Below, piece by piece: positions 1-64,000 of a stretch of 64,000 nucleotides of DNA (the stretch's first letter is position 1; the number at the start of each line of letters is the position of its first letter). The stretch is from Octopus vulgaris (lineage: Eukaryota). Below the pieces are notes generated by a model that had not been told where the DNA came from, searched no databases, and saw nothing but the letters and a program-made list of their open reading frames with translations. The position numbers and the translations under genes are program-made. The stretch is taken from the NCBI GenBank assembly GCA_951406725.2, contig OX597814.1, positions 215,946,001 to 216,010,000 of the forward strand, read 5' to 3'.

Positions 1-39
1 CACATTTGGGCATGATCCAAAAAGTTCTGTCCTTGAGTT

Positions 40-800
40 TAGACATGTAGTAGGGTCTAAGCTGCTTTTCCAGATAAGCCATCTCTCCATGTCACATAGA
101 CCGCACTTTCTGCTGCCGTTGGTGTAGGGCTTACATTTGGCCAAAATTTTCCAATGGATGTTATAACTGACACCTTTATCTTTTAAAAACCAAATATGAT
201 TAGATAATTTTGTCGCTTTTCTTTTGTTCCAGTGCCTAAAATTCAAGGTGTGGTTATTGAACCTGGCCTTGAAATTACCCTCTGTAAGGCCCACGTATTT
301 CTTTGTCGAAACGGTGTCTTTATTGGTTATAGAGTCCACGGTAGCTTCATAGATGATGGTCTCGGACATGCAAGCTCCATTTAGCGGGCACAATTTTTTA
401 TTCCTGCATGAGCAGCTGTTTTATTGTGGTTTTTGTGTGTTATGTGTGATTATATTTTTAAAATTGGTAGTTGAACTAAAACTAATTTTTAAATTGTGTT
501 TATTGAAGAGTTTCCTATAAGTATGGTTAACTGGAAAATGTCTATCTATCAGTGTTAAGAAATATTTACCTATATTGAAGGTTACCTCGGATGAGTAAGG
601 GGGTGTAAACCAGATGATTTTCCTATTTCTATTTTTCCTCTTCTTTACTGTTGGGCTAGTAACAGGTGTATATTTTATTTTTTCGCTAAAACCACTATCT
701 TTTAAAGCCTTATTATAAACTGGGGCAACGCTATTAAAAATGTCCTTATCTTGACTATTGAGTAATTGTAACATATTATTTTATAGATAAATTTCCTCTA
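40..800 (-). mobile_element. Penelope-like retroelement relic (RT C-terminal linker plus GIY-YIG endonuclease), disrupted by stops
   Basis: ORF 421-774 has RKIIWFTPPYS...FPVNHTYRKLFN. Reading through the stop gives CSCRNKKLCPLNGAC...IIYEATV...KYVGLTEGNFKARFNNH...KCGLC, the typical PLE GIY-YIG region. Confidence 0.85.
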
Positions 801-854
801 TTTATATAATATTGAGGTCTCTTTCTTTCTTTTGTTATCTTACTGTTTTTACCA

Positions 855-1320
855 ATATATATATATATATATATATACATACCCATAGAAATGCATATAC
901 ATATATATATATATATATACATATACATACACACATATACATACATATATAAATATGCATATACATCAACATGCATATATATGTGTGCGTGTGTATACAT
1001 ACACACATATATAATATGTATACACACCCATGCACATATACATATGCACATCCTTATATACATACATACACACGATATTATATATATAAATATTCATACA
1101 CAGCTATACATCCACACAGCTACCTATATTTATCTACATATATATATATATCACCCCATACAGTTATATTTATATATATACACTTGCTTATATATACCTA
1201 GATATATAATATATATCCATTGAGATATATATATATATATATATATGCATGTATACCTCTTCCCATATATAATCAAACAAAGAAGTAAATATCTATAGCC
1301 ACACACACACACACACACAC
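855..1320. repeat. (AT)n/(AC)n compound microsatellite
   Basis: Dinucleotide tracts visible directly. Confidence 0.95.
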
Positions 1321-1787
1321 AAAAGCTATATGTATAGGGACCTAAATGTATCATCATTAAGCTCTTATTTGTATACTCACATCTTTAGAAATATTAATTA
1401 AATTTTATTTATAATTTTAATTATAAGTGTTGTTAATTTACTTTACAATAGTTAAATATATCTATTACGAGGTATTAATAGGACAGTTTATTAATTATGT
1501 AAAAAAAATTATTTTGTTTTGTTTTTCTATTTCTGATTTCTATATGTATATATTATTTACCTATTGGAATAACATCGTTATTGAAATAGGTAATATAAAC
1601 CAGCGAAGTCTTTGGATATTTAATATCCCTTAGGTGTATATAGACCTTGTTTAAACTGTTCATCATCATCATCATCATCGTCGTTTAACGTCCGTTCTCC
1701 ATGCTAGCATGGGTTGGACGGTTGTTATATACATATATATGTATGTGTGTATTATATATGCATTATATATATATATATATATATATG

Positions 1788-1855
<68 letters not shown>

Positions 1856-1858
<3 letters not shown>

Positions 1859-2082
1859 GGTCCCGGGTTGAGTCGGGGTTACCCACAGTAAATAAGGTAC
1901 TCAATACATAGCAGAGTAAATTAATTTATTTTATAGAAGGAGCTTCTACAGGACTAGAACTGTTTCATTCAAAAGAAATCATCAGGAAGTTAGGTGACAA
2001 GAATAGTTTTGGCATTTATACATTTAGGACGATTTAAAGTGGTGGTGGTGGGGGGCTTTTTGGGGTAGGCATGGCGCAAACT
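1856..2082 (-). mobile_element. Penelope-like pLTR fragment carrying a hammerhead motif
   Basis: Same sequence recurs at 52385-52520, and in inverted orientation at 4811-4970. Abuts a (TA)n tract. Confidence 0.65.
1941..1991 (-). ncRNA. Type I hammerhead ribozyme motif
   Basis: Minus strand reads CUUC-CUGAUGA-UUUCUUUUGAAU-GAAA-CAG(UUCUAGUC)CUG-UA-GAAG, giving an intact core plus stems I and III. Confidence 0.75.
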
Positions 2083-2183
2083 GTCTTTCATAGGGGAGTG
2101 GTCAAAAGAATCAGTGATAAAGTAGATAACAGAATAAATAGAATAATAGAATAGAGTTTTAGGTAAAAAAGAAGACTATCACT

Positions 2184-2237
<54 letters not shown>

Positions 2238-2493
2238 TACACATACATACATATATATATATACATATATACACATACATACATACACACATACATATAT
2301 GCACCCATATACATACATATACGTACACACCCATACACATACTCATACATACACACATATATATATCCATACACGCACACATACATGCCAACATGCAAGC
2401 GCACGCACACATATATCAACACACATATATATAAAAAAAGAATATACACCCCCATACACACACGCTCACATATATATATACACACATATATAT

Positions 2494-2533
<40 letters not shown>

Positions 2534-2640
2534 TAATCAATATACGGTGGAAAAAAATTTTGTAGAATTCTTTTGCCACCAGCGGCCTAGTAGGAAAAAA
2601 TTAAAATAGTCATAGACCATTTTTAAGTTCAACATCAACA

Positions 2641-2988
2641 ATAAAGGAACGGCCATAATAGGCCATTCACCCACTAGAAATAACAGCCAAAGCTTCAACC
2701 GCAAATAAAAGTTAATTCAGTAAACCAGGAGAAAATTTTAAAACATTTACCCTGTAATTTCTTATACGATATACCGTTTCATCTGCTGATTAATGGTAAA
2801 CTAACCTGATTAAATTTAATCAGGTTAGTTTACCATTAATCAGCAGATGAAACGGTATATCGTATAAGAAATTACAGGGTAAATGTTTTTAAATTTTCTC
2901 CTGGTTTACTGAATTAACTTTTATTTGCGGTTGAAGCTTTGGCTGTTATTTCTAGTGGGTGAATGGCCTATTATGGCCGTTCCTTTAT
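2641..2988. repeat. Spacerless 348-bp palindrome (174-bp arms), PLE-derived
   Basis: Centre between 2814/2815 (CTGATTAAA|TTTAATCAG), with one mismatch seen. Contains a hammerhead 3' half, GAAA-CGGTATATCG-TA. Confidence 0.9.
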
Positions 2989-2992
2989 ATTG

Positions 2993-3045
<53 letters not shown>

Positions 3046-3249
3046 TATACATATATATACACATGCATATACATGCACACATATACACACACATTTCTTC
3101 CCTTATTTTTTTATTTTATTTTTATTTTTATTTTGACCTCGACCTACCAGGCAGGCACTGAAGTAAGACCCTCCCGAGGGAGCTAGCCAGCCTAAAAAAA
3201 ACATTTATTGCCCCTCTCCCTTCCTTTCTATCTTTCTTCCCACTGATAC

Positions 3250-3743
3250 GAGCACAAACACTCACACACGCACACACACTCACACGCACACTCATACACA
3301 TACACAAACGCACGTGTTCTATGAATACACATACATATACACACACAAGTACACATATTCATACATACATAAGTGTACCGACTTTCACATAAATGTACAC
3401 ATAACTATGTACACACAAAACCACATATATAAATGTACTTCAATACATATAAACACACATGAACATCTGCCTGCATATATAGACGCATATGCCTATATAC
3501 AGACATTTGTGCATATTAACATACATATGCATATATACGCATCCATACGCTTTTAAGTACATATTAGCACACATGCACGCATACACGTGTACATAAAAGC
3601 ATACCTACATATACCTACCTACACACATACATATACATACATGCATGTATATACACATACGTACACGTACCTACAAATTCATATCTACACGCATACACAT
3701 ACTTACACCTATACACACACAGAAAACTAGTCCATATATATAA

Positions 3744-3774
<31 letters not shown>

Positions 3775-4001
3775 CACACACACATACACGTACGCATATA
3801 CCTATATATACATACACATATATAATACACATGCGCATACTATATACACATATGCATATCTACGCACATACACGCACACATATCTATATACATATATAAA
3901 AGAAAACTAACAAGTATATACATATACATACATATACATGTATACATACACATACATATATACACATATATACCCATACGAATATACATACATATACACA
4001 T

Positions 4002-4049
<48 letters not shown>

Positions 4050-4500
4050 TTATACATACACACACATATACATATACGTCCATACGCACACCTATATACA
4101 TACATACATCCACATAGAGGTATACAGGCATATACACACACATATATACTCATATATATATATATGTACACACGAATGCACACATATACACATACATACA
4201 CATATATACACCAATACACATACGCATACATAAATGTATACATATGTATAAGCGCATCTATATATACACACATAAATACATACATGCATACAAACATATA
4301 CATATATACATACATGCATACTCAAGGTGATGATGATATATGTGCAATTACCCATACTTACACATACATATACGCGCGCCTGTACACATACATACAGATA
4401 CATACATATAAACATACACATATATACATATTTACACATATACACATATATACATACATACATATACACATATATCTGCATACATACATATACATAAAAC
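3250..4500. repeat. Degenerate (AC/AT)n microsatellite field
   Basis: Low-complexity ACAT/ATAC repeats. Confidence 0.9.
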
Positions 4501-4903
4501 ACACGAGCGTATTCAAAGTTATTATCAATACATATGCTGTCATTGATGATACCATCCCAACAATGTATGAAAAGAGCTTCTTACAAGATGTTGCTGATCA
4601 AAATTTTGCCAAATATGATGTCCCATACGAGAAAGACAAAAGCAATTTTGAAAGGAATGATGGTAGCTATAAACAAGACAAAAGATCTCAGTTCCACTGT
4701 TGGGTTGTTTTATCGTCCATTGAACCAGTCTGACAAATATCTCCCTGTATTCTCCTTGCCATACACCGATGAAGCTGACAAAGCTCTGACTATGAGTACA
4801 TATATATATATCAGTTTGCGCCATGCCTACCCCAAAAAGCCCCCCCCCACCACCACTTTAAATCTGCCTAAATGTATAAATGCCAAAACTATTCTTGTCA
4901 CCT

Positions 4904-4954
4904 AGCTTCCTGATGATTTCTTTTGAATGAAACAGTTCTAGTCCTGTAGCAGCT
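4904..4954 (+). ncRNA. Type I hammerhead ribozyme motif (inverted copy of 1941-1991)
   Basis: AGCUUC-CUGAUGA-...-GAAA-CAG...CUG-UA-GCAGCU, with one mismatch in stem I. Confidence 0.65.
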
Positions 4955-5024
4955 CCTTCTATAAAATAAATATATATATATATGTATTTTATATATATAT
5001 ATGTATTTTATATATATATATATG

Positions 5025-5102
<78 letters not shown>

Positions 5103-5104
5103 GA

Positions 5105-5621
5105 ACGTGGCCGTAGCCAGTACCGCATCGACTGGCCTCCGTGCTGTGGGCACGTAACAAGCACCATCCGATCGTGGCCGTTTGCCAGGCTCATCTGGCA
5201 CCTGTGTCGGTGGCACATAAAAACACCATCCGAGCGTGGCCGTCTGCCAGCCTCCTCTGGCACCTGTGTCGGTGGCACATAAAAACACCATCCGAGCGTG
5301 GCTGTCTGCCAGCCTCGTCTGGCACCTGTGTCGGTGGCACATAAAAAACACCATCCGAGCGTGGCCGTCTGCCAGCCTCGTCTGGCACCTGTGTCGGTGG
5401 CACATAAAAAACACCATCCGAGCGTGGCCGTTTGCCAGCCTCGTCTGGCACCTGTGTCGGTGGCACATAAAATCACCCACTACACTCTCGGAGTGGTTGG
5501 CGTTAGGAAGGGCATCCAGCTGTAGAAACACTGCCAGATCTGACTGGACTGGTGCAGCTTTCGGGCTCCCCAGACCCCAGTTGAACCGTCCAACCCATGC
5601 TATATTAAATGATGATGATGA

Positions 5622-5625
<4 letters not shown>
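5105..5625 (+). mobile_element. 3' UTR/tail of the RTE-like LINE family, with ~5 tandem 61-62-bp units
   Basis: Unit GGCACCTGTGTCGGTGGCACATAAAAACACCATCCGAGCGTGGCCGTCTGCCAGCCTCGTCT, then GGAAGGGCATCCAGC...CCAACCCATGC and a (GAT)n tail. The same tail is attached to the RT fragments at 22500-22779 and 47079-47400. Confidence 0.8.
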
Positions 5626-6585
<960 letters not shown>

Positions 6586-8300
6586 ATGATGGCCGTCCAC
6601 TCATGACCAAGGAAGACCATTGCTGACCTTCAGGAACATTGTGCACTCTGGGACTAACTTATATTTTGCATTTGTGGCTCTGTTGGTGAGTGACGAGGCC
6701 TGCTCTTGACAAGCATTCACGACTGCAAACATTGCAGACCAAGCTTTCCCCATTAATATATATATGATGGGCTTCTTTCAGTTTCCATCCACCAAATTCA
6801 CTCATGAGGCTTCGGTCAGTAGACACTCTTTAGTAGAAGACACTCTTTAAAGTATAGAGTTGAACTTCATGTAGCCACCTGTTGGCAACTTTTCTCCCCC
6901 ACCCCTTTTGTAGTGGGTATTACTCATTTTTCTGGGCTCTTTTCACAGCTGTACCCTGTTCGAAATTTGGATTAGTTTTTGTATGAAAAGAAAAAGAACA
7001 GAGTGGGGGCTTGATTGTAGTTTGTGGAGAAAACATTAAACATGCCTGAAAATAAAAACATGGTCTTTCCCCCAACTAAAAGACATGAAGAACTATGAAA
7101 GGAGGTGAATAAGTACTGGAGGTGGGAGGAAAGAAGAGAGAAGTAACAGTGGATTGTTCTAGAACTGCCAGAATGAAAGACTTTCCCTCTTCTTCATTGT
7201 TAAGAGTAAAGAAGCAAGGAAAGATCGATCGTATTCCAGTCTAATTGTCATTTTAAATGACTGAGGCTTTCCTTTCTCTGTCTCTCTCACTTCATTCCTT
7301 TTCTCTACGGTTAAGAGAGTGAAGGTGCTTAGGTGTATTCGGCCCATGATCGTAAAGTCACGAGAATGATTCCCTGCGGTGCACTGTGTTTTTGAGCAAG
7401 GTACTCTACTTCACTTTGCTGCAGTGTACTCAGCTTGCAAAAGTGAGTCGTAGCTGTAAATCAAAGGGGCCATCCCTGTAACATTCTGTGTGAGGCTGAA
7501 TCTCCTTGAGAACTACCTTATGGTATGCATGTCTGTGGAGTATTCAGCCACTTGCACGTTAATTTTATGAGCAGAACCTCATCATCATAACCAATGGAGT
7601 GCCATTTTTTAAAAAGAGTGAAAGAAAAGGAAATGCTCCAAATCGTAAGTCAAAAATGTCGTGTGTTTAGCATTATCAATGAAAGCTAAGACGAAATTAT
7701 TGCTATTCCGTCGTGTATTCACCCTCGACTCACACTCAGTTTGATAACAACACCCTGTGATCTGGGGGCTTTGCCTCCTGATCTGTGAGGCCCACAAATG
7801 ATTGGATTAACATCCATATTGATCCTAAAGATTAAAATGATTTTCCTGCCCCTATATAAGATCTTTATTTGTTTTCTTCCAATCACTTGAAGATCTGTCT
7901 TGCTCCAGTTCACTCAGCTGGCCAAAATGAATTCTAGCTGTAATTCAAAGGGGCAAGCCTTGTCAATTTCTGTGTGAGGTTGAGATAATGATATGCATGT
8001 CCGTGGAGTACTCAGGCACTTGCGAGTTAATTTTATCCTCGTGTGGTAATGAAAAGCGAAAGTGACATCCAATATTTGCTGCAGTTATTTGCTTTGATTT
8101 AACTACGTGTCTATGTATCAACTTTTCTTTGGATCTATGTATCTACTGTTTCTATCACTTTCTCTCTTTCTCTCTCACTTCCTCTGTGTCCCTCCCCTCT
8201 CCTGCTTTTGATTTAACAATGTGTGTATGTATGTATGTATGTATGTATGTATCAACATTCAAAACACAATACAAACACCAACACCAATCACTGCCTCTCA

Positions 8301-8345
<45 letters not shown>

Positions 8346-8454
8346 TTCATCCTCTCTGTCCTTACCACTCACTTCTTTGCAGTAAGTGTGACACACTATG
8401 TATGTACAAAAACAAACAAAACTAAGCATATTAATGTTATTGATACTGATAATA

Positions 8455-9532
8455 ATGTGATGCCGTACCAGACAGTTGCTCTCTTGGCATCTGATCTTAA
8501 ATGATTGGGAAGTGTTATCATCCACATTGTTTTGTCTTGGTATGAAAAGATGGGCTACAGAAAATATTCTGCTCATACCACAGATTTGCTTGTCCTTAAC
8601 CAGTTGAGCATGTCCCTTGATGGCTGACAATATGTGCATCTCTCATGAACAGAAGTAGTGGAGGAGCATTATAACCATGTGTTGAGAAAAATTCTTTGGG
8701 GTTCGAATAATTCACCTCTGAAACATGGAAACATGGGTGTTTTATTCATCATCCTTATAAAAACCTTGTTCAGTGACCTTTTGAGTGGGATGAGCTACTC
8801 AACCTGAAGAAAATTCTAACTAGGCCTCACCTGCAAGATCATGCCCTGTTTATCTTGATATGAGATCACCATGTTGTGCACATATAGTTGTGATGCATGT
8901 GCCTGGTGTACCTTTGTATATTTTACATCAGTGTCACTTTGATGGCATGCACTGTTCTCTCAATAACAACAACAACAATTATAATAATATGCCCTGATGC
9001 AGTACCAGGCAGTGGCTCTCGTGGCTTCTGATCTTAACTGATTGGAAGTGATATCATGTACCTTATTTTGTCTTGCTATAAAAGATGGGTTACAGCAAAT
9101 ATTCTGCTCAATACCACGGATTTGCTTGTCAGTTGTTTGACCTTAACCAGTTGAGCATGTCTCTTAGTGGCTGGTGATATGTGCCTCTCTGCTCACGAGA
9201 AGAAGTAGTGGGGGAGCATCATAACCATGTGTTGTGAGTGATTGTTTGCGGTTTGAATAATTCTCTTCTGGAAACATGGGTGTTTCGTTCAACATCCTTA
9301 AACAACCCTTATTTGGGGACCTTTTGAGCAGGATGGGTTACTCGACCAAAAGAAAATTCTAACTGGGCTCCACATGCAAGGTTATGCGCTGTTTATCTTG
9401 ATATGAGATCACCATGTCACACACATATGGTTGTGATGCATGTGCCTGGTGTACCCTTATCATGATGGTTATACTGGGCTTCATATATTTTACCCCAGTA
9501 TCACTTTGATGGCATGCACTACTCTCTCACTC

Positions 9533-9545
<13 letters not shown>
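8455..9545. repeat. Two diverged tandem copies (~8455-8985 and ~8990-9545) of a ~500-bp interspersed repeat ending in (AAC/AAT)n
   Basis: Collinear shared blocks such as CTGATCTTAA..GATTGG, TTAACCAGTTGAGCATGTC and GATATGAGATCACCATG. Family not identified. Confidence 0.75.
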
Positions 9546-9565
<20 letters not shown>

Positions 9566-9589
9566 TTGATGAAGCCATTGCCCTTACTG

Positions 9590-10060
9590 TGAATGAATGC
9601 TCTCAACTTGCCCCAAACCAATATGAGTTGTGGTGACATGATGAGGTTGCAAAAGTGCTGCATTGGAAAGTTGGGGTTAGAGAGAAGCAAAACATGGTAC
9701 AAACAGAAACCACAGAGAATCACAGAGTCAGAGACCTGTAAAATCTTGTGGGAATTTTCAAATCAGAATGGGCCAAGTGCTTGAGTACAACAAGCCAGGC
9801 CTAGTCGTTGTGGACAAGGTGAACCACAAGTGCTCTATAACTGATGTTGCATACGCCTTTGACCCACAATTAGTTAGGTGAACAAGTAGACAATCCTCTT
9901 AAATGTGCTTGACTGTGAAAGATGGAGATAATACTAATTATTATTGGGGCCCTGGGGACAGTATCAGAAGATATTAAGAGGAAATGAGGACAGAGCGCCG
10001 AGTAGAGCTGTTACCAAAAGTCTGCCTCCTTGTCACAGCCATTATCATCAAGAAAATATT
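9590..10060 (+). mobile_element. R4/Dong-like non-LTR relic (restriction-like endonuclease region)
   Basis: Across frameshifts: HDEVAKVLHW, WYKQKPQRITESETCKILWEF, NKPGLVVVDK, DVA, IIIGALGTV. Confidence 0.7.
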
Positions 10061-10206
10061 ACATGGCTTAACAGAACAGATAGCATGGTACCGTAGGCTG
10101 TGGATAGCAAGCCTCCAGGAGTTCCAACAAAACCTGAATTAAAAGAATGCTAATAACTGACTCTGATAGGTAGACTAGACAAAGAGAGCAGAAAAAAATT
10201 ACTTAC

Positions 10207-10440
10207 CATACGCCTCTTTAAAACTTACAATGTAAGTATCAGAGGTTTGTTGTTGAACTGAAGAAATATCTCCACCAGAACTTTCTTTTCTATTTCCAAA
10301 ATAGCTTTGAAGACTGTCAGAGCTGACATTTGAAGAAACGTTTTTCACTTGAACACTGTTTATTTCCTTAATTCTATTCACTTTCAGTTGATTTCCTTTT
10401 AAGGGTTTTTTTTTGCACATCCTCTGAACACACTCAAAAT
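10207..10440 (-). CDS. Internal exon (phase 1-1) of a PARP14/PARP10-like gene, RRM region
   Basis: Acceptor TTTATTGCAG, donor G|GTAAGT, 234 nt open. Encodes DFECVQRMCKKKPLKGNQLKVNRIKEINSVQVKNVSSNVSSDSLQSYFGNRKESSGGDISSVQQQTSDTYIVSFKEAY, matching the LxxYFEN...GG motif of PARP14/10 RRMs. Confidence 0.85.
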
Positions 10441-10604
10441 CTGCAATAAATACAATGAATGGAAATACATTTTGGTAAAAGAATCAAATTGAAGTCAATT
10501 TACTGATGTTTTAACACATTTTAGATTGAAATGATTTTGAGAATTCTTCAAATTTGGAGATTTTAGCATTAAAATGCAGTTCCAATTATTTAACAACTCC
10601 ATAT

Positions 10605-11020
10605 AGGCACAGGTGTGGCTGTGTGGTAAGATGGTTGCTTCCCAGCCATATGGTTTTGGGTTCAGTCCCACTGTGTGGCACTTGGAAAAAATGTATTCTG
10701 CTATAGCCTTGGGTTGACCAAAGCCTTATGAGTGGATTTGGTAGACGAAGACTGAAAGAAGCCATCTGTCTGTCTGTCCGTCTGTATGTTACTGTCTCCT
10801 TGCTTGTTGTAAACGAGTGTCCCTGTCATACAAGCAGTGTCCTTCATTTCCAATCTTCCTTAAAACATGTCTGGTCACTGGGAAACATTACCTTACTTGG
10901 AAATAGGTGAAGGTTGGCAACAAGAAGGGCATCCAGCTGCAGAAAAAATCCAATTCATCATCAAATGTTGTCCAACCCATGCAAGCATGGAAAAGCGGAT
11001 GTTAAAACAGTGATGATGAT
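10605..11020 (+). mobile_element. tRNA-derived SINE with RTE-type 3' tail
   Basis: A-box-like TGGCTGTGTGG and B-box-like GGTTCAGTCCC head, then a GAAGGGCATCCAGC...CCAACCCATGC(GAT)n tail. Related heads at 13635 and 14015. Confidence 0.7.
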
Positions 11021-14000
11021 CATGGGTCCTTTAGTTTTTGTTTACTGATCCTTAAATGTAAAAGGTATTTCTATTTAGGGACAAGTTAAGTGTAAAACAT
11101 AAGAAACAAAATTTGACTGAGCAGATTTATGATGAAAGATAATCCAGCCACGACCATTCCAATATCTAGAATGGTAGCTTCTGTTTTGAAGAAGGCAGAA
11201 TGTAATGGGAGGGATACTTTCCTGCTATTTCTATCAGCCTGAGCAACTGTGTAAAGGTCTTCAGATCATTAAAAGTGTGTATTTTAAGGTAGAGATGGGA
11301 ATTTCAACATTTCTCGTCTGGGCTCATTCTTGTATTCTAGAATATTGTACTTTGGTGAAAGACATGACAATATCAGAGACAAGTTAGTGATGAAGTTATT
11401 TAGACAAAAATAAACAAAAACAAACTATTTCACTAAAAATACATATAACTACCCAACCATTTCTAAAGATATATCATCATTTAAGTTCTGTTGTCCATGC
11501 TGGCATGGGTTGGACGGTTTGACTGGGCTGGCATGCTGGAAGGCTGCATCAGACTCCAGTCTGATTTGACATGGTTTTCTTTGGCTGAATGCCCTTCCTA
11601 ACGCCAACCACTCCGAGAGTGTAATTGGTCCCTTTACATGTTTTGATGAATCTTCCCAAACATGACATAATACCAAAAATCTTGGCCATTGCCTCTTGAG
11701 GTCCAACGCTCGAAAAGAACTCAGCCACTTTTCCTCCATGATGCCCAGCATTCAAAAGATGTTCTTTATGTGCCACCAGCACAGATCCCCAAATGTCTCT
11801 TGATTTCAAACTTTGACACTAGGCCAGCAATTTTTGAGGGAAGGGTTAGTTGATTGCATCGACCCCAGTATTCAACTGGTACTTATTACTTGAACCCTGA
11901 AAGGGTGAAAGGCTAGTAGGACAAGGAAGGAGAAGGAAGATGGGAGAGGGTCAAGAATGAGTGAGAGAAGGCTTGTCCAAAAGGAAGTGACCAGGGTATG
12001 AGTAGTAGAGGGGATAGAGTGGGTGGGGGGTCTGCTTTGGCTTGGTTTTTACATTTGGATGCCATTCCTAATGCCAACCATTTCACAGAGAGGGCTAGGG
12101 GCATTTTAAGGAGCACCTGCACTGGTAAGGTCTCCTCTCATATAGTTTTTATGGCAGGATGCCCTTCTTAATGCCAACCGTTATACAGAGTGGACTGGAT
12201 GCTTTATACATGGCACCAGACCCAGCAATATCACCAAGTAACTTGCAAAACAAAGATCCTTTGAGAGGAGGGGCTGTGGTATTGAAGGAGGTGGCTTTGT
12301 GGTGTGAGGTGATGTGTAGATAAAGTATGACAAAAGGATGGAAACAGATGTCTTGCTGTAGTGGAGTTTTGTATCCTTGTGTGTTGGTAAATAATTCAAC
12401 GAAGGACAGAAGAAACATGAGGTTAAGCACTCTCTGCCAAACGGCTCACAGTCAACTGCTTGCCAACCAATCAACCGCTGACACTCAGACAGTTCTCCAT
12501 TTTATAGCAATGTGCTAATCCACTTTCATTCACTTGGGTGGGGGTGGGAAGCATTCCACGACATGGAGAGACATGGTTACCCGAGTCAGAGGGAAAGAGC
12601 AAGAGACAGATAGAGAGAGAGAGACACAGTGGTAATGTGTCAGGGTATACTCTTAATGTATGAGGATGGGAATGTAAATGGGATAGTATTGGATTTCCCA
12701 GGGTGCATGAATAGGGGGTTCATGTGAATGCCAGCAGGAGAGGAAGGACAGGATTGCAGGAGAAGAGAGGGAGAGGTAAGCATAGTGCATGAAGAAGAGG
12801 AGCAGAGATGTAGTTTTGGTCTATTGAGGTAGGGTGTGATGAATGATTTAATGTTAGATAGGGGTGAAAGACACAGCAGTGGGGTGGGCAGGTCTTCTCG
12901 AGAACCTTCTATTACCAGACATCTCAATCCATTGTCATCTTGAGATTGGCTCTCTCTTCCACAGCTGCCATCCCCTTTAAGCAATCAACACTTCTATATA
13001 CAGCTATTTCCATTCATACACATCACATGTCCAAACCAATGCAATCTTGTCTCTTGCATGCAGCAATTCATTCCGCTTACAACCAACTTTTCTCTCAGCA
13101 CATTACCACTTTGTCATACATGCACACTGATGTTGCATATCCATCAGAACATACTGCTCCCGTTCCTCTCTAGTCTATGCAAGTCTTAAGTGACCACTTG
13201 GCAAATAACTATAAAGAAGGGAAACAGAACCAGAGCATGTGTTTATTATTGGCATACTGACCCTCCCAAGACACACAAAATATATTTTGTTTTAGAATTA
13301 AACTATATATTTGTTTTATTATTCTGCAATATGCATCTACAAGGGAAAGACGCAGTTTTCTTTCCATTTTGTTTTAGATAGAAATTACATTTGTAACAAG
13401 TTCCCTCTATCAACCAAACAAAGATGGTAAAATATTCCATTTACTTTCCCTCTTTCCAATGTTTAGAAACTGAAGGAACGGTCAAATACTGGAATCAGTT
13501 TCACTGATAATACATCATCTCTAATATTTCTGATTTCCTGCCTGATAACCATCATTCCTGACAAATTTCTTCCTTTTCTGATAAATGTGAGAAACCAAAA
13601 AGCAAAATCTGGGAAGAAATAAAAGATATAAATAGGTGCAGACAGGGCTGTGTGCTAAGAAGTTTGCTTCCCAACCACATGGTTCTGGGTTCAGTCCCAC
13701 TGCATGGCACCTTGGGTGAGAATCTTCTACTGTAGCCTCAGTTCGGCTGAGGCATTGTGAGTGAATTTGGTAGATGGAAACTGAAAGAAGCCCAGTATGT
13801 GTGGTGTGTGTCTGTTTGTTATCCACCATCAGTGTGTTTATGTTCTTGTAACTTAGCAGACCAGCAAAATGAAGTGATAAAATAAATTACCAGGCTTTAA
13901 AAAGTAAGAACTACTGGGGTTAATTCATTTGACACAAAAGATCTTCAAGGTGGTGCCCCAGCATGGCCACAGTCTAATTATTGAAGCTAAACATAAAACA

Positions 14001-14243
14001 TATACAAATCCTATTGCTTCCCAGCCACATGGTTCTGGGTTCAGTCCCACTGCATGGCATCTTGAGCAAGTGTCTTCTACTATAGCTTTGGGCCAACCAA
14101 AGCCTTGTGAGTGGATTTGGTATGCAGAAACTGAAAGAAGCCCATCATGTATATACATACATACATACATACCTTCCTACCTATCTACCTACCTACATAC
14201 ATACATACATACATAAATATCTATATCTGTAAATATAAATATA

Positions 14244-14592
14244 TGTCAATTATTCGGTAGCCATGATAAAAGTTTCAGATGTTGGGGCGGAAACCCATTC
14301 GAGCATCTCTTCAGTTATCCGGCCATTGAAAAAATGCTATGAAAATGACCGTTAAACGAAGGGAAATTACTCTGTGATTGACCGTTATTAAGACAAAAGA
14401 GCTATTACTTAGCAGTCATTCTAATAGCTCTTTTCTCTTAATAACGGTCAATCACAAAGTAATTTCACTTTGTTTAACGGTCATTTTCATAGCATATTTT
14501 TCGATGGCCCAATAACTGAAGAGATGCCAGCTTGGGTTTCTGCCCGAACATCTGAAACTCAGAGTTTTATCATGGCTACCGAATAATTGACA
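14244..14592. repeat. Imperfect inverted repeat (~165-bp arms, short spacer), PLE-derived
   Basis: TGTCAATTATTCGGTAGCCATGATAAAA ... TTTTATCATGGCTACCGAATAATTGACA, with inner arms AAAAGAGCTATTA/TAATAGCTCTTTT. Confidence 0.85.
14512..14570 (+). ncRNA. Hammerhead ribozyme motif (slightly degenerate)
   Basis: AUAA-CUGAAGA-GAUG...CAUCU-GAAA-CUCAGAG-UU-UUAU. Confidence 0.6.
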
Positions 14593-14943
14593 CATAAATT
14601 CCTCTATTTACATAATATCAAGGTCTCTTTCATTCTTTTGTTGTCTTACCATTTCTATCAAGATATATATATATATATATGTATATGTATATATATCTAA
14701 GTATGTTTTCTGTCTGTGTTTGTACACCCACCATCACCTGACAACTGATGTTGGTGTGTTTATGTCCCCAAAACTTAGCAGATCAACAAAAGAGACCAAT
14801 AGAATAAGTACAAAAATTTCTTTGACTAAAGGTGGTGCTCCAGCATGGTCATAGTCAAATGATTGAAAGGTGTAAAAGAACAAAAGAATAATAGAAAATT
14901 CAAGAAATCTTTTTCAGAACAAATCAAACTTGAAGAAACTTAC

Positions 14944-15116
14944 CAATTTCATTTTGGCAATACACAAGAAAAGTTCCAGGTTTTCTTCCAGGGAAGACAT
15001 GTACAATTTCTAATTTCCCTTCTCTTCCAAAAAATCAATTAACATTTTTTCCGACATGTCTTTGGGGCCATTTGACACAATCATTGCATTTTCTTGCCAG
15101 ACTAGATTTTCTGCAT
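14944..15116 (-). CDS. RRM-region exon of the PARP14/10-like gene, with an apparent 1-nt deletion
   Basis: Acceptor TTTTCAG, donor G|GTAAGT. Encodes DAENLVWQENAMIVSNGPKDMSEKMLIDFLEEKG, then in the shifted frame KLEIVHVFPGRKPGTFLVYCQNEI, which joins the 10207-10440 exon in phase 1. Length is 173 nt rather than 174. Confidence 0.7.
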
Positions 15117-15513
15117 CTGAAAATCAAAATAGCAGAAGAAATTTCAAAATATTGAGAATATAAAGTAATTATTTATGAGTGGAGGGCATGGTTGTATTGG
15201 TATTGAAGTGTAGAACCAGGTCAGAGACATTCTGACCATAAACTCCCTCAAGTGTCCTTCCTTCTTTAAGATGTTAGGTGGTACATGAAGAAGATTAAAC
15301 TGCCTTTTCTAGCAGATCAAGTCATCACTTAGAGGCCCCTTTCTTTGCTTGATAGCCGAGAAGATTATGAGGTTCCCTGTACAATTAATTGGTTTTAGTT
15401 CAATCCCACTGTCCAACAGCACCTTGAGCAAGTATCTTCTACCACAGCCTCAAGATGACCAGAGCCTTGTGACTGATATTTGGAAGAGAGAGACTGGACA
15501 TCACAGGATTTGT

Positions 15514-15552
<39 letters not shown>

Positions 15553-15719
15553 ATTGCCAAAAGGAGGAAGCAGTACTTAATGAAAAGCTTTATAACTAGC
15601 AGACCATTATGTAAATAGAGAAAGATTCTTCGGATTTGAGGTGACTTGTTGTCATTAAATATCAAGGCAACATCCCTGCTGATTAATATAGAATGCAATA
15701 ATTATGATGATGATGATGA

Positions 15720-16310
15720 TTTCTTTTATTTGCCACAAGTGAGGGGCATTACTCGGACATTTTACAATCTGTGTGTTTGGTGGGGGTCACATAAAGGATG
15801 AAGGGAAAGAAAACACCAATCAATGAACCCCACAGATCCAGGATCACCCTGAGCATGAAGGGCACGAGTCCTCACTCCACTGTTGCCCTCCACTCACCAG
15901 GTGCATGCCTAAAGGAGCTTCATTTACCCTAATCATTCTTACCAGTCAGCCACCTTCCCTCTCCACCCTCACTTTCTTTTCCACATGGAACTTTAAAAAA
16001 AAAAAGGGATCTGGGTTTAACTGAAGTGGAAGGTGTCTTTCCTTAATTTTTTTCGGCCTCGTCCACCACACAACCCCTTTCTCTAGGGAGAGAAACATCA
16101 TCTGCCCTGCTTTGTTATAGGTCAGTGATGGGGCAATCCTCAAAACAGACTCAACTCATAGCCAGATCCTTCCTACATGTGCCAACAGCTGTTCAACATG
16201 ACTCTGCAGATCAGAAATGCTTGGACACTGTACAAGGGCATCTCAGCCAGTCCCATCCATAGAGTTTATGCCAGCGCTGCTCCTCGGTAGCCAGACCAAG
16301 AATTTCTGGA
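15720..16310 (-). mobile_element. Tx1/L1-like LINE 3' fragment
   Basis: Resembles the 3' region of the 35476-37777 element (HALVQCPSISDLW-like zinc-binding segment, terminal GTGG..AATAAA). Confidence 0.5.
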
Positions 16311-16869
16311 AACTATTATTGTTCTTGTTGTTGCTGTTGTTTATCGTCAAGGCTAAACATATTCCAGAATGTTCTGTGGATTATTGACTTGCTTTTCATT
16401 GTAATAAGTCGCTTTTTCATTCCCTTCTTTCTGTTGTATAGTGTTTGGAGCAGACCATAAGAATCTGAGCGAAAGTCAGTGTTCTCTGCAATAAGTGGCA
16501 AAATTTCAAGAAGAAAGTAATTCTTTTCGAAATATTTATTCATACATTTAATATGGCAGAGTGTTTGTCGCTAAACCGAGACGTGGTTTTGGGTGGGGAA
16601 ATTTCCTTTCAATGTCAACCTCACGACTCTGGCTGATCTATCAAACATGGATAAAGCAGCAGAATCAAGAGGAACAACAACATCATCATCATCATCATCA
16701 TCTCAACCAAGACCAGCAAAAAGATAAAAGGAAAATAACCTGTAAACAGCACCTGTACCTCCACCACCACCATCACAAACACCAACCACAATAAAACAAC
16801 AAAAACGAACACGAAAAACAAAAAGCAAACTCTTTATCCATAATACATGCAAATTCAACCAGTGCCACA

Positions 16870-17800
16870 AGAAAATGGAAAGCTGTCAATGGATGATTTT
16901 TAAAAAATGCAAGAAGCAGGTTAAAAAGAAATGGAAGAAACTCTTAACACCCCAAAGACATCGAAGGCATAACAACAGGGGTAAAATGTCAGAAACTAGA
17001 ACAGGGGATACAACAACAAATCAACAAAAAGTGTCTACGACCAGCATGGAAGATGCATTGCAAAGGGGAAGTGACATGACACTGTAGAGGTGGGATTTGC
17101 CACAGAGGAAACGGTAAGGAAGCACTAAAAAGAATGAAGAACTAGTTCTCATACCTGGGCCATTGAGTAGCAAAAATTAAAAGTGGAGACATACCACCAG
17201 ACCTGGACATCTGATGGCTGTTGACAACTGTCCTCCAGGACATCGAGAACAAAATGCATACCTTGCAGGTGCAGAAACTGCAAAAGCAACACTGGTTGGA
17301 GCAATGCCAGGAGTTGTAGGTGCAGATGGATCAAGAAAGTCTATAAGTAATCCCCGACATTATAAATTTGTCAGATGGCATGTGGGTGTTGGGGACAGAA
17401 AGCTGAGGTGTCACCAGTGTGTGGATACAAATTACCTGAAGGCCCACAACAAAATAGAGACGAGAGATCACCACTTTTGCTGATACCAACACCATCACCA
17501 GCAGAAGCAAGTGACCACTACAGTTGCAAACACAACGGTAACAGCAGCATCTGCAACATCCAACAGTGGAAGCAAACAGAACAGAAAATACACCCATGTA
17601 AATGGCTTCCACATCCTAGACAGCAGCAAAAACAACCAGAATCCCCCAAAACAATGACTTTATCAACAGAACAAACAGCTAAAGACTCCCCAAGACATGC
17701 CCCTCCCATTTTTGGACTACTCAAACATGTCATGTGGTGAAAGGGACAGAAAAAGAGCTGAAATGGCACAAAGTTAGCTGGTCTAACAAAAGAGAAAAAG
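16870..17800 (+). mobile_element. Possible decayed LINE ORF1 (gag-like)
   Basis: Decayed CxxC knuckle (RCHQCVDTNYLKAH) followed by low-complexity T/P/Q-rich sequence. Weak. Confidence 0.25.
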
Positions 17801-18708
17801 GACAAAACCACACCGGCCCCCAACACAAAATGGTAAGATGTATGATCAAAAAGGGAGACGTCTTTCAGAACCATTTCACAAACTTCACCTGCAACAACAA
17901 CTACACTAGCACTGCCAACAACATTGTCACCCTATCATTACCTTGACCACCACCATCACTGACACACACTCAGACACACACCACCGTTACATGTAGAACC
18001 CAATTCAAATACATGACACTTTGGTCGCACATCCCAACACCAGCACAATTCCAACATCATTAACTTCAAAGCAATAAAGACAAACACTCAAGAACTCATG
18101 GAACACATATACAACCAGAACCACAAACTCTAAGACAGGGACATCGTCTGGTGAAAGTTTTAGTTTAGATCAAATTATTCACTCGTATGTGCCGGTGGTA
18201 CGTAAAAAGCACCCACTACACTCACGGAGTGGTTGGCATTAGGAAGGGCATCCAGCCGTAGAAACATTGCCAGATCAGACTGGGCCTAATGCAGCCTTCT
18301 GGCTTCCCAGACCCCAGATGAACCGTCCAACCCATGCTAGCATGGAAAGCGGACGCTAAACGATGATGATGCATGATGGATTTTCTTGGGAGAGTGCTTT
18401 TCAGAGTTTCACTTTCATTAGATCTGTGACTACTTTTTGGGTTTTGCTCAAATTCTTCACTTAAAATATGGAACCTATTCGGTGATAAAAATGGTTTAGA
18501 ATGTTCATGTGAGGAACTCATAACTTTTAGTCATCTTTCTAGGAGTAAACCATTTCTGGGTGGGTGATAGAAAGTGAATGACTTCTGTGGTTTACGTAGG
18601 CAATTGAAAAGCCTTTCCTTTCGGGAAAGGAACAAATTTATTAAGAATATAAGATAAATATTAACCACTAGCTTTAACTCCAAGAATTCTTAACACTGGA
18701 CTTTCTGA

Positions 18709-18987
18709 ATGTCATATCTTGAAAAAAACCGTCGTGAGAGAGTTAAGCCCTGTTCATTGTGTAACAACATGAGTGAAGGGAATTCCATCAGGAATCATAA
18801 CAGAAATGTTATGATTTATGCAGAAGGTGGGACATGTAGAGATTCAAATTTGGTGTACGTGGCAGAATGCATGAAACACAACTTGATTTATGTTGGTTGC
18901 ACAACAGAACAATTAAACAAAAGACTTAATGGGCACAGATATGATGTCAGGCACGATAACACTAGTTCAACAGAACTTGCCACATAA
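18709..18987 (+). mobile_element. Penelope-like GIY-YIG endonuclease fragment
   Basis: KPCSLC...TCRDSNLVYVAECMKHNLIYVGCTTEQLNKRLNGHRYD. Confidence 0.85.
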
Positions 18988-20011
18988 TAGCAATTTTATC
19001 AAAATTGACAATGTATTATAACCCCTAAATTTCTTTTGAAGAGTCAGAGAGTCATTTTCACATTTCTGCACTCAATTTGTTTGTTAGCTTCTTATTTAAA
19101 AAAAAATATATTCTTCTGACTAAATAGAAAGTCCTTTGTTATCTGGGAATGAAAACTTTAAAGAAATTCATTCTTTTGTTTTTTAAAATGTTTTTGACTC
19201 TTATTTTTGAATTACTTATATTCTACATGAATATAATTTTAACACAATTTCAGTGATTTAAAAATTTTTGGTTAATGAGTTGAGAAGAAAATAAAAAAAA
19301 TAAAAATAGATTATATAAAACTAAAAATAAGAGAAATGTTTTTAATCAGAACTATTGACTTGAATTGATAAAAGAATTGCATTAAAAAGCAAAAAAATAT
19401 TTAAAATCCCAAAAAAGTGCACGCCCACACACTATTTCATGAACAATTTCGGAAAATTATTTAGCAAATTTTAACTTCAGCAAAAATACTTTTTGTGTCT
19501 TTTTTTCTTCTTGTCCTTTATTTTTACAGATTCAATACATAAGAATATTCTAGCATTCTGCACCTGCACTTTTCATTCTAGTACATAGACACACACACAT
19601 ATATGTATATAAGAAAAATGTGTGTGCGTGTTTATATAGTTTTCTTGGCATTCCCTGGTGGTGGTCAATGACAGACACAGAGAAACAAACAGTGTCCTTT
19701 GTTTCCAATCTTCTACAGAAACATGTTTGGTATTAGAGGAATATTATCTTGCTTGGAAACAGGTGAAGGTTGGTGACAGGAGAGGCACCCAGCCGTAGAA
19801 AATTCTGCTTCAATGGATTCCATCTTATCTATGCAAGCAAAGGAAAAGGGGATGCAAAAATGATGATGATGAAAAACTGCTGCTGCTGATGATGATGATG
19901 GGTAAAGGTTTTATTGTTTTATTTCTGTAAATTTTCACAAGTATCATTTTTGAAAATTTAAGTCAAAAAGAGAAAATTTTACAAAACTATGATTAAAAAA
20001 TAAATAAATAC

Positions 20012-20046
20012 CTTTCTCTGCCATGATTTCAACATGTATTTTTGCT
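20012..20046 (-). CDS. Candidate small exon carrying the start codon (MAEK) of the PARP14/10-like gene
   Basis: Acceptor TTTTCATTTTGCAG, donor AAG|GTATTT. ATG GCA GAG AAA G ends in phase 1, compatible with the exon at 15116. Confidence 0.45.
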
Positions 20047-21599
20047 CTGCAAAATGAAAAGAAAATAATTAGGAAAAAGCATCGTTAAGGCATTGAATAC
20101 ATCATTTGTACTCAAAGTTGGTTTTCACTCCCTCTCTCTCATATTCTTTCTCTTTCTCACAGTTAAGGGAGAGACGAAAATCCTTCCCCTAGTTATTTCA
20201 AACAACATGTTAACACCTCCAATATCCGCCTGCATCCAATTCTTCAAGTGGTTCACTCACATCAGCATTTGGCTACCGTGACACCCTTTCTACAGCAGCT
20301 TTTCTTTTCAGGTTTCTGTTGATGCTAGGTGGGCCACATACATACTGACACACTTCACAGAGATTCACAAAATGAAACTTGAAATTTGGAAAAACATTGT
20401 GATGTGCCTCAAGGGAGGGGAGGTGAGTCAAAAGGGGGTGTTTTTAATGCAGTTTTGAGTTAGAGATGAAAGATATTTTTGTTACAAATGCTTACTTACC
20501 CAACAAAAACTACATCAGCTATGCAAAAGGCCTTCCATAAATGCATTGAAAACGTTATAATGTAATCTGACTGCTATTTCAGAAAATTATTGTTGTCGTC
20601 TTTGAGCATGTAAAAGACAAATTTGGCTGGGGCAAAATGAGTAAGACAAGATAATATAAATGTGTTGCTTCAGTTCTTCAGAAAACAGACGCATACAGAT
20701 ATCCATCTGAAAACGTCAGAAACATTCAGACATGCCAAAAGAATAACATTTAAAAATCTAAATCAAATGAAAGAGGATCAGGGAAAAAATGGCACATGAT
20801 ATGAAATTCGACTAAATATAAGAAAACCCAACATAAAATCTTCTTCTTCTTCTTCTTCACGATCTGCTGGAATTTTCTGTTTGTGATTCATTTACCCACC
20901 ATGCAGTTAAAGAGAAGAAATTACTGAAATTAGTCATTACTCGTTGTAACTTTTGGGAAACTTGAAGATTATCAAATTAGACATTAGTGTGAGGAAAAAT
21001 TGACTTGGAATCCAGCAGAGAAATCAATATTGATTGTTTAGCATGAAAAATTATCCAGATATTTTATTAGCAACCTCAATTACAATTGGGTCAAAGTGGA
21101 AGAGAAATTTCTTGACAAAGAAAAAAAGGGGACCTGCCCCATGACTATGCTTTGTACTTCCACAACTTCAACAGCAACAACCAGTTTGTATCCCCAAGTA
21201 TAATGTAGCAATACAAAATGGTGATGCAATGCTTACAAAGTAAGGGATTTCACACAGGGAAGAAAATAACGAAGAATCAGAAGTTACTCATTTTGCCCCG
21301 TTTACTAATTTTCAAACCTACTGCCATTAATATGTGTGCACCCACCATGTATTTTTATGGCAGACCTGGTGCACAGTTACCACCCCCCAAAACCAACCTT
21401 TCTGTTTATTTTTATTTGCACAGGATTCCTGTTTTCGATGATGGAGATTCCGAACAAGCAAACAACTACACTTTTTTAAAGTAAAGATAAACGCTACACC
21501 TGTTAAAACCATGAAATTTGGCAAAGGTAAAGAATGTGTACACCACCCATTTTTGGTGTGTTCTTTTTTTTCAAAAACTCTTTTGAATTTCTGCTTTCA

Positions 21600-22779
21600 A
21601 TATGCACCAAATGTATACTATGGACGCATAAGAGGTGCAGCAGTGTCAAAGGAAAGCTAACTTGGAAAATAGTTTTTGTATGTGGCAGATGATCAGGAGC
21701 AATAAGCACTAAAAATGTGCAGAGACCAACCTCTGCCACATTCCAGGGAGAAAAACTAGAAATAGTTGATAGCTTCCGTTACCTAGGTGACCAAGTCAGT
21801 AGTGGGGGCAGGTGTGCTGAAAGTGTAACTGCTAGAGTAAGAATAGCTTGGGCAAAGTTCAGAGAGCTCTTACCTCTGCTGGTGACAAAAGGCCTCTCGC
21901 TCAGAGTAAAAGGCAGACTGTATGATGCATGTGTTCGAATAGCCATGCTACATGGCAGTGAAACATAGGCCATGACTGCTGAGGATATGCGTAAGCTCGC
22001 AAGAAATGAAGCCAGTATGCTCCGATGGATGTCTAATGTCAGTGTTCATACTCGACAGAGTGTAAGTACCTTGAGAGAAAAGTTGGGCCTAAGAAGCATC
22101 AGTTGTGGTGTGCAAGAGAGACATTTGCGCTGGTATGGTCATGTGACGAGAATGGATGAAGATAGTTGTGTGAAAAAGTGCCACATCCTAGCGGTGAGGG
22201 AACCTGTGGAAGAGGTAGACTCAGGAAAACCTGGGACGAGGTGGTTAAGCACAACCTTCGAACTTTAGGTCTCACTGAGGAAATGACTAGAGGCCGAGAC
22301 CTATGGAAGTATGCTGTGCGTGAGAAGACCCAGCAGGACTATTGAGACCATAACCCATGGTCTTTACCTGGGATCAAAACTCTACTTGTGAAGACATGTT
22401 GAGGCAAGTGAGAGATCAGAATCAAAATCGAAAGCGATCAACATCAATGGGAATTGTAGCTGTGATACCAGTGCCAGGGGCACATAAGAGATCTATCTGA
22501 ATGTGGCCATTGCCAGCCTGGCCTGGCCTCCGTGCCGGTGGCACGTAAAAAGCACCATCCGATCATGGCCGTTTGCCAGCCTCGTCTGGCACCTGTGTCG
22601 GTGGCACGTAAAAAGCACCCACTACACTCATGGAGTGGTTGGCGTTAGGAAGGGCATCTAGGTGTAGAAACATTGCCAGATCAAGATTGGAGACTGGTGC
22701 AGCCTTCTGGCTTCCCAGACCCCAGTTGAACCGTCCAACCCATGCTAGCATGGAAAGCAGATGCTAAACGATGATGATG
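21600..22779 (+). mobile_element. 5'-truncated RTE-like LINE (RT thumb region plus 3' UTR)
   Basis: EIVDSFRYLG...RIAWAKFREL...KGRLYDACVRIAMLHGSET*...LRWYGHVTRM, with a (GAT)n tail. Confidence 0.9.
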
Positions 22780-24057
22780 AATATAGGGGAATACAGTTCT
22801 GTCAAAAACTCCTGTTTTCAAAATTTTGATTTTCCCCCCACCTCTGCCCCAATTTCTTAATTTTAAATTTGTTTTTAAATATTGTTTTTTTTTCAATTCA
22901 TTGTGTTTTTCTTTAAGAAACACACCATGCCCCTTCCCCCACCTCACCCACCCATCACCTCCCTGCTTTCAAAAAACTAAAAACTCAGAATGTTTCACTT
23001 TCGTCTGATGTTTCCCACATGCATAGAATTCTACTGAAATAGCAGACGTCAAAAATATCAGACCACCACCAGGAATCCCAACGTGCTAGAAACAACAGCT
23101 AAACGACATTATTTCTAGAAAAACTTCCCTGCTTTCAAAAAAGCTAACAGTAAAACATTCGGAAGTGATGGGTGCAGGTTGGGGGAGGGAATTTGAGTTT
23201 CTTTAAGAAAAACTGAAAATAAAAAATTTGTAAAGGTACGTAATCTCTATTTTTCTATGTGGCTTTAAAAAAAATAACTTTGAAAAAAAGTTAAAAATTC
23301 AAAATTGGGGTGGTGGTTAAGGTTATCAACATTTTGAAAACGTATTTTGCAGACAAAATCCTAATCTCCTCTATGGAAGACAGGAACCCAAAGAATTTCT
23401 GGTAAAAAATAATGAGGGGAAGATAAAGTTTCTAAATACACTCATCACAAATACAAATTGCAACATAAAAAAAAACAGGAAATTTCAATTAAAGTTGAGC
23501 TGTAATTTTATAAGTCATACTGAAATTTTACAAAATTCCATTTATTAAATCTACAAAAATTTATTTATTTGAGCAGTTCAATAAATAATTTTTTCCAAAA
23601 CATTATTTCCAAATTCATTAGAAGATAATTAAAGAAAAAAAAAACTATCAATAAAACAAAAAAGATTTGACCTTTATTTGTAGCTATTCCGAAAGACCAT
23701 CTTCTCCTTTTTCAAGAGTCGCATGTCTAAGTGAAAATGAGTGGAGCCCTTTCAATGACAAACATTAAGCAGACGCAATGTTACAAGAAAAAAATTGATT
23801 TCAATTGGAGTTGAACTGCTTTTTTCTCCCTTTCAACATCAAATTTACACATCTATGTCAATTTTAATCCTTTCTACTGTAAACACAAGGCCTGAAAATC
23901 TGGGGGAGAGGATGAGTTGAGTACATTCTCCACAGTACTCAACTGGTACTTATTTTATCGACCCCGAAAGGATGGAAAGGCAAAGTTGACCTTGATGGAA
24001 TTTGACCGCAGAATGTAAAGACTAAAGATATATATATATATATAGATGTGTGTGTAT

Positions 24058-27000
24058 CAGTGGCGTGCGTTGACTCCCGGCGTTGGGCATGCAATTAATT
24101 TCATTGCCCCCCCTTCCGGCAATTTTTCAGTAAAGCATTTTCGTATCCCTACGATTTACATATAAGAGATTCTGAATATGCAGAATAAACAGGGAATAAA
24201 AAATGGCTGTGCAGAGATGATCCTGAAATAAGTGTATTGTTTGTATTATTCTTTGCTCTTCGAAACGTCAGTACTTTCCCATCCTCATTCTCCCTTAGAA
24301 AAGTCTAAAAATCATAAGTGAAATGTAATGAAGATGAAATTGGATTCTGTCAATATTTTTGCATATTCAAAATCTCTGTTAAAGGTAGGAATCCGAAAAA
24401 ATTTTTCACATAAATTCGTTTTTCAAAGGGGTGCGATTCTGCATTAGCCTCTATACCTATCGGTTGAGCTGAATGAAATGATTTAATTAAAAGAACACAT
24501 TTAGTTACATTATATGGCCATGGTTTTAGATCGTTACTCTCTCGAAGACAAGTCAGGTGCTTTATCATGCTACTTGTCAATTCCGGGAAAATTATTGACT
24601 GTTCTGAGACTTACTGAACATTAAAGGACTACGTGTCACGCACACACATTGAAAATACACGCATATACATGAATGCGCACACAATGAAAGATAGAGAAAA
24701 TTCAACATTGTAAAAAGCCTCCCAAAACTGTTGTGGCAGAAGTCAACATCTCTGAGATTGAAACAAGACACTTATTGAAAGTGAAACAAAACACTTATTT
24801 ACGGCCGTAAATAGACTACACCCAGCAGCACAGAAAGGGAAATCTATGTAGGTTAGGTTTCACGAAGAAATCAAAACATTTCTCCTGCGAAACAATACTG
24901 ATGTAAGAAGGTCGAACCTTACGTTATAACAAACACTAAGCAAAACCTGTAATATATGCTCTTTAATATATTATTTTTTTTAATGTTTTAAAATGTTACT
25001 AAGCTCATTTATAAATTAATTCAATTCTTCGATCTTTCTGGGCAAATATATCTATCACATTTTCATAGAAATCTTCTCTTTTCATCAATTCTTGTAATAA
25101 ATCTTTTTCAATTGACATTAGTGCTAACCCAGACAGTCTTCTTTCTCCTGTCGCATTTCTTTGGTATGTTTTAATTCTACTTAATGCAGAAAATGATCGC
25201 TCTATAGACGGAATTGTCAAAATCAACTTGCACAGATTGAAGAGTTCTGGCATAGCTTCAACAAGATCAGTGCTGTTAATGTAACTCATTAAATGACTTA
25301 CACTTGGTTTTTTAAAATCTTTCATTGAATACATCACATTGAGCTCACTTTGTAATCGTATTACATCAAAAAATCTGCCATAAGTTGTTCTTAAAGAATC
25401 TAAAGAGTCCACAGGAAATTGTTTGCAATACTCATCAACTTTGTTGAAATTCAAAAGTTCCATGAATTTAAACTCTTCTAAGGATGAATATCGTGCTTTT
25501 ATTTGGTCAACTATTGTACTTATAATTTTGTTATAAAGCGTTCTATAATGTCGTTGGGGATCAATAGATATATTCTTGGATCTCTGAATTCCGATTCCTG
25601 CATCGACTCCATATTTTTCCCCTAACCTATCATAAAAGACTGAAAAATTATCAAGTTTGTTTTCGAGTACAGTTCTAGTTTTATCTATTTGATCTTTACA
25701 ATACACTATGTCATGACTTTTACTCTGGAGTATGTTAAATAAGATATCAGTAAAAGAAAAAATGTCACTGAATACCTCTAACAAAAATAAGAAATCAGGA
25801 GCTTTTAAAGTGTGTAAGAATCCAATTGCTGAATTTATGGTGGTATCATCCCATGCTTCAGGATTTTCAATGATGTGTTCAAAAAGGCTGATTATGAAAT
25901 TATAATTTTCCTTTGTGGTAATAATAAGATGTGAGGAGTAATTCCATCTAGTTGCTGTTGCTTTCAGAAATCTTTTTTTAACAATGTTATCTAATGCATT
26001 AGCCCTTTTCGGTGATTTCGTAAAAAATGTACCGAGTCCGTTTATTGTAGCAAAAAATATCTTGCATTCTTTCATAGCAGAGCATGATTGTGAAAGAACT
26101 AAATTTAGGATATGGGCACAACAATGAATAAAGATCGCACATTCATATTTCTTACTTTTGCCTGTAACCCATTTAGTTGTCCTGCCATTGTAGCGGCACC
26201 ATCATATGTCTGCGCAATCAATTTGTTTCCACATTCCCACGTCTCAATGCATTTAAAAACATGTTCAGATAAAGCATTTGCAGATCGATCTGCACTAACA
26301 TCACTAAAACCGATAAATCGTTCTTTCGTCACACAGTCTTCTGTAACATAACGTAAAACTGTTGACAGTTGTGAAGATGCTGAGACATCAGATGTCTCAT
26401 CAACAAGAATAGAAACAAACTTAGCTTGGTCAATTTCCTTCTGCATCTCATTCAACATAATTTTATGAATTGCTTCAATCAAGTCATTTTGAATTCTGTT
26501 CGACAGACCAGTGAAGATAGAAGCTGTATCTAAATGACTTTCCATTTGTTTGTCATATTTACTGAACAAATAAACGAGTTCTTTATAATTTCCCCGATTA
26601 TTAGAGCCTTCAGATTCAAAATGACCCCGAAACGATAATTCCTGGTGGCCTAAAAAAATAACAACATCAATCAATCGTTGCAGAATGGATCTGTTTCGTC
26701 GAACTTTCTCATTATGCTGTTGTATGCTTTGATTTTTACGTGCATCTAATTGTAAGTCTATGCGAACATTCCCGAATATTTTAAGGTCTATCAAACATTT
26801 TATTTGCCTTTGAGAACGCTCGTGCTTTAGCATAGCCATATGTAAATTATTTAAATCATCATAGCCTTTATCATTCCAAACGTTTTTTTCTAAGCCAAAA
26901 AGTAAACACGGCCAACAGAATAATTTATTAAGAGCAACACTTCCAGTTAACCATTTCTTCTTTTCATATGAATTAACCTGAAATTGTTTCGTGAATTTCT

Positions 27001-27837
27001 TGTTGTAGCTTCGCAAATTAGGTAAATTCAGTGTTGGTCTCCCACGATTTATAATTAATTTTTTCCCATCGAAGTCCCTTTTAGAAAAACTAGTTCTCAA
27101 AATATCGTTTATAACACACATTTCAGTCATTTTGAAAAAGGCTGCTCTTATTTAAGGACCCACGTGGAAGCGCCGGCGTAAATTTTAAGTCAATTTCAAC
27201 AAAACGGAAAAATACCCTTTGTTAAATTAATTTAAGATTAATTAGCTATTTCTGAAATAAGAAATATAATATAGATATTTTTGCTTTCAAAACTTTCTAA
27301 AAATATGATAGTGCTAACGGATGTTTTGGATAAAAGATTTCAAACTTACATGCGAAGGCTATTCCAACATTTCAGCTGGCTAACTCTAGAATTATGGGAC
27401 AGCTCTTGTTCCAGTCAAAATAGCCAGAGAGGCGTGATATGCGGTCTTAGCACAGCATGACACGCCAAACTGAATTTGTTGAATCACTGAGAGAGAAGGG
27501 GGTGACCATTTCTCCTAGCATATCTTTTAAACAAGTCACTAAGAGAGAGAGGAAGAAGGGACAAACTACCAAAGACAGAGAGAAGGGGGTCTCATGCGAT
27601 CTTCCCAACGCATGACAAGCGATAAATTTATCGAGTCACTAAAATAGAGAGAGAGAGGAAGGAAGGACAAACTAATACAGACAGAGAGGGAGTGTGTATC
27701 ATGCGATCTTCTAAAAGCATTTATCAAAGCAGATGTACGAAGGGGAGACAATATTTCTAAAACAACTGGACGTATTTTCTTTGAAACAAAGAAGGCATGC
27801 AGCGCATACCTTGCATTGCTGAGAGTGCACGCCCCTG
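24058..27837 (-). mobile_element. Full-length hAT DNA transposon (3780 bp)
   Basis: TIRs CAGTGGCGTGC / GCACGCCCCTG. Perfect 8-bp TSD GTGTGTAT at 24050-24057 and 27838-27845. Internal transposase. Confidence 0.93.
25005..27130 (-). pseudogene. Frameshifted hAT transposase (TTF-type Zn finger, DUF4371, hAT dimerisation; ZMYM1-like)
   Basis: Split ORFs 26105-27130 and 25005-26075. The frameshift near 26150 lies just upstream of the canonical KYECAIFIHCCAHILNL motif. Confidence 0.9.
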
Positions 27838-28590
27838 GTGTGTATGTATATATGTGTGTGTGTATATATATATATATGCATATCTAAAAATCATTAAATT
27901 CAAAGATAAAAACAAATTAATTAATAAAAGATCTGAATTTAAACCATCTTGTATGCATAAATTAACTAAAACCTTCAAACATTATAAGGCTTAAAGTTCA
28001 TAATCCTTAATTCTCCACTGTAATACCTTCATAGTCATTTACAACATAGTTATCTCCAGCATTTCTCAATTATTTTTTCCATATAATCTCTGCTTCTGTA
28101 CTTTGATGTTGTGATTTTTCTTATTTAATGTATCTCTCTCACCTTTATTATTTTTCTTATGATTTTTCTCTAATTTTTCCTTTCCTATTTCTTGCCTATG
28201 TTCTCCTAATTTCCTTTTTCTTATTATATTTTCTTTTTTCCTATCTTTTTCCTATCCTTTCTGGGATTTTTCTGATTTTACTTTGTTGGTGGGAGGGGGC
28301 ACAAAAGGACGAAGACAAGAGAGAGGGGGGAAAGAAAGGAAAAAATAAAGAAAGAGGGAAAGAAAGAAAGAAAGGAAGAAAAGAAAGAAAGAAGGAAAGA
28401 GAGAAAGAAAACATGTAAACAAAAACCCATGTATCATGTTACGGCCTTCTAACGCCGCACCCAAGAAATCAAAATGAAAGCAATAAAATTAAGATTGAAA
28501 ACGAATCATTGTAAAAAGATGATGTAACATGTAAATATATTTCTGTAATCAACAAACATTACAGAGTAACCTTTTACTAAAGCGGCTTCA

Positions 28591-29759
28591 ATGTATACTA
28601 TGGACGCATAAGAGTTGCTGCAGTGTCAAAGGAAAGCTAACTTGGAAAATAGTTTTTGTATGTGGCAGATGATCAGGAGCAATAAGCACTAAAAATGTGC
28701 AGAGACCAACCTCTGCCACATTCCAGGGAGAAAAACTAGAAATAGTTGATAGCTTCCGTTACCTAGGTGACCAAGTCAGTAGTGGGGGCAGGTGTGCTGA
28801 AAGTGTAACTGCTAGAGTAAGAATAGCTTGGGCAAAGTTCAGAGAGCTCTTACCTCTGCTGGTGACAAAAGGCCTCTCGCTCAGAGTAAAAGGCAGACTG
28901 TATGATGCATGTGTTCGAATAGCCATGCTACATGGCAGTGAAACATAGGCCATGACTGCTGAGGATATGCGTAAGCTCGCAAGAAATGAAGCCAGTATGC
29001 TCCGATGGATGTCTAATGTCAGTGTTCATACTCGACAGAGTGTAAGTACCTTGAGAGAAAAGTTGGGCCTAAGAAGCATCAGTTGTGGTGTGCAAGAGAG
29101 ACATTTGCGCTGGTATGGTCATGTGACGAGAATGGATGAAGATAGTTGTGTGAAAAAGTGCCACATCCTAGCGGTGAGGGAACCTGTGGAAGAGGTAGAC
29201 TCAGGAAAACCTGGGACGAGGTGGTTAAGCACAACCTTCGAACTTTAGGTCTCACTGAGGAAATGACTAGAGGCCGAGACCTATGGAAGTATGCTGTGCG
29301 TGAGAAGACCCAGCAGGACTATTGAGACCATAACCCATGGTCTTTACCTGGGATCAAAACTCTACTTGTGAAGACCTGTTGAGGCAAGTGAGAGATCAGA
29401 ATCAAAATCGAAAGCGATCAACATCAATGGGAATTGTAGCTGTGATACCAGTGCCAGGGGCACATAAGAGATCTATCTGAATGTGGCCATTGCCAGCCTG
29501 GCCTGGCCTCCGTGCCGGTGGCACGTAAAAAGCACCATCCGATCATGGCCGTTTGCCAGCCTCGTCTGGCACCTGTGTCGGTGGCACGTAAAAAGCACCC
29601 ACTACACTCATGGAGTGGTTGGCGTTAGGAAGGGCATCTAGGTGTAGAAACATTGCCAGATCAAGATTGGAGACTGGTGCAGCCTTCTGGCTTCCCAGAC
29701 CCCAGTTGAACCGTCCAACCCATGCTAGCATGGAAAGCAGATGCTAAACGATGATGATG
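28591..29759 (+). mobile_element. Duplicate of the RTE-like LINE fragment at 21611-22779
   Basis: Near-identical sequence and identical ORF translations. Confidence 0.9.
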
Positions 29760-29886
29760 AATATAGGGGAATACAGTTCTGTCAAAAACTCCTGTTTTCA
29801 AAATTTTGATTTTCCCCCCACCTCTGCCCCAATTTCTTAATTTTAAATTTGTTTTTAAATATTGTTTTTTTTTCAATTCATTGTGT

Positions 29887-32800
29887 GTCAACATCTCTGA
29901 GATTGAAACAAGACACTTATTGAAAGTGAAACAAAACACTTATTTACGGCCGTAAATAGACTACACCCAGCAGCACAGAAAGGGAAATCTATGTAGGTTA
30001 GGTTTCACGAAGAAATCAAAACATTTCTCCTGCGAAACAATACTGATGTAAGAAGGTCGAACCTTACGTTATAACAAACACTAAGCAAAACCTGTAATAT
30101 ATGCTCTTTAATATATTATTTTTTTTAATGTTTTAAAATGTTACTAAGCTCATTTATAAATTAATTCAATTCTTCGATCTTTCTGGGCAAATATATCTAT
30201 CACATTTTCATAGAAATCTTCTCTTTTCATCAATTCTTGTAATAAATCTTTTTCAATTGACATTAGTGCTAACCCAGACAGTCTTCTTTCTCCTGTCGCA
30301 TTTCTTTGGTATGTTTTAATTCTACTTAATGCAGAAAATGATCGCTCTATAGACGGAATTGTCAAAATCAACTTGCACAGATTGAAGAGTTCTGGCATAG
30401 CTTCAACAAGATCAGTGCTGTTAATGTAACTCATTAAATGACTTACACTTGGTTTTTTAAAATCTTTCATTGAATACATCACATTGAGCTCACTTTGTAA
30501 TCGTATTACATCAAAAAATCTGCCATAAGTTGTTCTTAAAGAATCTAAAGAGTCCACAGGAAATTGTTTGCAATACTCATCAACTTTGTTGAAATTCAAA
30601 AGTTCCATGAATTTAAACTCTTCTAAGGATGAATATCGTGCTTTTATTTGGTCAACTATTGTACTTATAATTTTGTTATAAAACGTTCTATAATGTCGTT
30701 GGGGATCAATAGATATATTCTTGGATCTCTGAATTCCGATTCCTGCATCGACTCCATATTTTTCCCCTAACCTATCATAAAAGACTGAAAAATTATCAAG
30801 TTTGTTTTCGAGTACAGTTCTAGTTTTATCTATTTGCTGTTTACAATACACTATGTCATGACTTTTACTCTGGAGTATGTTAAATAAAATATCAGTAAAA
30901 GAAAAAATGTCACTGAATACCTCTAACAAAAATAAGAAATCAGGAGCTTTTAAAGTGTGTAAGAATCCAATTGCTGAATTTATGGTGGTATCATCCCATG
31001 CTTCAGGATTTTCAATGATGTGTTCAAAAAGGCTGATTATGAAATTATAATTTTCCTTTGTGGTAATAATAAGATGTGAGGAGTAATTCCATCTAGTTGC
31101 TGTTGCTTTCAGAAATCTTTTTTTAACAATGTTATCTAATGCATTAGCCCTTTTCGGTGATTTCGTAAAAAATGTACCGAGTCCGTTTATTGTAGCAAAA
31201 AATATCTTGCATTCTTTCATAGCAGAGCATGATTGTGAAAGAACTAAATTTAGGATATGGGCACAACAATATAAAGATCGCACATTCATATTTCTTACTT
31301 TTGCCTGTAACCCATTTAGTTGTCCTGCCATTGTAGCGGCACCATCATATGTCTGCGCAATCAATTTGTTTCCACATTCCCACGTCTCAATGCATTTAAA
31401 AACATGTTCAGATAAAGCATTTGCAGATCGATCTGCACTAACATCACTAAAACCGATAAATCGTTCTTTCGTCACACAGTCTTCTGTAACATAACGTAAA
31501 ACTGTTGACAGTTGTGAAGATGCTGAGACATCAGATGTCTCATCAACAAGAATAGAAACAAACTTAGCTTGGTCAATTTCCTTCTGCATCTCATTCAACA
31601 TAATTTTATGAATTGCTTCAATCAAGTCATTTTGAATTCTGTTCGACAGACCAGTGAAGATAGAAGCTGTATCTAAATGACTTTCCATTTGTTTGTCATA
31701 TTTACTGAACAAATAAACAAGTTCTTTATAATTTCCCCGATTATTAGAGCCTTCAGATTCAAAATGACCCCGAAACGATAATTCCTGGTGGCCTAAAAAA
31801 ATAACAACATCAATCAATCGTTGCAGAATGGATCTGTTTCGTCGAACTTTCTCATTATGCTGTTGTATGCTTTGATTTTTACGTGCATCTAATTGTAAGT
31901 CTATGCGAACATTCCCGAATATTTTAAGGTCTATCAAACATTTTATATGCCTTTGAGAACGCTCGTGCTTTAGCATAGCCATATGTAAATTATTTAAATC
32001 ATCATAGCCTTTATCATTCCAAACATTTTTTTCTAAGCCAAAAAGTAAACACGGCCAACAGAATAATTTATTAAGAGCAACACTTCCAGTTAACCATTTC
32101 TTCTTTTCATATGAATTAACCTGAAATTGTTTCGTGAATTTCTTGTTGTAGCTTCGCAAATTAGGTAAATTCGGTGTTGGTCTCCCACGATTTATAATTA
32201 ATTTTTTCCCATCGAAGTCCCTTTTAGAAAAACTAGTTCTCAAAATATCGTTTATAACACACATTTCACTCATTTTGAAAAAGGCTGCTCTTATTTAAGG
32301 ACCCACATGGAAGCGCCGGCGTAAATTTTAAGTCAATTTCAACAAAACGGAAAAATACCCTTTGTTAAATTAATTTAAGATTAATTAGCTATTTCTGAAA
32401 TAAGAAATATAATATAGATATTTTTGCTTTCAAAACTTTCTAAAAATATGATAGTGCTAACGGATGTTTTGGATAAAAGATTTCAAACTTACATGCGAAG
32501 GCTATTCCAACATTTCAGCTGGCTAACTCTAGAATTATGGGACAGCTCTTGTTCCAGTCAAAATAGCCAGAGAGGCGTGATATGCGGTCTTAGCACAGCA
32601 TGACACGCCAAACTGAATTTGTTGAATCACTGAGAGAGAAGGGGGTGACCATTTCTCCTAGCATATCTTTTAAACAAGTCACTAAGAGAGAGAGGAAGAA
32701 GGGACAAACTACCAAAGACAGAGAGAAGGGGGTCTCATGCGATCTTCCCAACGCATGACAAGCGATAAATTTATCGAGTCACTAAAATAGAGAGAGAGAG

Positions 32801-32980
32801 GAAGGAAGGACAAACTAATACAGACAGAGAGGGAGTGTGTATCATGCGATCTTCTAAAAACATTTATCAAAGCAGATGTACGAAGGGGAGACAATATTTC
32901 TAAAACAACTGGACGTATTTTCTTTGAAACAAAGAAGGCATGCAGCGCATACCTTGCATTGCTGAGAGTGCACGCCCCTG
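29887..32980 (-). mobile_element. Second hAT copy lacking its 3' end and TIR
   Basis: Corresponds to 24742-27837. Only the TIR ending at 32980 remains. Confidence 0.9.
30150..32273 (-). CDS. hAT transposase, 707 aa uninterrupted ORF (ZMYM1/DUF4371-like)
   Basis: LFCWPCLLF...KHERSQRH Zn finger, FRGH, DETSD, YDGA, CCAH, TRW and ERSFSAL motifs all in one frame. Confidence 0.88.
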   Translation of the reverse strand: MSEMCVINDILRTSFSKRDFDGKKLIINRGRPTPNLPNLRSYNKKFTKQFQVNSYEKKKWLTGSVALNKLFCWPCLLFGLEKNVWNDKGYDDLNNLHMAMLKHERSQRHIKCLIDLKIFGNVRIDLQLDARKNQSIQQHNEKVRRNRSILQRLIDVVIFLGHQELSFRGHFESEGSNNRGNYKELVYLFSKYDKQMESHLDTASIFTGLSNRIQNDLIEAIHKIMLNEMQKEIDQAKFVSILVDETSDVSASSQLSTVLRYVTEDCVTKERFIGFSDVSADRSANALSEHVFKCIETWECGNKLIAQTYDGAATMAGQLNGLQAKVRNMNVRSLYCCAHILNLVLSQSCSAMKECKIFFATINGLGTFFTKSPKRANALDNIVKKRFLKATATRWNYSSHLIITTKENYNFIISLFEHIIENPEAWDDTTINSAIGFLHTLKAPDFLFLLEVFSDIFSFTDILFNILQSKSHDIVYCKQQIDKTRTVLENKLDNFSVFYDRLGEKYGVDAGIGIQRSKNISIDPQRHYRTFYNKIISTIVDQIKARYSSLEEFKFMELLNFNKVDEYCKQFPVDSLDSLRTTYGRFFDVIRLQSELNVMYSMKDFKKPSVSHLMSYINSTDLVEAMPELFNLCKLILTIPSIERSFSALSRIKTYQRNATGERRLSGLALMSIEKDLLQELMKREDFYENVIDIFAQKDRRIELIYK

Positions 32981-33877
32981 GTGTGTATGTATATATGTGT
33001 GTGTGTATATATATATATATGCATATCTAAAAATCATTAAATTCAAAGATAAAAACAAATTAATTAATAAAAGATCTGAATTTAAACCATCTTGTATGCA
33101 TAAATTAACTAAAACCTTCAAACATTATAAGGCTTAAAGTTCATAATCCTTAATTCTCCACTGTAATACCTTCATAGTCATTTACAACATAGTTATCTCC
33201 AGCATTTCTCAATTATTTTTTCCATATAATCTCTGCTTCTGTACTTTGATGTTGTGATTTTTCTTATTTAATGTATCTCTCTCACCTTTATTATTTTTCT
33301 TATGATTTTTCTCTAATTTTTCCTTTCCTATTTCTTGCCTATGTTCTCCTAATTTCCTTTTTCTTATTATATTTTCTTTTTTCCTATCTTTTTCCTATCC
33401 TTTCTGGGATTTTTCTGATTTTACTTTGTTGGTGGGAGGGGGCACAAAAGGACGAAGACAAGAGAGAGGGGGGGAAAGAAAGGAAAAAATAAAGAAAGAG
33501 GGAAAGAAAGAAAGAAAGGAAGAAAAGAAAGAAAGAAGGGAAAGAGAGAAAGAAAACATGTAAACAAAAACCCATGTATCATGTTACGGCCTTTTAACGC
33601 CGCACCCAAGAAATCAAAATGAAAGCAATAAAATTAAGATTGAAAACGAATCATTGTAAAAAGATGATGTAACATGTAAATATATTTCCGTAATCAACAA
33701 ACATTACAGAGTAACCTTTTACTAAAGCGGCTTCAATTCATAGAAAACCTGTTGGGAAATCTTGGATAAATGATTCCCACGTTTTCACTAAAAACCATAC
33801 AGCATTTCAAACTTTTAATTTGTGCCTCTCGCTCCGCATTTATCAATGTATACAGGTATTGTATATGTCTGTGTGTG

Positions 33878-34240
33878 GAGGCTCAATGGCCCAGTGGTTA
33901 GGGCAGCGGACTCGAGATTGTAGGATCGCAGTTTTGATTCCCAGACCCAACGCTGTGAGTATTTATTGAGCAAAAACACATAAAGCTCCACGAGGCCACG
34001 GCAGTGGGTGGTGGCAAACCCTGCTGTACTCTTTCACCGCAACTTTCTCTCAGTCCTCCTTCCTGTTGTACCTGTATTTCAAAGGGCCAGCCTTGTCACA
34101 CTCTGTGTCATGCTGAATCTCCTTGAGAGATTCACATATCTGTGGAGTACTCAGCCACTTGCACGTTAATTTCACGAGCAGGCTGTTCCGTTGATCGGAT
34201 CAACTGGAACCCTCATCGTCGCAACCGACGGAGTGCCTCG
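33878..34240 (+). mobile_element. tRNA-derived SINE
   Basis: A box TGGCCCAGTGG and degenerate B box GTTTTGATTCC. Body shared with 7325-7605 and 7900-8035. Confidence 0.7.
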
Positions 34241-34454
34241 ATGTGTGTGTGTATATGTATGAAATAAATACTATATCTGTATGTATGTATGTATGGAGAT
34301 TCAAACCAAATCCAAACGAGTCTTCGCATACCTCATTGGTTGGTTCTCACTACAACTCCTGTTTCAAACCTAGCCCGGATTTGCTATATTTTCATTCTAC
34401 TGGGGCAGTCATTTGTCACAAAACCCCATCGTCTCAAATATTCTTTTCTTCTCG

Positions 34455-34640
34455 AGGCACAAGGCCCGAAATTTTTGGGAAGGAGGCCAGTCGATTAGAT
34501 CAACCCTAGGATGCAACTGGTACTTATTTTATAGACCCTGAAAGGATGAAAGGCAAAGTCGACTTTGGCAGAATTTGAACTCAGAAAGTAAAGACAGACA
34601 AAATAACGCTAAGTATTTCGCTCGGCGTGCTAACGTTTCT
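34455..34640 (-). mobile_element. SINE family member (also at ~23880-24020, ~59060-59250, ~11815-11910)
   Basis: Shared core AACTGGTACTTATTTTAT.GACCC.GAAAGGATGAAAGGCAAAGTCGAC...GAATTTGAACTC. Confidence 0.65.
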
Positions 34641-35279
34641 GATGTGTTAGTATCCCTGTTAATGAAACAATTGTCCTTCTAAGATGTGTCCTATATGAGA
34701 ATATTTGGCTGCCATTTCTAGCTTGATGTACATTAAAACTTGCAACATAATCTTACGGAACCCGGGTAAAAAGAAGTCACAGGAAAACTATGGGAGGTTT
34801 GTCCTCTGGGGGAGGGGATTGTCCGAGGAGGCTTTTGTCCTGGGTGGGGTGGGGGACAAATTATTTGTGACTTTATTACAGGTCTTCATTTTATGACCAG
34901 GAAAACATGACATACCTTACACAGGTGCCCCCTCCATCGATTTTGTTTGTTCGTAACTTTCAGAAAAGTTGATGTTCTTGAATGAAATTTACTAGAAATA
35001 GCTTCAAGAGGTTCCAATGATGGGGGAAAATATCGATGGCTTTGCAGACATACATAATGACACACATCACATATAACCACAAAACTTGGAAATACGTACA
35101 CACGCGCACACACACATGCACACACAAACACACACACATTCTTAAAATTGAGAGGAAACAAATCCATATAGTTATAATGTAGTGAAAAGAATTGAAAGTG
35201 ATTTTGTAAAGTACTTGTAAAGCAATGGAGAGACGGGATTAAAGAAATTAAATTAGGAAGATGTAAAACGAAAACTTAC

Positions 35280-35400
35280 CTCGTAACAACTCTGAGTAAA
35301 ACTGAAACTTGAATCTTTATTTAATCGTTTTTAAGCTGTTGATTGGTTTAACAATAACTTTGTATGACATCAGTGTTTTTCACAGAAAAAAAACACTTCC
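35280..35400 (-). promoter_or_regulatory. Candidate promoter and short non-coding first exon of the RRM-PARP gene
   Basis: Strong donor GAG|GTAAGT at 35280/35279. Minus-strand AGTTTCAGTTTT (ISRE-like, 35298-35309), CCAAT (35342-35346), TGATGTCA (35365-35372) and GGAAGT (35395-35400). Confidence 0.35.
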
Positions 35401-35475
35401 CCTCTGCCCTCTTCTATACAATTTACCTTGAAATAAATTTTATTATTATTATGTACAACAGACGACATGAAAAAT

Positions 35476-37777
35476 ATGTTTCTTTATTATCCACACAGGG
35501 CTGAACACAGACAGGACAAATTACAAAGTAGAGCTTTTCTTTTTGGGGGAGAAAAAAAAACAATCAATAGGGATCGTGTATCACAGAAATGTCATGATGT
35601 AATGTGTAAAGGGGGAAGCAAATAAGGTTTATCCGTGGAAAGAAATGCCTACGGAAAAGACCATGGTAACCTCGGTCAATAATGTCACATATTAACACAT
35701 TTGTTTGCAAGTAGGTAACCCTCTGTTTTAAATTTTTCCGGGTTCGTAAGATTATGGTCAAGGTGGCTTCGTCATTCATACGTGCCATCCTTGCTACATT
35801 CACCCATCTTTTTTTTAAACATTCGCTAGACAAAACTGGCCTCTCTACTCTCACTTTCCTTTTCAAGTGATACTTGAAGAAGTTGATGAGAGATTGACCA
35901 GAGAGGAAAGTATTTGTCTCTAATCCTTTCAGATGCGTCCACCAGATACATTCTTTCACCATAGCCACAAGTATGATGAAAATAGCTCTTCCTTCCCGTT
36001 TGAAGAAAGGAGGCGTGACGATATTGACGATAGACTCAGCTGATAAACCGACTCATCCCACACGTAACAGCAGTCATTTGACATAAGCCCACAGGTTGGA
36101 AATGGTTGGACATTGCATGAGTGCATGCAGAACATTTTCATCGCTCTGACCACAGGTCGGCCCTGTGTTTCTCGAGCTGTGTCTGTAGAGCTTATCCTAA
36201 ACAGGTAGCGCTTCTTGGTAGCACTACCAAGCCAGGGATCTCTGGAAGTTGTCCATAGGTCCTGGCCCGAAAGTCGTCCTGAACAGGCGGGTCAGGTATT
36301 CCTCATCAACACTCAGGTTCACCCCAAGCTCGTTGTACCTCCCCTTCACTAATCCCCTAAAGAATGCTTTGGTTGTGTTGAAGTCGCTTAAGGTCAACCC
36401 AGGACAGCATAGTTGCTTGAGAGCAACGCGACACTCGCGGTGCCATTTGCCCTTCCTCGGACTCTTTTTGATCCATGACTGCAGTGTGGTCATGGAGACA
36501 AGTTGCAGGAAAGCGTTCCTCACAAACGGCGACCACACCTGTTCACCGTCGTCTACATAGAGCCGGAGATGTCGCAGTCTCAGCGCGTGTCTGCGCATCA
36601 TCAACTACAGCATGCCCAGTCCTCCTTTTAACGGGTGTTGACAGCAAATGGATTGCTTGACCATCAGGACACATACTTTCCACAAGAAGCGGTAGGGAAT
36701 GCGTTCTAGTTTGGTGATGGAAGGGTCAGGACAAGGTACAACGGTCAGGCGGTAGTAGATGATGGACGCGATGTACATGTTCGCCACCTCCACCTGAACT
36801 TTTAGGGACAGTTTCCTCTCGGCCTATTGCCGGTGAGAGTGACCACCCTACTCGTTATCTCATTCCAGTTCTTCTCCATTTGGAGGTCCGGACCAAACCA
36901 GACTCCAAGCAACTCAACCTGACCATCGGTCCAGCATCCCACAATGGACGCGCTGGTGGACGGCATGGGTTTGCTTCTCCAGGTGCCAAGCCACAAGCCC
37001 ACTGACTTTTTCTGGTTGATTTTTGCTCCTGTCACCGCTTTGTAGTCTTCCTGTGTCTCACCAACCTACTCAATGTGCTCGTGGCTAGACACTATGACAG
37101 TGACGTCGTCCACGTATGCGGAAACGCTTGACCCGCATCCCAATTCTCGCGGGATGTCCCTCAGAGTCACCAGCTTCCGCAGTAATTGCTCGAGAGTCAA
37201 TACGTATAGAAGCGACGAGAGGGGGCATCCCTGACAGACCAAATGTGCAATGTCGAAAGGTCTTGATAGATGTCCATTTACGCGAATTACCGAGCGGATA
37301 CCTCTGTACAAAGCAGCTATCCAGCCGCGGAAGACGGGACCGAAACCAGCCACTCTGAGGACCGCCTCTAAGTATCGATAGTCTACCCTATCGAAAGCTT
37401 TTGATTGATCCAAATTGATCAGGACCCCACCCATGCCAGGTTCCTTAACTATCCTGTCTATGATGTTGCGTATCAGATGGAGGTTGCCATGGATGCTCCA
37501 GCCCACACAGTGCACGTTTGTGCCTTGTTGACCAGTTTCTCGATGACAAGCGCCAACCTCTTGGCTAACACCTTAGCCAAAATTTTCAAGTCTGCATTAA
37601 GCAGAGTGATGGGCATAAAGTTATCTATTAAGTCCCCTTTGTTTAGATCTTTCTTCAGCAGTGTTACAGCTCCTTGGCTCACAAAACCAGGGATGCTCCC
37701 ATTTTGCTGCCAATTGCCGTGCACCACTGCCAAAATGTCTCCAAATAAGTCTGGCATACAACTGTAAAGCTCGTAGG
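35476..37777 (-). mobile_element. 5'-truncated, decayed Tx1/L1-clade LINE (RT)
   Basis: PITLLNADLKILAKVLA, LDQSKAFDRV, QGCPLSSLLY, SAYVDD, LLGVWFG and GGLGM motifs across frameshifts. Confidence 0.88.
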
Positions 37778-38497
37778 GTAGTTTTCAAAAGAAGAAAACC
37801 TGAAACAGTTTTTATAGGAAATAAAAGTGAATGTAGGTCACCTCGATAGAATTTATTTGGTTTTCTCCAGTGGTGGCCACTAGTTGGCATTTATTTTTCC
37901 ACAAACCTTCAGTGTGTCTATGCACATACACATGCATGCACACACACACACAATCATGCACGCGTACATATATATATTAGTAGCAGATAGCATTTTCCCA
38001 CAAGTCCCCCACCTGTTATTCTCTCCTGTTACACTAGGAAATTTATGAAAGTATAGTGACTTCTTAGATCTTTTCGAAGCATCTATATGTCAAATGCATG
38101 CTACAGAGGAAAAAGCCTTTGTATAGTTTCCCATAATTTAGTTAGGAATAATATATATATATGTATATATATACATATATATATTTATATATAAATCAAA
38201 TCAAAAATCGAAATCGATCAACATCAATGGAAATTGCAGCTGTGATACCAGTGCCGGTGGTACATAAGAGAACCATCTGAACGTGGCCGTTGCCAGCATC
38301 GACCTGACTGGCCTCAAGCCGGTGGCACGTAAAAGCACCCACTACACTCACGGAGTGGTTGGCGTTAGGAAGGGCATCCAGCCATAGAAACATTGCCAGA
38401 TCAGACTGGGCCTGGTGCAGCCTTCTGGCTTCCAGACCCCAGTTGAACCATCCAACCCATGCTAGCATGGAAAGCGGACGCTAAACAATGATGATGA

Positions 38498-38545
<48 letters not shown>

Positions 38546-39244
38546 TCAACCAAGTCGGTTTTCTTTCTCTTTGGTCAGTGGATGTTTACTGAAAGGGCCT
38601 CTAACTTTATAATTTCAACAACACAAACCTTACTCTCTCTACCTACCCTTATTTTGTTAGCCTGTCCTTCTCTAGTAGTCACTCACAGATGAAGATAACT
38701 ACCATAGACGATGGACCATAATGGCTAATGACCAGTGTATACAACCACCATAATAATCATATAAATAAAATGACCATCCAAACAAAAAATTAATATTGTC
38801 CTTCACTCATTTATTCGACTCATTGCAAAACTTGACCGTTGTAATTGGTGAGTTCGTTCTTATGATTGGTGACCAAAACATGCACACACACATACATACA
38901 AATACACACATACATACCATACATACATGACATACAGCCATGCACACACACATACATATACACATGCATACACACTCATACATATATACAAACATACATG
39001 CATATGTATGTCATTGTTCAGTTTTATTTCAAGATTTCTTGCCAATAAAGAAAGAACCGGTTTCTAACTTAGATCTAAGGCTCCTTCATTGGAATTTCAA
39101 CATCAACAACAGGGTATGTATGTGTCTATGTATATATGTATGTATGTATGCATGTATGTATGTATGCATGCATGTATGTATGCATGAATGTATGTATGCG
39201 TGTATGTATGTATCTATGTATGTATGTTATGCATGTATATGTCA

Positions 39245-42200
39245 GGTCACTTTAGAGTGCTACTGGTAACATGTAGCCCAGTACAACCTGTTGCATGGTA
39301 GGGTCGTCGGCGACTATACCGGCAACCCCACCAAGCTTGCTTGGTGAGGAGGATGTTTATTGGACACCTTGTGGGATGAAAAACAAAACCCATCAAAGGG
39401 CGGAGGAACTCTTGAGAGTCAACAGCCTTCCAATAAATGCCTTAAGGCTGTATCATGCACGGGGACATAGAAATAATCGGACTAAATACCCGATCGTGCA
39501 GTTAAACCATTGGGAGTGAAGGACTCCTAGCCTTTGTTAGGGCATCCTTCTAGGAGAAGGTAACTCAAGTAACTGGGATAACTCCAACATAAAACCTGCG
39601 GCTCAGTGGTTACCGATGATGTTGACTTGTTCTTCTTTATGTATTATGGCTGATGTTGCTTAGTGAGTGGGATTGACTCAGTGCACAGCCTTTCCTCACT
39701 TTAAAAAAAATCTTCTTGCACAGGCATTGCAAGTTGAAAGAGTCTGGCCCGGCAGGGGCTCCAGAGCATCACAGTCTGAACCCGGCCGTCATCATGCTAC
39801 TGTGATAGAACCAAAGAAAATATTGAATATTGGCTGTTGGAATGTACGGACACTGCTTGACCGCAAGTCCTCTGAATGTCCTGAAAGAAGGACTGCGCTT
39901 GTTGCGAAGGAGCTTCAATGCTATGATCTTGACATCGTTGCTTTATCTGAGACGAGATTACCTGGAGATGGTCATCTTACAGAATCTTGTGGAAAATATA
40001 CATTCTTTTGGAAAGGGAGGAATGAAGAGTTTAGAGAAGCTGGAGTGGCATTTGCTGTTAAGACTACTCTTGTGGACAAGTTGGAAGAATTCCCAGTCAG
40101 AATTAATGAGCGTCTTATGTCCATTAGAATTCCTTTGGTTAAAGGAAATTATCTGACCTTGATGAGTGTGTATGCTCCAACTATGTGCTATACTGATGAC
40201 GAAAAACTTTCTCTCTACCATGCTTTGAAGTGTATTATAAGAAATATCTCTCGGGCAGATAAAGTCATCGTACTGGGTGACTTTAATGCTAGAGTGGGTT
40301 GGGATTTTAACACATGGACTGTAATTGGAAAGCATGGGGTGGGGAAGTGTAATAGTAATGGCATGCTTTTGCTGCAGATGTGTGAGGAGCTGCGTCTGTG
40401 TGTTACCAATACCATGTTTCAACAAAAGAATAAGTTTAAGATGCATCCTGCATCTAAAGAATGGCATATTCTGGATTACATCCTTGTTAGGGTGCATGAC
40501 AGACAGGATGTGCAGTGTGTTCGTGTTCTTCGTGGAGCTGAGTGTTGGACTGACCACTGCCTAGTACGTGCAAAAGTGAAATTAGTCACAAAACATAAAA
40601 TCCGAGCTGCAGGGATGACCCTGCCTAAAAGACTGAATGTTGATTGTCTTAGGTGTAATAGTGTGAAGAGAACTTTACGATATTGGGAAGGATTGATCGA
40701 CAGCTTAAAAAGTCAGTTTATGATATAGGCACGAAAGTTCTGGGATTGATACAAAGAAAGCATCAAGATTGGTTTAAAGAAAATGATGAACATATAGATG
40801 ATTTATTGGTTGACAAAAGACGTACTTTGTCACGCTATTTGTCAGCAAAGCCACAGGAAAGGGAAGTGTTGCATAGGGAACTCAAAGACGTAAAATCACA
40901 TGTGTGGCAAAGGCTCTCTCAGATGTTTGGTAAGATATGGACTAGTGAATCTGTACCTGAGGACTGGAGAGATACAGTAATGGTGGCCTTGCATAAGGGA
41001 AAGGGCAACAGGAATGATTGTGGTAATTATAGGTGAGTATCATTGCTGTTTGTCGTAGGAAAGGTTTTATGCAGGGTACTTCTGGATCGTCTGCTGAAAT
41101 ACGTTGCAGATTGTGTTCTTCCAGAAAGTCAATCTGGCTTTCATGTGGGACGTGGCAGTGCTGATATGATCTTTTCAGCTAGACAGCTTCAGGAGAAGTG
41201 TGTGGATTTGTATCAGGTTTTTGTCGATCTGACAAAAGCCTTTGATACTGTCAATAGAAAAGGATTGTGGAGAGTCCTCAAGATAATTTGGGTGTCCTGA
41301 AAAGTTCCTTGCTTTGGTTAGGTCTTTTCATGAAGACATGAATGGAAAGGTGAATGCTAAAGGGAAAATGTCGGAGCCCATTTCAATACAAAATGGAGTG
41401 AAACGGGGATATTTTGGCACCGACCCTATTTGCCATATATTTTGTGATGGTGTTCTGTATTGCATTCAGAAACTGCAGATACGGTGTTTACATCCATTAT
41501 CGAACCTCTGGCAGCATATTTAATATCAGGCGCTTTGCTGCAAAAACAAAGGATTTACCTCTATCATAAGAGACCCTTTGTATGCAGATGATTGTGATCT
41601 AGTAGTGCACACAGATTGATATGCAACACATTTTGAATGCATTCTCTGATGCTTGTAGTGCCTTAGGATTGACAGTCAATCTCAAGAAAACAGTTGTCAT
41701 GTACCAACCTGCCCCTGGTAAGCAGTATAGTGTACCAAATATCTATGTGTATGGTAAACGACTTGATGTACTTGATCAGTTTATCTATGTGGGAGGCACT
41801 ATTAATAGATATAGCAATTTGGATGATGAAATTCCATATAGGTTTAGGAAAGCAAGTGTTGCTTTCGAAAGGCTAGAAAAGCGCCTCTGGAGTCGGCGAG
41901 ACATATGCAGAAAGACAAAGATAAAGGTGTACAAGGCATGTGTGCTCCCTTCTCTTCTCTATGCTGGTGAGACATGGGTCACATATCAATACCACTTTAA
42001 ACAACTGGAACGTTTCCATCAGATGTGTCTCAGACGGATCTATGGCATTAAGGAGGAGGACCGCATCAGTGATCTTGAAATATTGGAAGGCTCTCAGTGT
42101 GAAAGTATAGAAGCTCTTGTGTTAAAGCAAAGGCTCAAATGGAGTGGTCGTCTGGTCAGGATGAAGGATTCAAGGATGCCAAAACAACTCTTTTATGGAG

Positions 42201-42826
42201 AGTTAGCTAAAGGAGAACGACCTGCACATAAACCAAAAAAGAGGTATAAGGACTTGCTGAAGGCTTCCTTAAGAGATGCTTGCATCTCTCCTGACACATG
42301 AGAAGGCATAGCTATTGATCGTAGCAGTTGGAGAAGGATTGTGCATGAGGGGACAGCCACTTTTGAGAAATCTCGAGTTGCACATGAGAAAGTAAGGTGA
42401 GATATCAGGAAGGGCATCACTGTTACACTTCCAGATGGGAAGGTTCTTCCTATGATGCTGACATGCAGTGTCTGTGCAAGACCCTGCCTCAGTAAAGCTG
42501 GACTCAAGAGTCATCTTCATAGTCATAAAACGAGACAGATGAGTGACAACCTGGCCACTGGTGGTGGTGTAACACACCATACTAATCATATCTGTCGGGC
42601 ATGTGGAAAAGAGTGTAATTGGGCAGAGGGGCTTAAACAACATGCAAAGGTACATGAAGCCCAGTTGCAACTACAGCTGGCTATTACAGGTAAAGGTTTT
42701 AGTTGCCAATTCTGTTCAAGACATTGTAGATCTTTAGCTGGGCTAAAACGTCACACTCGATCACAGCACCAATAACAGTTAAGCTTCGTGCAATGGCCAT
42801 ACTCGATAACGAGGGGGCAGCCATCA
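39245..42826 (+). mobile_element. RTE-clade LINE with intact ends but internal deletions and frameshifts (APE-RT-3xC2H2)
   Basis: NIGCWNVRTL, ALSETR, VYAPT, LGDFNARVG, LDYILV, TDH; QSGF, FVDLTKAFD, LYADD, LLYAGETW, LKWSG; three C2H2 fingers; (ATGT)n tail. Confidence 0.93.
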
Positions 42827-43289
42827 TGTATGCGTGTATGTATGCATATGTGTTTGTATGCATGTCTATATGCATGTGTATGTATGTATGTATATATGTA
42901 TGTATGTGTGTATGTATGTACATATACAAGTACGTTTGTATGTATGTAAGTTTTGTTCCTGTTCCTCTTCAGCAAGTTCAAGCCGGTTGCTAATGAAGCG
43001 ACAAGAGTTTTTGAGTTAAAAGAGTTCCCAGCGTTTGTAAGTGTGTGGTTGAGTTGGAGTGCAGGTTGAACTTTTGATGCCCAGACTCAAGCACGTGCAT
43101 CTATTCACCTAAAGAATCTCAGATGGTAAATCTTTAGAATGTCTTACAAAATCTTCACTGTGCCACGCAGAGATCGGATTTTGGAGGTCTCTTTTGATCT
43201 TTCTTCGGAAAAGACTAACATTTCCAGGTGGTTGTGTAAGTGTGTAAGCACATATCCTAATGCACCTATGATTATAGGTACAAACGAGA

Positions 43290-45330
43290 ATTTATAGTCA
43301 GGGTAGAAGCAGTGAAGAAGATGTTTTCCAAAGTCCTACAGCGTGATGGTCAGACTTGAGGTATACCAGATTGCCAGACAGTGTGTCAGAGAAAAGCAGG
43401 ATATTGTAGAAGAGAACTGTGAGTGGATGGATAATGGTATGCTTGCACTCAGTGATGTGGACAAGAGAGAAGCGTGGAAAAGTTACTATGCCAGACTGTT
43501 GAATGTAGAGAACGAATGGGATAAAGGGAGTTTCCGTCATGTGATCCCAACAGATGGACCGGCTATCCTAGTGGACAGCGGTGTGACGGAAAAGGCAATT
43601 AAAAACAAGAAAACATGGGAAAGCCCCAGGTGCATCTAGAATCACAACAGAGATGCTCAAAATATCCGGTAAGGCAGGTTATGGGCTTGTCCCCTACATA
43701 ATTAATTAAGTCATTGAGGAAGGTGTAATACCCAGTGACTGGCTTTGCAGCATCATTGTTAGCTACAATAGGGATAGAAGCAATTACAGAGGCATCAACC
43801 CCTGGACCAGGTGAAGAAAATTACATAGAGAGTTATGGCCCAGAATTTGGCTTGACCAAATGCATTTCAGCTTTGTCCAACGAAGAAGCACTTCTGATGC
43901 TATTTTCATAATCAGGCAATTTCAAGTGAAGAATAAAACATTATAATTGGCATTTGTTAATCTAGAGGAATCTTTTGATAGAGTGTGCCGCTGTGTGATA
44001 CGGTGGGCTCTGAGGAGGATAGGGATAGACGAGTGACTGGTGAAAGCTGTACAGACTGTGCACAAAGACACCATGAGTACGGCAAAGAATTAGGTGTAGA
44101 GGCAGGAGTTCATCAAGGCTCAGTCCTTAGTCCCCTCCTTTTCATCATTGTCCTCTAGGCCACCTAGGTAGGTAGCCATGTTCAATTTGTAGTAAAAGTG
44201 TAAGGGGGAACTCTCTATGGTGTGTCCAATGAAAGCTATGGTCACACAAGAAGTACAGTAGGTTAATTGGAAGGTTTCCGTATATAGAAGATGCGCAGGG
44301 TCCATCAAAACTTTAGCGACCTGGGAAATTGAGATTCTCAAATGCCCTGGTGGCACCTTAGTGTTATTAGATAATCTCTGAGACCTACGGGGCCAAATTA
44401 GTAATAGGGGAGGATGCACAGAAAGTGTAATAGCTAGAATAAGAATAGGATGAAGGAAATTCAGAGAGCTCTATTGGCCATGAAAGGTTTCTCTGTTTCA
44501 AAGAAAGATTGTATGATACATGTATACAGACAACAATTATACATGATTGTGAGATGTGGGCCCTAAATGAAAAGGACATGTGAAGGTTAGAGAGGAATGA
44601 GGCTAGTATGCTCTGCCAGGTGTGTAATGTAAGCGTACATTTTCTACAGAGTGCCAGTATTCTGAGAGAGAAGTTAGGCATAAGAGGAATTGGCTGCTGT
44701 GTGCAACAGAAGACTGTGCTGGTATGGTTATGTGATGCGGGTTGATGCCGACAGCTCTATAAAGAAGTGCATTTCTCTCAAAGTGGATGGAGGACCGGGG
44801 AAGACATGGAATGAAGTGCTGAAGAACGACCTCAGGATGCTGAACCTTTCAGGTGAGATGACAAAGGACCACGACACCTGGCACCTGGCCTCAGTCAAAA
44901 GCCTACTACCTTGTAACAGAAGTTTTAAGACCAATCCTTTTGGTTGTATGCAACAATTGCTGGGGTACTATGTGAAAGCGCTCACATGGTACCACTTAAA
45001 AGTGCCCCGTGTCATGATATGTAAAAGTGCCCATGAAACAATACGTAAAAGCACTTATGCAGTGCCACTTAAAAGCATCATTTCATGTAAAGTGCTCATG
45101 CGTTGTCAGGTAAAGAGCCTTATGGCATTACATAAAAGCACTATTGTGGTGTCACCTAAAAGAGCCCATGTGGTGTCAGGTAAAAGCATTCAGCAAAGTC
45201 TGCAAAGTGTTAGGAAGGGCATCCAGTCATAGAAACCAAGCCAAATCCAACTGGAGCCTGGAGCAGCCCACTTCCAGCTTGCGATCTCTGGTCACACCTC
45301 CAATGATTGCCAACATGGACAACTGACATT
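43290..45330 (+). mobile_element. Old, heavily decayed RTE-like LINE
   Basis: AWKSYYARLLNVEN, NYRGI, GVHQGS and RRLCWYGYVMR remnants, with a related 3' tail. Confidence 0.75.
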
Positions 45331-46582
45331 AAAGGCTGTTCATAATGTTGATTCAATAGGTAGAAAACCAACCCCAATACCAATCCACTGAACTCTTTAG
45401 AGAGCTTTCGCACAAAATAGGCCAACAGCAGCAGCAAAACATGCAGCTGAGATCAGATAATCCCATTTCTCAGATTACAAAATGTTGGGAAACACAAAGA
45501 CAACGACAGCTGAGTCATCATGACTATAGAGAGCATTGGTTACAAAGACAAAAACAACAACTGCAGCAACAAGCATAGAAAGAAGAACAGCAACAACAAT
45601 AAAGAGATCAGGGTTAGAGGAGAAAACCAGGACAGTGAAAATTACAACAAAGACAACAGGAGCTGTCGGAATCCATCCACATCACATGACCAAACCAGCA
45701 CAGTCACCTCCTTTGCACACAGCAACAAATTCCCTTTTCTGCCTAACTTCTCTCTCAGAACACTGGCACTCTGTCGAATAAGTACACTCACATTACACAT
45801 CCAGTGGAGCAGACTAACCTCATTCTTTTCTAACCTTCTTATGTCCTCTGCATTCAGGGCTCACGTCTCACTACCGTGTGGAGTAATTATCTCTCTCTGA
45901 GGCACACAAGTGCTAGGGACATAAAAGCACCCAGTAAACTCTGCAAATGTTATTGCATTAAGAAGGGCATCAAGTCATAGAAATCCCACCAAAGCAGATA
46001 CTGAAGTGCAATGCAGTCCTTGCAGCCAATGGATCCTATCAAACTGTCCAACCCAGCCTGGAGAAAGGATGCTACATAACGATGATGACAAGAAGATCAT
46101 GGTGATATATAACCAAGGGAGTTAGAAGCTGATGCACAAACACACATCACTAATTGCACAGCTACCCATAGCAGAAACAACTGTAAGCCAATGAAGTTGA
46201 TTTAGTAATTAGTGTTCCTTTACCTTTACTTCTATTAATTCCTTATATTAATTCATATATATATATATATAATTATTATTTCAGGGAATAAAATCCCAAC
46301 TTACTAGGAAAAAGAATTCAATTTAGAAATACTAAATCAAATTCCACACAATATAATATATATATAAAATATTAGAAAAAAACCCACCTTTTAACAATTC
46401 AAAATAAATAATTAAATTACACCATCTAGAAAATTACATATAATAGAAAAGTTAAAATTAAATTAACAACGGCGGTGCATCAGCATGGCCACAGCTCTGA
46501 GATGAAACTAGAAAAATAAAAAATTTTTAAGTGAAGATTAAGTAAATTACAAAAATAATATAATGTATATAATAGGTAGAAA

Positions 46583-46673
46583 AACGACACGTGTTTCACT
46601 GCTATATTTATTTAAGAAATGATTATAGTAGTAGAGAAATCACTTGTATATAAATATAGTCGCTCATCAGGTT
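46583..46673 (-). ncRNA. Type I hammerhead ribozyme motif with palindromic helix III
   Basis: AAC-CUGAUGA-long stem II (CUAUAUUUA/UAAAUAUAG)-GAAA-CACGUG-UC-GUU. Confidence 0.7.
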
Positions 46674-46716
46674 AAAAATATAATAGAACAGCAAAATAAT
46701 TAATTAATAAATATAC

Positions 46717-46756
<40 letters not shown>

Positions 46757-47078
46757 GAAAATTCTAAATATACATAATTGAAAAATAAAATAATACTTCA
46801 ATAATTAAATACTTTAAAATTAAATAAAATACTCAAAGCTATTACAAGTCATTAAATTGTAATCAAAATAAGAAATGTTTCAAATATAGACAAACTACTT
46901 ACATAAGCTAACCATATAATAAATATACATGTGTAGTATCTATAGATTTCATATTACAAACTATAACAAAATAGACTAAATATCAAATAATATAATACCT
47001 AATTAACTTCAATTTAGTATTACAAATACATAATCCACCTATATATCAATAAATAATATAATATATTATAATATATAT

Positions 47079-48649
47079 CATCATTTAACGTCCGTTCTCC
47101 ATGCTAGCATGGGTTGGACGGTTCGACCGGGGATCTTGGAAGCCAGAAGGCTGCACCAGGCTCCAGTCTTATCTGGCAGTGTTTCTACAGTTGGATGCCC
47201 TTCCTAACACCAACCACTCCGTGAGTGTAGTGGGTGCTTTTTACGTGCCACCTGCACAGGTGCCAGGCGAGGCTGGCAATGGCCACGGTCGGATTGGTGC
47301 ATTTTACGTGCCACTGGCACGGAAGCCAGTCGAGGTGGCACTGGCATCGGCCACGATTCGGATAGTGCTTTTTACGTACCACCAGTCCAGGGGTCCTGGC
47401 ATCTGCCGGGTGCCAGTCATAGGATTGGTTCAATTTCGATTCCCATTTCGATTTCACTTGCCCCAACAGGTCTTCGCAAGCATGGGTGCCTGTCATCGGA
47501 TGAGGTTCGATATCGACTTTGCTTGCCTCAACAGGTCTTTGTGTGTCCAAGGGAGGAAGGGCATGCATAAGTGGGCTGGACTCACTTGTCCTGCCTGGTC
47601 TTCTCACGCACAGCATATTTCCAAAGGTCTCGGTCACTGGTCATTTCCTCAGTGAGGGCTAAAGTTCAAAGGTCGTGCTTCACCACCTCGTCCCAGGTTT
47701 TCCTGGGTCTACCTCTTCTACGGGTTCCCTCAACTGCTAGGGATTGGCACTTTTGCACACACCTATCCTCATCCATTCTCGCCACATGACCATACCAGCG
47801 CAATCGTCTCTCTTGCACACCACAACTGATGCTTCTTAGGTCCAACATTTCTCTCAAGGTACTAACGCTCTGTCGAGGATGCACACTGACATTACACATC
47901 CATCGGAGCATACTGGCTTCATTCCTTGCGACCTTACGCATGTCCTCAGCAGTCACGGCCCATGTTTCACTGCCATGTAGCATGGCTGTTCGTACACATG
48001 CATCATACAGTCTGCCTTTTACTCCGAGCGAGAGGCCTTTAGTCACCAGCAGAGGTAAGAGCTCCCTGAACTTTGCCCAGGCTATTCTTACTCTAGTAGT
48101 TACACTTTCAGTGCACCCACCCCCACTACTGACTTGGTCACCTAGATAACGGAAGCTATCAACTACTTCTAGTTTTTCCCCCTGGAAAGTGGCGGAAGTT
48201 GTTTTATGCAGATTTTCAGAGTTTATTGCTCCTGAGCATCTTCCACATACAAAAACTATCTTCCCAGTTAGCTTTCCTTTGACATTGCTGCACCTCTTAT
48301 GTGTCCATAGCTTACACTGGGTACATCTTATAGAGTTTCTACCTACACCCTTTCTACAGATTGAGCAGGGCCATCTTCCTGAAGACATTTGTGGTTTGTC
48401 TACCTTCCTACTTATTAGTACTTTGGTTTTAGCTAGGTTGATTCTAAGGCTCCTCGATTCTAATCCCTCCTTCCACACCTGGAACTTCTCCTCCAGTTCT
48501 GATAGTGACTCACCAATTAGAGCAAGATCGTCAGCATAGAGGAGCTCCCAGGGGCAACCTGTCTTGAATTCCTCCGTAATTGCCTGGAGGCCTATGATAA
48601 ATAGGAGGGGGCTGAGGACTGAACCCTGGTGGACCCCTACCTCTACTTT
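47079..48649 (-). mobile_element. 5'-truncated RTE-like LINE with a PHD-like insertion after the RT core; coding part uninterrupted
   Basis: GVHQGSVLSPLLF, LLYADD, INLAKTK, CSIC..CTQC..H..C..CGRC, FRYLG, RRGRPRKTW, with a (GAT)n tail. Confidence 0.92.
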
Positions 48650-49322
48650 ATATATATATATATATAATAGCGAGAATAATATGTTAATGGAAAGTAAGAA
48701 ACCTATCAACCCCAAATTAAAGAAAGGTGCTAAAATATTCAAACCAAAGAACAATACACTATGAAGATGTAGAATCACAATCACCAGTCCTCTACCAAAC
48801 CAGTCAATTACATTAACAATAATAAAAACGATCAAAGTCAAAATAATAGCAAGAGCTAACTAATATTGATAAGCAAACTAAATTACTAAGTTCAACGATT
48901 CTGATTTTAAAAAGATCAGCATCTAATTAATCAACTCAATCGATTTCATTCATGAAAATACAATCAAAACTTTGAAAAAGTACAAATACACTCAAATCCA
49001 TTATATACACTCGTTATATTAATATCCATGTATAAAATCTATAGATTTAATATATCACACGATAAAAAGTTAAACATAAACATTATATTAAAATAAAAAC
49101 TAGTTTATTTAAAGAAAGTACTATTTAATGAAAATATTATCTAATTATAATAAGAAATAAAGTCTAACCATTATAAATTCTCAAATTAAATGGTATGTAA
49201 AACATAAAATCTTTTATAACAATTAAACATCGGACGTAAAAAATACCATCAAGAAACTATGAATAAATAAAAATATTACATTATTCATTTTGAATTGTTA
49301 AAAGGTGGGTTTTTTTCTAATA

Positions 49323-49364
<42 letters not shown>

Positions 49365-49545
49365 ATAAATATTAGGGAATAAATCCAAATTTACAGGGAA
49401 AAATCAGATTTAGGATTGAATCCAATTTTATAGTAAAATATTATATTATATTAATTAGAGACAAAACCACTATTATGCAAATCAAACAAAGAAAGACTTA
49501 AGCCAATGCATAAAAAATATTATATAAATTAAATATAATTAAAAT

Positions 49546-49599
49546 AACCACTACGATCGTTTCGTGTCAGCACTTCTATGAGACATTCTTCAGGTGGTT
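49546..49599 (-). ncRNA. Type I hammerhead ribozyme
   Basis: Exact reverse complement of 49641-49694. Confidence 0.8.
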
Positions 49600-49640
49600 T
49601 CAAAACCTTTAAAGTTTAAAACTTGCAAAGAAGGTTTTGA

Positions 49641-49694
49641 AACCACCTGAAGAATGTCTCATAGAAGTGCTGACACGAAACGATCGTAGTGGTT
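49641..49694 (+). ncRNA. Type I hammerhead ribozyme
   Basis: AACCAC-CUGAAGA-AUGUC...GACAC-GAAA-CGAUCG-UA-GUGGUU: 6-bp stem I, intact core, palindromic helix III, GUA cleavage triplet. Confidence 0.8.
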
Positions 49695-49788
49695 ATTTTA
49701 ATTATATTTAATTTATATAAAATTTTTTATGTATTGGCTTAAGTCTTTCTTTGTTTGATTTGCATAATAGTGGTTTTGTCTCTAATTA

Positions 49789-49822
<34 letters not shown>

Positions 49823-50359
49823 CTAGCAGAGACACCCACCTAGCATTGCTTGGGATTAAAATGGTATAGATTTTTATTGTTTTATATGTTTTAGTCACAT
49901 GACTCCAGCCATGCTGGTGCACCACCTTAAAGTTGAAGAAATCAACTACAGGATTTATTCTTTGTAAGCCTAGTACTTAGTCTATCAGTGTACTTTGACA
50001 AATAGCTAAGTTATGGGGATATAAGCACAGTAAAATCAGTTGTCAATCAATGGTAGGGGTAGAAACACAGACACACACACATATGCATATATATACAGAC
50101 ACACATATATAAATATATAACAATAATTTAAATCCCTTTCTGTGTGTGTAAAAGATTATAACGGCCGTATTTTTCAACTGATTTTCTCCAAACTGTGAAC
50201 ATATATTACTTATGTTCCAGGTGTGGTGTCAGACTCTTAAAATTCTTCAAATAATGAGTAACGGGCCCCTTGGGGGCAGAAAACATCCATTCCTGGGTTA
50301 TGTTGAGAAGGGACATAACTCTTTGTGAAGTAAGTTTCAGAAATTGATTGTCTCCTTTA

Positions 50360-51546
50360 CAATAGCTCTTAGTTTCAGGGCTGAACCTGGATACCTCCTC
50401 CCAAGATGGTCTTGCTGCTTCCTGCTGCAGCCACTCTACCACTGGCCATAAATCGGCATCTTCCGTATGTCCCCTCTGTACTTCTCCAGTTGATACATAA
50501 CCAGTCACTGTAGTATGTTTGCTCTTTGTACTTTGCACTTTTCTTCCTGCACAATGCTTGCAGTCCAATTCACAAGGATGACGACTCAAACTGTCCGTAT
50601 CACCATGTACCTGCCCCGGACGGTGCTGAACCTCATAGTTGTGTTGGTCCAGTTTTCCTAGCCGGCATGTTAATTGTCCCTCCGGGTTCTGTAGTGTCTT
50701 CAGCCACTTGAGTGCTGCATGGTCCGTTCTGATGGTAAAGTGCGAACAGTACAGGTGCGGATGGAAAAAGTTGATGCTCCTCATCACCGCCAAAAGCTCC
50801 TCACGGGTTACACAGTAGTTCCGCTCAGGTGGGCTAAGCTTTTTACTGTGATACGCCACCACATATTCCTTGTCGCCCTTCCTCTGTAGCTTGTGTAACG
50901 GTGCAGCCAACGTCGCAAAGTTTCCTATGAGGCACCTATAATAGGTGCCCAGTCCTAAGAGACTTCTCAATTCCTTTGCACCAGTAGGAACCAGCCAATC
51001 CTTCACTGCTACTTTACTTAGCACTCTATGCCCCACATAGCATCTCACTGTACCGTCTCCATTCTGTACGACAACAATGACTGACGACCAGGGACTGCTT
51101 GGCCTTTTCACTACTCCCTTCATTTCCCGCCGCTGCACTGGGACCATCCTCCGAGCTCGCTGCTTCATTGAGCGATGGCCACCTGGGTCGATATAGTGCT
51201 CCACCAGGTCCGTGCGACCAACGTCCAGATGTCCTGCACACCTTGCCAGCAGCTGCTTCATCCACAACACCCGAGTGCCATCCAAGAACCAGCGACTCAG
51301 TGTGAACCGCTCCTGAAACTGCACAGATAGACCACCACCTCCTTCAACTGCCCTCCTATAGTGACGCAACTGACCCTGCCACTGGTCCACTGCCTGGCAC
51401 AGTCCCATGATTTGACCTCTAAAAACCGCTTGTGCCACTTCCAAGAAATTGGCTGACCCAACCAGCGCTTTATCAGCTCCTGCCTCTACCAGGGTCCGTC
51501 CGACCCTCACTCGAGCTTTCACCGTGCACTGCCTGTCGGGCTCCAC
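50360..51546 (-). mobile_element. Internally deleted Ty3/gypsy pol relic
   Basis: SSPWSS, ELRSLLGLGTYYR, VVAYHSKKLSPPERNYCVTREELLAV, TDHAALKWL and HRPG..H..DSLSR motifs. The YxDD core is absent. Confidence 0.85.
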
Positions 51547-52345
51547 ATAAGTGCTACTGGTAACGTGGAATCCAGTACAACATGTTGCATGGTTGGGTTG
51601 TTGGTGACTAAATCAGCACCCCACCAGGCTACCCTGGTGACAAGGGTTCCCAGAAACCTAGCAGGTTTGAAAACAAGACCTGTTGAAAGGTTGGATGAAT
51701 CTAGTGCAGGCTAAACAGCTATCGAGCATATGAAGTAAAAATATTGGTGAAAAGGATAAATAAATAAAGATTGATATATCTATTAAAAATCATATTAGAT
51801 TTAAGGTTTACAAAACGTTGAATTAAGGATTAAAAGTTGTAAGATACATTGGCAGTAGTGAGAAATCCTAATGATGGATTTAAAAGTTTAGAGGAGTTCT
51901 AAAGAAATCTTTATAGAAAGTTATAACATCAATATGAAGCAATTCGATGGTTGTTTCTGGAGTGCATTAGTGAACAGGTATGGATCTTTTGGTGTCACAC
52001 TGACAATGTCTCCTCCGTCAGGAATAAGTAAATAGGTAATTAATTATGTTTGAAGACATGTAAGAGGAGAGAAAAGAAAACTTTAGTTTACATTACGTTA
52101 GGCGCCGGCTACTCTATCAGATACTGAACACTTTTACAATGACTCATGTTTATACATGAAAGGAGATATCTAGTGTAGAATGTTGGGGAAATTCTTTTTA
52201 AAAAATGAGAAGAAGCAGGGCTGTGGAATACTTCATTTCTTATATTTCATGGTATAGAGTTTCATGAAACATGAGTGAAATTTATATATATTTTATTTTT
52301 ATATTTTATTTCTATTTTTTTTTCTTCTACCTTCTTGTGTATATG

Positions 52346-52387
<42 letters not shown>

Positions 52388-52453
52388 GGTCCCGGGTTGA
52401 GTCGGGGTTAACCACAGTAAATAAGGTACTCAATACATAGCAGAGTAAATTAA

Positions 52454-52581
52454 TTTATTTTATAGAAGGAGCTTCTACAGGACTAGAACTGTTTCATTCA
52501 AAAGAAATCATCAGGAAGCTCTGATGATTTCTTTTGAATGAAACAGTTCTAGTCCTGTAGAAGCTCCTTCTATAAAATAAA
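52454..52581. ncRNA. Back-to-back hammerhead motifs in a 61-bp-arm inverted repeat (minus copy 52470-52520 intact, plus copy with broken stem I)
   Basis: Minus: AGCUUC-CUGAUGA-...-GAAA-CAG..CUG-UA-GAAGCU. 6-bp spacer GAAGCT. Confidence 0.75.
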
Positions 52582-52619
52582 AAAAAAAAAATATATATAT
52601 ATATACTTTGTATGTATAC

Positions 52620-53224
52620 TTGTAAAAACAAATGTTTTGCTATTTAAGCAACCAGTAAAACAATACATTTTTCAGTTACTCATATCAGAGTAACTCACTG
52701 TAAACATTATTAATAAGATTAAAATAAAAATTATCTAGAATTAAGATAAGAAGTACCACCAACTAAATGCATTGTTCTCAACGATATGTCTATCCTTCTG
52801 GATAGTTATAAAAACAAGAACCCCCAGCAAAAGTCAGTCAATGAGTGACAACTCGAGTCAGAGACAGCTACCATTAGTTAGTGAATGGACCACCAGAATC
52901 ATAGTCACAAGCAGGCAGCTACTAAAGACAAATGGTCAGAGAAAGAAATGAACTTTACAATCAGCAACTATGAGACAACTTCACACACTCTATCACTCTC
53001 ACTAGCTCACTCTATTATCTCTTACAACATCACCTGTCCGTCGAGGCAAGGTATTGTATAATGTAACGGAAAAATATATATTTTCTTCACAACTTCAGTC
53101 ACTGTTCTTTCATCTTTACATAATGGCAATCAATGAAGAACCAATCCTTACAAACTGATCACGACTCTGACATTCCATATTTTTTGTTTACAAATTAATT
53201 TCAACCGTTACAAATTGGTGACCC
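52620..53224 (+). mobile_element. Probable gypsy LTR fragment followed by a primer-binding site
   Basis: Ends CCGTTACA (53212), followed by TGGTGACCC (53216-53224), complementary to the tRNA-Trp 3' end. 5' boundary uncertain. Confidence 0.4.
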
Positions 53225-53241
53225 AACCATTACATATATAT

Positions 53242-54465
53242 ACATCATCATCATCGTTTTACGTCTGTTTTCCGTGCTAGCACGGGTTGGACGGTTTGAC
53301 TGGGGTCTGGGTAGCCAGGAGGCTGCACCAGGCTCCAGTCTGACTTGGCAGTGTTTTTGCAGCTGGATGCCCTTCCTAATGCCAACCACTCCGTGAGTGT
53401 AGTGAGTGCTTTTTACGTGCCACCAGCACAGGTGCTAGGGGAGGCTGGCAGCAGCTACAATTGGTTGGTGCTTTTTACGTGCCACCAGCACAGAAGCCAG
53501 TCAAGGCAGTGCTGGCATCGGCCACGTTTAGATGGTGCTTTTCACGTGCCACCAGCACAGGTATCACAACTACAATTTCCATTTTATATTTATTTTGATG
53601 TTGATGTACTTGACTCAATTGGTCTCCTCAAGCACAGCAGGTCATTCTACGATCCAAGGTAAGCACAGCAGGTCGTTCTGCAATCCAAGGTACTTTGGAT
53701 GGGCTGGGGCTTCTATGTGAAGCTAGTGCAGGAAGCAGCCATGAACTTACATTATTTGTTGGGTCTTTGCAGTCACAGCATATCTCCAGACATCTCGGTC
53801 TTTCGCCATTGCCTCTGTGAGGCCCAACGTTCGAAGGTCATGCTTGACTACCTCATCCCATGTCTTCTTGGGTCTACCTCTCCCCCTGATACCTTCAACT
53901 GTTTGGGAGTGGCACTTCTTCACACATCTCTCCTCATCCATCTGCAGTACATGACCATACCAGCACAAACGTCTCTATTGCACACCACATCTGATGCTTC
54001 TTATGTCTAGCATTTCTCTCAGGGCACTTACACTCTGTTGTGTGTGCACACTGACATTACACATCCAGCAGATCATGCTAGCTTCATTTCTTTCAAGCCT
54101 ACACATGTCCTCTGCAGTCACAGCCCATGTTTTACTGCCATGTAGCATGGCAGTTCGCACACATGCATCATACAATCTACCTTTCACTCTGAGTGAGAGA
54201 CCCTTTGTCACCAGTAGGAGTAGGAGCTTTCTAAACTTTGCCCAGACTATTCATATTCTAGTGGTGACACTCTCTGAGCATCCACCTCCACTACTAACTT
54301 GGTCACCGAGGTAGTGGAAACTATCAACTACTTTCTCCCTCTGGAGTGTGATGGAATCTGTTTTCTCAGCATCTGTGGTGTCTATTGCCCCTGTGCATCT
54401 GCCACACATGAAAGCTATCTTCTCGGTTAATTTTCCTTTGATGTTGTTGCACCTGTTATGCATCC
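53242..54465 (-). mobile_element. 5'-truncated RTE-like LINE
   Basis: VDSFHYLG, KGRLYDACVR, WYGHVLQM and GRGRPKKTW motifs, with a (GAT)n tail. Confidence 0.88.
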
Positions 54466-55257
54466 AGTGGTGCAGCATATATATACATATATATATATGC
54501 ATATATACACACACATATATATATATATAAGTAGGTACGGCAAATTTAGGGTGAATACTTGATAAGTGTAAGCACCTGTATACACCAGTAAGTGGCAGAG
54601 GTGAGAGGGAATATATCAAATAAAATCAAAAACAGAACACAAAGGATGTCGCGGTATATGTGTTTCAAGCTTTATAAACGACCTGTTCTTACATCAGTGT
54701 ATAATAAATATTTAAAAAATGGTTTAACGCTCTCTTCAGGCGCATGCATTGTTATTCCAAAGAGTTACACCACACTATAAAAAAATATGAAAAGTACATG
54801 TAGTATTACCCATAATAATAGGTATATCATATCTCCCTGAGAAAGTGTATTAGTAAAATTTCGTAACTATATAGGCTTGTAGGGGATCATTGGATTTTGA
54901 AAATCTGTCCATACTGTATCACCAGTCAACATAGAGTGAATGTTAAATAGATTTGAATGAGTTCATTCTTCTTGTAAGGAAATAGAAATAAAGAGAAGGA
55001 AAAGGAAAAAAGAAGAAAAAATAGGGAGAACATGGAGAGAAAAAATAGATAGAAAGAATAGAGATAAAAAAAATAAAGGGGAAATAGAGAGAAAAAAAGG
55101 AAGAAAAAGAAGGAAGAGGAGAAAATGGAGAGAGAAGACGTTAAAGTAAGAAACAAGGGAAGAGGACAATGTAAGTAAAAGATAAGGGTAATAAAACTAG
55201 TAAAGAAATAGTAAAATTTCAAATATAAGGATAATAATGTTAATAATGTTAGAACCA

Positions 55258-56791
55258 CATCATCATCATCATCATTGTTTAACGTCCGCTTTCCATGCTA
55301 ACATGGGTTGGACAATTTTGACTGAGGGCTGGCAAGCCAGGAGGCTGCACCGGGGCTTCAATCTTGATCTGGCAGTTTCTACAGCTGGATGCCCTTCCTG
55401 ACGCCAACCATTCCGAGAGTGTAGTGGGTGCATTTTACGTGCCACCAGCACGGAGGCCAGTCAGGTGGTACTGGCAATGACCTTGCTCAAATCTTTTTAC
55501 ATGTGCCACCAGCACAGGTGCCAGTGAAGAGACATTGGTAACGATCACGCTTGAATGGTGCCCTTTTACGTGCCACGGGTACGGAAGCCAGTTAGCTGCT
55601 CTGGTAACGATCATACTCGAATAGCGCTCTGTCAACGATCACACTCGTATGGTGCTCTTTGCACCCAGCTAGCACAGATGCCAGTCATCAAATTGATTTT
55701 GACTTCACTTGCCTCAACAGGTCTTCGCAAGCAGAGTTTAGTGACCAAAGAAGGAAAAGGTACACATAAGCGGACTGGTTACACTCCTGTCATGGGCCAC
55801 AGGTTATGGTCTCATTTGGCTTGTGGGGTCTTCTTGAGCACAGCATATTTCCAAAAGTCTCAGTCACTAGTCATTTCCTTGGTGAGGCCTAAAGTTCGAA
55901 GGTCGTGCTTCACCACTTCATCCCAGGTCTTCCTGGGTCTACCTCTTCCACAGGTTCCCTCAACTGCTAGGGTGTGGCACTTTTTCACACAGCTATCCAC
56001 ATCCATTCTTGCCTCATGACCATACCAGTGCAGTCATCTCTCTGGCACACCACATCTAATGTTTCTTATGTCCAACTTTTCTTTCAAGGTACTTACACTC
56101 TGTCGAGTATGCACACTGACATTACGCATCCATCAGATCATGATGGCTTCATTCCTTGCGAGCTTACGCATGTCCTCAGCAGTCACAGCCCATGTTTCAC
56201 TGCCATGTAGCATGGCTGTTCGTACACATGCATCATACAGTCGACCTTTTACTGTGAGCGAGAGGCCCTTTGTCACCAGCAGAGGTAAGAGCTCTCTGAA
56301 ATTTGCCCAAGCTATTCTTATTCTAGCAGCTACACTTTCAGCGCACCCCCTTTCACTACTGACTTGGTCACCTAGATAACGGAAGCTATCAACTACTTCT
56401 AGTTTTTCTCCCTGGAATGTGGCGGAAGTTGGTCTTTGCACATTTTCAGTGTTTATTGTCCCGAGCATCTGCCACATACAAAAACTATCTTCCCAGTTAG
56501 CCTTCCTTTGATATTACTGCACCTCTTATGTGTCCATAGCTTACACTGGGTACATCTTATAGAGTTTCTACCTACGCCTCTACTACAGATCGAGCAGGGC
56601 CATCTACCTGAAGACATTTGTGGTTTGCCTGCCTTCCTCCTTATCAGGACTTTGGTTTTAGCTAGGTTGATTTTAAGGCCCTTTGATTCTAATCCTTGTT
56701 TCCACACTTGAAACTTCTCCTCTTGTTCTGATCGTGACTCAGCAATTAGAGCAAGGTCATCAGCATAGAGGAGCTCCCAGGGGCATCCTGT
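55258..56791 (-). mobile_element. 5'-truncated RTE-like LINE with PHD-like insertion
   Basis: LLYADD, WPCSICSRGVGRNSIRCTQCKLWTHKRC..CGRC, FRYLG, with a (GAT)n tail. Confidence 0.9.
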
Positions 56792-57424
56792 CCAAATTAG
56801 AGTAACAAAAAAAAAATAAAAATGTAAAATATAAAAACATAATGACATATAAAAAGATCTAAAATAATCGTAAAACAAAAGAATTAAAATAAAGAGATAA
56901 GATGCTAAAAGAGTTGAGAATAAGATTTAGGTTTTGATGTGGTGGTAAGGGTCATAAATCACTTCTTATTTTCGGGGTAGGGGGGTGAAATTTGATATTG
57001 TTGTAGTAAGTGATCAGTTTACACCAACTCACCACTAAAAGTTACTAGCTTTAAGTTTATAGTATATGTGTGTGTGTGTGTTTATACACATATTTGTGTG
57101 CATATATATAAGCATGTCTCATACAGCACAGCATGAGATACACAGTCTTAAGTATATAGAATTACACACATATCCCCATACATATCTACAGTTAAATCCT
57201 AGTAAATATATACATACACTACTAAGGATATGTACAGATATAGATATCTATACACACACACATACGTGTATATATATATATATATATATATATTCACATA
57301 CATATACACATACATATATACACATACATATGCATCCCTCTCATACAAACACACACATACATATAAAAATACAGATACACATACATACACACATAGATAT
57401 ACACCCCTATATATATATATATAT

Positions 57425-58473
57425 TGTTACGGACGCCAAGGAAAATGTAAACAAACAAAAAACATTATGCCCCTTGTTCCATTAGTTGGAATCGAACCGG
57501 CGCTCCAGTTGTTCAGGACAATGGTATTTCCTTTGTCCTGTCAAGGAGCACGGTTATTAATAGCCATAGGCACTTGACGTCTGGCCCCATACAGTCACGG
57601 AAAGTTTAAAAAAATAAAATGTTGGTAATTGGGTTACACGCTGTTGTCGTACGATATCTCTCTTTTTCTAGCTGCCGACCGTTATATATACAGGTAGGTT
57701 AAGTTGCCAGTCAGTCAGCGGAGGACCTGACAAGGGGTCAGTGCGAGCGGAAGACCAGAAGACAGTCAGTGAGAGAGATGACAATCGAGCGGCTAGGCAA
57801 GTTGTTGTAGTGGGAGTTGTGAAGTTCAGAAAATATTGCAGACGCGATTATTAAGGGAATGTTGCAGGTGCGAAACGTGCGGGTAATGTTTTTATGTGTG
57901 TTTTGAATTCTGATGTTTAAATGAAAAAAAAGAGAAAAGTTGTGTTGTCTAAATGGAAAAAAAAAGAGACTCTGTGACGTAAACTGTTGAAAAGAAAAGG
58001 GAAAAAAAAGAACTTGTAAATGTTTTAAAAAAAAAGCAGAAAGACTGTTGAAAAGAAAAGGAAAGGGATCTTTGTGAACGAACTCTCTGTGTTAGAAGAA
58101 GAGAGAGAGAAAAGAAAGAAAGAAGAGAAAAGTGGAACTTTAAGAGACTATTAATTGTGAACACTGTCTCAAATGAAAATGATTTATTTTGGAAGAATCG
58201 ACTCTGAAATGTGTTTAAATGTAAATGATTTACTTTGTTTTTCGAACTCTGTATTATGTCGTTAACCTTTCTTGTGAATGCTTTTGTTTTGTTAAAAAAA
58301 AATTGTTTGAATTACGCAACTCCACTGTGTCTCTTTGTTGTTGCTGTTGTTCTCGGTCCTGGCCGTGTTCGCTGCCTTCCCCACCTTCCTGTGGTGGATT
58401 TCCGGTTTACTGAGCGCACGCGCCGCACGCTACGGCCCGTGGTGACATCGTGGGCCTGAGTGGTGGCGTATCA
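57425..58473 (+). mobile_element. Solo LTR (~1.05 kb) inserted in (AT)n
   Basis: TG...CA termini with imperfect inverted repeat TGTTACG/CGTATCA and ATAT on both sides. Internal TATA-like TATATATA followed by CAGTCAGT. Confidence 0.55.
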
Positions 58474-58501
58474 ATATATATATATATACACCCACAAATG
58501 C

Positions 58502-58549
<48 letters not shown>

Positions 58550-58565
58550 ATATACACATATATAT

Positions 58566-58657
58566 TATGACTGCCCCCTCGTTATCGAGTATGGCCATTG
58601 CACGAAGCTTAACTGTTACTGGTGCTGTGATCGAATGTGACTTTTTAGCCCAGCTAA
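58566..58657 (-). mobile_element. Short 3'-end fragment of the C2H2-RTE LINE
   Basis: Reverse complement of ~42735-42826. Confidence 0.8.
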
Positions 58658-59284
58658 AAAGTCACACACATATACATACATGCATACACACACACATGCA
58701 TACATATAAATCCTGCCATGTATAAATCTTCATACATTCACACCCATTGATTCATGTATATATACACACATACATCACATCTACTAAGTGTCTATCTTGT
58801 TTTGGGGGATATAACAGTTTTAATTTAATAATTGATAAATATATAATGATTTAATGTAATTTAAAAGCAAAGACAAAACATAAAGGATAACAAATTAGAA
58901 AATAAATAAAATAAAATAAGAAAAATAAGAAAAAATACAAAGAAAAGATTATAATAATCGCAATAATACTAGTGATCATAATATTGTTATAATATTACAA
59001 TACAATATTGATTGGAAAATATAATATAAGATTAAATTTTAATTAGAGAGAGAGAAGAAGGCCAGCAATTTCATGGGAGGGGGTGAGTTAATTATATTGT
59101 TCCCCGGGTATACAACTGGTACTTATTTTATAGACCCGGAAAAGATGAAAGGCAAAGTCAACCTTGATGGAATTTGAACTCAGAACGTAAAGCCAGAGGG
59201 AATGCTGCTAAGCATTTTGCCCAGCATGCTAATGGTTCTGCTAGCTTGCCGCCTTCAGCCTGCATTTTATATTAAAAGGATAAA

Positions 59285-59620
59285 GACCCCTTTCAGTCAT
59301 GAATGGCCATGGGATTGCACCTAGAAAGTTCTCCTCCAAGGCACAAGTCCTGGCAAGGTTTGTTTATGGAAGACCAGCAGTCACCCATCCATACCAGCCC
59401 CCTCTCTCCCCACCACCAATGTTATCCAAGGGAAAGGCAAAGACCAATACAGCTTGGCACCAGTGATGTGGAAACTCATTGCTACAGCTCACTGAACAAG
59501 GAGCATTGTGAAAGAAAGTGTCTTGCTCAAGAACATAACACACAACCCGGTCTGGAAATTGAACTCATTACCTCATGATTGTGAGCCCGATGCTTCAACC
59601 ACTGAGCCATGCACCTTCAT
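59285..59620 (-). mobile_element. tRNA-derived SINE
   Basis: Minus-strand head TGGCTCAGTGG...GAGTTCAATTTCC. Confidence 0.6.
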
Positions 59621-59842
59621 GTATTTTAATTTTGAGCAATAATTATTTCTAAAGTAAAAAAGATAAAAAATGACTACAACACTGTGTGAATGATAGAGAA
59701 ATATTCTATTGAATAGTTTTATTCTTACAAAAGACCCTGGGATTGCACCTAGAATTAGAGAATTTCCTGTATTTTCTTTGTCTTTCTTTTGTTAAATATA
59801 TTCCTGTTCACTTTATATGTGTTTTATGAATTGCAATTATAT

Positions 59843-60111
59843 TCAATGATTAGAGAATGTAATCAAATAATTAGGATATGCCTGAGAGTCATGGAAAATA
59901 ACATAAATATCGGGTCTTTGAATATTATCAACAGCAGAATTGTAAGAATCCTGTAAAACTTTTAGTCCGTGGTATCCTTGCATCACTCTTCCCACAAGAA
60001 CACTGCATTTGTATATTCTCTTTATTCCGTGACGGTCAGGAGTAGAATAGGTATCATTTGCAGAATATCGGATGTCTCCGGCAAAATAAACACCTTCACC
60101 ATATGCTGTGG
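59843..60111 (-). CDS. Last coding exon of a PARP14/15/10-like mono-ADP-ribosyltransferase
   Basis: Acceptor TCTTCTTAG. Encodes (A)TAYGEGVYFAGDIRYSANDTYSTPDRHGIKRIYKCSVLVGRVMQGYHGLKVLQDSYNSAVDNIQRPDIYVIFHDSQAYPNYLITFSNH*. Missed by the ORF track. Confidence 0.95.
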
Positions 60112-60153
60112 CTAAGAAGAGAAAAAAAGATATATATGTGTGTGTGATGATGA

Positions 60154-60194
<41 letters not shown>

Positions 60195-60343
60195 ATTTCA
60201 TTTCTTAGGGAATAAAAATTCTGGCATAACAGGGGTTCAAATTATTCTCAATGAGGAAATATATATTTTCATTTAGAGATAGTAGGCCCTTCACCTCACC
60301 ATATAAAAGAATTTTAATTTAAATACTTACTACTTTATAACTT

Positions 60344-60437
60344 GGCTACACATGTTTCTTGGGGTACATTTCCCGGTTCCTTAACCACACTGTGTTTTGC
60401 TGGAACCATTCTTAAATATAACCCCAAACATCAGACC
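60344..60437 (-). ncRNA. Degenerate hammerhead motif
   Basis: GGU-CUGAUG(U)-UUGGGGU...ACCCCAA-GAAA-CAUGUG-UA-GCC. Core A9 is altered. Confidence 0.5.
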
Positions 60438-61394
60438 TCTGTATCACTTTCTCATAGTTTGATACTATAAACTATATTCTAATCTTTTAAATAAATAAGA
60501 TAGGTTCGCCAGACCCTACTGTACAAGCCATAATTTAATTGAAATAAAAAATTACAAAAATAAAATAAAAAAATAAAGATGAAAATAAAAAATATGAATG
60601 AAAATAAAAATTTACAAAAACTGTTCTTATGTAACTTATGTCTATAAATATAAAATTTATAATATATAGGGATAAAAAAATAAAATAAAATATATACTTG
60701 TGATGATATAAAATGAAAGGAATGGCAAAAACAATATATATTCGAATAAAAAGGGAAGCAATGACGAATAAATATTTTCAAATTAAAACTATAGTACGAA
60801 TGAGGAAATGAAAAATTTACAAATGATACGAATGATAACAATTAAAAATTTACAATATATATATATATATATATATATGTGTCTGTTGCCAGCATCGCCT
60901 GGCTACGTGCCGGTGACACGTAAAAGCACCATCCGTTCGTGGCCGTTCGCCAGCTCTGTCTGGCACCTGTGCAGGTGGCACGTAAAAAACACCCACTACA
61001 CTCGCGGAGTGGTTGGCGTTAGGAAGGGCATCCAGCCGTAGAAACACTGCCAGATCTGACTGGGCCTGACGAAGCCTTCCAGCTTCACAGACCCCAGTTG
61101 ACCCGTCCAACCCATGCTAGCATGGAAAGCGGACGCTAAACGATGATGATGATGATGATATAGAAATTGAGATAGGGGTTGTGAGTGCAACCCACCATGG
61201 GATAACATATATCCAATATACTGCCAGTAAAGCACCCAACAAAGTTATTATATATTATTATGAATATACTTATATATATATAGGTGCATGTATATTTACA
61301 CTTATATGTATGTGTATATTATATATTATGTATATGTACTCATTCTTGTATAGGTGTACCTTCTCTTATATTCATATTTGGATTGTACTTTATA

Positions 61395-61521
61395 ATCTCT
61401 GAAGAGGCCTTGGGATATATTTGTAAGTGTCTCATTTATAACCACATATTAACTTATCACACCTGGCTAATATGAGCATAATGAGATACTCATATCTACA
61501 TGACTGAAACATCTGTAAGAT
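61395..61521 (+). ncRNA. Hammerhead motif with long stem II
   Basis: AUCU-CUGAAGA-(~100 nt)-GAAA-CAUCUG-UA-AGAU. Confidence 0.6.
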
Positions 61522-61728
61522 ATAGTTTATATTTATATTTATACTTATTTATATTTATTTATACATATTGTACTTATTGTATCATATTACTCATTGATGT
61601 GCACTGTTTTGTTCTGTACTATTATGTTTGACCTTGATGTTCATATGTAGTTGGTTAATAAATTATGTGAATGGGTATTATCTGGTAGTTGATTATTGGT
61701 TAAGGTGTATTCCTCCATTTTCTTATTT

Positions 61729-61770
<42 letters not shown>

Positions 61771-61851
61771 ATGTAGGGGAAAATTTTTTCGAAAAAAAAA
61801 AAACCTCATCAGTGGCCAGCATATTAAAAAATACCTTTAAAGGTTAAATTT

Positions 61852-62122
61852 ATCAACAACTTATAAATAAGGGTAAACGAAAAAATTTCTAATGCCAAAT
61901 ATGCCGAAGTTGGACATATTGTCCATAACCGTATAATTTTTTCACAATACACACGCTACTCGAAAAAAGGTCGACAGAAATTTCTAAAAAATTCCATTAC
62001 TACCATATTGGACCGATTTCAGGGTTAGTTCATAAGAACCCTCCCTACGTCAGTGATTTATCCAACTTCGGCATATTTGGCATTAGAAATTTTTCGTTTG
62101 CCCTTATTTATAAGTTGTTGAT
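61852..62122. repeat. Inverted repeat (~62-bp arms) enclosing a degenerate hammerhead (62003-62055, minus strand)
   Basis: ATCAACAACTTATAAATAAGGG...GAAGTTGGA / TCCAACTTC...CCCTTATTTATAAGTTGTTGAT. Minus strand CUGACGU..AGGGUU..AACCCU-GAAA. Confidence 0.75.
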
Positions 62123-63122
62123 ATGTATATATATATGTATGTATGTATGTATGTACGTACGAACGTACAGCAATCGATAACAATAACAATAGAGATTTTA
62201 GATGTCCAAACAGGGTTATTTCTCCCCATTTATGTACCCAGCAATGTCAACAGAAACTTCCAGAATGAGTTCCATGTCAGTTGACAGATGTGTGTCATTG
62301 AAACTCTGCAAGCATTTAATAGTTCCAAACACTTTGTTAGAAAAGATCTATTAAAAGCCTGACCCTTGCCAATATTTACCATTGAACTTGTTTGGGTGGC
62401 ATTTTGTGGAACCCCACTCTTCTACTCACCCCATATCCATATTCACCATACACATCAAAATCTAATTCCAAAAGATGATAAAATAGTTAGTGAGAGAAGA
62501 TCGTTTGAGATATCTAAATGGAGTGACCTCTGTGATGGTACCACTGCTGGTTTATCAGATTTCTATACAGTTATTAAATGTCCCTTAACCAATTTCTAGG
62601 CCGTAGCAGACATTGAATATTTCAATGAGAGTTAACAACACTGTATTGATTATCTCAGTATATCTATAATTGACACACTCAGAATGGTGATTGCTAGGCC
62701 TGGTGTTCGCTTGTTGATATTTCTGTCCAGTCCTGCCGACCTACCACTACACCTAGTCCTTCTTCCCCAAAACATTACCCCTCTGGAATTCTGCCCCTTC
62801 TCTTATCTTTCCTGCAATATTTTCATTTACAAAGGTTCAAGAGGAACATTAATGGATGGGGACAGACCCTTCCTCCCAATCCAAATAAAAGTGTTGGTTC
62901 CACAATAATAAAATACACCTGGTTTACTCTAGAGCAGAAGATGTTAGGAAGGGGACCTGGCAGTAGAAACGATGCCAAACATGGAATGTGTGGGCAACAT
63001 GGCATCCTCTCTGTGTGAGAAAGGATTCTAAACAGCAATCAATGTGGAGAGTGACTGCCCAGCTCAGGACAATAGGAAGGGCGGGTAGATGATGATGATG
63101 ATGTTGATTATAATATACTTAC

Positions 63123-63300
63123 CATTTTTACCACAATAGCTACGGTTGAATCCTGATTTATTTATTCCATCAACAGATCTTTCAGCAGTACCATGCCAAA
63201 GGCCATCAACTTCATTTGTAATGTTTGGATTTTCTACCTCAAACTTTCTTTTCAATGCTTGGTATCCATGGTATAATGTTTTATTTTGAATTCTCTCAAT
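63123..63300 (-). CDS. Penultimate exon of the PARP14/15/10-like ART domain
   Basis: Acceptor TTTTCTACAG, donor G|GTAAGT. Encodes IERIQNKTLYHGYQALKRKFEVENPNITNEVDGLWHGTAERSVDGINKSGFNRSYCGKN and joins 60111 in phase 1. Confidence 0.95.
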
Positions 63301-64000
63301 CTGTAGAAAAGAAAATTCACTTCTTTGACAAGGAAATAACGTTTGTGGTGAAAAACCCCAACCCTATCTGCTTTTTTTTTTCTTTTTTATTTGATACCAA
63401 TTTTGATTCAACTGTAAATTTTGGTAAGGCACAATAGTTTAGCTGCAAAATGGTGTTGCATGTACAATTCAATGCAAGAAGTTAAAGCAGAGGTATTTTT
63501 GTTGAGCAAAGATTTCTTGTGAATATCCAAAAACACTTAGAACAATCCCAAAATAAGTTCATACATCTTCATCATCATTGTTTAATATCCACCTTCTATG
63601 CTGGCATGGGTGGGATGGTTTGACAGGATCTGGCCAGCCAGAGGCCTGCACCAGACTTCTGTGTCTGTTTTGGCAGGCTTTATACAGCTGGATGCCCTTC
63701 CAAATGCCAACCACTTTACAGTGTGGAGTGGATGCTTTTTAAATGGCACCAGCACAGACAGGGTCACCAAGTAACTTGCAAGACAAGGATCCTTTGAGAA
63801 GGGAGGGGGCATTGGAGGAGGGGATCTTGTGTCAGATGTTGAAACCTTTCATATAATCTTTCATAGTGAGAAAGAAATAGGGGTCTTGTTGTAAGGAGGT
63901 ACAAGGTTACCTGGCTGATGCGGGGACAGATATAGATAAATCAGGAACGAGGTTAGAAACAACCGTGCTGTCGCAAAGGACATACAATGAAATTTAAATT

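Follow-up and report, generated by a model that had tools for sequence, protein, structure and literature searches.

A decayed, tandem-duplicated hAT insertion in Octopus vulgaris whose transposase frame was probably reopened by chance through a 2-bp deletion

ZMYM1, ZBED and GTF2IRD2 are domesticated hAT transposases that exist as conserved, expressed host genes. Like the locus described here, Kat1 is of hAT origin, immobile and frameshifted, but according to the account in PMC4763223 its frameshift is bypassed in translation, and it is a conserved, expressed host gene with a function that has been shown or inferred. Compensatory frameshift pairs are a described class of change that mostly passes through an uncompensated state (PMC8935012). 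The pairs that Biba, Klink and Bazykin describe in that source share with ours two indels less than 100 nt apart and a net multiple of three, but those are fixed in host genes across species whereas the octopus pair lies in a decayed transposon copy. Amongst mobile elements, Tip-type hATs such as BuT2 likewise combine DUF4371 with a hAT dimerisation domain, short terminal inverted repeats (TIRs), an 8-bp target site duplication (TSD) and a length of 2.5-5 kb. The BuT2 gene is given five exons in PMC3942097, whereas in the octopus family the gene is one open exon, in which a single optional intron is annotated. Hermes (PDB 4D1Q, 6DWW) is the best profile and fold match, with the D-D-E, CxxH and Trp residues aligning at ~14% identity, but the reopened octopus protein lacks two residues ahead of CxxH and another four ahead of the catalytic Glu. 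The nearest relatives are octopus proteins of the DUF4371/hAT family named "finger MYM-type 1-like" (P0002, P0123 and P0124 of O. vulgaris; also P0136 and P0173), which have the same domains and 96-97% identity but retain KKYECAIFIH, PSTTASVERS, P388 and R400, all of which are lost from the copies reported here. Octopus ZBED genes, which are distinct from this family, are mentioned in PMC10027918, and a literature search judged at the level of search results found no paper on the octopus hAT family, its intron or this locus.

The window, that is the whole stretch of 64,000 nucleotides analysed, is AT-rich, microsatellite-laden animal DNA. It contains a full-length hAT element on the minus strand at 24058-27837 (copy 1), 3780 bp long with both TIRs and a frameshifted transposase gene. 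The TIRs are 11 bp each and match at 10 of 11 positions, one at 24058-24068 (plus strand, at the 3' end of the transposase gene) and the other at 27827-27837 (minus strand, at the 5' end). They are flanked by the 8-bp TSD GTGTGTAT at 24050-24057 and 27838-27845, a pair of the size typical of hAT elements although the location of the left one inside an AT/GT microsatellite weakens this evidence slightly. Both the TIR length and the element length lie within the ranges that PMC3942097 gives for hAT elements, 10-25 bp and 2.5-5 kb. The transposase shows a Hermes-like DDE arrangement, CxxH, the Trp and a C-terminal dimerisation region. A domain search returned PF14291 at E 4e-22, and PF05699 (cut-off 21.4) scored 21.0 bits for P0001, the protein of the second copy, and 21.8 bits for copy 1. 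The domains and the Hermes matches agree with the DUF4371/hAT assignment made previously, and the common DUF4371 domain is the one feature that suggests a placement in the Tip group of hAT.

The hAT family is young and multi-copy. At least 26 closely related, named O. vulgaris gene models belong to it, the nearest proteins are named O. vulgaris models that are 96-97% identical, and contig depth over the element in four public runs is tens of times the flank depth, although depth does not equal copy number. It is also present with few differences in O. bimaculoides (P0173 and P0134 are so named; also P0136), and therefore the family is either older than the split of these two species or has moved from one to the other. 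In one family derivative, found at about half the family depth in run X2 and also in X15, 1035 bp of the transposase gene are skipped (26014-27050); it was not among the joints listed for X1 or X4. It is likely to be a non-autonomous deletion subfamily.

Comparison of the window with itself revealed a tandem block in the order A-X-B / A'-B'. The first unit spans 21610-28592 and consists of A (21610-22906, with LINE and SINE-like fragments), X (22907-24741) and B (24742-28592). The second spans 28590-33737 and consists of A' (28590-29886, 99.77% identical to A) and B' (29887-33737, 99.56% identical to B), without X. Of the 1297 bases of A, 3 are different in A', and the B/B' alignment of 3849 bases contains 13 substitutions plus 3 indels, so that the whole block holds 16 substitutions per ~5150 bp and the copies are ~0.3% apart. 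The tandem junction from B to A' is gapless with a 3-bp overlap (AAT), and the junction from A' to B' at 29886/29887 is blunt. Two of the three A/A' differences (28615 and 28619) fall less than 30 bp from the tandem junction, which fits either error-prone repair synthesis or a consensus error at the junction. The missing 1835-bp X segment holds the TIR at 24058, and copy 2 has, as was claimed from the letters, lost one TIR; the 5' TIR is present at 32970-32980 and is followed by GTGTGTAT again at 32981-32988. Since only a single end is left, copy 2 cannot be excised. Neither copy is an autonomous transposon: copy 1 has both TIRs but is frameshifted, copy 2 has the ORF but one TIR, and the spacing around the catalytic residues is altered (by -2 before CxxH and -4 before E643).

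The transposase gene of copy 2 is a minus-strand ORF at 30150-32273 encoding P0001, a protein of 707 aa with DUF4371, a hAT dimerisation region and a Hermes-like fold; P0001 itself was absent from the protein collection searched. In copy 1 the gene (25005-27130, minus strand) is split by a 4-bp deletion into frames of 341 aa (26105-27130) and 356 aa (25005-26075), and KYECAIFIHCCAHILNL falls in the other reading frame. The translated ORF of copy 2 reads QAKVRNMNVRSLYCCAH. The 4-bp deletion, of TTTC in the family, is common to both copies and lies at 26147/26148 in copy 1 and 31290/31291 in copy 2. Only 20 nt away, at 31270/31271, copy 2 lacks the GA found at 26126-26127 of copy 1, which gives a net change of -6 nt. 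Among the three B/B' indels this is the sole one within the element, the others being two extra G in G-runs outside it. In copy 2 ten family residues are exchanged for eight new ones (328-335). The -4 and -2 nt changes are both derived, have no stop between them and sum to a multiple of three, as in other compensatory frameshift pairs. The sequence-only reading had described a canonical hAT motif thrown out of frame in copy 1 by a shift near 26150, the loss of GA from copy 2 and a frame open for 707 aa, and in all of this it proved accurate. The same is true of SQRH in copy 2 versus SQRQ in copy 1 (a difference at 26804), and of the retention in copy 2 of CxxH and the D-D-E residues, with D244, D310, E643, C336 and H339 all present.

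The order of the two losses was determined from the state of the family, taken from named proteins and from contigs of public runs. A run search listed 24 matching sets, all of them contigs and with no RNA set named among them, which has no bearing on expression; the best shared 0.56 of the words. Contigs of 4 of these runs were compared with copy 1. In all four runs, family contigs carry an extra TTTC behind 26147. Apart from these 4 gap letters, a contig from X2 (25992-26386) has a single letter different from copy 1, and one from X15 (25985-26500) likewise has no gap letters beyond the 4. At the protein level, all three unspliced named O. vulgaris models that cover the region read KVRKKYECAIFIHC[C/Y]AH, as do two further family models, one of them named O. 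bimaculoides. GA is ancestral on this comparison, since the family contigs that span the site differ by the 4 gap letters and have GA present; both copies lost the 4 bp, and copy 2 then lost GA as well. The contigs and relatives thus bear out the earlier proposal that the seemingly intact ORF of copy 2 is the derived state, reached by a common frameshift followed by a compensating deletion. Two other arrangements were considered and rejected. That the family already reads NMNVRSLYCCAH conflicts with the named relatives and the family contigs, which read otherwise. That copy 2 represents the intact ancestor, with a 2-bp gain in copy 1, conflicts with the family contigs, which carry GA plus four more letters.

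A multi-copy element within a 99.6% duplicate is hard to polish, and the block could be an artefact of assembly in which the units are alleles or mis-polished copies placed in tandem, or in which the GA loss is a consensus error. We judge this unlikely, and equally doubtful its corollary that the reopened frame is an allele of one insertion or is not real. It retains some weight since neither the duplication nor the GA deletion was seen among the listed differences of the four contig sets: the GA deletion was not among the best 12 of 41 indels (contigs drop rare variants), and the skip from 22906 to 24742, the return from 28592 to 21610 and an empty-site joint were not among the best 15 of 253 joints. 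The letter differences drawn from the run contigs are the best 40 of 258, with the repeats at both element ends skipped. The 16 substitutions per ~5150 bp are also fewer than expected from a species heterozygosity of 1.22% (from PMC10700109, whose reference may not be the source of the window), and the published reference described there was built from nanopore reads with short-read polishing. A weak hint in the same direction is that, in the DNA contig sets, the duplicated pieces outside the transposon have about the depth of unduplicated ones, bearing in mind that depth is not copy number (X1, 111 vs 110.5; X4, 53 and 44 vs 45; X2, 20 vs 32). Against an artefact, the window has no N, and no gap interrupts the tandem junction, whose 3-bp overlap neither allele would supply. 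The GA deletion lies outside any homopolymer or dinucleotide run, and copy 2 retains the 4-bp deletion and a further 12-bp lesion, which is not what simple polishing to the family sequence would give. The runs, moreover, probably come from other animals, and a duplication that is polymorphic could be missing from them.

The 12-bp lesion, which the earlier description had missed, is an in-frame deletion common to both copies that lies directly before the catalytic E643 (30349/30350; 25204/25205 in copy 1) and changes the family PSTTASVERSFS to PSIERSFS. The 12 missing letters were seen in family contigs of three of the four runs. When spacing was scored among 120 homologues from the protein search, the gap from this P to the E was 6 in all 109 scorable relatives (11 of the 120 could not be scored) and 2 in P0001, and Hermes chains found by profile search show the same six-residue gap in IPASSAASERTFS. 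The spacing between the second Asp and the CxxH Cys was likewise constant in 113 of 113 scorable relatives (7 of the 120 not scorable) but is two residues shorter in P0001, which has also lost the His preceding that Cys, kept in 107 of 113. Both copies carry P388L and R400H, at positions that are P in 95 and R in 86 of 96 relatives. PMC4763223 cites H268 of the Hermes CxxH as belonging to the active site. P0001 therefore cannot be taken as an intact transposase, with its invariant spacings broken and P388L and R400H present. H162, F189, I224 and the PSIER deletion were found, among the 26 named O. vulgaris models listed, in only the two that match the window copies, and since its markers are limited to these the damaged lineage shows no visible spread.

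Structure prediction agrees with the spacing. With four residues missing in the loop leading into the helix of the catalytic Glu, residues 641-660 of P0001 have AlphaFold pLDDT values of 56 and 53 and E643 lies outside a helix. At the matching positions of P0124, an unbroken relative (541-570), the values are 79, 74 and 61, and E550 is in a helix. The frameshifted strand, which leads to CxxH with two residues missing, scores 69 and 68 in P0001 (331-350) against 88 and 83 in P0124 (231-250). Both models were built on matched alignments; they differ in length (707 aa for P0001, 614 aa for P0124). Hermes is the best match of both models, and P0124 is the nearer (TM by target 0.59 vs 0.51, 6dww_A); a single-sequence search of the PDB gave no match, Hermes being found by profile search. 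From the spacing and from the models, the latter built on an alignment of unbroken relatives, P0001 is predicted to fold but not to cut. The presence of all the named catalytic letters in P0001 counts against a dead enzyme.

How readily such a frame is restored was estimated by an exhaustive trial on copy 1, in which indels were placed at every position and success was scored as an ORF of at least 695 aa. The frame was reopened by 99 of 3849 2-bp deletions, 102 of 3846 5-bp deletions, ~2.5% of 1-bp insertions and ~2.3% of 4-bp insertions, and by none of the deletions of 1, 3, 4 or 6 bp. An indel of the correct phase thus succeeds at ~2.5% of positions, the stop-free stretch open to the second indel being 99 positions, and over all phases the rate is ~0.85% (about 1%) per indel. 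Reopening is unlikely at any single locus, which counts against chance. Across the genome chance suffices: this locus was picked from a genome-wide scan, the family has copies in the tens and elements in decay number thousands; for O. vulgaris, PMC13282606 reports more than 11,000 recently active repeat insertions, 153 of them hAT.

Both frameshifting indels lie within an annotated intron, together with CxxH and W395. It covers 30870-31298 of copy 2 (429 nt, minus strand) and 25725-26155 of copy 1 (431 nt), with a GTAAGA donor, a pyrimidine tract and a CAG acceptor, and its removal leaves a 564-aa frame in either copy. The main family transcript may be spliced in this way, with the GTAAGA donor following GLQAK and the CAG preceding SKSHD, and the copies would then give the same 564-aa product. 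If the intron is real, the compensation is relevant to unspliced RNA only, because both indels would be intronic; we think this improbable as an account of the compensation, and it is compatible with a chance repair. The spliced product would be without CxxH, the conserved Trp and a large part of the insertion domain, and that it serves as a built-in non-cutting isoform seems similarly doubtful. The signals for splicing are canonical, P0128 and P0129 agree letter for letter with parts of the spliced copy-2 and copy-1 products, respectively, and the join is present in 19 of the 26 named O. vulgaris models listed (of the others, 3 are unspliced and 4 do not contain the region), being annotated even for copy 2 despite its open frame. 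The gene models, however, come from EVidenceModeler and PASA, which merged predictions with transcripts (PMC10700109), and a single predictor could make the same guess for each of several near-identical copies. The O. bimaculoides models P0136 and P0173 read through the donor, a third model uses the same acceptor with another donor, and the region is retained in longer homologues. Contigs of X15, which is RNA by guess but may be DNA, run through the intron unbroken, and no splice joint was among the best 15 of 253 joints in the contigs of the four runs. The family-wide annotation may reflect either a habit of the predictor or a non-cutting isoform that truly exists; a genuine intron would mean that the hAT family has an inactive isoform built in.

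Taking these findings together, we propose, with a probability of roughly two in three, that the locus is a decayed, tandem-duplicated young octopus hAT insertion in which the 2-bp deletion of copy 2 reopened the frame by chance, giving a transposase predicted to be catalytically dead. The insertion, which has TIRs and an 8-bp TSD, had lost 4 bp and 12 bp and acquired at least six or seven missense changes by the time the copies separated; this common damage presumably accrued in a gene that was broken already and no longer under selection. The tandem block may have arisen by microhomology-type repair or a template switch, as suggested by the 3-bp overlap and the two substitutions less than 30 bp from the junction. 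Copy 2 then lost GA and the 1835-bp segment bearing one TIR, the second indel presumably landing by chance in the 99-position stop-free stretch. Any product would have a Hermes-like fold and might bind element DNA but would not cut it.

On the common branch there are seven missense changes relative to named relatives (L162H, I189F, V224I, S360A, P388L, R400H and V462I) and two deletions, against at least two synonymous changes among the best 40 of 258 letter differences; T376A and E428D, also present in relatives, were left out of the count. Between the copies eight codons differ, three synonymously, four by missense changes on the copy-1 side and one by a missense change on the copy-2 side. 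Copy 2 is ancestral at four of the five amino-acid differences, H109 and Q479 as judged from Octopus relatives and S2 and P34 from the more distant P0004 and P0007, its own derived change being L531F (L in 71 of 96 relatives). This 4-to-1 split leans towards selection or domestication, yet the changes are too few, a fair split giving such a result in 6 of 32 cases. The lesions of both copies look like drift. One copy-1 codon (25692-25694) carries two substitutions (Q479D) that are private to copy 1 among the named models.

The sequence-only reading went further and suggested an early domestication or an element-silencing repressor. Dominant-negative transposase derivatives are known, and an immobile copy 2 could in principle encode a dead but full-length subunit, kept by selection and acting by binding element ends or poisoning transposase oligomers. 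The 707-aa frame is open, C72, C75, H103 and H109 of the N terminus and the C-terminal dimerisation region are kept, one TIR is gone while the 5' end is intact, and the reopening and the 4-to-1 split described above can be counted on the same side. Immobilisation by end loss is a mark of domestication, although plain decay typically does likewise. Several observations speak against selection. The lesions are older than the reopening and strike invariant spacings, copy 2 carries the missense L531F, the copies are too near at 0.3% apart for any selection signature, and chance is enough given the number of family copies and decaying elements. Truncated products able to bind DNA would, in addition, already come from copy 1 and from the annotated spliced form. 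We consider a selected repressor very improbable, and hardly more can be said for a pseudogene brought back as a full-length, non-cutting trans-repressor of the young transposon family. The order of events and the family assignment of the sequence-only reading stand, but its step to domestication or repression is not supported, given the damaged spacings, P388L, R400H, the drift-like lesions, the chance reopening and the position of the indels within an annotated intron. With odds of about two to one, what is left is a decayed transposon with a compensatory frameshift pair that is most likely neutral, domestication being unsupported.

As such, the locus provides a well-polarised compensatory frameshift pair with the intermediate preserved alongside it as copy 1. 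It also illustrates that an open transposase frame can be both derived and damaged, and scans for "intact" or "active" elements would miscount such copies. If copy 2 were expressed and spreading, it would be an unusual chance to see how transposase domestication begins, and were it a trans-repressor, that first step could be watched directly with the broken ancestral state next door.

Other repeats are found throughout the window. Several copies of one LINE-like 3' fragment, 77-90% alike, lie at 21599-22350, 28589-29330, 47577-48329, 53757-54466 and 55802-56558, and are often followed by a shorter repeat that is also present at 5100-5600, 38200-38500, 47080-47370 and 60880-61150. Judged by eye from their ORFs, the broken frames at 35564-37434, 39842-42775 and 50206-51408 have the look of retroelement remnants (reverse-transcriptase-like, endonuclease-like and LTR pol-like).

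Follow-up and report, generated by a model that had tools for sequence, protein, structure and literature searches.

A most likely dead, protein-less Penelope-like insertion with head-to-head hammerhead motifs in the genome of Octopus vulgaris

The window, i.e. the whole stretch of 64,000 nucleotides of the Octopus vulgaris genome that was analysed (contig OX597814.1, positions 215,946,001 to 216,010,000), is an animal-type region rich in microsatellites and broken mobile elements, including hAT transposase copies, reverse transcriptase (RT) fragments and a GIY-YIG fragment (1-420). Segments 24742-28592 and 29887-33737 are 99.6% alike and each encode a hAT-like transposase, one unbroken (714 aa) and one split, while 21610-22906 and 28590-29886 are 99.8% alike; these near-identical repeats in 21610-33737 represent either a recent duplication or an assembly overlap. 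The only piece of a host gene seen in the window is a C-terminal PARP catalytic-domain exon on the minus strand (59843-60241), and the hairpin described here lies about 10 kb downstream of it. The hairpin is preceded on the left by a broken non-LTR-type RT fragment with a PHD-like finger (47666-48859, minus strand) and followed on the right by a broken LTR-type RT fragment with RNase H (50206-51612, minus strand).

The two arms of the hairpin (49442-49609 and 49631-49798) are 168 nt long each, complementary at 166 of 168 positions (BLAST E 1e-82) and separated by a spacer of 21 nt; the mismatches are at 49508/49732 and 49519/49721. The description given by an earlier, sequence-only reading, 168-bp arms with an identical type I hammerhead on each strand, thus stands. 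Its limits (49442..49798) enclose the hairpin correctly, but fall short on the left: the hairpin belongs to a longer insertion, bounded by a (TA)n tract on either side, with a 74-nt tail that extends the left copy only and reaches about 49368, and four sister hairpins in the window had been missed. The (TA)n tract is flush with the hairpin on the right and 80 nt off on the left, and, since (TA)n is present on both flanks, a target-site duplication is unreadable. The features of the locus are as follows:

49330..49361, no strand: (TA)n tract of the left flank, likely target (from the sequence)
49368..49441, minus: 74-nt tail of the left copy only, with a predicted 11-bp stem-loop (family contigs cover it in all 4 aligned runs; fold prediction)
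about 49368, minus: outer end of the tail, the distal 3' end of the family (loose contig ends)
49442..49609, minus: left arm, a 5'-truncated element end (inverted-repeat alignment)
49546..49599, minus: type I hammerhead motif, minus-strand copy, predicted cut after 49552 (motif scan, fold)
49610..49612, no strand: 3-nt junction, likely untemplated (matches the family continuation of neither side)
49613..49630, plus: 5' stub of the right copy, sense sequence of the family (family contigs)
49631..49798, plus: right arm, tailless, stopping at the proximal 3' end of the family, the mirror of 49442 (alignment, contig ends)
49641..49694, plus: type I hammerhead motif, predicted cut after 49688 (motif scan, Rfam, fold)
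49641-46/49689-94, 49647-53 and 49655-58/49672-75, plus: stem I, CUGAAGA and stem II of this motif (scan, fold)
49659-71, 49677-80 and 49680-87, plus: its loop II, GAAA and helix III palindrome (scan, fold)
49799..49822, no strand: (TA)n tract of the right flank, likely target (from the sequence)

The stub 49613-49630 together with 49631-49640 is predicted to form a 9-bp stem-loop just 5' of the ribozyme. No open reading frame was found in a search of the stump, and no tandem array of the hammerhead unit is present at the locus.

The motif at 49641-49694 on the plus strand is letter-for-letter identical to that at 49546-49599 on the minus strand and is arranged in the order stem I (6 bp), CUGAAGA, stem II, GAAA, CGAUCG, UA and the closing strand of stem I. 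It possesses a complete type I core, i.e. C3 U4 G5 A6 N7 G8 A9, G12 A13 A14, the pair A15.1-U16.1, H17 (A49688) and stems I-III. Helix III had been read as the palindrome CGAUCG; it is indeed palindromic, but that call was too short, since the palindrome, with A15.1 and U16.1 included, has 8 nt (ACGAUCGU). Stem II opens unusually: A49654 (or U49655, if the A is extra) faces C49676, without the usual G10.1-C11.1 pair. This A-C opening arises because an AUG (49654-49656) follows directly 3' of the core; the frame of this AUG stops after 11 codons. At the mirror site 49586 no variant is listed in the family, and the A-C opening is retained.

A relaxed type I scan found five motifs in the window, compared with a mean of 0.075 in 40 Markov shuffles, none of which (0 of 40) gave a match with stem I of at least 6 and stem III of at least 2. 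The Rfam model Hammerhead_1 (RF00163), which the sequence-only reading had pointed to, aligns to 49641-49694 over its whole length with 22.6 bits (E 8e-4), a score below the gathering cut-off of 34 and obtained only when the search was narrowed post hoc to 81 nt; Hammerhead_1 was not reported for 2.3 kb or for the whole window, where no model gave a gathering-level match. The matches by E-value in the 2.3-kb search (microRNA-type hairpin models and one scaRNA model) were all far under their cut-offs and were rejected. Four viral loci of a pattern scan contain the core letters but no stem I, and were likewise discarded. The core 21-mer had no matches in a metagenome scan, while the 22-mer matches (two metagenome, three prokaryote) extend no further than 22-30 nt and were taken as chance. 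A sigma-70 scan, with a model unsuited to animal DNA, gave chance counts only.

Fold predictions agree with the proposal of the sequence-only reading that helix III would be too weak in a monomer and that the ribozyme would work as a dimer. For the lone motif the predicted probability of the active monomer fold is 0.002, while the minimum of a two-copy cofold is the strand-swapped active dimer (-28.6 versus 2 x -9.5 kcal/mol), and the duplex of the 8-nt palindrome is predicted at -10.0 kcal/mol. The ribozyme of the parent element would thus act as a dimer via this palindrome. At the locus itself the predicted state is different. Whichever strand is read through, transcription reaches the antisense copy ahead of the ribozyme, and the RNA is predicted to form a 168-bp duplex of -279 kcal/mol; to force the ribozyme fold in such hairpin RNA would cost about 93 kcal/mol, with a pair probability for stem I near 1e-62. 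The competition between cleavage and hairpin formation that had been suggested earlier is not supported by these values. The two ribozymes sit on opposite strands, so no dimer can form in cis, and both are predicted to be locked inactive, buried in the 168-bp double strand. By this modelling only RNA initiated at the centre could form the ribozyme, with a stem I probability of 0.6 for the right arm and 0.02 for the left.

Words of 49362-49793 occur in 20 of the 24 public sequencing runs listed, under five organism labels and in ten studies. None of the runs listed as containing words of the stretch is recorded as RNA. Contigs from runs X1, X3, X4 and X11 were aligned to the left half (49362-49630), 6513, 1325 and 2326 from the three large runs, of which one is presumably DNA while the other two have no recorded type, and 41 from the run presumed to be RNA. 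The tail left of the arm is covered as deeply as the end of the arm, and it is therefore assigned to the element. Loose ends carrying (TA)n directly before 49442 were found in at least 33, 12 and 21 contigs of X1, X3 and X4, respectively, and a second loose end before 49368 in at least 19 contigs of X3 and at least one of X11. The family is multi-copy and has two 3' ends (about 49368 and 49442), which bound the tail and both abut (TA)n; its dispersed and mostly 5'-truncated copies lie in AT-rich or (TA)n targets. In X1 the summed depth drops from about 2.5 million close to the 3' end to some 13,000 over the core; depth summed over contigs measures abundance poorly and serves here as a rough guide only, not as a copy number. 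The gradient fits 5' truncation, and part of it stems from subfamilies diverging at 49501.

Judged by the variants listed, the ribozyme core is conserved among genomic copies, as would be expected under the earlier reading. The variants listed within the ribozyme all fall in loop II: two of 16 substitution rows and six indel rows among the best 12 of 16. One loose end has U at the free position N7. Two letters of the left arm, G at 49508 and A at 49519, are private, being absent from about 99% of the family depth, and both arms agree at the mixed family sites 49447, 49502, 49536, 49574 and 49578. The 41 contigs of the run guessed as RNA are family copies, none of which covers the spacer; a T>C site was seen in one of them. 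Depth bins around the cut site 49552 show no step, contig depth being blind to ends. One contig of X11 (record 15, 2446 nt) has 49472-49608 at its end and continues upstream of the ribozyme; this contig may represent either a longer copy of the element or a host transcript that contains an insertion.

The centre of the hairpin differs from those of other loci. In family contigs 49613 is preceded by GTTCAT and 49609 is followed by CTTTGC. The right copy owns the spacer, of which 49613-49630 is sense sequence, and the left copy owns the tail. No contig bridging the junction 49609-49613 was present in the aligned runs (X3 and X4 have zero depth at 49612, and the contig that X1 has there is another locus). 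Five other junctions, found in four of the six rows of a joint table and in one further contig, join the antisense arm, cut elsewhere, to the same sense stub at 49613. In these the antisense arm stops at 49492, 49517, 49542, 49557 or just past 49609, and 49613 is reached through 3-12 letters, ending in TTCAT in four of the five. The other loci are therefore hairpins with different centres, and the hairpin is not mobilised as a whole. At all six junctions the sense copy starts within 12 nt of 49613; this narrow start zone is biased, since the joint table lists gaps of up to 40 letters and the contigs are short, and it hints at a fixed 5' end of the RNA. A weak 5-bp hairpin, of about -3 kcal/mol as DNA, is possible at the centre.

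Besides 49442-49798, the long and closely spaced inverted repeats of the window are 2641-2988, 14228-14612, 52454-52581 and 61851-62123. All five are flanked by microsatellites, at no more than 14 nt on one side and at 51-108 nt on the other, an arrangement found in 2% of random 350-nt segments, and a full hammerhead core is present in three of the five, in three unrelated sequence families. The insertion at 2533-2988 is a near-perfect palindrome of 348 nt without a spacer, with a one-sided extension of 108 nt, between (TA)n tracts; each of its arms (2641-2988) apparently carries only the 3' half of a hammerhead (GAAA-CG...CG-UA). An older hairpin at 14228-14665 has arms of 84% identity, a 51-nt tail and a decayed hammerhead core at 14516 on the plus strand. 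A third hammerhead family (52385-52581, 1856-2083 and 4812-4970) has CUGAUGA, a U-U opening of stem II and a non-palindromic helix III; one of its copies forms a hairpin, with 6 nt of spacer and a tail of 70 nt, and the copy at 4812 is tailless. In the hairpin 52385-52581 tail and spacer are on the same arm, the opposite geometry to that of 49368-49798. Finally, 61768-62123 has inverted arms of 64 nt, a spacer of 146 nt and a one-sided extension of 84 nt between TA tracts; the extension holds a CUGAUGA...GAAA string without clear stems.

At about 787-855, beside (TA)n, there is another occurrence of the 14228 family's 3' end (85% over 69 nt), joined head-to-head to a GIY-YIG endonuclease fragment (1-775). 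The fragment is on the minus strand and contains the linker CxCX5C of Penelope-like elements (PLEs) and one frameshift. A HMMER search with it retrieved 5422 relatives, and the long ones carry DKT (P0090, P0116) and an RT-like YRDDG; no RT was named by Pfam in four long relatives, and two word-index protein searches with the fragment gave no matches. The CxCX5C of the fragment and the DKT of its relatives, as sequence motifs, are marks of Hydra clade PLEs, a clade for which a protein lacking CCHH is a further criterion. The fragment ties the hairpin layout, but not the 49442-49798 family, to an autonomous element; the end of this family showed no convincing likeness to the endonuclease fragment or to any sister family.

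Taken together, 49368-49798 is most likely a dead, protein-less Penelope-like insertion, made of two 5'-truncated, hammerhead-bearing ends placed head-to-head, with a one-sided tail. The origin from a PLE terminal repeat (pLTR) and the inverted arrangement, both suggested by the sequence-only reading, are supported by the layout, the 3' ends of the family and the differing junctions; the Penelope parentage, the two primings and the inactivity at the locus are what we infer from these observations. A GIY-YIG endonuclease encoded by the element would nick both strands of a (TA)n target, and the reverse transcriptase would prime two cDNAs from element RNA at start sites 74 nt apart (49368 and 49442), the left copy with its tail having begun at the distal site and the right copy at the proximal one. 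The template was probably uncleaved RNA, since both copies span the cut site. Both cDNAs would stop after less than 250 nt, and their truncated ends would be joined with three extra letters, so that the mirror image would arise at insertion rather than being mobile as a unit. The ribozyme would be a property of the parent element, dimeric there and buried in duplex at the stump. Against this explanation, a parent ORF with a telomerase-like RT and GIY-YIG was not found for the 49442-49798 family, scans of sequence collections giving chance matches; the G10.1-C11.1 pair is missing, the Rfam score is under its cut-off and no target-site duplication is readable; and the step of two primings is based on one locus, and the sister 52385-52581 also fits a single fold-back.

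A similar layout has been reported for PLEs carrying an endonuclease (EN+). An inverted 5'-truncated pLTR copy with a one-sided tail and a (TA)n bias is drawn for them in PMC8557442, and the complex insertions presented in its Fig. 2 legend and in PMC3846280 share with the present locus the head-to-head truncated copies, the one-sided tail, a microsatellite target and a short palindrome close to the repeat's 5' end. The tails printed there are 30-40 nt long, compared with 74 nt here (51-108 nt in the five hairpins of the window), and the stump 49368-49798 differs in having no ORF between the copies. In metazoan PLEs pairs of hammerheads on opposite strands, 100-700 bp apart, were described in PMC4209133; these pLTR hammerheads share with ours the CUGANGA/GAAA/UH core, a small palindromic helix III, a predicted dimer and the opposite-strand pair. 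They differ in the G10.1-C11.1 pair, termed highly conserved in that work and lacking here, and our motifs have a stem I of 6 bp and cores that are closer (41 nt between motifs). The dimer requirement is reviewed in PMC6765202. For the Hydra clade of C-terminal EN+ PLEs, section 11 of PMC8557442 mentions hammerheads and insertion into (TA)n, both shared, while the CxCX5C fragment of the window belongs with a sister family and not with the 49442-49798 family.

Further parallels come from the Poseidon PAc element of the green anole, the protein of which, predicted to be a dimer, was reported to cut and extend both strands (PMC11167929). According to the same source, two RT start sites define the tail, cleavage is not needed in vitro and the ORF opens where stem II starts. 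Two 3' ends around a tail, an AT-rich target, an AUG where stem II begins and copies that span the cut site, from uncleaved RNA, are common to both elements; in our case the AUG frame is short and the stem-loop of the tail is not AC-rich. Non-LTR retrozymes (bioRxiv 10.64898/2026.07.22.740005) are also protein-less, carry a type I hammerhead and are thought there to originate from PLE pLTRs. They consist of head-to-tail tandem units, whereas 49368-49798 is a single head-to-head pair; an identity as a retrozyme was ruled out by the lack of tandem units.

Whether such insertions arise by twin priming or by self-priming was counted as open in PMC8557442. At the present locus the same Penelope-like origin with a mirror arm made by one cDNA or antisense RNA folding back on itself appears rather unlikely, while deserving serious attention. 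Self-priming has been proposed for head-to-head junction palindromes in PMC3846280, and the weak hairpin at the centre, the geometry of the sister 52385-52581, with tail and spacer on one arm, and the letters that both arms share at mixed family sites, as a single template would give, are in line with it. These shared letters, however, equally fit two RNAs from one master copy, and the three junction letters differ from what fold-back extension would write. The main objection is that a copy cannot outgrow its template strand without a second template, and here the right copy has the spacer and the left copy the tail. Two separately primed cDNAs are favoured, because tail and spacer belong to different arms.

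The long near-perfect inverted arms, the short centre and the TA flanks would also suit a miniature inverted-repeat or fold-back DNA transposon (MITE) that has acquired a hammerhead and inserts into TA as one complete hairpin. We consider this highly improbable, as the ends are asymmetric owing to the tail, the family cover drops steeply from the ends to the centre and unrelated hammerhead families of the window share the layout; the centres that vary in five other loci led us to rule out a MITE identity. There is similarly very little to be expected from the idea that the host maintains the locus to supply double-stranded RNA (siRNA or A-to-I substrate), switched by the ribozyme. Read-through RNA would form the long duplex given above, and siRNAs matching Penelope inverted repeats are reported from Drosophila in PMC3681739, but the locus is near the family majority with two private changes and so looks young, five such hairpins occur in 64 kb, there is no sign of the locus being shared between species, and no switch is expected, the ribozyme fold being predicted to lie energetically far out of reach. 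An assembly or library fold-back artefact, which could be suspected from arms 99% alike and from the lack of an aligned contig across the junction, is the least credible explanation, since the mirror halts exactly at the second natural 3' end of the family and gives way to a different flank, two sites distinguish the arms, a sister hairpin has aged to 84% and like junctions occur in independent runs.

With separately primed cDNAs as the preferred reading, the stumps may tentatively be regarded as a fossil record of PLE integration, in which such cDNAs were joined and one of them extended to a near-fixed 5' end of the RNA, although the reverse has somewhat better odds. There are hints that this end would lie about 30-40 nt 5' of the ribozyme, so that the cDNA would resemble a strong-stop product. 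The layout, the opposite-strand hammerhead pairs and the siRNAs from Penelope inverted repeats are all already in print, and the locus itself is minor, one of many dead insertions. The density of stumps, five hairpins in 64 kb, offers a count-based test of twin priming versus self-priming. If read through, the hairpins would raise the load of double-stranded RNA in the host, as PMC3681739 reports for Penelope in Drosophila. The family also keeps a hammerhead of the dimer type whose stem II opens unusually, with an A-C that coincides with an AUG; this makes it a cheap construct for a cleavage test.
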